In this document: positions 1 through 64,000 of the stretch, in pieces
How the letters are laid out: every line of letters begins with the position of its first letter
Position numbering within the stretch: the stretch's first letter is position 1
NCBI RefSeq assembly: GCF_003704095.1
Contig: NW_020847681.1
Span: 124,001 to 188,000 of the forward strand
Reading direction: 5' to 3'
DNA: 64,000 nucleotides
Source of the DNA: Pocillopora damicornis
Taxonomy: Eukaryota
Notes under the pieces: generated by a model
The model's input: only the letters and a program-made list of their open reading frames with translations
What the model was told of the DNA's origin: nothing
Databases searched by the model: none
Made by a program: the position numbers and the translations under genes

Positions 1-428
1 CTGAAAAGTCAAAATGGTGTAAAACTTAAACACATATACAATATTAATCAAGAACATATCTGCCATAGAATTAACCCTTGAGAAATATTGAATTTGTATA
101 ACATCAGAGACAACAGAGAAAGCCACAACCTTTGAAGTTTGACTTTTTGTACGAGATTACAATCATTATAGTTACCAATATGTAAACAATCATTCAAGGC
201 AATATCAAAAAAATGATTTTTTACAAGGAATATTTCAACAGCAAATTTGCTAACAAATGTGTTTGGTACAAAAAAGGTAAAAAACATGCACAAGTAAGAT
301 TAAAAAAAGAAATTTAGTATAGGGTGGACCATTGTGTAAAACAAAATCCACTAACCGTCTGATAAAATGGAATTCATGTGTTTTGGTGGTATGCAACTTC
401 TCAAGAGCTCAGGAGTTTTTCTTTTTCC

Positions 429-460
<32 letters not shown>

Positions 461-675
461 CAAGAGATAGTAGGCTATGCATATTTTTTAAAATATGGAG
501 TGTAAAATGATTGAAACCAATACATGGGTGGGTTAAGTTTAGATGAATTTTTAAGTAATTATAAAAATCTTTGGGCTCAATATGCTAGAAGGGTTAACAC
601 AGATTATGCAACTGTGTTGTGTCCTGGGGAACATACCATTTTTGTTATCCTATGGGTATTTTTTTTTTTTAACAG

Positions 676-3600
676 ATATCTCAATTGTGATCCTCGATTT
701 ATTCTACGGATGCTGGAATCATTTTTTAAGTTTGTTCTTTTGGATCCAAATGTCACAGTTAATTGGTTTACTAGGCAGCAACTTTTAACAACCCTCTTGC
801 AGACAGCCAGTGCTTTACTTCAATGTACTGGTATGTCTAAATTTTAGTGATTTGTTAGAGAATTGTAGCAGTCCATTTTGTTCTAGCATATATTCACATC
901 TTTATACATTCAGCATGCATTCATTTATGACATCATCCTGGTGTAAGTTCTACCTCTTTCCTAAGAAGGTACTACGGTAAAAATCCTTGTGTGTGCATAG
1001 CTGTGCATCCATAACATGATGCATGCAGTTTAACTTCAGCTGAAAGTTTCCATCAAGTGTAGCGGCATGTATTATGCAATCCTCTTGAGTTCACTTGATA
1101 GATTGGAACAGGCTCAATTTCTTTTTATGTACTAAGATATCACTAAGATATGTACTTTGTTTTGTTATATTAAGAAACTGATCACAGCCATGAAGAAGTT
1201 ACTGAGAGAAAAGTTCTTGTTGGGGATATTATTGATTTATTGACATCTCTTGTTCCCTGCTATCAGGTCAGTTTAGAATCAATTGGTTATGATAAGGAAC
1301 ATAACCTTTATGAAAATATCTTATACTTTTTTGGCAATTGAGTAATTGGTTGCAGTAGATTCTTTGAGAAAAGTACATTTCTTTTCCGCTCCTCTAAAGG
1401 GGAGAGGTTTATCTCTACTGGTCAGTAGGAAAATATGTGATCTGTCTCATAAAAATTAGTTACAACATACCTGTATCCTAAAGATTTGGACTATCAAAGT
1501 CCAAACAATTAACACTGAGTTTATTTACAAGAACAGTCTTCTTCTTAGTAGTTTCAGTGGCATGTTTTTATGTCAGTCTTATGTACACTCATAATACTGT
1601 AGGTATGAAGTGCTTCCATTTTCCCCTCTTTTTTACCTGAAACTAGTTATTATTTTCATATCAGTAGTAGAAAAAGTTATGTTACTATTAAGTCAGATAG
1701 TCTTGCCATGATAGTTGGATCATTTTGTGTGGTTAGACCATTGACCAGTTGGACCATTCTAAGTGATTAGACCATTTTATCGAGACAGATCATAGTTAGA
1801 CCATTTTAAGCAGTCCAACTGTTTTTGGTGATTGGATCATTTTATCTAATTAGATCATTTTAATTGATTCAATCATTTTATGCTGCTGAACCATTTTCTC
1901 TAGCGAGGCCATTTCTATCAGTTGGATTATTTTCTCTAGTTAGACCATTTACTACTAGTTGGATCATTTTATATAGTTACCCCATGTATTACAAGCTGGA
2001 CCTTTTATCTACAATCAGCATCCAAATTAGTTGACACACACTTAAAAAGGGCAAAAGAGATAAAAGTAAAGTAATAGGGGGTTGAAAAGGTCAATTTGTC
2101 TACAATTTTGTCACCTATTTGTAGTTAGGCCATTTCTGCCAATCAGCCCATTTCCACATTTACTTACAACCTTTTGGACCATTTAATGTCAGTATTTTAA
2201 TTATTTACACTGGTTGGAGTGTTATATGGTTAGTCCATTTTATCTAGTTAGTCCATTTATGTTAGTTGGATCCCTTTGAACCAGTTGGACTACAATGACT
2301 GGTTGGACAATTTCAGGCAGTTGGCCAAATTATCTAGAAAGATCATTTTAAGCAATTGGACTTTCTGAACCAGTTGAACCGTTTTGTTTTGTTAGATTAT
2401 TTCTACCAGTCTGACCAGTTTATAAGTTGGACCATTTAAAGCAGTTGGACCATTTTATCTAGTTGGAGAATTTTAACTGACTGGATCACTGTAACCAGTC
2501 AGACCATTTTATCTAGTTACCCTACTTTAACTATTGGATCGTTGTTCTGTTTCAGTCAAACCTTGATAATCTGGACTTGTTGGGACTAGACAAAATAGTC
2601 AGAATAATTGAGGGACCGGATAATCGAGAATATGAATATTGATGAGGAACAAAAACTGATTAAATTAAGAAAGCCACATTTAATTGTGAAACAAAACATT
2701 TACAAATCGTTTTGAAAAAGTATGGTCTACATCTTCACAGTCTCTTGTGGATACCTCTACACATGTGTATTAACAATTAAAATCACTGAAAAGTGTTTTT
2801 ACATTGGCCTAAAATGTTGAAGTAGGTCAGTTTGTCTTAAAGAAGAACATCGCATGCGCATAGAGAGTTCCATCATTCTTCAAAGCTGCATAATCTGAAT
2901 AGCGTCAACATTGTTCTGTCTTTCCATCCATAATAAACACTTTTTAACACATGATGCATATGAGTGCTTCCTATTGCTTTTTGAAAGCAAAACAAACTTG
3001 CCTTTACTTTTCAATGCTGTAGTTTTGAAAAGAATATGGTTATGGATTTTGATCATGACTAATAAATATTCATGACAAAATTGGGACCAAAGAAGAAGGT
3101 CACAAAATCATCAAACTGAAAATTAAAATGAACCAAGACAGTTAAGAGTACTATGAAAAGCATTTCATCCATTTTTTATCCTTCATATACATGCATTTCA
3201 GATATTTTGTGACCTCTTTCTTAAAGTACTATATCCTGATCACTTGTTCTCATTATGTGGAATGTCTGTGGCAGACCACATGAAAAATGTGCTTGAGAGC
3301 CCTCATAGTCAAATATGGAATTAGCCATATGCTTGTTAGCCTCATGTTAGTGCTTATCACTAAACCTCTGTTGGCTGGGTTACCACCTGGTTGGGTGATC
3401 ACACATAATATTCTGTTTTGTTGACTCTTTTAGTCATGGTTATTTTTTTTCCTGTACTTTGAATACCGGTATAGCATTAAATTTATTATTTTCCACATAA
3501 AATCAGAGTGACTGTAGATAACCACTATTGCATTCCACATTAACACCTCCAGGTGTCTTGTTACTCTGACAATTATTGACCTTTCCAATAAACCTGGGAA

Positions 3601-6600
3601 GAAAATAGAGAAGTCGAAATTTGTTTTTCAAGGATCTAATTGTAGGGATTATTTTAACCCTTTAAAATCAAAACTTAGCTTGGTTAAAGGATCCTATTCC
3701 AGATGCTTTTAATATCCCTAGCTATTTATCAGTGTAAATATGCAGGATGTAACTCCCATGACATTAATGAGACAACTTGCCATTTTTGTAGTACGGTACT
3801 GGAACATTTATTGACTGCCAAAAATTATCATGCTTATTTGCACTTGTTTGTCCCTTGTTCTCTAGATTGATGACAAATCTCTCAGTCATACAACTTTTCT
3901 TGTGCACAGTCTGACAAACTGGTTACTTGAACATAGAAATTCTTTCCCTGGTGGTAAGTTTTAAAGAACAAAAGGAAAAAGAGGATTTTTTTGGAAACTT
4001 TTAAATGATAGAGAATGATGTTTTTTCTGACTTGTTACGAGTGTGGGACAAAGAAAATATTCTGAGTCCCCATGAGGAATCAAACCTCAGACCTGTGGAT
4101 TCTATGCTCCAATGCTCTACCACCAAGCCACAGAGACTCCATGGTGAGCAAGGTCTGTTACAAAGTTCATGTGACACATGTCCTACAAACTGCTAGGATC
4201 AGCAATGTCGATAGCATAATGTTTGTAGATAGAAATAAGAGAGATGGTAGATTTTGAGCTTGGTAAAGAAATAGAGAATGATGTTTTTTTTGTCTTGTCA
4301 CGAGTGTGGGACAAAGAAAATATTATTGTATTCATGTAATATTATTATATTATATATTAATATTATTATATTTATATAATGTACTTTATAATATACTTTA
4401 TTATATTTTGATTGTGATTATTTTTTTTAAATAATTACCTTTGTTCTGCATGGTATATTTAGGTACTAGCCATTTGGAGCTGATGGTGAATCATTTGTTT
4501 TCTTTGTGTTGCGAGAGTCTGTCTTTTGGCTCTGACATGACATCATCCATCCTCTTATTGCAAACAATTCAACATCATTGTCCACAGGTACTGCTTTGGT
4601 AACTTATTTAGTAAAGTAAGGGCTCAAAACTCAGAACAATTGCTAAAGGCCAAATGAATGGCAAGAGTGGAGAGTCAAGTAGTTTTACTATTTTAAGTTC
4701 TGAACTGTGTGATATTATTAAAAAATGAGTTTTCCAGGTTAAATGGTAAACTTTTATGGTTTTGAGCTCACTTGTTAGTCATTCAAATAGAAATGTAAGC
4801 TTTTAATGTACATGTATTTGTTTTAGTTCAATTTTTTTTATCAAAATTTCATTTGGATGAAGAATTAACATTATATAGGAATTTTCAAAACCCAGGAAAA
4901 TGTATTGATTCTTGTTATGTGACTTAAGTGAGTTTCAAATTGATGAAAATTGACACAGTAGTTACAGTTAATTAATTCTGAATAATATAATTGATTTTTC
5001 TTATTAAAGGCCTTCTTGCAATTATACATCTTACCAACCTTGAGCAAGCTTCTTCTGGATTCACTGGGAGACTGTTACATTCATATTCTTCAGCTCTGTA
5101 AGTGTCAATCCTTCTGGTTTTTTAAGATGTCTTGATGAAGCAAGGGTAAGAGAGGTCTAGTTCTTAACTGAAGCACTCTGCACTTAGGGTCTTGATCTTG
5201 ATCTTGATAAGACCATTCTTGAATATGGCATTAAAAATTTTCATCTTTCTTCATGTAGGTTTGTCAACAGTGCAAACTCAATTAAAACATTTCAAGCCTG
5301 ACTGCCTGTTTCTCCCCGTCAGTCATTTATTTCTTGTGCAACCAATACTTCAAATTATAACATCACCTCCCAGGCAGACATTCAGCATAAGGATGCAGGG
5401 TGGCACTGTGCATTCTTTACACTGTAAAGCTCTCAAGATCTTAGGATTTGTGGAAAACAATGTTATTCCCCTAATTGAGGAAAACCAAACTAAGGTGAGA
5501 AGTGCATACATGTATGTGATGATTGCCTCTGGCTGCGGTGGGAACAGTTAGAGTACACTGGTTGATTGATTTGAATTACTGGTAATTATCCTATGAAAAC
5601 ATTTATAAGCAGCTGAATCAAACAGTGATTGAAACATAGTTGCATACAAGAATAATTCTGTGCCTTTTTCACACAATAAAACTTGTGGAACCTCTTGGAA
5701 AATTTAGTTGCAATAAGTAGATATACTTGATAACATGCACAATTAAAACTTGAACAAGATGACACAATGAAAGAAAAGTACATATCATACAATGAAACAT
5801 CAATCAGCTTGCAGCAATCTCAAGAAAGAATAATATGCTTAACTTTTCAAAAATATGGGAAGCACATAAGTTAGTAGGTTTTGTCTTTTTTTCAGACTAT
5901 TGGGAATACTCATCAGCACTATGCTTCAGCTCTGAGTTTGTGTATCAGACAGATGACAGCCTGTGCTGAAGAAATGATCATCTTAATTAGGTAATAGTGC
6001 TATGCTAGCTGTGAAATATTTTTGTGGATTAGTCCTGTTTTCAGGAGAAAGAAGACTTTATGGTCAGATAATTTATGTATGACTGTTTTCACTTTCTCAG
6101 AAACACCAAATCTACAAAGCACTGGCTGAGCAATTTACAGAAGTCAATAGCTTCACACCGTCGCCTGCTAAGTCATGTTCCTTTGATGTTGTCTGCATTG
6201 TTGGTGACTTCACAAGGATCTCTTGCTATGGAAGTCTTAGAAGTTATCCCAATTTTAGCAAAGGCAGATCCATCACAGGTCTGAAAAATAAAGTCTGTGT
6301 CTGCACTGTACACCAACAATAAAATGGACAAAGAAAGATGTTAGATAGAAAAATACTCGGACTACCTTGTAACTTATTTATTTAATCAGAACTAGACTTA
6401 CCGTTGGTTGTTTTACCCTTAAGTACTAATGACAGTATTCCAGATACTCCTGTATCAAGAACAAACGTAAGCTACTTGCTTTGGTCTGACAGAGCTTACT
6501 AATCTCATGTATGGAACAAATCATGTGGCTTTACTATGCGTTTAACTTTTAGCAGGCACCTGCTTTTTCATCGTTTTTCGGTCTTAAACCAGTAGCGATC

Positions 6601-9600
6601 TTCTCTATTCTAGAATTAGCCGCACAAGTAACCGTTGATTTTCTTCGATATTATGAACTGCAAATGAGCCCCAAATGGAGCATAGCCTTCTCCCTTTAGA
6701 ATCGGCTTACTTTGAAAGTGGTTACAGATTTAGAATTGTGTTCATTCGACCCTTTTTTTAGGCTCGGTATTCACCGGTTTATGTGATGTGTCTTATTTTG
6801 CAGGCTGTTACTTTTCTGCCATTAATACTCTATAAACTTAGTAAAGAAGTTGATCCTGAAGTGAAACAGTATGCTCTGTACACTATACCACAACTTGCCA
6901 CTCACAAGGTACTCCGGTTTCTTCAGTAACATGTAGCCGCTAACCAGTTTGTAGGGTGGTCTGATGTCGAGGGGTGTGGAGGTTTTTTTATAAACACATT
7001 ATTATTTTTAGTTTAGCGTGAAAAATTGTGAAAAATGTAGTTTTATCATGTGACTACTTCTGTAGAAATTTCCTCACCCGTGCATAAATTATGTTCATTT
7101 TCCTTTTTGGCAGTTTTGTATAGGTCCTGTGTTACGCACGATTCAGACAATAGGAAAGTGTCCTCTTCTTAAGCCTGTTTCTCTGAGACTGATTTGCAAG
7201 TTGTGGCAGTCAAATAACCGAGTGTTTCCGCACCTTCAGAAAGCACTGAGTTCAGTAGTTGACTCCAATTTGGGAGCTGAATTGGATTTGGAGATTAAGA
7301 TTGCTCAAGCAGCTTGTTTATTAGACATCTGCAAGCTTAGGTAACGATCGTACGAAATAAAGTACATGTGAGGTACGCAGAACGCATTTGTAGCGAAGAT
7401 TTACCACAGGGAATTTTGTTTAGTTCATCAGTTGCTTTTGCTACTACTACTTTTATGCTTTTTTATATGCTGCGATCATGCATGGACATTTCACAAAGAG
7501 AATCCCTGGCAAAAAAAAAAAAAAAAAAAGGAGTGAGCATGTTGATCATATGAATTTCTCGAAGTTTTGAAAGTAGGCGATAAAGATCCACGTTCTGAGG
7601 AAATAGAAAGCTTATCAAAAATAGCCACAACATATTTTTTTCTTCATAATATGCCCTTTGAATTAAAACAGAGCTGAGAAAAGTGTTTGGCTGCTTTCTT
7701 TCTTTCTTTTTTTTTATTCAAACCCGACATAATTGCGGTCATGCCAACGGGGAAAAGAGTGAAGCAAGCTTATTTTCAAAACATTTTGGAGTGCTCTGCT
7801 TCAATTTGGTAGAAATTAAAGGTGATTAGACGTCTTGCTTCCTTCGCTTGTGAGATGTAAGACATATCAGCTGAAGCATATAACGTAGTTCTGGGTTAAA
7901 CAATTCTTATATATTGGAGGCCATAAACGCGATCAGGGTTGCCAAAAATGCATTGTTTTTAATAAAAGTTTGAAATAATATTTGATTAATCCTGATTTGG
8001 AAGCATCTCCGTCGTTAGTTCATTAAAATAAATACTCAAATAAATAAATAAATAAATAAGAACTAACAACAAATGAGACGCATTTATACTTTAGGGGATA
8101 GAAGTTGCAAATGAATAATCATGTTTTATGACTAATTTTGCCTGATATATGTTGGTGGTCCTCTTCAGGCCCTCTCAGCACGGTGAAGATCTACTTGGTT
8201 TGCTGTCCAAATTGCTTGATGAGAATACAAAGCCAGGCGAGACTAAAAACACTCCCTCTGCATTAGTGGTATCATTAGCACTGCAAGCCCTGGAACAGCT
8301 TTGTAAAGCTGAGGTATGTCACACGAATTAAATTTTGCATCTGCCCTTGACTGCCTTTAACGTCAACTGAGTATTTATTGAAAACAAACAAACAAAACAA
8401 AAAAAACAAAACAAACAAAAAACTAACAAAAGTACAAGTACATGATATCATCTTCAACTTCAGGCTTCCGTAGATGGACACTTTTTCTAGATGTGATTCA
8501 GATCTGTGTCACATTTTTGTTCTTCCTCAGGTTGTCGATCTATGCACTGCGTGGAAAGTCCTTTCCGTGAAGCTTGGCATGGACAGACGGCCCCAAGTTC
8601 TGTGCAGTATTTGTCAGTTGTTCAGAATTGTATCCGACCTGGTCTCTAACTCTTCAGCTTATCTGGTACGAGTGGTTTGCTTGAGGTTTTAAACGTTGCT
8701 CTAATTTTTTTAGCTGTTTCAAGGGAATTGAAAATCATGGATATCTTTGCAAACGAATTTTTAGAATTAACTCCGACTTGACATTTTCTTTCCTTTTTCA
8801 GGATTTTAAGAATGAAGTACTTACCTTTCTATGGTCGTTAACGCAGCATGAGGTTCGTATGACCGCTGTAACGGTGATATGTTCTTCTAACAAATGCACG
8901 AGACGTTGTTCTGCTCAAGGTGAAGTGATATTTGATGATAACTGAACGTAGGGAAGAGCAATGTTAATTGGTAATCACATGATTTCGAGTGCAATTTGGA
9001 ATAAATCAGCACGAGTAAATTTTTCAAAGGCTAAACCAATTGCACGAACCCGTAGGGTTCGCACGAGGAAAATCATGTGATTACTAGTTGATAATATACA
9101 AGCAAAATCATGACTGTTTTCCTTTTAGATGTCCTTATTTCGTGTAATGGCTCACCAGTTCGGCCATTTGCCTTTGTCTCGTTACAGGAGTAGTCAGGCT
9201 TTTTCTCTTTGCTTCAAACTTTTAAAATTTATCTGGAGAATAATCAAGCGTTTATATTCTTCTTTCTCTGTTAGGTATCGGTCGATAGTAATAACCATCT
9301 CGTGAAAGCTATCACATTTGTAATCTTCCACGTCTTTCGTACGAACTGTTGCATAAAACTCCTCGAGAATTTTACTGAGGGCCTCCGTTTCATACTTCAA
9401 TCCGGTTTTGGAAGCTAGACTTTTAGCCAGTTGTTTTTCCTTTGTTGGATGTTTTTTTTTCTCTAAGCATTCTCCCTCAAACTCTGGATTAAAACGTTGC
9501 TACTTTCTCCTAACCTGTCCGCCATTTTGTTTTGTTGGGCTTTCGCGACTTACCAGTCAATCAATTTAATGTCAACTCTCTGCACTCAACTTCAATTTTC

Positions 9601-12600
9601 TGCACTACTTGGTATTAATTGACGTGTTTTCAGCCAAGGAGTACGCTAAAATTTTGCATGTGTATTATTACGTGTGAAATTGTATGTATAATAAAAGCTA
9701 AGTTTTTCGTTTGTCTCACTATGTAGTCACGTGTGATGTAGATTGCGACGTTTCGACTGCATACTGCTAGTCTTCTTCAGGCGATGAGGTCGACGTCGAC
9801 GTCGATTTCACTAGGTCTTCTGTTTTTAGAAATCCAAAGAAGTGACTCAGACAGAGAATGTAGAAATCTTTTTTAGAAACTCCTGAAACCGAAAATATTA
9901 AAAATAGTTGTAAACTGTAACCGTTATCGACGTCAGAGGGTCCAATGAAAACAACAAAAAAATTGTCAGGGACACGAAGAATAAGTTCTCAGTTGGTAAA
10001 GCCGCTGAACAAAGCCATTGACTGCCAGGAATCAACGTTCATTTATTGATGCTTACTGTGTGGTTTGGTCTCTTACCATCAGGAGTCGCCTGTCGCTCAT
10101 GCTGCTTTCACGACTTTGTCAATATTTCATCCATCTGATTTCAAGCTGATTCATCTTCCTCCAAAGGTATTGTAGTGTTTGTATGAAGCCGTCGGTTAAA
10201 ACGCTCTATATAGTTATTTCTGGTTTAGTTCATCGTTAGTTCGCATCAGAGTCCAATCATCTCTGTAGAGTATTCGGTATCAACTTGATATGTGGACCTC
10301 ATAGCATCTAAACCACAAATCAGATGTTTTATGTTAAATGTATGCCATACGTAGATCTACCTTCCACTGAAAGAAGAATTGCTGGCGTCTAAGAAAAAAC
10401 TTGATGGCAACGTGGATGAAGAGTATGATGAAGCCGCTGTACACCAATCCATTGATAACTCAATGCCCCCTGGGACTGCTTATGTTGAGCTTCTGCAGAT
10501 GGTCAAACAAGATGAACTCCAAGGTACAAAATCTTACTCTTCATTCTATTCGTGAAAATCAGTCTTTTTACAAATAAAACTCAACGGGATTGATCCAACA
10601 GTACCATTCTTTGCATCCAGTCAGTCACCGATTCCACCCTAAGAGCGTAGCAAACTCCTTAATACAACAGACAATGATTTTAAATAACTCTTTTGAATCA
10701 AGATATGTTATTGATGTCGCTAAATCCGCCATACTGTGTGATCCCAATGCCATGTTGTATCACAGTAAACAAAGTGGAACCTACTGGTGGTATCAGCTCT
10801 AACACTTGAACCAGTTCAGCGTGTTAAAATGCTGAAAAAAAAAACAACAACGAAAGCAGAAAAAAATTACTAGTTCTTGATACAACGAATTTCAGGCTAC
10901 CAGAAGCTATTGACCAACATGATCAAAGTGGAAGCTGAATCTATGCCACGGGGTTTGGGTCACACTTCATCATCACATGAGAGGAATTTGCGATCCATCC
11001 CAAAATTTTTGACGTCACAATATGAGAAGTCGAAATCACCTGGATTGAACCAAGGACTTGCAGGTACCAAGAATACAACAGATATTGATTTATAATTGTA
11101 TAACTTGTTACCATATTTTTAAGCTCCCTGATGTATATCAAGAGAAACAGCGGGGACAGATATGGACAGTCCGGGCCTTGGCTTGGATATATTGATTCCA
11201 CAAAATGTATTTTTAGTTAAACTGAGGTTGTTTTTCTCTAGTTGTCGGCAATGCGAATTTTTCTATTTCCCCTTCCTCATCTATCGATAGTGTTATTTTC
11301 CACGTTCTCCTCCGTCATAATCTGTTCACCTACATCATCAGACTCAGATTACAGTTAGCTGTAATGCGGTTTCAAAAAGAGACTTGCGTACGATAGACTT
11401 CTTGTTTATAAGTTAAATGGAAATTGTATCATCCCAAAGTGTGGATCAGATGGTAACTTCCCTCTCTGTCCCTCACTTTCTCCTTTGCTACGTTGCCAAG
11501 TCTATTTACGTAATATCTTTTAGTACATATATCAGCCATGGAAGTTTCTTTCTACTTTCAAAGTTTGTGAGTGGCGCCTGTTTTATGTTTCTCTATGTGA
11601 ACTACTCTTTTGTATTGAATCAGCTGGAATGCTGTTTAGTTTCGAACCTCCTTTTGAACAACACGAAGGGAAACGGGCCAGAAAATATATGGTTGATTGT
11701 GCTCGTACATACAGACAGATGTTAGATTCACTACTTCACGAAGTAAGTCATGCAAACAACCTAATCACTTAAAGTACTTCTGTGTTGTTTATAATTAGTA
11801 TTTTTACTTGATTGTCAGCAAGTTTCTTTTCCTTTTTTCAGGCTAAGTTTTTATTCATTTTAGAATAATCAGACATAGTCATGAGTATCGGTGGTCACTC
11901 ACAACAAGAATTCATCGACTCATTTGATGCACCGCAGCCCGTGTGACCCAAAATCACTGATTTTTACGCGAATAGTTCCAAAGGAACTCACTCCAATATC
12001 TGTAGACGTTTCCGTTAGAAAATTGTCTCGTGACAAAGTTAGTAATGCAGCCGTGATCTCAATGATGCCAAAAACGTTTTTTTATTTTTTCAACACCACT
12101 TCATTTATTAGTAAACCATTTGCTGATATCCACGAGAATCAAACGGAACAGCTTAAAGGAACAGATTATGTCGAGGATTATATAAACGAGCACTTTTCGT
12201 GCAGTTGATAGCTGTTATGTTTTTTATGCATCACTGTGTTGCATCACGCATGACCAAACTTAAAGCAACAGCGTGTTATCGAAAACTTTTAGTGTGGAGG
12301 ACTTTCCCTTTTGATTTTACTGGGCAAATTTTAGCAAGCAAGTTCCTTTTTTCTTTGATAACGGTAGAACGCTATTTGAAAATTGGGGAAACATCACTTT
12401 GGGAATGTCAATGGAAATGCCTTAGTTTTATTTGAAGCAGGTTGGGTCATTTATTACCGTACGAGTGAAAGGGTTTATATTCAATCAATTCGATTCGAAC
12501 TTATGTGATTAGTCAAACGCATGACATGATTGGGTATGTCGCAGCTAAAAGTGGAGAGTTTTCAAGTGATATTCCCCACAAATTTAAATCTTATTTCCAA

Positions 12601-15600
12601 TAGACTTAGTGTGATTTCTTAGTGAAAATCGGTTCATCTGTCTGTTGTGTGCGGATTGGCTACACGTATGTTTGATGATTCATCCTATTACATTAGGTAC
12701 CAGTGCAGCCGACTGAATGGCACAGAACATTACTGCTGCCTCAAGCGTGGTTTTCCTTCATGAATCGCGCTTACAAGGCTTGTGTGGAGGTACGTATGAT
12801 TTAATAAGCAGATTTTCTTTTCCCGTCCTCTTGACAGAATGGATCCCATCTTTACTGGGCTCAATTAAATATTTGCCATCTTTCCTGTTCTATTAATGTG
12901 CTCTATCCTTTGGACATTGTTGATCCCAGGAGGATGCTCAACAATCTTCACAAGTGATTGACGAAATACGTACGAAAGGCATTTTAAAAATCATCTCTCC
13001 TCAAAAGATCCATCTGGTTTCCTTCTACTCGTTATCCTATCTGTGTTACTCCTTAAACCATCCGGTGGTCTTTTTTACTCAGGCCGTTATTTGATTGGAA
13101 ATGCTATCACTATCCACATCATAGCGTAGACTCCGCAGAAGGATTTAGGAGAAGAAGGAATCGGCCAACTATTACCCTAAGCGTTTAATTTGTGTTTTTT
13201 AACTGTTTTTGTTCTGTGTCACGTACACATAATGAACTTCCTTCTATTCTCTTTATAAGTCTTCTTTTTTCCCGACTTCGAACGTTTTGGGATACTCGGA
13301 AAAGTCAGGGAGAGAAAGAAGAGTCTTTGTATACTAAAAGGTCAAACTGTAATCAACTGGAGAATAGTCTCTTCTCCATTGCACCCGACGAAAAATTCTT
13401 TATTTTGAAGCTTTTTTGCTCTTTAAATCTTGGCTGTTTAGCATTGTATTTTTATGATTACTCTTTGAGCTTGTATTGACGAGCTGTCGGTCGTATGATT
13501 CCGTGGAAACATCAGTAGAAAACATTATACATAGAAGGACTCTCTTAATCACGGATTTTCTATATTCGCATATTCTGTTTTCGTGATCGATCACTCAGCT
13601 CTTGAGGAGGAATTTTATTGAGAAGTTATTTATATCTGTTGGCCTCGTTGTAGGGTCGTAAAGCTGAGCTTGAGATGCAACATAGTCATGGTCACATTCA
13701 AGATACCGAAGAACTAAAAATAAGACAGTCCAATTGCTGGCTTTGGTTAGTGCGCAGTGGTTTATACGAATTTCCCTCTTTGCTGTTAAGTTCGTTGATA
13801 CCAGTTCTCAAAGTCATTAAGTGTAAAGTGTTTGCAATACAGTCACGTTTATCGAATACGTCAAAAAAAAGCTAACTCAAGCACTTTGCGACATACTGCA
13901 CGAATATATTACAGGAAAGTGAATTTACACATAAATCATGTGTTGGAGGACCTCTAAAGTCCTTTTAGTATGTGTTATTTTTGAAGGTCCTTTTGGTTCT
14001 TCATTACTTATTATTACTCATATACCTTAATTAATTTAACAGTTACTATCTTTGTACTTCTTTTGAACATCAGGGTAAGAGATCAGATCACTAAACAACT
14101 CAGAACAGTATCAAGGTAAATTAAGTGTCATTTGTAAATTGCTGAATTGAGAACAGCATTAATTACTTCTGTGGAAAAGATTCTCATTTAAAAGCCGTAA
14201 AGCTAAGTTTGTTTTGTGGTACAGCTAAACTGACTTAGGCATTCCAAGCTTACCGGATTCCTTTGCCGATCTATGACGCTCGTTTGGTGTTGTACTTGAA
14301 ACGATACAATGCAATACAGAATTTGTAGCGGGGCTTTTCCGTGTTGATTATCTTAAATGAAATATTTTAGATCATAAAACAAAGAACTAAAAGATTATGA
14401 TAAGATAAGATTGGAAAAAAATTGGAAAACAGTGAATATAAAATCACAATACTAAGTACTCCCGTTAGTCCAACAATAAATCAAATTTTACACCCTTTAT
14501 GAGTGTTTAAGGAAACCCTTTTGGCTTATATCAGATCATTCGTATTCTTCTAGATTTTTTTTAATTTTTGATACTTATTTTCGACCAATTTCTTTACCTA
14601 GAGGTAACCCGTCTGTGCAAGGTAATTCAGTGCTTGCTTTAGTAGGGCTTGCGCGGGCTGTATCGATGATTGTACGTCAGCAGACTTCTTCAGAGACCAC
14701 AGAACAGTATCAGTGGAACAACGAATGGCTGAGCGAGGTGGCTGACACAGTAATGGTGGTGTTGGATGGTAATTATAAGCCAAAGGGTCCTACTCTGGTT
14801 TGGTGTCAGCAGGTGATTGTAAACCTTGTCTTTCTTGGTATGAAAGGACTGTTAGCAGTTTACGATGACTATGTGGACTAGAAACAAAAATATAATTACT
14901 AAAAAAAAAAGCAAATGAAACCAAGAGTCAAAAGCAGACAATCCCGCCTTTGACATATTTCTTTGTAAAGGCCGCTTACAAGTTCCTCGGACAGTTTCAT
15001 TTCGATCCTAATTTCTAGTAAAGCAATCTAATCAAGTTCACAAAGATGTTCTGTATACATTGATTTAACTACTACCTTGCAGGTGTCTTCATCCAGCTCC
15101 ACTGCCAGTTCGTTGTTAGCTCGCTCATGTGCTGCGTTATCCTTGTCACTTTTGGTTCCTTGTCTTGTCGTTCTTGACACTGACAGAATTCACGACATCA
15201 CTGTACTGCTGAAGCAAAGGATTCCAGGACAATCCAAGTAATTTTGTGCAATTGTGGTATTTAACTATAAAATCAGCGATTTTACGGAAATTGTGATGCG
15301 TTTTCCGAGCCAATACCTTGTCTTTAAGAAGTATCTAAACATTCTTGTTATCTTTCATTTAGATCAGGTAGCTCAGCTTCGTTACAGATGTCTTGTTCTG
15401 TAGGACTTGGATTGTTGCTCAGCAAGCTCCATGAAGAGCATTTCAGGTGTGTAGTCCTGTTAATGTTTCTTCACTACATCATGGGTTTTTGCGCTCAAGT
15501 TTTATTGTAATGGGATACATGTCTCTATCAGTGACCTTTAATATGTTCTCTCTCTTTTTCAGTGACGCCTACGGTAAAGAGGTATGTACATGTTCCTTAC

Positions 15601-18600
15601 GCAGCCGGCACTCGGCATTGGGAGGTTTCCGAAATAATTCTCCACGTGCTACATTTGCCTTTCATTTGCCTTCGCTTGGTCGCCGATCTGTTTGTTTTTT
15701 TGTTAATGTAAGGGTTGACTTCGTTGCCTAAGTGAATAAGCTTTCCTTTCACCGATGGTAACGTTTCCTTGATAATTGCATGTTCAACTTGCTCTTTTGC
15801 CAGGGCTATCCACTGATGTCTACAGCTTTAGATGTCTTGGAGGAGACTGCTTTTTCATATGACTTGGATAACACGTAAGAAATGCATAAAGTGACTGCTT
15901 CTTCATGTCTCGAGTACGACGTGTACAGTACTCAGTCTCTCAGATGGTTAGTGACGGTATGCCATTGGGCCAATCATTTCAGCTTCAAATAACGAAGTTA
16001 AGGACAATTGAAATTAAACATTTCGCTAAATATTTCCTCAGCTGGCACTGTTTATTTGTTTGTTTTGAAATGGTATTGTGATTGTCTGAAGTGAGTTCCC
16101 TGTGTCAGCGGTTACGGTTTAGGCACCTGCTATACCTGTGTCGTAAATCTTTTGAAGTGTATTGTAATCATATTATTGAATGGATGAATCTATTTCTTTA
16201 CAGGGAAGGCGCGTGTCTCGGTTTTGGACTCGTTGTGTCCTCTTTGTGTAAAGAGGGTCTTGCTGACTCCAGGGATCACGTCACAAATCTTTATCACAAA
16301 CTTGTTGACAGGCTAAATGAGCAATGCAAAGACCCTGGTCAAAAACTTCAGGTAAGGTTAAGGAGATCTGAAAAAAGTTCTCTCTTGTAGAAGACAAAAA
16401 GAAAATAATGGGTATCGCCAATTATTCGAAAAAAACATTAGGTGCACCATTTCATACAAGGCTTACGTTATTTTGATAATGACTGTATTTAATACGATTG
16501 TCGCTTTTTTTTAGTGCCTGTCTTTTAGTGTGGCTTGTGTTTGTGTGTATGCGTTCCACACCGGCCTGCTGTCTGCCGATCAAGCTTTGCAGTGCATTGA
16601 TAACATTCAAACGTTGTCAAGCAAACACCCAGAGGTATGCAGAAATGAATATTTAAACTGGACGAAAGAAAGCCATATGATTTCACTCCAACCTTTTGGA
16701 ACTCAGAAATTAATTTGGATACGAAACAGCACCATTCTAGAAAACGAGGATGGACATTCACTTTGATATGTTTTTTATTGATCCTTTTTTATTAGGTTTG
16801 CGGTATTTCTTTATCTCTCGGGTTGCTTCTTCATGGACTTATATCTTGTGGTCATGGTGGAGCCATTGAGTTGGCCAGACAAGCTGGCAATGATTGGCGA
16901 AGTGTTCTTGAAAATAAGGTAATTTATTAGGAAGGTGATCGTCTCTTTGTCGACTAAAAGTAGAATGTGTTAGATTATCGATTCACGTTCGTTCAAAGAA
17001 CATCTGGCCACAGTGGAATTGTATCATGAGTCTTTATTGTCAAGTATCAACGAAACACGGATGTCAGTAGCCTAATTAAGAGCTGAAGGGTGATGATCAT
17101 GCATTTTTGTGCGGTAACACTGGAACAGTGAACTGTTGACTTTGTCTTTGCCAACAGGATGTTTTTGAGCGACGGCAACTGTCAGCTGTGAACGGAATCG
17201 TAGCTCTACTTGGTTCTGAGCAGGGGTTGTTTACCGTAAGTTGTAATGTTAAAGTGTAAAGGATATTGAGTGAGCCCTGACTGTACTTATTTATTTCTTC
17301 CAGAAATGATATCTCGACCATTTCAGATTATCATCGTTTATTTACCATTATTTGAACACTGTCCCGTGTAATAGTTGTGACCGCTTATTCTATAGATGGA
17401 TTCTTCTACTTCTGACGTCGTGTTTTCTAAAGATGGAGGAAGCGTCATTAAATATCTCCAAAAGGTAAGGATGGTAGATTGTTTTGTTTCAAATGTCTTN
17501 NNNNNNNNNNNNNNNNNNNNNNNNNNNNNNNNNNNNNNNNNNNNNNNNNNNNNNNNNNNNNNNNNNNNNNNNNNNNNNNNNNNNNNNNNNNNNNNNNNNN
17601 NNNNNNNNNNNNNNNNNNNNNNNNNNNNNNNNNNNNNNNNNNNNNNNNNNNNNNNNNNNNNNNNNNNNNNNNNNNNNTTAGCACTAGTCGTCTTCAGGAC
17701 CACTCTCACCCGGACGACTTTCCTTTGATAATAATGTTTAGGGCGATGCCGAAAAGTTGAAATGTACTTGCTTTTGTAATTATTAGCGGATTTTTTCCTA
17801 AAGTTCATTTTTATTATTAGTGTTATGATAATAAAAAAATGATAATAATTATTGCACTTATGAAGATGATGATGAGGATAAGGGCAATGAATTTTTTCAT
17901 CATCACTGTTATTATTTTTGACTGTTATTTGGAAGCTTGTCTCATCGCCGGAAGATTTGGGTCTCAGTTTTAATACAGCCTGGCTTCTTGGTCATCTGTA
18001 CAACGCAGTTACTTCCAGTTCAATCAGTAATACAAGTGGTAAGTAATAAACAACGTGCATGCTCTCTAATGATATAAAACATGTCACCAAGGTCGGAGAG
18101 AGGAGAGAAAAACCTGAATTCCATGGTGATGTTGCCAGCGGATACTCTATCAATTGTGTTTGGCTGCCTTTTCAAACGAATTCTTGTTGTGGAGCGTGTT
18201 AGGAAATGGGAAAAATTACCTTTTTATCAGTTCATCCATGCAGTGTAAATTTGGAGGCTTAGAGATTGGTGCCAAATGTAGGTTAAAACATGGAGAGGTT
18301 TTTTACCAGTTTTTTCGTCAGATTTTTTGCGGGCGATTAAACATTGTTACCTCTTACCTAGCGTTACTGATCTGTTATTTAATTAACGTTGTTTCTTTTG
18401 TCATTATCAGTGGTATCTTACACCTTTTTAGTGGAAAAGGGTTTCAGGGAAAGTGAATCTTTTTGCTTCTCCTTGAAAGTAATGTTGCACGATCGTGATG
18501 TCTTTTTGTCATGGTTGTGTCATTTGTTGTATGATATTTTTTCCTTTATCGTTAAATGTTATTTTGTTCATTTGCTTCCCCTGCAACTGTTATTTTTACA

Positions 18601-21600
18601 TTCTATCAGTCGCTGATACTTCCAGTCAGTGTTTGTAAACGACCGTTGGTCATCTTTTATCCTAGGAAATACATTTACAACTACTTTTCATCTGCCTATT
18701 GAATAAAAATTGTGTGCGAAGTTCTACTTCAACATTTTGTCTTAATTGCTATTCTAACGTTTTAACGCACTAGGAAGTCTTTGCCTGATCTTTCCTATGC
18801 TGCATTCAGCACTCATTATTGCTTTTTCTCTGTCAGCTCCGTTAAATTACAGTTACCTGTCAGAGGGGAGTATTTTGCGACTGCTCTTTGATTTTCTTGG
18901 CCAGGCTGGGAAGATAGGTAATTTCAATTTTACTTCTTTGATGAATTTTGTTATAATATTAGATACAGTATGGTAATTAAGTTCTAACGGTCCGTAAGAA
19001 TTAATCGAAAGCTACGTTTTGTGTTCCCGTTGCATGCGATCTCTATGTGTCATAACGAGTACTACGATCCAAAAGGAATGGTTATTTTAGAAGATTTTAG
19101 AGTGATTCCTTTCGGTAAATTATCACCATGGTTTCATTGCTGTAGGTCCTCATTTGAACTTCGGTGAAGGAAGAGTACCCGCAGTGTTAGAATCACTGGT
19201 CAGCGTCTCCCATGTGGCACTGCCACCAGTGAATTGGTTGTCAGTACTAGGACCAATCATGACAGCCAATTTTGGTAAGATAAATCTATTGCCTCAATTT
19301 CTATTTCTCTTTCTTCGCATCACATGTGTCATTTTTTTTCTGTTCTTCCAAATACTTTCTACTACAGTTTGCTTTCTTCCTTTATTTTTTCCTGTCGATG
19401 AGAGATAGCTAACAATTGTCTCCTCATTCTGCCTAGGGGAGGATACAAGAAAATTGTGTATCAGGCTTGCAGTCAATCAAGCCCAGTCCTCCTCTACTCT
19501 GTCCTCGTTCTTGTCGTCTCTGCTGAGTAGTGTGTCGTTTATGGGCCTGGGGGTGAGTGTTATTGTCAGGATATGAGACTTTTGAGGTCCTCATGGGAAA
19601 CATTTTGAGTTTGAAAGTATAACTATCCAACCTTATTACATAAACAGCAATGAAAAACTACGTGAACTGTTGTGTAATAACAAGATACCTTCAGTTCTTT
19701 TTAGACATTAGTACCACAAAAACTAGCGTCGGCGATCCTATTCTCAAATTGACTTTGAGTGAGTAAACATCAGTTTATGACCAAAAATTGCTCAAATTAA
19801 CGTTAGAGGTCACGTATTTCAGAGGGAAGTGATCACGAATCTTACACGTAGTGTTTAGATAGGTCTTTCCTGTGATGATATGTTTGTCGACTTACGATGT
19901 TGCCCATTGGAAATATTTGCAATTAAATCAAAACTTATTTTTTCTTTTTGGAATAGTTGCGTGACATAGTTAAAAATTAACTGCTCTAAGTTGGCAGAAG
20001 TTATCTCAAATTACCCCAACTTTAGGGAATTGTTTCCTTAAGGTTCAAACAAGTATTGGACGTAATGAGATTAAATTCCATCGGATTCTGTTAGTGTGAG
20101 AGAGATTCGTTGGAAGCCCATCTTTCGAGCTAGTTTTAGCCTTTGAACCTGGGGATTTGATGTGCTCGTCTAAAGCAGTGGCGTCGCCTTTTCGAAATTT
20201 GGATCCATTTTTCGACTGCGGAGGTGATTTCCACTAAAGAGGTTCCAAGTATCCGCTCGCTGAAATCCCCCGTTCTTGTAGATATTTTTTAAGCTATGCC
20301 ACACTCATTGCGTTAAGTCAGCTTTAATTTGTAATCTGCCGTTCTTAAGTTTAACTCCTCTTGAAAGTTGTTCTGAGTTTCGCAGAATTTCCCACTTGAG
20401 TTACTTAAGGTTAAAAAAAATTGGTATATTTATCAGCTGAGGAAATCCACACCCAGGTACGCAATTTCGTGTGGGAATTAAGGCTTCCTCACGTTCTACA
20501 GCGATTCGTGGGCACTAATTTTCAGACAGAAGGGATTTTATTTAACAGTCTAAGCACACAACACCCCGAAAATACCTGATCAGATACATCAGTGTACGCA
20601 GAACTAGTTCGATTATTCCATGCCGCAATTCTTCCTGTAACATTCTTCGCATCTTTTTCAACGGCAGCGAAATGACAACTTGCTTGATAAACGATCAGAA
20701 AATGATAAAAGAAAGACGCCAATTTTGAGCGAAGAACACTTCTTTAAAGTGGGAAGTTATTTAAGAAAAATTTCCAAAGCCGAATTTTGGACACATGTGC
20801 TGCGAACTCGACTCAATGTCCGAACTTTCGGGGTTTGTTTACATCAAAAGTCACGTGACACTCCACGTGAAATCTAAAGCCCAAAAGGTGAATTGCTTAG
20901 AGATACCAAATTTCTCTTCCAGTGTTGAAAAACATCAGAATATTTCACTCGTTCGCTACGCCGAGAAAAATTTCGTGTCTCCGCACAGCCACGTGATATC
21001 TTCTACATCGGAAGTTACTGTTACACAGTTTTCGTTTGAATATTTACTTTTTTACTTTCTTACAATTCTATGTTATGAAACTATTGCTTTGCGGTGGAAC
21101 GGGTCATAAAAGCAATTGACATAATATCTTTAATGGTGTTCACTTACTTTTTTAAATGAAGAACACAGAGTTCATGTTTTCATTGAAGATAGTTATTTAA
21201 ACTCTTCGAAAGGACCCGTCCTGTGAATTCCCAAAGATTTGTATAATGTTTTAAGTTAAAAGAGCTTCTACCTACCTCTATCTAAAATTAATTTGACAGG
21301 ATCTGTCCAAAAGAGAGCTGCTGAAGAATTTGTCAAGACTGGTTTATGTCATTTCTTCCTCCAAGATGAAAGAGTTCTATGAGGAAGGGTTAACAGAGCT
21401 ATGGAGAAAAAGCACGGTCAGTTCAACTTATAAGTGTAAAATATCACACGATTCATTGTATATGTGGATTTCTAGCAGACCGCGATATCGTTTTCATTAG
21501 GTTGGAATTTCGCTAATTCATTTGGACGAACTCAAAGCCTCTTGTTCCACAAGGTGCGACGTGTCATAAGAGACGAGAAGTAAAGTGCTTATATGTGCAG

Positions 21601-24600
21601 GTATTAGAAGGGGAATTTTACCTCCTCTGGAAGGCGCCGTGTGTTTTCGTCTTATAAACATCCCTTGTGTGAAAAATAATCATGATGAAAGCTGCGCTTT
21701 TTTAACGAAGGGGATTCTAGACCATGATAAGTAGCGTGAAATGAAAATCTTGGCACAGTTTTCATTATCTAGGGGAAATCGAGTGTGCAAGGGGTTCCGA
21801 GTTATCAGGAGCGGATTTTGATAAACTATGCTGCCGTCTACACTAAGTTTCAATCGGTTCTTTTCTATCAATTGTCAGGAGAAACACGCTAATGCACTCA
21901 ATACGCTTTGGTAGTTTTGCTATATCAGTCACGAAAGAGATTAGACACCTCACCAAACTTCTAGAGTCCATAATGTATAAATCTAATTCAATATTTCAAA
22001 ACTTGTTCGCTGAACCCAGGTTTTACTCTCTTATTATGTTTGACCAGGACTGTACCCTGAGATCGACCATTTTGGAAGCTTACCTTTCAGTCCTTTGTTT
22101 AAAAGAACCACCTGCGTCTGTCGTTGGATGGACCATAACGGCCCTTGAGCGCATGTTTAATGCCCTTGGTGCAGAGAAGAGTGAGGTAAAGTTGATTATC
22201 CCTGTTAATATGCACTAGTAAAATTTCAGTGATAGAATTAATATGATTTTCTTTATCTTTTCGCTAGAGTGAGTGTTTGAGGTTGTTTTCTCGCTGTTTT
22301 GCACTGATCCCTATTGAAAACGTGGAACGCATTTTGCCGAACACACAAGTAGGTTTTTTTTGTGAGTTATGTTTTCCACAGTCAATTTTAAGTGTTACCG
22401 AGATAATTGCTAAAGTAGCACGTGGAGCCAGCTTATTTCAGCCTCTAGACGTCGGTTGAAAGGACACTGCACCTCAGTTTAAAGCTGCAATCACTCCTTC
22501 ACCATTGCCTCGTCAGGCTTTTGCCTTGCCACGATAGAAAACATCACCACGGGCACAGGCGACAATATTTATGTTACAAATCGTGTTTATTTGATATTGC
22601 AATAGGAAATTATCTGATTGAAGGTAACATATAAGAGTACATGGAAAATTTTGCAGCTATGTTTGGTGTGGCTAAAACTTTCCCTTTGACCTCTAACGCT
22701 TATTCTCTTATAGGTTACAAACACCAAAGATTTCATTCTGCGTTGTTACGCGGTTCAAGATGGTATAGCTCCGGTGAAGTGGCTTGCTCCATGTATTGAC
22801 TTTATTTTAAATACTGATCTCATTGGTAAGAAAACCTGTTTTGTCTTTTTTGTTTGTTTGTTTTGAAAAAAAAGTACCTTCAGCAATTAAGCTGTGTCGA
22901 ACAAAGTTTTAGTATAGAGGTTACAATTACGAAAGGTCTTATGGGAATGGAGGGATGCTTGATTAACGTTTCACGTACCCGCACTATCCCCTTTTCAAGG
23001 AGGATTTCATGGAAACGTTTAAGTATTTAACGTTTGTTGGACAACCTTCCTGGGTATGTGTCAAACTCTCCTTATTGCAGCATAGAAACAGTTTCTTTTA
23101 TAAATGTTTAGGGTGACTCGATAGTTGAGACTTTGAATTACTCAAGTGGCATTCAAGGTTGCAATTACGAATCAAGGTAATGTAATTTTTTTCTCTTCAT
23201 TCTGTCGCAGAAATCAATCTTTAAGTAAACTTTTGTTGCAGGAAAAAGGAACAAGGAATTGTTTTGCAGTGTTGTCCCTCTTATAATTGATTCTTGCACC
23301 AAAATGAAGTATGACGAGAGACAGCATTGGTTTGTGGAACTGATTGGTCAGTTTCAAAATGCAGTTCAGCTTTCTTCGGAAACTTCGTCACATCAGGTAT
23401 CTGTATCAAAAGCATAGATATGCTTCTTCCTGTGTGTATTCATTGATTTCATTCAATTCTCGTAACTGAAAACAATTGTCGTGTTTTATAGACCTTGATG
23501 AATTCTTTTACGTTATTGTCACTTGTGTCTGCTGCATGGTGTGACTTGCCTATACTTCAAGGCCTCGAATTACCCGTTTCGACTTGCCCACCCGTTGATG
23601 TGGAATGTTATTACTCAATTGAAAGGTTTCCATGGCTACTTCCTCTAACATTGTCGAATTTGTTGGGGAAGGAGCCCTGGAAGCAAATCGCGGAAAAGGT
23701 ACGAGTAAACAGTTCTTCTGACGATTTATGCTCTCCCATTCTTTGATGACAGTGTTTACTGCGGCATTGTGAGCTTAATGCTGCGATTGTAACCACTTAA
23801 CAAAATTGTCCATGATAAAACTTTACAGCTCGTAAATAATCAAATTACCAAGCATTCGTTCAAGGAATCGTAGAATTTAATTATCTTCTGGGTAGAGAGA
23901 TGTTAAAAGTTTTTTAAGGAGGAGGATTTATATCCAAACGAGGAAAGCTATGTACGGTTTTAGAGTAGAGCCGCTAGACTCGGAAAACCATTCAGGAGGT
24001 ATGTGTATCTGTGTCGTGTCCCAACGGCGAAGAAGGAAGTCCGAGCCATTTGAGTTTGGAAGTCGTTGCACCTGAACAATAAATATCTACTACCATCTAA
24101 CCATTTTTAAATATTCGGATGTTCAGTGAGGTACAAAGTAGCGAATTTTACCTTGTGTATTTTACAAGCCTACAATATTGAACATTAGGGTCTCACCTGA
24201 AACCAGCCCTGTTACCTTTGCGAATGTATGCGATTGTGTACGGGGAGAGGAGGGGGGGGAAGGAGAAGATAAACGTGTGATCATATGGAGTTTAGCAATC
24301 GCCTTCCTTGACTGTATCAAGCCAAGCAGCTTCTGAGAAAAATTCTGACATCTTCACTACGGCAGTCTCTAATTTCTCCAACCATGTGACCAAAAGAAAC
24401 GAGGGATCTGGGGACGAGTTTGTCATTTATGTGTTCTTACGGACTTCGATAACTGTAGTCGCATTAAAGCCATACGCAACCGCTGTTTCTTGTTAATTTT
24501 TTCTTGTGTATATATTATTTTTTTCCCTCAGGTAATAGACTGGCTGTTATCCTTAAGAGGGGATCCTAGGCTGAAAACCGCTAATGTACACTACATGCTT

Positions 24601-25318
24601 ATACAAGGTAAATACCCCTTACAACCACATGCCGGAATGCAACAGAAACATAAAACAATAAAATTGATAAACATTTGGCTAGATGCGATCGACCATCTGA
24701 CTGATTGATTGATTGTATGGCCAACAAAACGACCGAACGAACGGCCGAACCAACGAACGAACTACCGACCCAACGAACTACCGACCTAACGAACTACCGA
24801 CCCAACGAACTACCGACCCAACAAACGAACTACCGACCCAGCAAACAAACTGTCTACCCAACAAACGAACTACCGACCCAGCAAACAAACTATCTACCCA
24901 ACAAACGAACTACCGACCTAACGAACGAATTACCTACCCAACAAACGAACTACCGACCCAACAAACGAACTACCGACCCAACGCACGAATTAACGACCCA
25001 TCGCTCTGACGAAGGACTAACGCTCGAAACGTCAGCTTTTTTACCCTTTACGGTGGCCAATTTACGTTTTCTACTCATATGTTAACACTAAATTATCAAC
25101 GAACGAACTACCGACCCAACAAACGAACGAACTAACGACGAACCGATTAACCGACTGGACAGTTTGTGCGATCAATCTAGTTGGTCAGTTTTCATTTGTC
25201 ATTTTAATACATGATGAAGCTCTTTTTTTCAGATACACTTATTTCGTTGCGGGAGACAGACGCATATAGAAAACCAGCCGTGTGGACTAAATTAGTTGCT
25301 AAACTCCACCGTAAATAA
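676..25318 (+). CDS. FOCAD: Focadhesin (FOCAD/KIAA1797) ortholog, multi-exon, 5' part lies upstream of the window
   Basis: 42 GT-AG exons with consistent phases: 676-830, 1175-1266, 3866-3953, 4463-4587, 5010-5097, 5259-5494, 5896-5990, 6101-6278, 6804-6908, 7114-7340, 8169-8313, 8531-8665, 8802-8852, 10083-10166, 10355-10523, 10896-11063, 11624-11742, 12697-12789, 13654-13745, 14074-14115, 14602-14812, 15083-15237, 15363-15446, 15563-15581, 15804-15874, 16204-16351, 16515-16634, 16796-16918, 17158-17235, 17396-17464, 17936-18038, 18837-18917, 19146-19274, 19437-19552, 21300-21416, 22048-22185, 22268-22348, 22714-22825, 23242-23396, 23492-23698, 24532-24607, 25233-25318 (TAA). Motifs match vertebrate FOCAD as remembered: RPSQHGEDLL, EVVDLCTAWKVLSVKL, EWHRTLLLPQAWFSFMNRAY, GRKAELEMQ, QGNSVLAL, WLLGHLY, LPPVNW, C-terminal KPAVWT. 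Confidence 0.92.
1710..2545. repeat. Degenerate ~20-bp minisatellite (consensus near CAGTTGGACCATTTTATCTA) in a FOCAD intron
   Basis: Dozens of variants of agttggaccatttta / gttagaccatttt / ttggatcatttt recur at ~20-bp spacing, with a break around 2020-2100. Confidence 0.85.
2553..3080. mobile_element. Probable non-autonomous DNA transposon remnant (pogo/Tc1-mariner-like terminus)
   Basis: Starts with CAGTCAAACCTTGATAATC, which resembles pogo/Tigger-type TIR ends. The partner TIR was not found, so the right boundary is uncertain. Confidence 0.3.
4008..4325 (-). mobile_element. tRNA-derived SINE-like repeat with a duplicated ~55-bp terminal segment
   Basis: The minus strand of 4063-4131 reads tggcttggtggtagagc...ggtttgattcc, i.e. 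degenerate Pol III A and B boxes at tRNA spacing. The segment atagagaatgatgttttt...cgagtgtgggacaaagaaaatatt occurs directly repeated at ~4008 and ~4271. A related opposite-orientation fragment lies near 61820-61885. Confidence 0.7.
8965..9670 (-). mobile_element. Degenerate Crypton-type / DUF3504 tyrosine-recombinase element relic
   Basis: The minus-strand translation at 9194-9400, LSKILEEFYATVRTKDVEDYKCDSFHEMVITIDRYL, matches the L..FY..VR..DG..Y...S......I.RYL pattern of the domain preceding DUF3504 in Crypton/ZMYM/KCTD1/QRICH1 proteins. It is truncated and intronic; boundaries are approximate. Confidence 0.65.
9742..9785 (-). ncRNA. Minimal type I hammerhead ribozyme motif (Penelope-like element type)
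   Basis: Reverse complement: atcgc-CUGAAGA-a-GACU-agcaguaugc-AGUC-GAAA-CG-UC-gcaat. It has the catalytic core, stem II GACU/AGUC, a short stem I and the GUC cleavage triplet. Confidence 0.65.
17500..17677. other. Assembly gap (N run) in a FOCAD intron
   Basis: Run of N; the flanking exons join in phase 0. Confidence 0.99.
24725..25145. repeat. ~20-bp minisatellite (ACAAACGAACTACCGACCCA) interrupted by a Penelope-like fragment
   Basis: Repeated acaaacgaactaccgaccca units at 24725-25000 resume at ~25098 after an unrelated ~97-bp insert. This repeat explains the spurious ORFs 24705..25085 and 24713..25009. Confidence 0.92.
25003..25036 (+). ncRNA. Minimal type I hammerhead ribozyme motif within a Penelope-like terminal-repeat fragment (25001-25097)
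   Basis: gct-CUGACGA-a-GGAC-uaac-GCUC-GAAA-CG-UC-agc: core intact, stem I GCU/AGC, stem II with one mismatch. The downstream ttacggtggccaattta sequence is shared with 43868-43885. Confidence 0.6.
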
Positions 25319-25532
25319 ATAAAGGTAAAGAAGGAAAATTTATTCTGCATCCTAAATTGAGGTGGTGGCTGGTTTTATTTAGAGTTATTGGTCAAAATAG
25401 CATTGAAGTAAAACTGACGTGATGAATTAACACTGGAGTATAACATTATGGCATTAGACGATGACACATCTTTGACCTCTTGTAGCCAGTTTTTCGCTTT
25501 CGTATATGATCAAAAGGATTCAGTCCACAGGT

Positions 25533-27684
25533 CTATGAAGTTTTTTGCCCATTACGTTCCTTCAGTTTATCCTCTAATAGCTTCAAACTCTCAATATTAC
25601 TTTTCGTTAGCCGCAAATACCTGCAGTTTCGCAGCTTTCTAAATTCTTCGTTTGTGAATTTGATTTCAGGAGGACTAGGCCAGGGATATCTTGGAGCTTT
25701 ATGGTCCATTTGTTGATACACATTGAGAAGCTGCTTTAATTTCATCAGCATTGATTGAATGCCACTGTCTCGATCATGGTTGCGATCAAAGGCAGCAGCA
25801 ATATGAGAAGTTGCACCCTGGGTTACGCAGTACTGCAAAAAATAGCGAAGAATGAAATGCCAGTTAAAGTATGACTTTATGTCGTGAGCTTTACAGTGGT
25901 CGCTAGGGAATAACTTACCATTAGGGCACAGGTTTTTAGTGTTAGGCTTGCCCGTGCACTCGTTATATCACCGAGTTCAGTTGAAAACTGGACAAGTAGT
26001 CTTGTGTTATTTGACTCCAATCTATTTATAGCGAACCTCCGTAATGTTATTTAATTTTTAATTTTATAACCATCTCAGTGTATTGCGAGAGGTTAGCTGA
26101 TAGTACTTCTTCTTCCGTTAAAAATCTACTTTTGTTAAAGCTGTTTAATTCAGTTATTGTAAGGGTAGAACAAACAAATTTCATGCCTGATATGACCTGA
26201 CGACTTACTTCCTGTCGATTGCCATTGCGATCAATCCCATGGACACGATATCCGTGGACGTGATGGGGGGCATGCTGACTAGATCTTGCAGGCTTCTCTT
26301 GCTTGTTAGCTTCATGAGGTAGAAAGTGATGATGGTTAACGATATTGTCTGGATGTAGCAGCCCATTGAAGGCGGGATTTTGGTGTGCAGCTCCCTCATT
26401 TGAAGCAGCGGCTGAGTGTGGCGTAAACAAAGGTGAATGGGTAGTATGAGGAAGATTTTCAGGTAAATGTGTGTACCTATGGTACCAATTACTGTCTTCA
26501 TCATGGTACTCATGTCTGTCGTGGACTGGAAACATTCTATCCAATCTGTGATAGAGATCACGTAGTTCTTCCTGTTTTGATCTGTTGTATATTATTGTGT
26601 CTTGTTCTCCAAAACTGCTTCTTCTGCTTCGACGATCTGAACAACTGTTCCTACGGCTTCTTCCCTCTTCAAGGCTATTCTTCCTACTTCTTGATGCCAG
26701 GAATCCACTTTGTTTTCCCCTATCACGTTTGTGATAATTTGCAGCAGCTATACCCAGATTAGCGCCAAAGTCCCATTTGTGGGCGCCTACACCTGGTGCA
26801 TGCGCTGTGTAAGCGTCAACACCTCTTGGTGAGTGGCTTTTTTTATCGTCCTCGATGCTGGAAGCTCTACTTCTTCCTTGGTTCTTTTGATGGATGTTGG
26901 TGTTTGTGAACCCTTGTGTCCACTCGTAGCGAGGTGGATTTTCCTCAACCTCTAAGCTTCTCCTTCGCCCTCCTCCAAAACAGTGCGAATCTTCGTGATC
27001 CTTTCTGCGTTTCTGTAAATCTTCTCTGCGGTTGTGATGGTGGTGAGGATGTTTAGAAGAATCCTCATGGCATGTGCAGGTATGTTTGTATTCTCTCCCC
27101 TGAGCATTTCGTGGCAAGTTGCAAATAACACAGGACATAAACGCCTGTGTCCTGTGAATTTCTGAGCCACCATCTCTTTTGGTCGGTTTTGGTACGGAAG
27201 GTAAGGCTATTGTCGTAAGTTGTTTTGGAGTGTTGGTTGAACTTGCCATCGGTGAAAGTGATATGATAACAGAGGCATCAGAGGGGCCTGCACACACTTT
27301 CACTGAAGTCTTTTTGTCACTGATTTCTGATTTGATTTTTACCTGAAGTTTTCTGTCGTGATATTCAGTCGGTTTTCGTGAATGCCGTTGCCCGTCACTT
27401 GCATGTTGATTTTCATAAAAACTTGGGCACCTTTCGGGATGAAAAGCAGAGCGCCCTTGGTTTTCGTGATGTCCAATATCTTCAAAGTGATCTTGCTTTG
27501 TATGCTGCAATCTTGTCAGTGTACTTAGTAACTCCCTCTCTTCTTTTCGGTAAACATGTGATTGGACATCTTTACAGGCCTCAAGGGTTCGTATCTCTTT
27601 ATCCAAGCTGAGCTTTCGGGCCTTGTTGGTAACGTGTAGGCCATAGAAGTTTCCTTCCGAAATGTGACGAATTTGTTTGAGCAT
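25533..27684 (-). CDS. Two-exon His/Arg/Ser-rich, largely disordered protein, CCDC190-like (N-terminal coiled coil plus C-terminal CRYLR motif), ~591 aa
   Basis: Exon 1 is 27684-26209 (donor GAA|GTAAGT); exon 2 is 25832-25533 (acceptor ttttgcag|TAC), phase 0. N-terminal LDKEIRTLEACKDVQSHVYRKEERELLSTLTRLQH and C-terminal EEFRKLRNCRYLR resemble the two conserved blocks of CCDC190/C1orf110 as remembered. Confidence 0.75.
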
Positions 27685-28979
27685 TTTAAATCGTTCATCC
27701 CATTTTCAGGTCTTTATGAGATGTGTCACTGAAGACTCCTTATTATGACGTCAAAGTGGAAATCTAATCGAATTTGCGAGTGCTGTGAGTAACAGCGCGC
27801 GCACGAACTGATGAATATGTGGTTTGAAGCGAAGATTTCTCCTGTAAGTTACGTTTTTATAGAAACCTTCCAAACTTAGTTTGCCTCTATATCATGCAGC
27901 GTGTCGAGGGTAATTTTTATCTTTGACTTACTAGACTTTTTCTTAGTTTGACTTTGTTAACCCTTAATTCACTAAGATATCCCAGGATACCTTTGTACCC
28001 TGTAGAAATATAAATTTTCGAAAAATAGTCTAGAGTCTCTTTTGTTACAAAATAAACTTATGAAAGGAACAACAACGTTAGGACTAATATGAAGACTTTG
28101 AAAGTTCTTCATTCCAAAACAGAAAAGTGATAAATTTCTGACTAAGAAATCTCAAACATTCAAATAAAAATTCAGTTTTCGATGCCAATTTCAAGGTCCA
28201 TGGACTTGATTGACTAAATTATCAAATCACACACGCCGTGTGTGAATACAAAGGAGTACGCGAAGGGGAGAGAGGAAGAGCAGATTTTATTTTGAAATAC
28301 TACATTCACAAAAAACTTGGCACATTTTCACATACACCCGTAAATGCTCCTTATCCAGTTGTGCTTCTGTGCGGAAGATTGATTAATTTCTCTAATTTTC
28401 CTCGTTGAAAGCGTTCCGAGTTTTTCTTTTCTAGCGTTTGCTTCAGTGAGTGACATACAAATACATACAAGTATACATGAGGTAAAAAATTTGCCGCATT
28501 TTTCTCTCTTTGTTTCACCAGAACCGTAAGGACTGGTTAAGCGCGAACTATTTGTACAAAGACACGCCAGCGCTAGGCATTCATTCTCACGACGACGACG
28601 TTCATGACTTAAGATAGTGTCTGGTTTTCACAGAATGGTATGAATAACAGTGCACCGTTACTCATGAAAGGTTTCTGCGTTTTCGCGTTGTAAATCTCTT
28701 GTTATAAACCAAATGTAAAGAGCTACGTATCTAGCTGGCGGCATCAGAAAAGTCGCACTGCATGTGAAAACTAACTTGACATACCACATAACTGCAAAAA
28801 CTTAACCGTGTTACGTTTCCTGGTCACGTTTGCATTTATTTAGAACAACAATTAACCATATGCTTGTAAGTGTGAGAACGTCACTTAAAAGAAGAAGAAG
28901 AAGGAAAAAAAACCCTTTACCACAGGTAGGTCAAGCTCCACACTTCATTTCTGACTCTATTTTTGACTCCATTTCCGAA

Positions 28980-29540
28980 CGCCAGATCCGTGAAGCAAAA
29001 AAATCCAAGCTCAGAATGACCGGGCAGCCACAACTCTAACGCACAATCCAAGCACATACACTTTAATTTCATCTCCATTCACTACAAACACAATCTTCCC
29101 GGTGAAACCGACGCTAAGCCACAGTTTGCTTCAAAAAATTTATAATTCAGACGTCTCTCTAACGGCCCGCGCACAACAAAACGACCGTTGAAAATCAGCC
29201 TTGTAGCCCTGCCTCCTTTGCAAACTGCGCCTCGCCGGGGACCACACCGTCACGTAGCATCCATGATTCTTAAACAGTTTATTGATGCCAATGTGCAACA
29301 TTGAGCTTATTTTATGTACGTAGAAAACCTAGAAGTTTATAACTCGCTAAAATGGGTTCTTTTCAACATAGTAAACGGTCAGATAACAAGCGATGCACTG
29401 CCTGAAGTAAGGTGAAGTACTTCTGTTGAGAATTTGACTGCGGTCGTAATTATTCCCATACAAACTCTTACAATTTCGCAATGACTCTTATTTCGCAAGA
29501 TGAACATCTCGTAGCTGGGGCTTGGGCTGCCTGTGCATGT
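28980..29540. repeat. Two-block dispersed repeat, copy 1 (block A 28980-29254, block B ~29318-29540)
   Basis: Block A is the reverse complement of 40371-40640 and block B is a direct copy of ~40663-40900. Similarity is high but the copies have clearly diverged. Confidence 0.85.
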
Positions 29541-31646
29541 ACAAGCGTTTTTTCGCTCTTGAGGTCTTAAGCGTCAGATCGCTTGACAATGCCAACTCGC
29601 TTGGCTCAACAGCTCAAGACTTTAAAAGGTACTCTATTTCTCTATTTCTGTCAACTTTTCAAAAGTTTTGCATGGTGAGAATGAAACCAGATGACTATGA
29701 TAGCTAAACTAATAATTTACTGGGCTACCCTTTTTGCTTGCCGTATAATCTTTTAAAAAAAGGAAAATGATGTGCAACAAAGCACAGCGAGGAAAAGTTC
29801 CCGAGGTTTGGTCGATTTTCACATTATTAGGTGGAAATGAGCCCACGCTCCTCCTCCCGAGAAAAAAAGGTTAAGGCAGGCTTTGAGTTAGATTCAACAA
29901 CCGAAAAAAAAAGGCCCTATGAGTTGCGTGCGCGTACGTTCGCGCGTAAAATTCAAGACATGGCGACTGCGTTTCCGAAAATGACTCTTCAAGCATTTTA
30001 AGAACAAAAAAGGAAGAAAAATTTTAGTCGTGTGTATCCGTGTGTATTTGATGTGACTCGTATTTAGCCGTATCTTACACGTATGTCACTCATGGTAAGC
30101 GTGCGGTGTTTTAGTCATTATCTACGAGATACAATACCTCCGAGAAAAACATTTAAGTGCGTTTGATTTCCAGCTCATCGACAAGCAAAAAAGTTGTGTT
30201 CAATTTGTTGAAGAGGGTTGAAGTGTTTTGGAACCGAGCAAAGCAAGTGATAGAGAACAGCTTTTAAATCAATCAACTTACCATATTGTTCTGCTGTGTT
30301 GGCGATTATATCGGTGCGATTTCGTGATCACCAAAAGCAATAAAATTGATGTAACCTTAAACATTTCTATTTTATTGGTCATTGCCCCATTGTACAAATT
30401 GTAAGTAGACGAACCTTCTGCTTCACTTTACTAACTGAGCCGTTTTTTAATTATTTTTTTTTTTTTCGTTTCTTTCTTTCGATTGACGTTTGAATCAGTA
30501 AACGCCCTAACATCATCTCATCCTAAAAGGATGTGCGATACAACAAACAGATTTCTGTATGAAAATACCAATAAAAATATAAAAAACAAAACAAACAACC
30601 AAAAAATCAAAGATGGTGAGGTCCATAACCTTTTTGTAAAATTCCTTACGAAATTAATGGTACAGAGCTTTTCATTGTTTTTTTAGTGTTGCCAGGAATT
30701 TCGCTCCTCTTCTCTTAACTTGAATGAAAAGTTAACTGAATTACGAATCAAGTGAAGAAATTTCGTGTGGTTGAGTCAAATATCAATGCCCCACACACTC
30801 TATGTCGGTGCCCCTTTTTGTGGTTCAGGATTGTGCAATAATAGTGTCCACCAGATAGTAATTTTACACCAGAATCAAAGTTTGTTTACTTCACATTTTT
30901 TCACCCACGACGATGAAGGATGTTTCCATGGCTGACTGATAAGCGATCGTAAGTGATTGGCCATTGTTTTCATTCCTCGTAGAAGAAGAGATTTTTCATT
31001 GAATTTCCTCTTTTAGGAGAAATAATTTACCCTTTTTTTTTCTTTTTTTTTTTGTGTGGTGCTTTCTTTCTGATGTTTTCATTTTGCCGGATAGTTGAGC
31101 TACCCACGAGGGTCATAACTGTTTACACCACGTTTCTTGCAAATACTTTGTGTTAAGGCAGAGAAAAAAAATCAATGATAATGAAACATGTCTGTTTTGA
31201 TTACAGTTGTCTTTGGCTTATCGGCCAAATTCAGTCTTGCCTAAACACAAAAGCCGTATGAAAACTTAGGAATGTTATATGACATAGAGCGCACACTTTA
31301 TTTTGGGGATGTTTTCGAAAATAAATTTTACGATCAAAGGTCTTCCCCTTTCAAAAAGAAATTTTACGATAAAAGGTCTTCCCCCTTGCTCAAAAATTAT
31401 GATACCTTGAAACTTGTCCTAACAAACTTTGTTTGCATAGGATATCAAGCCTAAAAAAGCAATATTATCGCGACAGAAACTGTGGTTTTGAAATTATAGA
31501 ACAAGGGTTTTCTTATGATCTAAGTAGTGTCCATTTTTATTGACGCTAATTTTCTACAGACCTTGTTAATGATAAGTTGTCTTAAAATGGAACCTTTGTT
31601 GGCTGAGATGTGACCGACCACGCGCGCTTTAAGTAACATGATGAAG

Positions 31647-31753
31647 TATATAAATACTAAGTTGGATTAGTATGCTCTGCTCACTCTATGAATAGCATCG
31701 ATCCGGGAATAAGTCCGCCCAGGAAGGCTTCTGCAGCATTACATAAGGTAAGG
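31647..31753 (+). promoter_or_regulatory. Candidate TATA promoter and non-coding first exon of the CPPGVWGC precursor (distal)
   Basis: TATATAAA at 31647-31654 and a strong donor AAG|GTAAGG at 31747/31748. The coding exon has an acceptor (tttttag| 35850) 4 nt before the ATG and so needs an upstream exon. Confidence 0.4.
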
Positions 31754-34039
31754 CCGGCTTAACGACATCAGTCGCTTGTGCATTTTTTCGAGAACAAATG
31801 AAACATCATTTGGATCAAAATCACCGATTTGAAATTAAGCAAATCATCCCACTAATACTTCGAGCGGTTTTGTTTCCTTTTCTCTTGGCATTCGAGAATG
31901 GAAGTACTCCTAACAAACTTAAAAAAAATACTTTTTGATTCCGTTGTATGTAAAAATGAAGATTAAAATCATAATTTTAGTGTAAGAGTTTGTTTTAGCA
32001 GGCTTCTGCACTAAAATGACACATTATAGGGACACATTGGTGTTTGTTGTTCCTTTTTTTTCGGTACAAAGGCGCTGTTACACTTCCTGGTCATTCAGTC
32101 CCGGACCTTTTCCCGAGAGATGCAGATCCTACTTTCTTCTCGTAGCTTTCAAGTTTGGAAGGCAAAATAATAAAGCACCAAAGATAAAAAAAACAAACCT
32201 ACTCTAGAATTTTCTGTAATTGTTGTATCTGTGTTAGGTAAGAGAAGGGCACGAGAATTTACTTAAGATTTAGGGCTTTGTCTAGCAACGTAGGGTGAAG
32301 TGAAAAATTTTGAAGATCGTATTTTTTAATATAGATTTTAAAATTTGGAAAGGAGAGAAGCGACTTCATTTTTCCAGAATAGGACTCACGGTAATTGTAA
32401 TTGGGTATTCCGCTTATTATACTTTTAAAAAAAAGAGCGAAATTTCTTTCTGTTTGGTTGCCTGTCACGGCGAGCCATTTCAACCAAAAAGCTTGTCGTA
32501 GTTACTCAGCAGTAGTCGTGATACTTTCAGTTGAAGTTGGATACTTACGAGCGATATATGTGTAGGTTTTCAAAGCATTTTTGTGGAGTTTAAAGATGCC
32601 TTAAGTTTTCAGTACAGTTGTTACTTATCGGTTTTCTGTGGAGAGGGTTGCATTCTTAGTGCTTTTCTTAACAGCTGTAAGCTGTTAGTTTATGTTCACC
32701 AACTATTCCTATTCACACCTTAACGTCTCGAAACCTGTCCATGTCTCATTCATTCAACGCCATTTCTCGCGCTCATACACCATCTTTTAACTTCATTGAT
32801 TACGCGAGAAGAAGTCTTGATACTGAAAAGTTGGTTTAATGAAAGTAACGACTTTTTGTATGTAAATTTGATCGCACGATTAAAAAGCGGCGTTCAAATC
32901 TCTTATCATAAATTTAGATTGGTCATCCCGTTCAAAGTAATTCAGGTTTAGTTCAGGTGTCGAATCTTCTTTTCTGTTTGAACTGGTTGGTGTCATGTTT
33001 AAGATGTAATATTTTCTACAATCTCCCGAACAAGAGATTTTTTTTTTGTTTGCGGCCTCTGTACCATGTTCCTTCAAAATCCTACCAACAACGCATTTAT
33101 GTCATTTTGTGGTTCTTCTGGATTAAGGCGATATGAAAGGTTCCAAAACAAACGATATACAGCACAATAAATTTGGGAAAAATCCTACTAATTTTAGAAA
33201 TCGGAAAGTTTCAGCTGCTGATTCATCCTTGGAATGCGGGTTTTATGTAAAAACGCATCCGGTTTGCACGAGATGAATTATTGGGAAACAGAATTTCCTT
33301 ACTTTGGTAAATCGTCAACGCAGGCATCTTCAGTCAAACCGACAAGGCAAACACATTTTATTCAACCTTAGTAAAAGTATTCAGTTTTGACAGAATATTG
33401 GTTTTGCTGTCAGAGAAAGTCACCAAAGGTCTTAAAGCTTTTAAATCTAATCGCAGCTATGATATACGTCAGTATCTTAATCTTAACCGCAGAAACCAAC
33501 AAATATAGTTTGCCTCAGCCATGAAAACTATTGTGAGGAAAATTGATCTAAACACATAGGTGAAAAACACCTGTTTCCTAAGGAAAGAAGAAAATTTTGA
33601 AAACGAGAGGCAAAAGAAGCTTGTGTAAAACTAACAGGTGTAAATCGTATGAAAATAGATGAAAAATTTTCGAAGTGTTCTTGGTTAGTTCGAATTGTCA
33701 TCAGTGAATTTCTGCACTACCTGCGGTCATCATATTTCATGAAGAAGGGTCTTTGTGAGAACGCAATTAAGATGTCGAAATTTAATCTTCTGTGATTATA
33801 TTGAGGCAAAGTGAGTAGGCACGGAATTCAAAAGGGAACTCGTAAAATATGTTTCTGAGTTTGATAAAGAAGCATCTTCCACTTGCCTTATCAGCGGGTT
33901 ACCCTAAGATGTCGATAAAAATCTCATGATAGTTTCTTTGCCATGAAATTAGCCTGCTAATTGGCATGTATTCGGATTTTAGTAGCTTGTAATTGTTTTT
34001 GTCTTTTTCAATTAGCTCTAAACCGCCGCCCACTGCACT

Positions 34040-34289
34040 AAACCAATCATGACTCTGAAAAACACCGACAAAATTAAAACTTCGTTAAAATCTTTTGTTT
34101 TACAGACTCAGGCTAAATGTGTATGACGCGCAACGGGGGAATTCATCAAATTCTTACATAAGGATATAAATCGTTGACAAACATTTCGCCAAATAGGACG
34201 CTTTCGACGGACGAACTCTACGACTCGCTTTAGTAAGAACCTCTCAACAAAGGAGACGATTTTCTGTCAAAGACATTTGAGAAGTAAGT
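34040..34289 (+). promoter_or_regulatory. Candidate CCAAT/CRE-half-site/TATA promoter and non-coding exon (proximal)
   Basis: CCAAT at ~34043, TGACG at ~34124, TATAAA at 34165-34170, donor GAA|GTAAGT at 34283/34284. Confidence 0.4.
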
Positions 34290-35854
34290 TGAGGATAGTA
34301 ACACCACAGATATATTACTATCGGTTAGGAAACCTTAATTTGTCAATGTTGTTTGTCATGGTCTATGGACAGTTTCTATGAGAATTAAGGCACATCGTCT
34401 CTCTCTTTTTTTTTTCTTGTTTTATCCTGAGAAAATAATCTTTTCATTCAGATCCATGAAGAGAGATTTGGTTTTTCTGTAGATGTGAGTGTTTTGACAT
34501 CTGTGTTTGGTATTATTTTATTACTCCAATGGCTTTGTTTATGCATCCTTTCATTTTTTTGTATCGGCTTAAGTGAGGAGGTCAAAACAAAGAGAAATAT
34601 CTTCACATTAACAATAGACACGCGAATTGACTTTTGTCCATGAAATGTGGCGGCCATTATAAGTTTTATGAAAACTACTAATTCTCAGTTCAATTTTTTC
34701 AACACAATTTCCTATATTATTTTTTTTAACATTGGGATGGCGTTTAAGCCTTTAAAAATAATTTTTCTTAGCATCCAATGTGTTTCAATGTATCACATCC
34801 ATTGTGCAAAAGCTTTTAGCTTACTTTTTTGTCATAAGTGATATCAGTCACTTTCTCTTTCGTGGCCATGTGACAAAAAGTCATCTTGTGGTTTTTCTTC
34901 AGTGATTTCTCTCAAATAATGAACACTCTCCGTAATGCAACCTCTTTTTAATGTTCCTTGAGAGGCTGTAGGTTTTGCAGACTTAAAAAGTTCCTCCTTT
35001 TCCAGGATGTATCACATATTCACCTCTATTCGGAGAATTTTGTGTCGGCAAAATGTCAAAAGAATTGTGTATCTCGGTTAAAAACCGCAAGTTCACTCCA
35101 CCTACACCTGCCTCGTCAGTTAGCAATCATTTCTGTACTTGAAAAAAAAAAAGTTTATATCCACTTCTTTCACTCTCTTCACCTCCTCACTTCTTTCATT
35201 CACTAGTTGGTGTGACTGTTCATTACAGATGTTATTTTTCTAATACTCGGTTTTGTTTTGCTTTTTCTCATGTCTGTTGGACGTATAAATTTTACAACGT
35301 GTTCGAGTTTTCAGAGCTGTCTACAACCATTTGCGAACTGACACCCCGAATGCTTTTTACTGAAATACAGTTGAAACTCAGTTTCATAGGCGACCACCCT
35401 TGGTGCCACATTTAGGCATGCATGTGGTTGCTTACAAAAGGAAAGACCGTTAAAGATCTGAACTTTTGTCATTCATGCACAGAAGCTGCTTTTTAAAGCA
35501 GGATCGGAATGAAAGTAATATTCTCACCCACTTGACACCCAAGAGTGAGGAGAAGAAGTCGCTTACAGGATATTTGAAACAATAGGTGATAGTTTCAATC
35601 AACAAGTCTCAGAAGGGGTCTGACTTGACTTAGAAAAATTTGGCATGCGGGATAAAAGTAGACGCTTACCCTACGGATGGACCTTTAATGGGAGGGTTTT
35701 ACTAAATGACTGAACAAAATTCCTTTTAAACAATAGCTAAAATGAGTATTCATGCGGCGAATCATTTATTTCTGTGTTTCTCAGACACTATTTCTTAAGG
35801 CGAGTGTCTTGTGCAACTTTTCTAAGTTACGTGGTGCGTTTCTTTTTTAGAAAA

Positions 35855-36589
35855 ATGAGTTGGACCATATTTGCCGTGATCACGATCGTTGCCCTTTCGC
35901 ACGAAGCAACCAGTAATCCACTGAGAAGAAAAAGGGTGTGGGAGGGTGACTGCCCTCCAGGAGTCTGGGGATGTAAGCGCTCGGAAACAGAGAACAAGAG
36001 AACCGAAGACGATTGTCCTCCAGGAGTTTGGGGATGCAAGAAGAACGTCATCGAGGAACTGGATGAAGACTGTCCCCCCGGTGTGTGGGGCTGTAAGCGG
36101 AACTTCGAAATGAAGAGAAGCAACGACGAAGACTGCCCACCTGGAGTCTGGGGCTGCAAACGAGGTCTATTTGCCTCTGTCAAAAATTGGTTTAAGTCAA
36201 AAGGAAGATCTACGCGGTCAGTAAAAAGCAATAATGATGAAGATTGTCCCCCCGGAGTGTGGGGATGCAAAAGAGAAATAAAAAAGGAAGAGTTAGGCGA
36301 AGAAGGATGCCCACCAGGGGTCTGGGGTTGTAAGAAAGACTCGGTCGAAAATGATTGTCCTCCTGGGGTCTGGGGCTGTAAGAAAGATCAGATTGAAGAA
36401 GATTGTCCACCAGGGGTCTGGGGCTGTAAGAAAGATCAGATTGAAGAAGATTGTCCACCAGGGGTCTGGGGCTGCAAACGAAACGAGGTCCCTGAGAAAA
36501 AGGAAAAGGAAGATGATGAGAAAAAAGATGAATTAGCTGCTAAAGCCGAGTGCCCACCAGGGGTCTGGGGTTGCAAGAGAGATAATTAA
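35855..36589 (+). CDS. Neuropeptide precursor (GLWamide/Wamide-related) with 10 copies of the Cys-flanked peptide CPPGVWGC, 244 aa
   Basis: ATG at 35855 follows a splice acceptor. Hydrophobic signal peptide MSWTIFAVITIVALSHEATS, RRKR furin site, then ten CPPGVWGC units, each preceded by acidic spacer residues and followed by KR/KK. This is typical cnidarian preprohormone architecture. AATAAA at ~36813. Confidence 0.93.
   Translation: MSWTIFAVITIVALSHEATSNPLRRKRVWEGDCPPGVWGCKRSETENKRTEDDCPPGVWGCKKNVIEELDEDCPPGVWGCKRNFEMKRSNDEDCPPGVWGCKRGLFASVKNWFKSKGRSTRSVKSNNDEDCPPGVWGCKREIKKEELGEEGCPPGVWGCKKDSVENDCPPGVWGCKKDQIEEDCPPGVWGCKKDQIEEDCPPGVWGCKRNEVPEKKEKEDDEKKDELAAKAECPPGVWGCKRDN
36365..36474 (+). 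repeat. Perfect 48-bp coding tandem repeat (2.3 copies) inside the neuropeptide ORF
   Basis: ggggtctggggctgtaagaaagatcagattgaagaagattgtccacca is repeated exactly at 36365 and 36413, and partially at 36461. Confidence 0.9.
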
Positions 36590-37520
36590 TGATTTGAAAA
36601 GTTACCAGATTAACTGAGTGACTTTTGTCAAGATAAGTCAACATTGGACGACCTTATGACTGTGTCTAGTATCATGCCGACTGTATAAATTACACTTTAC
36701 TACATATTGATTTTGATTATTGCAATTCTAAGTAAGCTATGAACAGAGTGTATTTTTAAGTTAAGAAATAATGTTCAAGTAACAGAAGTTAGAGACCAAT
36801 GGACTGTCAACAAATAAAAGTTTGAAACCCAGGTGAATCTAAATGTTAGTCAGTTTTGCACAGTTTGTACTGTTCATCTCCTTTTTTCTTACTTTTGGTT
36901 TGGCCTGTACCTATTTTATCCAATTGATAACAAAGTTATCATACTTGCACTCGAGAAGAAAATTTATTTCTTTATTAAGTTCAACCATAAAAAAAGGTAT
37001 GCGCCGTGTGTTCCTGACGTGGAAACAAGAGGATGAGTTTCCAGTCCAAATCTTTTCTTGAGATCGTCATATGCGTTTCACCATAATTCGTTGTAAGACC
37101 ATTATATGGTGTCTTAGCGGATTTTTGAGAGTTAATGCTTGAGTTACTGTTCAAAGCCTCGTTTTCGGTTAAAATGTGGAAGAAGCTACGCTAAGCTCAT
37201 GAAAGGGCAGTGGGAGTGCAAGTAGTGGTCTATTAAATACGCTCGGTTCAAAATTGTCCCTTTTTAACTCGTGAATTGCGCGCATGCGCAAGAGCGAGTT
37301 ATAGATACGATGTGGGGAATGGCATTCGCTCGCTCGCTCGCTCGATTGGTCGATTCCTGTAAACTTTTTTTAGATTTTAGGCTTTTGAGTGCATTTGATA
37401 GTTTTTGGCGAGCAATAAACAGAAGAAATGGCGACCTTTGTTGCTAAGAATAGTGGTGGGGGTGAAAAAGAAGCCAATGATAATCTTAAAAGAGTTTTTT
37501 TTCGTTTTAGTTTCAACAAG

Positions 37521-37620
37521 NNNNNNNNNNNNNNNNNNNNNNNNNNNNNNNNNNNNNNNNNNNNNNNNNNNNNNNNNNNNNNNNNNNNNNNNNNNNNNNN
37601 NNNNNNNNNNNNNNNNNNNN
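37521..37620. other. Assembly gap (100 N)
   Basis: Run of N. Confidence 0.99.
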
Positions 37621-38927
37621 GTCAATTCACGAGTTTGCTCACAGAGCACTTTGATCTTACCTTATGCAGGGTATGAAAGTAGGCGTGTGGAGCGATAAAT
37701 TGGTGAGTGAAATGGCACGTACCAAGGCAAACGTGTACTTCATACGAGTATAACACTTACCGGCCTCGTTACAGTGTGACGTGTAACAAAAAATGACACC
37801 AATCTCTCATCCTACTCAGCTCCACAGAATAATGTTCATTTGAAGGTTAAAAGGTTTCTACTAAGTATTCATAGAACATTGCCAAAAGAGAACACACTTC
37901 ATTGTTTTGAAACAATTATATTAATTCACCAAGTCGTATAATAAATTTGCAATAAGTATAAGCTAATATATAAATATCCCTATATATATTTAACCCTATA
38001 ACTTCTATAAAGCCTATGAAAAATATTTCAGTAAAATCACTTCCTTAAAATCTTTTTTTTAATCAAAATATCATTTAATAAGTCCGTGTTGATTTTGGTG
38101 TTGTGTTGACAAGATCTGTTCCCTGATCTGATTCCCGTAGCGTAATTAAGAGATATCAGTTAATGATTATGATAAGGTGGACGTCAGGTCTAAAATGTCC
38201 CCAAGGAACCCGACCCTTCACTGCAAATTAAGGTTTACAGAAGAGAACCCGAGCATTGACTGAAACCTCAGTTCTTCCAGCCTGTCAAAACAAAGTGTGT
38301 AGTGGGTTCATCTAATCTTCTTCAACAAACCTGACTTCTCAATGGAGTTTTGAAAAACCACTATACAAGAGTTTGATCTTTTTTCAGGATTTCCAGTTTG
38401 ACTATCGATCTTACATTATCTTTTCATCTTTGCGGCGTGTCACTCTACACCTTCCCCAAAAACGGGTGGTGTGGAAAAAAAAAAGCTGTAATTTTTGTGC
38501 GCATGCGTAGATTATGTAGCTTTCAACTTTCCAGTTGAGGAAAATTGCCACGTTCACACGTTATCTATGACATTTTAGGTAAATTGGATTTAATTTAGTT
38601 CAAGGTGGCTCACATGCGTTCAAAACAAGTTTTGTATTTGAAAAAAAAAAAAAACAAAGCGCAAACCAATAAAATAGTGCACAATAGTGCGATAAAAAGC
38701 ATGAAATTTTCATTCAAAACCAAGCTATAAATACTTAGACATAACAACTCGCAAGTTCATTCGATTCTTTTAGAGCAAATGAATGTCGAACAGAGCTTGA
38801 CACTATGACAGTTGCAATAAACAGAAATGTCAAAACGAAAACAAAGAATGGTGATTAAAAATGTCTAATGAGTGATATAGTTGAATGATCTTCAATAAAA
38901 GCATTGAAATTCCAAGATGCCTGCCAT

Positions 38928-41900
38928 CTAATTAGCGGAGCTAATTGACGAACGATCATCTTCCTTTCCCACAAGCCTCTTGAGTCTTTCCAGATGATGA
39001 TAGGCCCTGTGGAGGTTGGACAGTGATAAAAAAATGAACAAAACTAACGTTTTCTTACCAACGCCAAGTAGCACATTAAGTAAAAACTTTGATTCGCATG
39101 ACAATTCCAATGTTTTAAGGTGGATAGTCAGTTACACGGCACTTCACTAAAATTTCTAACTCAATGCTGTAATTCATTTTCGTTTTCTACATATTTTGTC
39201 TTGCATCATTGTAAGCATTAGGCTCCTTGTACAAACACACATCCGGAGATTTTTCCACACGTAGCACATTCGAATTTGATATCGATAGACAATCGATATC
39301 AAAGACAAAAACGCAGCTGCAAGAGAATACGTCGACCGCAACAACAAAGCAGTTTCACATAAACTGCAAGTAGTTTATGCTCACACGTGAACTAGTGGTC
39401 TTACGACATATGACGAAGGTATGCATTTAAATTGAAAAATTCCTTACTATGGGCTCTCAAGGAAAAAAGTCCTTTGGAGACATTTACTGATGATGTTTAT
39501 GAATGGTTTTATTATGGATCAATAGACGGTAATTGACTCATTCCTTTACAGTTGAATCGCTTAATGTTTCCGTAAAGGTGTTTACAAGACAATTCACGTC
39601 AACTGATTAAAGTGTGCGACTTTCTTTTTAATCACGAAGTTCGCGAAATCAACGTTTCGCGAAAACTTCCTTTAACTGGGAGCACATATTAGCCATCCAA
39701 AAAAGCTTTTCAGCGCAAATGAAGAGACTTGCAAGTTATGAGGAAGCTGAATGAACGAGATGAGTGAATGAGAGACTTTTTTAACATACCTTTGTAAAGA
39801 TACCTCCCCGCGCATTATGTCAGCATCTCTTTCACTTTGGTCATCTGTAAAAATAGCAACCCACCAGAAATTGTCAAGATAAAGGTCAAGTCGAAAGACA
39901 GAGTTCTTTGCAACGCACATAAACTTTGGATAATTTCACCACGATCCTTGTGCCTCCACAAGCACTCTATACGTGCACGTTTAGGCTTAAGTGTTCACCT
40001 TCATGAAACAATCGTTTGAATACTCTCTAATGAGATCATAACTGGGTCTTTATTGAACGGGATCAACATTACCTGAAGATAGAGAATCTTTCATAACTTT
40101 GGACTTGAAATCCATACTGGAGGGGCTCTATGAAAAAAAGTGAACATCAGTCTTGAGCCTACTAGAACAGTTAAAAGCCTTAAACCAAAAACAGTAGCGA
40201 ACGAACGCTACAAGAGAACATAGAGCAAATGTTTGCAACCTCTCCATTTATATTCCGTCAGGTTTCTTTGTTTCAGCTCCTTTTGTTTCGTATTTGGTAA
40301 TTTAGTGCTAACTCTCTCAATCTGCGGAAATCGTCGATTTGGCGTTACTTGAATCATATCACTTAGCACCCGTGACGGCGTGGTCCCCGGCGAGGCACAG
40401 TTTGCAAAGGAGGCAGGGTTACCAAGCTGGTTTCAACGGTCGAGTGTACGCGAGCCGTTAAAAACGTCTAAACTGGAAACTTTTGAAGCAAACTGAAACA
40501 AACTTAGCGTCGTTTTTCACCAGGAAGATTGAGTTTGTAGTGAATTGAAATGAAACTACAGTATATTTGCTTGGATTCTGCGTTGGATTGTGGCTGCCCG
40601 GTCATTTTGAGCTTGGATTTTTCGCTTCTCGGATCGGGCGTGTGCAGACTTTGGCTTCTCTTATGTAGTAAACCTAGAAATGGATATCTCGCTAAAATGG
40701 GTTCTTTTTTAACATAGTAAGCGGTCAGATAACAAGCGATGCACTATGAAAGTAAGATGAGGTAATTTCATTGAGGATTTGACTTATTTTTTTATTCCTA
40801 GGAGCGGTCGTAAATATTCCCATACAAACTCTTATAATTTCGCCACGACTCTTATTTCGCAAGATGATCATCTCACAGCTGGAGCTTAGACCGGCTGTGC
40901 ATAGATCGACTCTCATGTCGATAACGAACAACACCAGTTACTTGTCAGCAACATCTAGTAACTTAAAATCTTAAACTGCAGTGCACAAAACCCTTGCACT
41001 AGTACCATTACCCACATCTCTTTATAAGGTTACCTTATAATAGCTTGAATCTTCATTATCGAGTGTTTCGTGATGCGCCATGTCCTGCATGGTAAAAAGC
41101 ATTTGTTTTAAGGCTTCCACTGGGCCTGGGGCAGCTTCCTTTCCACTGAGTCTCATAGCACCCCCAGCACTGGTAGAAGTACCGTTCGGTTCCTGAAAGG
41201 ATTTTCAAAAAGGACAATCAATCACCGGATTTCTCACAAAGCTGAACATAAATGCACCTGTAGTTCATCACTCGTAGAAAAAAACTGATTTTAATTCAGC
41301 GTCCTTCCTAGGCCAGGTACATGCAACTCATAATTCCTGTAATTTGCTATTCGAGAATCTTTACTCAGATGATTACCCAGTCATCTCTACGACAAAATGG
41401 AAGGCTCCAAAGCTGTTAGAAGACAAACTTCTACCCTCCATTCTCTGCTTGTTTCCGCGGCTGCACACGCAGGCTCCACACACAGGCCACATGTAAGTAC
41501 ATTTGTAGGTCGAATTAGGGTTTGTAAACTCACTTTCATTGTTTTGTCTTCGCTATCAACGCTCAAACAGTCGTCAAGAAATGACGAAATGATTCCAGAC
41601 TTCGGATTTGTAAAGCGCCTTGTTATGAAACTGTCTGGAGTTTTGATGTCTTCATCTCTATGCAAGATTCAACACACATAATATTACATATATAGGTAGT
41701 GTTGATCATGAATCCTTACATACAATTCAAAGATGGTAGATAATTAGGGCACAAAATTTAAGTGCTCATCACCTCAGCGTTCAGAACTAAACACCCACTT
41801 CTTCATAAGATATTGATATATGCCTGATTTATTGCTACTTGTCTACGAGTAGGGAGCATTTAAAGTACATGTATGATCACTACCTGAGGCCTTTTTCAAA

Positions 41901-44900
41901 CCCATGCATACAAAAATGGCAGAAACAAAACTTACAGCTTCCATAAGTGAAATCTTTGAGGGAGTTCTTCTCTTACTGCAGCATGAGGATTTGTCGAAGC
42001 AAACACACTTGTTGGGGAAAACTTGTCAGACACATCAGCAACATGAGGTAGGCTCATTTGACTCCTTTCGACAACACTTATGTGTGTGTCTGTCTCTGTT
42101 TCAGACTCGACTAATGTGTCACTGTCTGAGACAGTAGTAAGTGAAGGACTAACATCAAACAGAGGCATGGGTGGGTGGGTGATAAGCGTCTCAGTGTCCA
42201 CTGTATTTACACTGACAACGTCATCATCAAGACTACGACGTGAACTTCTTGGCCTTGAAGCTGACCTCATGGCAACCCGTCGTAAATCTGGAACAGTTTT
42301 GCTTCGTCGGTGGCTCAACTTCCCTCCAGTACTCCTGGTAGGAATAGGGGGCTTGCGGTATCTTGTATCAGGAGCAGACTTTGCAAGCTTCTCATCTCTA
42401 GACCGGTAACTTGAACCAGCGAAAACAGGTTTATTAGGCGATTTGTACTCCTTCTGCGCTCTAGCTTCCCTTCCATCTCGCTGCTCACTGGGTTCAGAAA
42501 ACACCACTCTTTGGTCGCCACGCAGGCCACCATAAGAAGTTCTGCTAGAATATGGATGCTTAAGTGAAGAGCCAAATGGCTTTTGAAGATTCCTGCCTGT
42601 TGAGATTTTGGGTGTAGAATAATACTGTGGCTTTGGATCAGCCGCGGCACTGTCTCGAGATTTAGAACTCTGAATCATCGTTTTCCAAGGATACATAGTA
42701 TTAGGATCTCTGTACATCTTTTCCATTTTAATTCCTGTTGGTGATTTACGCATCTCCCTGTCCGTGTCCTCCGATTCTACATCGCTTTCCTCATTTCTGG
42801 ATGGAGAGTGTGTCTTCAGTGGGATTCTCACACGCGATGGAGATGTTGCAGAGCTAGGGCTAGTAGAAGGCTCTCTCCTTGCCGTTAACGGTAACGTTAC
42901 TTCCTCTTTTTTGACAGGCAGCTTTGAATACCGTGTCACAACAGGCGGCGATACGTACTTCCGTGTCATTTTTGGTGAGGCACTGTGAAGTGCAGACTCT
43001 GCAGATGAGCCCGCATATCTCTCATTCTGTAGAGGTATGCTGTATCTTGACGGTAGAGAGGTGAAGGGACTCCTGCCTGGTGAGGAATCCCTCGGGACAG
43101 CCATTCTAAGAGGAGTGCCTTCTTTACCTTCTGAATATTCATTGCTCGCAGAAAAGCGTAGAGACTTTGTAGGTGAAAGAGTCAGACTTTTCGACCTCCT
43201 TGGAGATACTGTTGAGTGTTCTCTGGATTTAATCTTCCCAGTGCTTTTTCTGAGCTTTTTCGTGGATTCTTTTTTCAGTCGCGCAACCTTTTTGTCTTGG
43301 TATAATGAGCTGTGGAAGTTTCCGCCCATATTGACCGGGTTCGGTCCATACACTGACTGAGAAAGCAGCATGTCTGTGTCAGTACTTGCTCCATCGTTCC
43401 AGTCAGTTCCGTTTATATTACTCTCTGCTTTCTTTACTCTTGATGGGTCTTTGAGTCTGCTACACTGTAGATCTGATAATTTAAGAGCTGATTTGGACTG
43501 TGATGAACGTCCAAACGGTTTTTTTCTCACAAATGTTCCTGATGGAGAGGAGGTGCTGGAGGAGTATTTCTCGTCAGGGCTAAAACAAATTATCATACAA
43601 CAAGGGCAAACGATCAATCTAACCGACCATAAGGTTAAAGAAAAAAATTGGGGCAAGAGGACTTCAATTAATTCTAAACGAGTTGTAAACGTACGCGATA
43701 CAAATGCAGTAAACTAAGCTCGTGTAAAGGGGGTAAGTTTCTAAAGAAACTGTGGGGCAGCGTCGGTGGGAGAGTATAACTGTGTTGTTAAATATTATCA
43801 ACGGAGTTGATAACGTAAATTGGCTTCCGATAAGGCTTTTAAAGCTGGAACGTCAGCTTTAAAACTCTTTACGGTGGCCAATTTACCTTATCAGCTCAGT
43901 CAATAATACTTAATTACCCTGTTAAGCTCGTGTAAGTTCTCTTTGTGAGCTTTTCAGTTGCTGCAGACAAAATTCGAAACCAAAAAATTTTTTTCCAATC
44001 ATATCATCGGAGATAAAGGCCTTAATAGAAAGCCAAACGCCATGTTAATATATTTGATTACCATGGGAACACAATCTATCTTTCAATTCATAAATTGCTC
44101 ATTAAAAAAATCACGATCTGGAAACAGGAGAAATTTCTATTCTTAATAAAAAGCTATACAAAATAAATCCGTAAAAAGAGCAGAAAGGGAAAATCAATTC
44201 TGTAGGTCTGCAAAATGAACATTTGTCAGGAGAATGTGCGTGTACATGAACGTTGTGTAACTAGTGACCCCATCTACACATTTTTGCAATCTTCCCAAGT
44301 CTATGAACAAATTGAATGTTCATGCGTGAAAATACTGAGCAAGGAGGGCAGTGCTTAGAGCAAAGTACTGTAGGTAGTGCATAGAGCAAGGTAGGTAGTG
44401 CGTACTGTAGGTAGTGCANNNNNNNNNNNNNNNNNNNNNNNNNNNNNNNNNNNNNNNNNNNNNNNNNNNNNNNNNNNNNNNNNNNNNNNNNNNNNNNNNN
44501 NNNNNNNNNNNNNNNNNNNNNNNNNNNNNNNNNNNNNNNNNNNNNNNNNNNNNNNNNNNNNNNNNNNNNNNNNNNNNNNNNNNNNNNNNNNNNNNNNNNN
44601 NNNNNNNNNNNNNNNNNNNNNNNNNNNNNNNNNNNNNNNNNNNNNNNNNNNNNNNNNNNNNNTAGGTAGTGCATAGAGCAAGGTAGGTAGTGCGTATAAG
44701 ATATCAAATACCTGTACTTCACTTTGTTCTCTCTTGTAGTGGTATCAAGGTCCTCTACCCAGCTGGGGTACTCCTTCCCTAGGCTGGAAACCCAACTGGG
44801 ATATTCTGTTTTACCAGATTGAGAATGGGTTTTCCATGAGGCAGTTTTTGGAGATGTCACTGGTAATACCTTGCTGGAATATGATCCTAATAAAAGAAAA

Positions 44901-47900
44901 GATTGAAATCCACTAAGAGTCAATAATATTAAAGAAAAGTGTATGGTGCAGCAAGTTTTATTTCCTTTTTCCTACTTTTGAAGAGAGTAGAATGGTAACA
45001 TTTTTCAAGCTTTTAAGAAGAACTCTTCTAATAAAAACAATATCCCTACAAGAGAGTGCACAATCAATTTAAAACACTTAAAGGTCATGTGGTGCACAGT
45101 ATCTGTTTCTACATGACTCCTCTCATGTGAGCTGAACATCTACAAATAGCATGTTATTTTAATGGTTTAGCTAAGAGTTTATCAACAAAAATCATAAATG
45201 CCTTAATACATGTAGATCTGGTTGGTGAATAAACAAAATTGTATAACAATTTCAAGGTGCAAAGTTGTGACCAGCTTGTTGCAACTGCAACTGAAAATTG
45301 AGTAGTGACAAGTATAATTTACAAGCAAGTCACCAGCCCCCTGCTGACTTGCCATCTTTTCAATGTTCTGATCCTACACTAAAGAAATTGATTTCATCTC
45401 AATCCAAAATCAATATTTCATTTGTGGTTTCCTGAAAGATACAATGTATAATAATTATAATAGTAATTTTATTTGACTGTACTCTCTCATCTTATAACAT
45501 AATTATATTAGCAATCTGACATTTTTGTATTTGGTTGAGAGGTAAACGTTTTGTAAATCAAACTTTTTGACAACCAAATTTTTCCATTTTGTGGCTAAAG
45601 AAAGGTGCCCAGTTGCTATTTGACCCCCCATAGAAAAGATGATTTTGAACTCTGCATTATTCACCTGATAGTGTACCTGGAGCTGCAGGTTTACTTCCTT
45701 TATAACTGCTCAACAAAACCTCTGTTTCCACAGTACCAGCATTACTATCTAGGTCAACTACTGATGAACTAGGGGAAGGGAGAGTAGAAATTTCATCATC
45801 ATTGCCAATGTAGGAGTGGTGACCAGGTCCAGGCTGAGGGTTCATATTTTCTTCATCTGAATGAAATAACAAGGAATGAATGATAAACAATTAATAATAC
45901 ACCAAACATTTTTTCACATGCTATAATGCAGCATTGACAAATTCCTTCAATTACTGAGGCTCTACAAATACATGCATTGCAGTACTTTAGATAATCAAAA
46001 TGTATGTGGAAGTTTACCTTATCATAATGTTGGTGTTTATTAAGGACAGTCTACCACAGTTGCTGTAAAGTCTGGATTTCACTTTCTCATTTATAATTAC
46101 AGTCAAACCACAAGGAATAGCAGGATTACCACTTTACACAGGTTGACCATTAAATACAGGTTCCATAAATTAGGAGTCAAACATAATTTAAAAAAAAAAC
46201 CTTTTGTCCCAACAGCCCTAAAAAGAAAGATAATCTGCTGCACAATGAGGACATTTGAAATTAAAGTGCTAACATTGATTTCTGGATATAAACATGAAAT
46301 AATTTGACTTGACACTTAAACTAAGTTTTATTTGAGTGGTTCCTGTTCCTGTTCAATACAGATGAAAGACAATAAAAAAAGGCTGTTGGGACTCAGTCAA
46401 GGGTGAGTGTGCTAATGCATAATAGAGTTGTAAACTACAGCACATTAAGGGGAAAAAATTTTGGCACCAACAACCAACTGCCTAATACAGGGTCATTGCT
46501 TAAAATTGTGCCACTCAATACAGGTTCAACCATAAATTTAATCGGCAAATTTTTACATAGGATGAAGAATATTTTGTGTAGTTTTGCAATTGAAAAAGAA
46601 ATGATGTACACAAAGCACCCGTAAAAAATAACAAAATAATGTACTGTAATGCAATAATCATCATTATATCCTTCATGCATAAATTTGTGAGGTGTATTTG
46701 ATCATATTGCTTTTGTCATGGATAAAAGGGCTGAAAACTCGGTGTGGTTTTAAGTGAAATCAATTTTTTAATTCAACAGATAAAACTTTATTTTTTAGAT
46801 ATTCTTGTAAGTGTGCAATTAGTTGCATTGCCTCAGGCTCTGTATATGTTGAAGTATATGTTAAAGGTCCCACTATCTTAAAAGTTGATGTGTATCCCTG
46901 GGTATGTCATCTTTTTGTCTTTCCTTCAGGTTTCTAATATGGTTCCGAATTCCACGTTGTAAACAGCCTTCCTTTTCTTGCACTTTACAATTTTTATCCC
47001 ATCCTCACCTTATTTTTTCTCTTATTTTCTGTTTTTAATTCTAAAAATTTTGATCAATTTTTGTGCCATGGGTTCAATTATTCATTATTGGCTTTTAAGC
47101 AGTGCTGTCCTGGATGTCAATTTCCCTTACTGTATCTTTTTCTTTCTTCTTTCTTTCTTTTTTTTTTGGCAGGGGGGAGGGTGTGTATCTCAAAGAAATT
47201 CAAGGTACATGTTTTTTCTGAGAACTTCATTTAGCTTTATCTGCATGACAATCAGTTCTGCAAGGATCAGGTTCACATTAGGGGGCTATAGGTTTCTTTG
47301 TTAAAGCAAAAGGTAATGCAATATAATAGCAAAAAAGCTTTTTCTCATGAAAATTTTAATGCACTAAGGATCAGAGGGTTTTGCCTCTTTGGAACATCTA
47401 AAATGCCCTTGTCCTGAATCACTCTCAAATGTTGGCCACTCCCACACTGTATGCTATAGAAGATGGTAAGAAGATTTAAAACCTTATGAATAGCCTTAAT
47501 GGTTCAACTTGAAATGACCGAGGAGCTAACAACAGAAAATGCAACAAGGCAGTGAGTGGTCCCTGTTAACCTTGTAGCATTTCTTAGCATTTTGCCCACA
47601 GATGGCCATGATCCACTAATGTTCCATGATGGAGAAAAAAATTAGAGTAATGGTGACATAAGAAGAGACACAACAGACGTTGACCCTTACCTCCGCACCA
47701 AACACGAACTTTAGATTATGTGCTCTAAATGGAATATGGAACTGAACTTTCTTAATAGGATGTTAAAAAAAAAAGCAAAAACAAAAACACACACACCAAA
47801 AATAAAAAAAAATCAACCAGGTTTTTTTGATCCAAGGCATGCTGACTGTTACACCACCATATTCACAACCAAACAACACCCCCTTCTAAAGCTGAAATTA

Positions 47901-49554
47901 AGAGAACTTGCAGTTTCAAAAGGATTCTCTGGGAACCCTAATTATGGATTCTTTCAAGTGGTATTGTTTAATACTACTACTGTGTGTGTTTACACATTGT
48001 ATGTCAAAATGTTGGTTTTTCATCAAAAATTCTCTGGCTGTCTTCTGATTTTGCTGAGGACATCCCTTAATCAAGAAGATAAGATAATGACTAACTGCTA
48101 CAGCAACAGAAATTGAGAGGGTGCACACGCATTCTGTAAGGGAGGATGTTACAACATAGCTGCTTGCTTGTAGATAGAGCTAGAAAAAGAACACGTCTTA
48201 CGTCACCTTTGTGCAAGTTTTGTGTACACATACATTGATAGTCTTTACAAATAAAATCCTCAACTGTAATTCTGAACTAAACTGTAACTCAACTGTTATT
48301 CTGAATTTGACATCTCATAACAAAAGATTTTCTTTTCACGTCTGGTCAGTATGTCATTCGCATACCAATAAACAAAAAAAAAAGTGTCGGCGATCATTAG
48401 CACATATCACTTCTCCACTAAGCAATTAAAAGCAGCTAACTATAATTTCCAAACCTGTAACAAATCCCAATAACGCAGATTTACCCTGATCTAACAGTAT
48501 ACCTATTTCACTACTCTTCGATGAAATATTTAGAAGTCAAAAACAAAACTACAAGGAGATGTGACTTGAATTGTTTTTGGTTCATTGTTTGGGTTCGCGT
48601 CCGTGCTTAATAATTTATCTTCACCTAATTAATTACCTGACCTGAGATCGAAGACGTTCAGGCCATAAGGCTTATTTTCTTTGTCATATTCTTGTGATAA
48701 TTTTACCGCTATTCTAATCTTGAATAGCTCCGATTGCTTCAGCATGAGAGTAATTTTTGACTGTACTGCTTCATTATCTGTTTACCCAAGCGTTCAAACG
48801 ATAAACCGCATATTTGTTGTAGAATCTTGTAAGATCCCAAAAAGAACATCTTAAAATTCATACACTTTTCACTCTCCAGAACAGTTGAACATCTTCCATG
48901 TTTGAGATATTTCCTCGCTGCGGGAAATGAATGGTTAAACTGACTCAAAATACCAGAAATCTTAAATTCTGCTAGTAGGAATTCATAATCGAGTGGCAAG
49001 AGAAGGTTGCCTAGGACGCGGACGCCCGCTGCCTACAACTTTATGCTCATCTACCGTAAAATCAATTTTTCAGGCAGACTTCGCCGATGAACAGTTAAAG
49101 TTGGTAACGGTGAATCGGAACGACCACCGAAAATCAGTGATATTTCTCATCTTACTCGATGTGAATTGAGACTGAACAGCTTACCTGAAGATCGAGGCAC
49201 TCTTGTAGTAGTTCTGTATCCAAACGGTGTTACTTTACTAGATAAGTCTTTTGCATAGGCATTGTTTACCCACGCTAAAAGTTCATCCACTTTTCTCGCT
49301 GGCGATTTACTAGGAGAACTTCTTAGGTATCTTTCCTGTACATCCATAAAGTAAAATTTCGGCGTCGGAGAAAGTAGGTCGGAAGGACGCCGTCGATAAG
49401 TCGTAGAGCTTCGGCCTCCTTCAAATTGAGCGATGTAAGCTTCTAGAGCTTCAGACGCCGATTTGTAAACTTTGTCATCAAGCGCTAGGCGACTTTTGAA
49501 ACCCTGATTTGGCTCATTAACTTTGCCAGTAGCACTATGAGAGGAAAAATTCAT
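38928..49554 (-). CDS. C18orf54: Lung adenoma susceptibility 2 (C18orf54/LAS2)-like protein, 9 coding exons
   Basis: Phase-consistent GT-AG exons: 49554-49185, 45856-45665, 44886-44712, 43579-41936, 41657-41534, 41192-41034, 40127-40073, 39844-39790, 39006-38928 (TAG). Blocks DDKVYKSASEALEAYIAQFE, YPSWV, PGPVEALKQMLFTMQ and SLQRAYHHLERLKRLV match remembered C18orf54 motifs in the same order. An acceptor at 49561 suggests a further upstream exon. Confidence 0.85.
40371..40900. repeat. Two-block dispersed repeat, copy 2, in a C18orf54-like intron
   Basis: 40371-40640 is inverted relative to 28980-29254; ~40663-40900 is direct relative to ~29318-29540. Confidence 0.85.
43728..43922. mobile_element. 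Penelope-like terminal-repeat fragment with internal inversion, flanked by a 13-bp target site duplication
   Basis: TAAGCTCGTGTAA occurs at 43715-43727 and 43923-43935. Internal inverted arms gagttgataacgtaaattggc / gccaatttaccttatcagctc. Shares aacgtcagcttt...ttacggtggccaattta with 25028-25063. Confidence 0.75.
44365..44695. repeat. Minisatellite (GTAGGTAGTGCATAGAGCAAG / GTAGGTAGTGCGTACT) spanning the assembly gap 44419-44661
   Basis: The same units flank both sides of the N run. Confidence 0.85.
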
Positions 49555-50593
49555 GTGAGTCTGAAAACAAACACCTAGTTGTATGAATAATGAGTAATTC
49601 CGAAGTCGTTGCGATTCGAATGATGGCGGCAAAACAATGTTCAAGTTCACTGCGCATGTCAAAAGGCACTTAGTTAGTGAAAGCGAGTTTTGCCTCCTCT
49701 TCCCTGTCCACGTCTAAATGAGCTAGAGCACGCTTACGGGGAACATTTCAGCCCAGTTACCAAGATCTCAAACTTTCGCTTAGAGAAAGTGGTGAAGCAA
49801 GAATGGGAGAACCGAGAAAGCCATGTTTACCATCCTCATATTAAGAGACCTTAAGACCAAATGTGGACACGCTTGCGTAAGCTGACCATAGCGAGGAAAG
49901 CCAAAATCATATCAAAGACCAGCAGGCTACGAACTGATTTTATACTGCAAATTAGCTTTGAGAAGGGGGAAGGACTGGACAGAGGAAAATTTGCCTCACG
50001 CCACTTGCTTCCTTTGAACTGCGTTCGGGTAAAAATAGACGAAGGAAGATCTTTCTTTAATTCAAACGACCCAAGAAAATGTCATCTTGTGAACGGAACT
50101 AAATCAATAGCGAAGAATCAAAGACTCGTGCGATAGCCTAATTATGAACGTAAGTTAATACTATTGGGCCTTTAGAAGCTGAGGGCCGAGTTCAATTAGG
50201 AGTTACCCTGCAATCGTTAGCTACCTCATCAGTATTTTCTACGCTGGTCAATTTTTATTGTTTGATTCAAGCTTAAACTGATCATTACTCATAAAAATTG
50301 ACTACAAGACACCAGCCTTTATGCCTAGGTGCCATATGCAAGTAACACGTATTTGAGCGCGGTCCTATGTGGGTGTCTTTTAAATCGATCGTCGGGTCAG
50401 GGCAATAGTTTTTAGGTGGATTTTGAAGAGGGAACTACCGGTAAAAGTAGCCGCTAATTTCACAACTCTTCGCAGCCTAATTAGCTCACAAGATACCTGG
50501 GTATTACCCAAGTGAAAAAAAGTGAGAAAAATTAGCTAATTTAATTTTTGGGTGTTTTCTAAAACAATTTTCAAGCACACTATCACAAAATTT

Positions 50594-50760
50594 GAGAGTC
50601 TCAAAGGGGTTAACCGTTCGCCGTAAAACGAAAAAAAATGTAGCCGTTGGGCGTAAAAATTGATATATTTTAGCCCTTAGTCGTGAAAAAAGTAAACCTC
50701 AAAGATTTTTCTTTAACTGAGACGGAGTAAAATTAACCGCTAGCCGTAAAAGACCCTCAA
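50594..50760. repeat. Short interspersed repeat with internal (a/t)gccgt(a/t)aaa subrepeats
   Basis: Recurrent ttaaccgtt / gccgtaaaa / tagccgtt motifs between gagagtctc and agaccctc ends, MITE-like. Confidence 0.4.
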
Positions 50761-53522
50761 AATTTGCATATTGTACAACATAATGAGTATATCCAATATA
50801 CTCATTGAGAATATCCAGTTTATGGTCCAATGTCAACATTCCTGTACCGACGAAACCTGCATTAACTCACACGCGATACAGCTAGCTAACAGCAAACACA
50901 AATATAAACGTAAACATGGAAGTGTGCTACTCAGCCACAAACTTCTTACAAAATGGCCACGTTCAGTAAAAACGTATCTAAGACTAAGAACGTCACGTGG
51001 GTTGAGGAAAGTTTTTTTTCCGACGCGTTAGGAACCGTGCTGCCAGAATCATCTTTCCTGAGTGCGTTCATTGAATTTATACTAGAAACATTGTGTCAAT
51101 TGTACCAGAAACACAACAGAGGATGACATCTTTTATATTTTTCTTTGTTTTTTTTATTTTATTTAGTATGCCATTACAAACGTACCTCTCTTACCACACG
51201 GTTTCCTATAAATTGAAGGCCAAATCTAAGTTTAAGTCAGAAAACAAAAACGCTTTAGGTTTTGAAGCAATTATCATCAAAATCTGTTAAGGTACGTTTT
51301 TAACAACAGGAACGCTTTATAAGACAGTAATGACAACAGCTTTATAAGTTCAAAACATTTTACAAAGGGTGCCCAGGGCAGCTGTTAAAATTGTTAAGAA
51401 AATTAAAGGTTAATATCCTATTATCAGCATTCTTTTATAAGTTTAGTGTTTTTTTCTTCGGGACTATTTCTCGTCAACAGATGCCCGCTTTTCTTGCGTG
51501 GCATCCAAAGACCGATAGATAAGTATTTCATGCAATAGCCGCAAGCCCGTTGGATTCGTGATAGTGCGGTCGTTATGAAGACAAACAACGATTCCAATTA
51601 TCAGGTGCCTACAGTTACGAAGCTTGCGATGAATGAATGACTTCAATACACAAAAGGTTTGCGGTTGCTTGTTGCTTCTGTAGTAGAATCAGTATATTGA
51701 AACTCTGGCACAAAATGGGAAAGAAAAACCTCATTAACAGCTATCTTTCCAATCAGTATTCCGCATGGTATTGAACTGTACTTCTCTAGAGAATCTTATC
51801 TCTAGTTCCCTTAGGCACGAGGACACTTTAATGCGGAGGTCAGTTCTGCTACCTTCCGAAATAACTCAATTAACAATCATTTTTGCATTTAAATACGGGA
51901 GCTGTTTCATAACAAAAATGATAATACATTTCGCTAGTTGTCTGTAGGAGAGCCGCCTAAATTTTCTCGGCCCTAATAACATTACACACTGAAACATGAC
52001 ACAATCATTGATTGGAGCTTGCACCTGTCCACACGACACGTTATTACTGCTGTGGACACTTTACTAATCAATTTAAAATAACTTTGAGTAAGACATTTAG
52101 CTGGATTGAGTTCTTATATTTCCTATTATTGAATTATAACTGTTTTAACTTTGATTTCTAAGGGTGGTGAATGAAATTATCCGAAGACTAATATATGTTG
52201 TTTGATGTGCAGTTTTCTCTAATTAACCTAGCACGTGGTTTGATTGACTTTAAACTGGCTTGGTTTAGTAAAATATGGAGAAGAACCCTCGCTAAGTAAC
52301 TATTTTCAAAACGCTAAAAAAACAGGGTAACACTTTTTCCTTTTCTAACGCGAAAAAGTGATAATTTGAAAATTCAACTGCATGGATCATTAATGCACAG
52401 CAGCTCCCAAGTTGGTACAGAAGTTTACATTTCTCTCGTTCTGGATTGCTCCTCATTAGAGTTATCGAGGGTGCTGACTATGAACTAATTAACTCTAAAA
52501 TAACAGCGATCTTATTTGTTTACTAAGAGAACAAAGTATAGGACAATGGCTAATTCTACCACTGTTGACTGATCGCTTATTACTCTTCGATTGAGAACCA
52601 AAACCTCATGATTCTGATGTGCAGAGAAGCTCTGAGTCGAATGATTGGATGTGCTACTTAAAAAATACATGCTTATGTCTGCTCCTAATGTGTCATGCAA
52701 TCGGTTTTTAAATAGATGATCTGATAGGAAAAAGTGAGTGGTAATGAATTCATAATCAAACTATACTGGAGAGATAACAACAAAACTACTGACCGAAACA
52801 TATCCACCCATACTGATCAGCAGACAATAGCAATACCCTTTTTCATTTCTTTTGTCCCCCAAACTGTTTTCTTTGTTTCTCAATTTCATTCGAAGGACCG
52901 CGTAATGAGTCACGAAAACATGAATTCGGCAAATTTTACCAAGGATTTTACTCCACTACAGCACTCGAAAGCACACGTTAAACGAATGACGATTACGCGC
53001 ATTTACTAAATTCACTTGAACAGCAATAACACAAAACGAAAAGGGTGAAGTAAATTAAATGGGTCGCTGATGTAGCAGCTTTCCCCATTGTTAAATAGGT
53101 GGATAGATAGAAATATAACTAAACAAACTTCCACTCCTTTAGTTAGTGTTGACGACAGATGCATCTACATTCCCCTATGTTTGGTAATGTTATCATATTG
53201 GCCGATGCTTCCCCATCTGTATCGCCTTATGTCCAACCGAATTGATTTTAAATACACGGCCACAGATTGAAAAAAGATGATGCCTTTTTTTTTTGAGCTA
53301 GAGAGCGTGAGTTACCTAAAGCTTTATGTGAAGACTTAAATAGTTCATGGAAGTTCTTGTTTTTTGTAAATCAAAGTCGACACAAACTGGACAGAATGCA
53401 CATGATTTCCCAGTTTATTGTAACACTGATCAGTTTACTCATAAGTTTACATAGTATTATTTCCGATAAATTCGTAAAGTATCATGACGGTAGTAACTTG
53501 TCGACATCGCCAGTGTCCTACG

Positions 53523-54112
53523 TCAATCGTCTTCCTGTGCTTGATAATCGCAATCCAGATATCGTGCGGCCTCACACAGCGTTCGACGGTAGCTTTGCTC
53601 CTAGGAACAGCAGAGATAACGTTTTTCCCGTTGAAGCGAAAGTCTCTTTTAAAGCGGAAACATAAAAATGGTTATTGGTCCTTGACGACGTTAATCTTAG
53701 GGAATATATTTCGGATAAAGGTTATCTTACATTAATAACTTGATTTAGATGTATTTTCACTTTGAAGTCTTTCACGAAACGCGTTGAATATGTGTTGTTA
53801 CAAACGCATTTTAAGTTTGTTGAATGCCTTTACTCCATTTTCAGTACCTTTAGGTATACGTTTGGTCAATAAGGACATTTTTCTTTTTCCCACCTATGTG
53901 GAAATTCTTTTGAAAGGGCAGCTGGGGAGTAAACAGTAAAAATACGTGAATCATCGTGAAAATCAGGCAGTTACCTTATTGAGAGCGACGCTCTTAACTT
54001 TCTTGATACTTCTTCCTTTCGAGGTGCTCCATGGTACCGCAGCATCACTCTCCTGCATTCCTGAGGCCACAATTAGAATGGCAACTATCACAACTACAGC
54101 CTTTAAGTTCAT
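53523..54112 (-). CDS. Small secreted peptide precursor A (71 aa): signal peptide, AVPWSTSK-G-R, C-terminal TLCEAARYLDC module
   Basis: Exon 1 54112-53975: MNLKAVVVIVAILIVASGMQESDA|AVPWSTSKGRSIKKVKSVALNK (donor AAG|GTAACT). Exon 2 53600-53523: EQSYRRTLCEAARYLDCDYQAQEDD* (acceptor ttcctag|). TATATAAA on - at 54203-54196 and AATAAA on - at 53419-53414. Paralog at 60752. Confidence 0.85.
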
Positions 54113-54195
54113 CCCTTTTTATCTGGTCTCGACAGGTTATTCTTTGGTTCTATGCACACTTCACACTCTGGTTATAGCGCCTTTTTCCTTGGGTA

Positions 54196-54203
54196 TTTAT
54201 ATA
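54196..54203 (-). promoter_or_regulatory. TATA box of peptide precursor A
   Basis: TATATAAA on the minus strand, ~85 nt upstream of the ATG. Confidence 0.6.
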
Positions 54204-57200
54204 TTTTTTACGTGTAGAAATGATTCGACACGAACATGTTAATTATTGCTGATTGACAATAGACTTACCGCAAGTTATCATAATTATTTAACTAGAGTGG
54301 ATAACAAAGGTGAAAATAACTATTATCAGCATTTGATATCATGAAAAAGAAACATTAATAATGTACGATGAGACTGCTAAAAACGTCAAATCAAAGAATC
54401 CGTTATTACTGAGGAATAACGCCTGAAATGTTATGATTTTAGTTGGAGTCCTCACTAAACTGCTGTCAGTTACGACGAGAAACCTAAGAAAAGACAACCC
54501 TATTTAAACAAGAAAATGTTATCCAATATTTTAATGTGGCTTGCTTTTTCTATTTTTGATGAGGAAATTTGTCCAAATTACGTTTTATTGCAATAGTTAC
54601 TGGGAGCGCACTTGTTTTCATGTGGCAGATTAACACTTGTGAAACCTTAACCATACTCATTTAATGACTCGGTACCGAAAATGCTTTGTAAGATTTTTAC
54701 AACAGGGTTCCAGGGTTATTTCAGCCATTTATTCATCATAAAACACCGAAAACTGACAGTTCAGAGTCTTAGACAATCAAGATGAAACCATGCCTATCTC
54801 CAATTCTCTCTGTACAAATCGTACAAATCCAGCAACGATATAGGCGAACGTTAGATTAAGATGACCTTTTTCCAGTTTTCTCCTGGTATTAGCCGTTTGC
54901 GCCGGCTAAAACAGCTTTCCTGTGAAAGACCCTAATCATATGCAGGGTATCGAGGTTGTAATCCGCCGCTGACTTAATTTCCATTTTACGCGACGAAAAG
55001 GGACTTGTTTCAAGATGGAAGTCCTGATATCAACTTCCTTTGTATAACTCGCTTTTTCTTACAAGAAATGGTCTTGTTTACTTTTCTATAAGTTTCTTAA
55101 GATACTACAAGTAAAATTTTGTTCCTTCTCACTCTTGTAAGACATGCGTTTTTCCATGGGTGCCGTTAAAGTTTAACATTTTTAGCCCTATAAGACCACA
55201 GATGAAATAGGCCAAGACTGAACGAAATATGTCATTTCAAAAACTACCAACTCCTGAAAATATTTTCAAAAAGATTATGGGTCCGAGAAGTTTTCAAGTC
55301 TTTACCGAAAGGCACGCACGCCAGGCGCTCGAGAAAACCACTTTCAGAATCATTTTCCAAATTACTCAACAACCCTGCTGCTCTCTGAAGACGCTATTTG
55401 TCATTGGGTGAAAAGCTTTAGAATGCGCGAGGCAGTCAAAATAAAGACGCTGTGGCCTGTTGTTAATACTTTTGTACCAGCTGTTGGTTTGCTTTATGAG
55501 AACGTAAATAATGACTATTCGTAACTATCCGCTTCCCGACTAGACTTCAATGCTAGATAACACTCAAGGATATCAAAGAAATATATATGGAGTGACAATT
55601 AAGACGCTTGGTTTCCTATCAAAATTGAGTTGCCACACAAATCTAGCACTTGCCAACTCTTTGAGAATTCAGTGAATGTTTTGAAATATATAACCAAACC
55701 AAAGGACTCATTTTCTTTTCAGTTGAAAAGTAATGGTGGGAAAAACTCATGCAATGATTCTAAAAAGTTTTCCTGCCATTGTTATGTAAAAAGTTTTGTT
55801 CATAAAAACTCAAAGAGGAAAAATGCGTTATAGTTTTGGTTTTACTTATTTGATATTTCCTTATGTTTAGAATTCTGCGACGTGTAGCCTTTACGGCGTT
55901 CTTGCCGTGGGGAGTTCCGAATACTCAGTTTTTCTATTTATCTTGGTTTAGCAGCAACCTTCATTATTTGTACGTTGGCAAAATGTTTTGCATCAGTCAG
56001 CTCACTGTTTTTCATATAAATTTACCATATTATATGGTGATTGCCGTAATCTTTCAAAAGATTATTAATGGTGATGAGATTGACGGGAATAAGATCTTTC
56101 GTCGTGTTTTAATAAGAAAAATATGAAGCCAGTTTTCAAAAATGAAAAGCATTTGATGCCTCACACCTTTTTTACACTTGCTTTTTTTAAATATAAGATC
56201 GTAGGCCACAGACCAAACGGAATTGAAAGTTTCTGCTCTTTATCTGGTTAGCTTTCTCTAGACTTCGTTCGTAAACAATAATTCTTTATTTAACATAAAG
56301 ATTTTTATCTTTTGGATATCAAACGAAATCTTACTATATGATGTTTCATGAAATATTTAAAGAGGCAAGAATGCAAAATCGGAGACAAAAGTACACATTT
56401 TAGGAATAATGTTTCAAAAGTGACGAAATTTCCTTTGGAAATGCTTTCTAGAAGTTGATAATCACTGGAGACCGACATCTGTGGCTGGTCTCCTACTTGT
56501 TTATTACGTGTTTAAAATAAAGATTATTCGAAAAAAAGTTACTAAAACAAAGCAAACGCGATTTTTGGAAGAGACTGTTAAGTACCGTTATCAGTCCACC
56601 TTTGCATACAGTCCCTTCATTATCGTCGTTAATTGCAAAACTTGCATGTTTTTGGGTTAATGATGTTTTTTTGTTTCAGTTTTAAGTTAAAAAGTTGTCG
56701 TATCAAAGCCAATTAATCTTAGTAATCTATTTTCGTGTATATTTATCGAAATTGTTTTATAAAGTATTTGAATGAGGAAATTTTTGTTACGAAAAGAAAC
56801 CTTCACTAATTAACATCAAAACAATAACCTAGCAGTGAAAATTGTTACAGGCGCTAAGACCCCAGAACTACTTTCATTTGGGCAGATGTTACCCGACACT
56901 CAGTGAACTGTTACATTATTATTCCACCATCCTACCATTTCATTACACTGGGAAAACAAGTACGTTAAAAATATGCGTAATACATTGTAAAACAGGGTCA
57001 AAATACGGGACGAAAACGGAGCAACAAAGACTTTGAGGCCGCGCTGAAAGAGGCTTAAGCATTTCAGCAACGAACATTTAAGCGCATCAGATCATAAAGA
57101 ACACTAATGGTTTCTAAGTGTTGTTTTTCGTCTTTCGCGCCTTGTCCGATCGATACGATGCCCAGATAAGGCCGTAGGGTGTATTTCGAAAACTAGAAAC

Positions 57201-60200
57201 CCAAATACTAGAAAATGGAGTTACTAGCGGAATAGTGAACCCGTCATTCAATGACACTTTGCCCGTATTTTTACACGCCCCTCCGTGGCTCGGAAAACAC
57301 AATACGTTACAACTCGCAAAATATCTGCGCGTATTCTATGACAAACCATTGAATAAGGTGTAGACATCCGATCTTTGTTGAGTACACGGAGTATTCACTG
57401 AAACAAGCGTCACCTTAAGGAAAGATATAAAAAAAACTCCAAAGAATGAATTTGAACTAAATAGAACCAGGATGGTAAAGGATACCCCGTAAATGACGAG
57501 ATAAAAATATTTTCCCAAAATTGTTGGTGATATCAGCTGTGACTCAGCACCTTCTGAGGGTGACATGATGATAGCAACACACTTACCGTCATTCAAGAGT
57601 TTTAGGCCAAGTTTATTTTTACTATGAGTTTAGTCATTCTTTCTAAAAATTCACACAGTTCTTGAAGCTTTTCTCTTGCTGGGCTAACAAAAGAGAGCCG
57701 AGGGCTTTTTTTTTATTCCAATATCAACTAGCATTCTATTTTTTCACTGGGACTCTGATCCATCTTCCAATACTCGACTACAATCAATGTCACGTACAGC
57801 TGCGCACAGGTTCCGCTTGTTGTCGAGTGGAAACTTCTAGAAAGAAGAAAAGCAGGCTGTTAGGCTTACAGGGTCCTCCTTTACAGCTTTTCAAATACTG
57901 TTTTATACACACGACGAATAATATGTTCCACTTTTACGTTGAGTCTACCACCAAGACTTCCATAGTCATTTTGTAATTAGTAAATTTGTTGCTAGCATTA
58001 AAAGGGAGCATGATTAACATGGTTCTTGGGATCTTGCCACTCTAATAGGTAAATTGAAGTACCAAACCTAAAGACTTAAAGATAATTTTTCGGTATTCAA
58101 AAACCATTTATAATAGTACCTTCCTATGCAACTCATTATCTTGATTTTCTCTCTTGGCCTTTTTGGTGGGAGTCTGCCAAAGTGTTCCGATTCCTTCAAC
58201 TTCCTGTACTTGTAAGGTCAATATCACCACATAAAAAAGCATCAGGATACAAACTGACTTCATCGTCAAGGATGTGTGTTACCTTTAGTTGTCTTTTGCA
58301 GGCTGCGACAGTGTTTGAAGTTGTGTTTCAATTCGTTTCAGTGGATATTTATAAAGGCATAGGTACCATTCAGTCGGCGGGGTATAATCAGATTTGTCGC
58401 GTATCAGTAGAGTTTGGAGCGTCAGCTACTTCCTAAGCGCTTTTATGAGAACATCCCTGCCGAGGAGAAACAAAGCATGTGCAGCCAGTCCTGTGTGTTT
58501 CCAAACATCTGATAACTCTCACTCTGTGGACGGCGACATAATTAAACCACCCACCGACAAGAAGCGCAACTTGCCACTTGTTCTCTATGAATGCTTATCA
58601 CTAGCTAGTGCTAATAATGAACCACACCTTACACATAGGAAGACAAACTTCAAGTGATTTTTCATATTTTTTTTCATTTTTGCTTCCACTATTCAATAAT
58701 ATATATATATATAGTAGTTACATTTGCCTTTACATTTATTTTACATTCAGAGGTCACCACGAAATGATTCAAAATCATGGTAATATTCATATCCTATCGC
58801 TTTCAGTAATCTGGACGAAATATCACACAACGTAAAGTTCCAAGAGCTGCTTTTCGTAGAATTGAAAAGTAGTTTGAAAATATGCTTTCATTTTACACTT
58901 GGCTGTTTTCAATAAATCATCATCATTACTACTTCTCCTCTTAAGTGTTTGTAATAATTAATGAGATCTGTTAGTAGAACATCAACGACTCAAGATAACT
59001 ATCAATACTTCGAGTTTTATGGTCAGGTGTTTTGAATGAGACGCTATGAACACTTGCAATTACCGATAGTCAATCCTCGAAAATTCAAGCAAACTAAATA
59101 ACCAGCGTAAGGATTCAAACTTGCTTGATCTTATATGTCACATGCACTAGTTACTGATGAATTTCTTTGGAATCTAAATATGTTTGAGATCACACACATG
59201 AATTGCAGATAACTGGACATGCAGCTGCAACCCAAATCATAAAATTGTTTTCGATTTCCTTTGAAGTAATTCTGATATCTTTGCGGTCTCGTTTCTTATA
59301 AATAAAACACAGAAAATTCAAATTATTTTATTGCTTTTCATCTAAAATTAACTTGAAGTGTAAGCCTCAGGGTCCACCGGTAAGAGACAAACTTAATTGG
59401 TTTTCAACTGAAAAAACTGAAGGTTGACATGATATAGTATAACTTAAGAGAGAAACAGCCGGCCAAATTTCAAAAGCTTTCACTCTGAATACGTCTACCA
59501 ACTGCTGTGACATTGTGTGACCCTATACTATTACTTACTTCTAGAAACCATATTCGCTTAAAAAGAAGGAGAGAATGACGTTGGACATGCGCAAGTCACG
59601 ATTGTATTTTCTTTATTATGTCTCTATTTCTTCGAAAAATAATGACTATGGACTTTCTAACGAGTTAGCTTAATCGTTTCATTCCTTAGTAGTGTCATTA
59701 CAACGTTAATAATTCAAACGCACGTTTCAAAACATTTTGCCATCTTTTTAAAGCAGTGACAGACTTATGTCTGCTCTCGCCTACTTTGTGTTTTAAGGTA
59801 ATTCAAAAATCATTGACATTGCATGCACTCTGAAAATTGTAACTAAGTAAACTAATGTCGGAAATAGGAAGATAAAAATCTAACACACTCCTCATCAGTC
59901 AACAACAGAAGGCCGCCAGTCTTAAAATAATCTGTAAATAAGTAGAAGTTGATCTGGAATAAGATCAAGCCTGTCCGCCTGTGGATAACGCAGAACCCCC
60001 TGCTGTGGATTCTCATTTCTGTTATTTACCTTTGGCATAAAGGGACCGACATTTTGTTTGCAATATCATTATAAAAAGAAGGAAAATCAACAGAGAGTTA
60101 GTTTTAGTGGTTGATCGGGATAGGTAAACAAAAAAAATTGCGAACAATAGAAAAACCTGCGGATCTAAATGAGCATTATTCAAATATTGTTTTGAACCAG

Positions 60201-60632
60201 GTGCTTAAAGAGTGACTTCCTTTTTTATTTCACAGGATGGTGAAACATTCAACTTCTCCAGGAGAACTCGTGTTTAGTCAAATAAATTTTTAAGTATAAG
60301 CTCAGCAACTTGGGCATTTTCAATTACAACCAGTTTCACTACACCACTCTGCGAAATGTTTTTTGGAAGTTTGCATAGACACATTGGGATGATTTTCATG
60401 CTTGCACGAGTATCGTTAACTTAACAACTTTTCAGTTAGATTATTGATTGACTGTTGAGCAATTGGCTGCTTATGTCTTTTGTTTCTAATATCCAATGCT
60501 TTGATATGCCTTTTTTTTGCGTTCACTAATTTTTAATTCTCGTAAAAATTGGAGAGACAATCTGAAAGTGAACCAATTTCAAAAACTTATTTGTGTGCAC
60601 ATTATAACATTGAAGAGGTCACCTTAATCGTT

Positions 60633-60658
60633 CCAATGGCAAAAGGGGTACTATATAA
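60633..60658 (+). promoter_or_regulatory. CCAAT and TATA box of peptide precursor B
   Basis: CCAAT at 60633-60637 and TATATAA at 60652-60658, ~95 nt upstream of ATG 60752. Confidence 0.55.
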
Positions 60659-60751
60659 TGCCGTTAGAGCGAGTATTTTGTCAAGGCGCATATTGTGTCA
60701 AGTATCAACGTGCAGTGAAGTCAACAAATAGGTAAATTCAAGTGGCTGAGG

Positions 60752-61233
60752 ATGGCAGCGAAAGTGACAACTTTGATTTTCATTGCTATTACACTGTTAC
60801 TTCTGATATCTGAGGGTGATGGCTTCACTGGAACAGTTCCAGGGAAAAGGAACACCGCACCTGTAAGTTGTTTAAGAAGGAGAATTTGAAATAAAATGCC
60901 AGTCTTGTGTAATATTGCCCATTACTATATTCTGCTACTATCTCTTCTAAAGCTAATCAATAACTTAACTAACATTTGTTCTAACTGAATGCTTAAGTTA
61001 CTTTTTCCTAATCTGAATGAAAAAGCTTTTCTTCGTTTGAGCTGATTCCGTCTCCCTATGACACCAACAATACAGAAATATGGGTCTTTGCTAAGTTATT
61101 TTTTTAACATTAAAGTTATTTAATTTAGGGTGCTTCGCAGAACTACAAACGGAGTTTGTGCACCGCCGCCCGCAGTCTTGGTTGCAAACTGGAGGACGAG
61201 ACAATGATGAGGAGAGGTTATTTAATGGAATAG
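60752..61233 (+). CDS. Small secreted peptide precursor B (71 aa): signal peptide, FTGTVP-G-KR (predicted FTGTVPamide), C-terminal SLCTAARSLGC module
   Basis: Exon 1 60752-60862: MAAKVTTLIFIAITLLLLISEGDG|FTGTVPGKRNTAP (donor CCT|GTAAGT). Exon 2 61129-61233: GASQNYKRSLCTAARSLGCKLEDETMMRRGYLME* (acceptor atttag|). AATAAA at 61290-61295. Paralog at 54112. Confidence 0.88.
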
Positions 61234-61459
61234 TCTGAATCTTCGATATCGTAAAATCGCAAGGAAAAAGATTAAAGAGTAATGATGGAAATAAAACGAT
61301 TACAAGGTTAAGTTCTAAGTCTGCTCTTCATTTGTCAGCCCTTTTTTAGATCTATTGGTATTCACAAATGTAGAAGCCTAAACGAAAGTATCCAAAAACG
61401 ATTAGACGTCTTAGGGAACTTCGCACGGCTCATCGTTAAAACCCAGCCAAAATATGACG

Positions 61460-61660
61460 TAACAGATTCCATGTTATCGAGTGACAGATGACGTCAAAAT
61501 GTGGTAAGAACAAATAAGAGGCATACAAGCCGCAGCCAAGTGTCATTGACATTCTTACCACATTTTGACGTCATCTGCGATCTATAACTGAACAGAAGCA
61601 CAGCCGCATGAAATCTGTTTTTATTCTGCGCCTGTTCTACTACAGATCATAAGTGAGAAC
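61460..61660. mobile_element. Palindromic MITE-like element
   Basis: Perfect 26-bp inverted repeat CAGATGACGTCAAAATGTGGTAAGAA at 61485-61510 / 61552-61577, plus outer imperfect arms aacagattccatg (61461) / catgaaatctgtt (~61607). Confidence 0.75.
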
Positions 61661-62351
61661 CAATTAAAGATGTTGAATTCGAAGCTCGGAAATAAAATGA
61701 ACAATATTTTTTTCGTTTTGACACGAACGTGAGACACGTATTTGACCAGACGCAAAAACATATTTTAATTCATTTCTTAGCTTTCAATTCGCCATCTTTC
61801 TTACGCTTTTGCCTCACAAGAAGCTCTCGACATCGTCGATCCTAGTAGGATACATGTCACATATCAACCCAATGGCTCAGTGGTAAAGCCTAAAAGGAGA
61901 ATCTTTACCAATGATCTGTCGGGTCATCAGTTTAGACCAAAAGCAACGACTGATGTCAATTTTCCCCTACACAGACCATCCTAACGTAAAATTACATCAT
62001 AGAGATATGATAATTCGGATGTATGTTCATTCTTAGTCGGCCTTTTTCCTTTACAAAATCGACGTTCATTAAAACAGGTAATTGGTTTACTCCATAAATT
62101 TATCTTTTGAAAGAGATTTTAGCGAGTAATTCACTTCACCTTCAATGTGAAGACATGATACTCGCTGAACACTCCTCAATCGACTGTTCGATGATACTTT
62201 TGCAAGAGAATTTAAACTCTTGATTTGTGTTGTTGAATTGTTACCGCCGTGAAAAAATAAAATAATCGTTTTGATTTTCAATGGAATTGAATTGAATTCT
62301 CCAGGATGTTTTCAGAGGATGAATCTTTAAATTCTGATCCCAGATTTTCCT

Positions 62352-64000
62352 TTACTTTTTTTCTTTTGTGTGATTCAATAGCAAGCCACGGAAACAAGGA
62401 CAATTAAATGTAGCAACCGTGTTTACCAATCTGCTTGGCCCATCGACGGCTGTTTCCGAAGATGTGCTGTTCAACACACCTTGTTGTCTTTCTGTCCCAC
62501 AGTCAAAAGCATGTGCACCAGACGCAGAAGATGAATGGTCCTCTGTGATCTGCTGTGTTTTTTTGAGACCTGTTTTGCTGTAGACTAGCTTTTTTTCAGG
62601 TATTACAGTGACTGTACAAAGCTTGTCACATTCCGATAGGATTACCTTCCTTATTTCATTGCACTGCGTAATGATGTCAATGTTCTCTTGTGATTTCACC
62701 ATATTTCTAATACAGATCATGTCAACACAGTTTCCAGCAAGTTTTAGTCCTCCATTAATTCGACATTGATCGAAATCCAAATTACTAACTTCATCTGCTG
62801 TAAATTCTACTCTAGCGAAGTTGCATTGTTTAGCGCACACAGTATGTATTTTAGCATCGGCTGACACTCGCACTACATGACAAGGCATGTCGAGTTTCTT
62901 TTTCCCTATATTGAGTAGAAGATGCACAACAGACCCACATTTTATCTCGATTGATTTGACTTGCGGTAGGGATATATACGCATCAAGGAGAACGTTACAT
63001 CGAATATCCACGCAGCACTCTTGGTGTATAGAACCAGAGAACTCTCTGTCTGGGGCGTGATAGTTACACATAAATGACCTTAGTGTTGGACAGTGTACTT
63101 GCATGGTTTGCACTTTGCTAAAATCGGTTATCCACAGACACAGATCTGTCAAAACTCTACTGATTTCCACTTGGGAAACTTGAAAATCTACCAGACGTCC
63201 CCTGATAGTACAATGTTCAATTCTTCTGTTCATCTGCAGAAGTTTGTCGATCGTCTTTGGTGTAAGTGATTCGCAATTCGCAACCTCAAAAAGTTTTAAA
63301 GTTATAGATGTAACATGCAATGACCGCAGGTTGGCAAGATAGTTCAGGGACAAGTGCTCTAGCATGGAAGACACCACCTGAAGGGATTTCAAGTTGGAAC
63401 ATCTATTAATTCTCAGCCGCCTCAACTTCGGCATGGAACACTTCAAACGCACTATGTTTTTGGCCGGTAGACCATCCAACTCGAAATATTGCAGGGTTTT
63501 TGATTCAAGATATTGATAGCCTGTAATACAGCGGTGAATGTCAAGAAAGCAAAGTTTCAAATCCCTCAGTGATCGGAGAACTTTAAGTAAGAGTCTGAGC
63601 TCCTTGTGACCGATGGAAATGTAGCGAAGGTCTAGTTTTGTGATTATTGAAATGTAACTTGAAGATAACAAACACTTCATTAATTTCATAGTGTATCGAT
63701 TCAAAGGAATATTTGCTTCACTGCTGTTATATGCAGATATTTGCAATTCTTTGAGATTACCGAGAGCGTTTAAAAATTCCATTAGAGCGCTATCTGTCAA
63801 CCGGAGCATGTTGATAGACAGCTTCAAAACTTCCAGTTTTGTACATCGTGCTCTGACTTGTTTAAGATGTCTTTGGTTGATCAGTGACACCGGCTGTGTG
63901 TAGTTTTGCGTCCACTGAATGTCTGACAAATCCCAGAAGCCGTAAAGATTAAGTTCTTTTAAGTTTTCGGCGCTTCGGAAAGTTGTAAATTGTCCTAGGT
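62352..64000 (-). CDS. Leucine-rich-repeat protein (F-box/LRR, AMN1-type repeats), 5'-truncated at the window edge
   Basis: The long ORF stays open to the window end (LGQFTTFRSAENLKELNLYGFWDLSDIQ...). LRR units such as CTKLEVLKLS, LGNLKELQIS, MPKLRRLRINRCSNLKSL and CPTLRSF. The F-box itself is not visible in the window. Confidence 0.75.
   Translation of the reverse strand, partial: LGQFTTFRSAENLKELNLYGFWDLSDIQWTQNYTQPVSLINQRHLKQVRARCTKLEVLKLSINMLRLTDSALMEFLNALGNLKELQISAYNSSEANIPLNRYTMKLMKCLLSSSYISIITKLDLRYISIGHKELRLLLKVLRSLRDLKLCFLDIHRCITGYQYLESKTLQYFELDGLPAKNIVRLKCSMPKLRRLRINRCSNLKSLQVVSSMLEHLSLNYLANLRSLHVTSITLKLFEVANCESLTPKTIDKLLQMNRRIEHCTIRGRLVDFQVSQVEISRVLTDLCLWITDFSKVQTMQVHCPTLRSFMCNYHAPDREFSGSIHQECCVDIRCNVLLDAYISLPQVKSIEIKCGSVVHLLLNIGKKKLDMPCHVVRVSADAKIHTVCAKQCNFARVEFTADEVSNLDFDQCRINGGLKLAGNCVDMICIRNMVKSQENIDIITQCNEIRKVILSECDKLCTVTVIPEKKLVYSKTGLKKTQQITEDHSSSASGAHAFDCGTERQQGVLNSTSSETAVDGPSRLVNTVATFNCPCFRGLLLNHTKEKK

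Follow-up and report, generated by a model that had tools for sequence, protein, structure and literature searches.

The GLWamides are classic inducers of cnidarian metamorphosis, and Octocorallia are reported to lack them. In prohormone processing a convertase cuts after KR or KK, a carboxypeptidase trims the basic residues, and amidation takes place only if a Gly is then exposed. The surveys of Koch & Grimmelikhuijzen place GLWamides in all Hexacorallia and PPGVWamides in jellyfish, and describe other presumed cystine-ring peptides; a Cys-flanked WGC type is not mentioned in their main texts.

The closest described system is the Nematostella gene NvLWamide-like (Nv242283 = NVE21167), which, as Nakanishi & Martindale 2018 (PMC6152798) state, yields QCPPGLWGC peptides and not GLWamides; their antiserum was absorbed with KECPPGLWGC and KECLPGVWG peptides. 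The gene serves to mark defined subtypes of neurons (Havrilak et al., bioRxiv 10.1101/145623, and some two dozen later papers) and a target of the neurogenic factor NvashA. In Thiel et al. (eLife 2024, PMC11087051) the precursor NVE21167 is named 'GLWG peptide', and pyrQCPPGLWGC was synthesised both in linear form and with a '2-9 cysteine bridge' (GLWGcc). Supplementary file 1 of that study lists two mass-spectrometry fragments of NVE21167: the spacer GFDIPIQA, flanked by KR and KK, and QKTPEECPPGLWGC, flanked by KK and KR and flagged 'Disulphide bridge', which is a ring peptide with a 6-residue N-terminal extension and the only ring peptide recorded from the Nematostella precursor. The same authors screened 161 class-A Nematostella GPCRs and paired the peptides of 14 precursors with 31 receptors; GLWG, linear or bridged, is absent from the peptide-receptor pairs reported, and GLWG and GLWGcc lie at background in the sole resolved mix where they are shown (PMC11087051). 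Their table also contains a 'CCa' precursor, NVE15666 (CPPGLWC-GKKR), and the pair NVE5329/NVE21426 (CPPGIWVC, CPPGVWTC), the latter also disulphide-flagged, and therefore catalogues a whole Cys-ring superfamily for Nematostella.

We compare this system with a gene of the stony coral Pocillopora damicornis, analysed in a 64-kb stretch of genomic DNA (the window; all positions count from its first letter, and the features are collected in Table 1). An ORF at another place in this assembly matches P. damicornis pdam_00009039 at 212 of 221 residues. Our model, in which we have high confidence, is that the gene encodes a secreted multi-copy prepropeptide, orthologous to NvLWamide-like, from which non-amidated ring peptides would be released. 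The ORF translates into 244 amino acids with exactly ten CPPGVWGC units (counted by script), each followed directly by a dibasic site (KR in six, KK in four) and preceded by D in 8/10, by G in 1/10 and by E in 1/10. The spacers between units are rich in E, D and K, and all 20 cysteines of the protein fall within the units. When the unit is back-translated into the pattern TGYCCNCCNGGNNNNTGG, we find 10 matches in the whole 64-kb window, all of them inside the ORF, where 0 are expected (100 shuffles). The N-terminus, MSWTIFAVITIVAL, is strongly hydrophobic (11-residue Kyte-Doolittle mean up to 2.8), with a hydrophobic core WTIFAVITIVAL and small residues at possible -3/-1 positions, and on this hydropathy, the sole measure by which it was judged, it qualifies as signal-peptide-like; the segment SNPL..R.RR that belongs to the N-terminal region is conserved among stony-coral homologs in our alignment. 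Translation, counts and hydropathy thus confirm what a reading made earlier from the letters alone (the sequence-only reading) had described: a signal peptide and ten CPPGVWGC units set between acidic spacers and KR/KK sites. The exact protein sequence is contained in the ESM Atlas. A sub-threshold Pfam match to Zn_peptidase (16 bits against a cut-off of 23) was taken as chance and rejected. The opposite strand of the locus carries a 147-aa ORF.

Comparison of the ten 24-nt cores reveals how the units have been maintained. Variation is confined to the seven degenerate third positions, every one of which differs in at least some copies, with Cys written as TGC or TGT, Pro as CCT, CCC or CCA, Gly as GGA, GGT, GGG or GGC, and Val as GTC, GTT or GTG. 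At least 12 substitutions are needed to relate the cores and all are synonymous, an outcome whose probability would be roughly 3e-8 had the changes fallen randomly. The CPPGVWGC units are under strong purifying selection, as had been proposed from the invariant residues and freely varying codons, and it is the ring on which selection acts, because the ring is invariant while the spacers diverge freely, both among the copies and from one species to another. Some of the copies are recent, since units 6-9 lie in a 48-nt tandem array: this array is a recent duplication of unit plus spacer, and among homologs, which have 7-10 units, the differences in number fall exactly at the region of the array in the alignment.

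The gene is transcribed as a two-exon, spliced and polyadenylated mRNA. Most of the sampled 31-mers of the stretch are present in 22 public sequencing runs, of which 11 are recorded as RNA, from at least 3 studies, and we aligned contigs of four runs (X1, X2, X7 and X15, from four studies) to window positions 31500-37400; this RNA evidence consists of contigs, not reads, from whole-colony or mixed samples, from which expression level and strand are not derivable. The polyA RNA runs X7 and X15 (two studies) both contain the GT..AG splice joint 34283->35851, at depths of 200 and 53, with exon 1 covered at 34179-34283 in X7 and at 34216-34283 in X15, and both contigs are joined to 35851. A TATAAA-like box is found at 34165-34170, just 5' of exon 1. 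All four runs cover the coding sequence at high word depth, and the sole break, between 36394 and 36445, arises because an exact 48-nt repeat is not assemblable. Exon 1 (34179-34283) is devoid of ATG, so that the spliced mRNA has its first AUG at 35855, in the context AAAAAAATGA. PolyA tails begin at 36837 (X15) and 36843 (X2), 19-25 nt past the AATAAA signal; given the tails and the splicing, these contigs represent mature mRNA. The absence of a transcript, which the sequence-only reading had named as a finding that would overturn it, is thus not what the RNA contigs reveal. In X1 and X2 the contigs run unbroken from 35483/35491 into the coding sequence: this form either starts at another site or retains part of the intron, a weak additional GT..AG joint 34484->35483 is seen at depth 6, and the upstream ATGs of the X1/X2 form open short ORFs only.

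Table 1. Features of the coral LWamide-like locus in window coordinates
Feature	Position	Strand	Remarks
Exon 1, non-coding 5' UTR	34179..34283	+	start approximate: furthest 5' base under an RNA contig
Intron, 1567 nt	34284..35850	+	donor GTAAGTT, T-rich tract, acceptor TTTCTTTTTTAG ending AG
Intron part included in some runs' transcripts	35483..35850	+	X1, X2
Exon 2: whole coding sequence and 3' UTR	35851..36840	+	RNA contigs 35851-36394 and 36445-36837/36843
Coding sequence, LWamide-like (GLWG-type) prepropeptide	35855..36589	+	sole long + frame ending at its TAA (36587-36589); first ATG of spliced mRNA
Signal-peptide-like N-terminus (~aa 1-16/20), then short pro-segment ending RRKR	35855..35914	+	hydropathy
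Unit 1 CPPGVWGC, then KR	35951..35974	+	
Unit 2 CPPGVWGC, then KK	36014..36037	+	
Unit 3 CPPGVWGC, then KR	36071..36094	+	
Unit 4 CPPGVWGC, then KR	36134..36157	+	
Long central spacer, KR-GLFASVKNWFKSKGRSTRSVKSNNDED	36158..36244	+	position and start kept among homologs (alignment)
Unit 5 CPPGVWGC, then KR	36245..36268	+	
48-nt tandem array, 3.7 copies, 87% matches	36299..36474	+	spans units 6-9
Unit 6 CPPGVWGC, then KK	36308..36331	+	
Unit 7 CPPGVWGC, then KK	36356..36379	+	
Unit 8 CPPGVWGC, then KK	36404..36427	+	
Unit 9 CPPGVWGC, then KR	36452..36475	+	
Unit 10 CPPGVWGC, then KR-DN-stop	36551..36574	+	
AATAAA polyadenylation signal	36813..36818	+	

Full-length similarity and reciprocal matching identify this gene, at the level of sequence, as the stony-coral ortholog of Nematostella NvLWamide-like. 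A word-indexed protein search gives 32 matches, among them a closest group with E 1e-108 to 3e-42: at the top (E 1e-108 to 6e-82, 58-72% identity) stand coral-like sequences and Desmophyllum pertusum OS493_030016, followed by a CPPGIWGC protein listed in a catalogue of marine eukaryotes (P0005) and then by the Nematostella vectensis 'LWamide neuropeptides' entry (P0006, E 3e-42). The window protein and the Nematostella protein are 39% identical in pairwise comparison (E 1e-51). Placed against the window's own genome, P0006 finds its best place in this very ORF (window 35918-36532), so that the coral gene and Nv242283/NVE21167 are reciprocal best matches. The family's pattern, a repeated C-x-P-G-[VLI]-W-G-C followed by KR or KK, is present in 10/10 coral units, and the same pattern, with its dibasic site and without an amidation Gly, recurs in P0001-P0006. 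In an alignment of seven sequences the units stand in register, position by position, and a long spacer after unit 4, starting KRG[LF][FL], is common to the four stony-coral homologs (P0001-P0004) and Nematostella; P0005 has a short spacer only (KRDSVIKIVKDEAED) at this point.

Conservation extends to the locus. In Desmophyllum pertusum the region is collinear with the window: an upstream minus-strand gene (the 545-aa neighbour) matches window 26047-27684 with 57% identity over 522 aa, and the exon 1 region (33805-34139) and then the coding sequence follow in the same order. Microsynteny with Nematostella is not evident within +/-10 kb, where the one weak 24-aa HSP outside the gene was not counted. 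The Nematostella gene has its coding sequence in a single exon, as in the coral, and also shares the signal peptide, C[LP]PG[VL]WGC units each followed by KR or KK, the lack of an amidation Gly and the long central spacer after unit 4. The two differ in the units themselves (eight in Nematostella, six CLPGVWGC and two CPPGLWGC, versus ten in the coral, all CPPGVWGC), in the sequence of the central spacer and in the residue before the unit, which is Q in Nematostella and D, E or G in the coral, so that the coral peptides are not expected to begin with a pyroglutamate like that of the synthetic pyrQCPPGLWGC.

What would such a precursor release? Once the signal peptide is removed, prohormone convertases would cut after each KR or KK and a carboxypeptidase would trim the basic residues, leaving each unit with a free Cys carboxylate at its end. 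No Gly would be exposed on which the peptidylglycine amidating enzyme could act, and with Cys exposed in all ten units no amide can form. The sequence-only reading had argued that amidation is blocked in every copy and that no conventional amidated copy remains in the precursor; both statements stand, since a Cys sits between the Gly and KR/KK in 10/10 units. The two Cys of one unit would then form an intramolecular disulphide, giving an 8-residue ring C-P-P-G-V-W-G-C, and one precursor would yield ten ring peptides. That each unit carries two Cys, with none elsewhere in the protein, and that a disulphide is recorded in Nematostella make the intra-unit ring the likely form in the coral, by analogy with its ortholog. 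Neuronal expression, dibasic cleavage and the disulphide bridge were shown by others in the Nematostella ortholog alone.

The N-terminal cut is the weakest step of the model. Trimming may take place at the acidic residue that precedes the first Cys, the usual course in cnidarians, or part of the acidic spacer may be kept, and because the one Nematostella ring peptide on record has an N-terminal extension, both the trimming and the exact mature form are matters that we infer. We therefore regard it as possible, if somewhat doubtful, that the mature products are longer, with the acidic spacer retained before the ring (e.g. NVIEELDED-CPPGVWGC), so that ten different N-terminal tails would be combined with one invariant ring and the active form would be other than the bare octapeptide. 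The recorded ring peptide QKTPEECPPGLWGC is cut at KK and KR and untrimmed at its acidic residues, and long N-terminal extensions recur in that table among the related CPPGIWVC precursors (PMC11087051). However, rows next to it in the table bear remarks on quality, among them 'Intermediate peptide?' and 'Medium fragmentation', and by the methods of the study an identification with a disulphide bridge counts as 'uncertain', since fragmentation across the ring is unresolved (PMC11087051). Moreover, the ring is invariant where the spacers diverge between copies and species, and the residues that precede the coral units (D in eight, E in one, G in one) are all among the listed N-terminal processing sites of cnidarian preprohormones (PMC6909153). 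Of the earlier proposal of an 8-residue disulfide ring, then, the ring is supported by the Nematostella mass spectrometry, whereas the bare 8-residue product is not, the one recorded peptide having its 6-residue extension. We return to the non-amidated ring peptide, with or without a tail, as the probable product of the coral gene.

How is this gene related to the GLWamides, with which it shares the PPG[LV]WG core and the multi-copy layout? In canonical Wamide precursors (metamorphosin A, stony-coral GPPGLWamide, jellyfish pQPPGVWamide) the Gly is followed by R or KR and acts as amide donor, whereas in the window gene a Cys follows the Gly and another precedes PP, so that the canonical arrangement of GLW or GVW, Gly and then a basic site is found in none of the ten units. 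Nor is this the GLWamide locus of the genome. As the sequence-only reading had suggested looking for, a separate canonical gene is present on another contig (C543), encoding 314 aa with a signal peptide and nine GPPGLWG-R units, in agreement with published work on P. damicornis, which gives nine GPPGLWamide copies (PMC7523074). The pattern PPGLWG-K-R has no match in this genome; the looser PPGLWG leads to the canonical gene, which has G-R at that point. Similarity between the window protein and the GLWamide precursor of its own genome (E 1e-15) is carried by the repeated PPGxWG motif alone, and GLWamide precursors are not among the word-indexed matches at E<=0.01. The proposal that cyclisation has replaced amidation here, together with an altered or co-evolved GPCR, does not survive this comparison: a sea anemone, stony corals and the hydrozoan Clytia all have the WGC type, and the canonical gene persists in this coral's genome, and therefore we are dealing with an old parallel family and not with a recent local change.

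An exhaustive HMMER search, with 65 matches sorted by motif, places the gene in a wider set. The strict type, [PL]PG[VIL]WGC followed by K[KR], comprises the window protein, P0001-P0006, P0009 and a Clytia hemisphaerica protein (P0029), and its known range as mapped is Scleractinia, Nematostella and Clytia. Grouped with it are two single-unit fragments with other second residues, P0070 (CIPGIWGC-KR) and P0031 (CPVGIWGC-KP, without a dibasic site), and the remaining unit types of the superfamily are CPPGLWC-GKK(R), CPPGLWC-KR, CPPGYWC, CP[VT]GFWC and CPPG[IVM]W[TVSA]C. The same octapeptide followed by KR is present in this stony coral and in Clytia; a homology search with P0029 as query returned only P0029 itself. 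That protein is annotated only as 'Cnidarian restricted protein'. The Nematostella precursors NVE15666 ('CCa') and NVE5329/NVE21426 share with the window gene a CPPGxW...C ring, multiple copies and dibasic sites. They differ in that the CCa ring has 7 residues and a following Gly that makes it amidatable, where the window ring has 8 and lacks such a Gly, and in that the NVE5329/NVE21426 ring, also of 8 residues, has T, V, S or A in place of the window's Gly; both kinds are encoded at distinct loci. Orthologs of the NVE15666 and NVE5329/NVE21426 types are each present in this coral genome, and two CPPGLWC-amide-type genes lie on the window's own contig (C4316), 51-58 kb away. More distant are the CXGQMCWFRamide peptides of Cubozoa and Scyphozoa and GPPCRWGCamide of Clytia (Koch & Grimmelikhuijzen), which resemble the coral peptide in having two Cys, a predicted cystine ring and multi-copy preprohormones, but are C-terminally amidated and of other sequence.

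By orthology, our best guess is that the ring peptides would act as neuronal signalling peptides, most likely alongside the canonical GLWamide gene rather than replacing it; since neither synthetic GLWG form is among the reported receptor pairs, this role stays a proposal. It is very unlikely, in our judgement, that the product is no neuropeptide at all but some non-neuronal secreted peptide or protein, for instance a toxin or defence peptide resembling contryphans, a precursor of multiple antimicrobial peptides, or a protein of matrix or adhesive that is cross-linked by disulphides. Cone-snail venoms do contain single-disulphide Pro/Trp rings of this size class: contryphan-like Be828 is GCPPGLWC, and NMR finds a defined beta-turn in its Pro-Pro ring (PMC12631695). 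The nearest ESM Atlas feature matches are multi-copy apidaecin precursors (0.76) and a fungal hypothetical protein (0.75), both below the score that counts, and the 161-GPCR screen found no receptor for the Nematostella peptides. On the other side, defined subtypes of neurons express the Nematostella ortholog, which is also an NvashA target; a dibasic site after every unit and the processed Nematostella fragments seen by mass spectrometry speak against an uncut structural protein; and two Cys per unit with none elsewhere favour rings within units over cross-links. The Conus contryphans, Be828 included, do share a Pro-rich single-disulphide ring with Trp next to the closing Cys, but these venom peptides of molluscs come singly from their precursors, close a ring of 7 residues and typically have D-amino acids and an amidated C-terminus, where the window gene has an 8-residue ring ending WGC, ten copies, no amidation signal and a cnidarian host. 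The likeness is convergent and not one of kinship. Finally, a chance ORF or a decaying functionless repeat, for which one could cite the general caution that repeats can generate ORFs and the 147-aa ORF on the opposite strand, is ruled out for practical purposes by selection (all core changes are synonymous), by splicing (the transcript is spliced, polyadenylated and represented by abundant contigs) and by conservation (in corals and Nematostella, with synteny in Desmophyllum).

The sequence-only reading was therefore correct about what the gene is, and the gene is an ordinary coral ortholog of low novelty. The novelty which that reading had left to be checked is taken up by earlier work, as Nakanishi & Martindale 2018 print the same inference and Thiel et al. 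2024 made and screened the linear and bridged peptides; since earlier Nematostella work had both stated and tested that the peptides are non-amidated and disulphide-bridged, no new class is opened. In the literature searched, the exact string CPPGVWGC was not found (subscription journals may differ), GVWGC, PGVWTC and PGMWVC returned nothing relevant, and no coral paper using LWamide-like, GLWG or CCamide came up, nor any peptidomics of a coral. What is new here, and not found in the main texts, is that a stony coral and a hydrozoan share an identical octapeptide, how large the Cys-ring superfamily is, and that part of it is clustered on a single contig.

For the coral, the result is an intact and well-expressed gene under strong purifying selection, the ortholog of a much-used Nematostella neuron marker, in a genome that has a whole set of Cys-ring paralogs beside its canonical GLWamide gene. 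Since GLWamides induce metamorphosis, a second PPGxW-based set of peptides is relevant to coral settlement biology. We put forward tentatively, as an idea whose odds we consider rather low, that CPPG[VIL]WGC is an ancient pan-cnidarian signalling peptide which the main literature does not treat as a family, with the coral gene as one branch of a Cys-ring PPGxW superfamily of at least four other unit types; the superfamily might then stand as a sister to the GLWamide system, acting through receptors of its own and perhaps taking part in the settlement of coral larvae. Coral workers gain in cyclic CPPGVWGC a defined peptide to test.

A canonical GLWamide precursor is encoded elsewhere in the Pocillopora damicornis assembly that holds the window, on contig C543; it consists of a signal peptide followed by nine GPPGLWG-R units, in which Gly donates the amide and cleavage takes place at a single Arg. 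Coordinates of this and the other features discussed here are collected in the table.

Features in the window and elsewhere in the P. damicornis assembly (C4316 is the contig that contains the window)
Feature	Position	Strand	Basis
Canonical GLWamide precursor	contig C543, locus L010 1036..1980	+	ORF of 314 aa
CPPGLWC-GKKR precursor ORF	C4316:217365-218195 (locus L002 1150..2205)	-	ORF read
Second place matching Nematostella NVE15666	C4316:211573-211938	-	query match only
Single-exon ORF, 545 aa	window 26047-27684	-	comparison with Desmophyllum locus
Intron part present in some transcript contigs	window 35483-35850	+	RNA contigs
Long spacer behind unit 4	window 36158-36244 (aa 102-130)	+	alignment
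RNA contig pile-up	window 37213-37400		RNA contigs

RNA contigs assembled from four public runs give two forms of the window gene's transcript. Two of the runs have a transcript contig that begins within the intron and continues unspliced into the CDS, and in the other two an upstream exon is spliced onto the CDS exon; the two forms could reflect alternative promoters, or species or strain differences. Further downstream, the RNA contigs pile up, reaching word depths of 500-9700, next to an assembly gap (an N run at about 37500-37650). They show numerous variant letters there, skip 59 nt (37305 to 37365) and have a cluster of loose ends at 37258-37266. The pattern resembles that of a mobile element or a sequence repeated many times, or else of some unrelated RNA present in large amounts. 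On the other side of the window gene, the 545-aa ORF had no match in a Pfam scan; it shares 57% identity with the neighbour of the Desmophyllum homolog, and its relative position and orientation are the same. Judged by this comparison, it is a conserved coral gene of unassigned function.

Within the precursor itself, the long spacer begins with GLF[AG]SV.[NS]W[FY] in the window protein and in all four stony-coral homologs (P0001-P0004), whereas the spacer that Nematostella carries at the equivalent position of the alignment is rich in Tyr and differs in sequence. Since Gly is followed by K/R inside the spacer of each of these coral sequences (for example ...WFKSK-G-R), a second, amidated peptide might be released from it.

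The octapeptide also occurs outside corals: a precursor of the hydrozoan Clytia hemisphaerica (P0029; UniRef A0A7M5WIK0, annotated 'Cnidarian restricted protein') has two units exactly identical to CPPGVWGC-KR, together with CPLGTWC and, at the C-terminal end, CPPGLWC. We found no mention of this identity across the Anthozoa-Medusozoa split in the main texts searched.

Additional Cys-ring paralogs lie on contigs C3410 (loci L003, L005, L006) and C3883 (L007) of the same genome: more than one CPPGMWAC/CPPGVWSC precursor, including pdam_00009039, one CPPGVWTC/CPPGIWVC precursor, and more than one of type CPPGYWC-KKKR. For the CPPGIWVC/CPPGVWTC type, the Nematostella peptidomics of Thiel et al. 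2024 (PMC11087051) records counterparts with disulphide bridges. When this genome was searched with NVE15666, the Nematostella 'CCa' precursor, the best matches were the CPPGLWC-GKKR precursor ORF and the second place listed with it. The ORF holds eight KR-CPPGLWC-GKKR units, and its predicted product is a cyclic, amidated CPPGLWC-amide, a ring equal in sequence to that of the contryphan-like Be828 of Conus betulinus, GCPPGLWC (PMC12631695). Because both places share contig C4316 with the window gene, 51-58 kb beyond it and outside the window, their arrangement suggests that the Cys-ring genes arose in tandem long ago.
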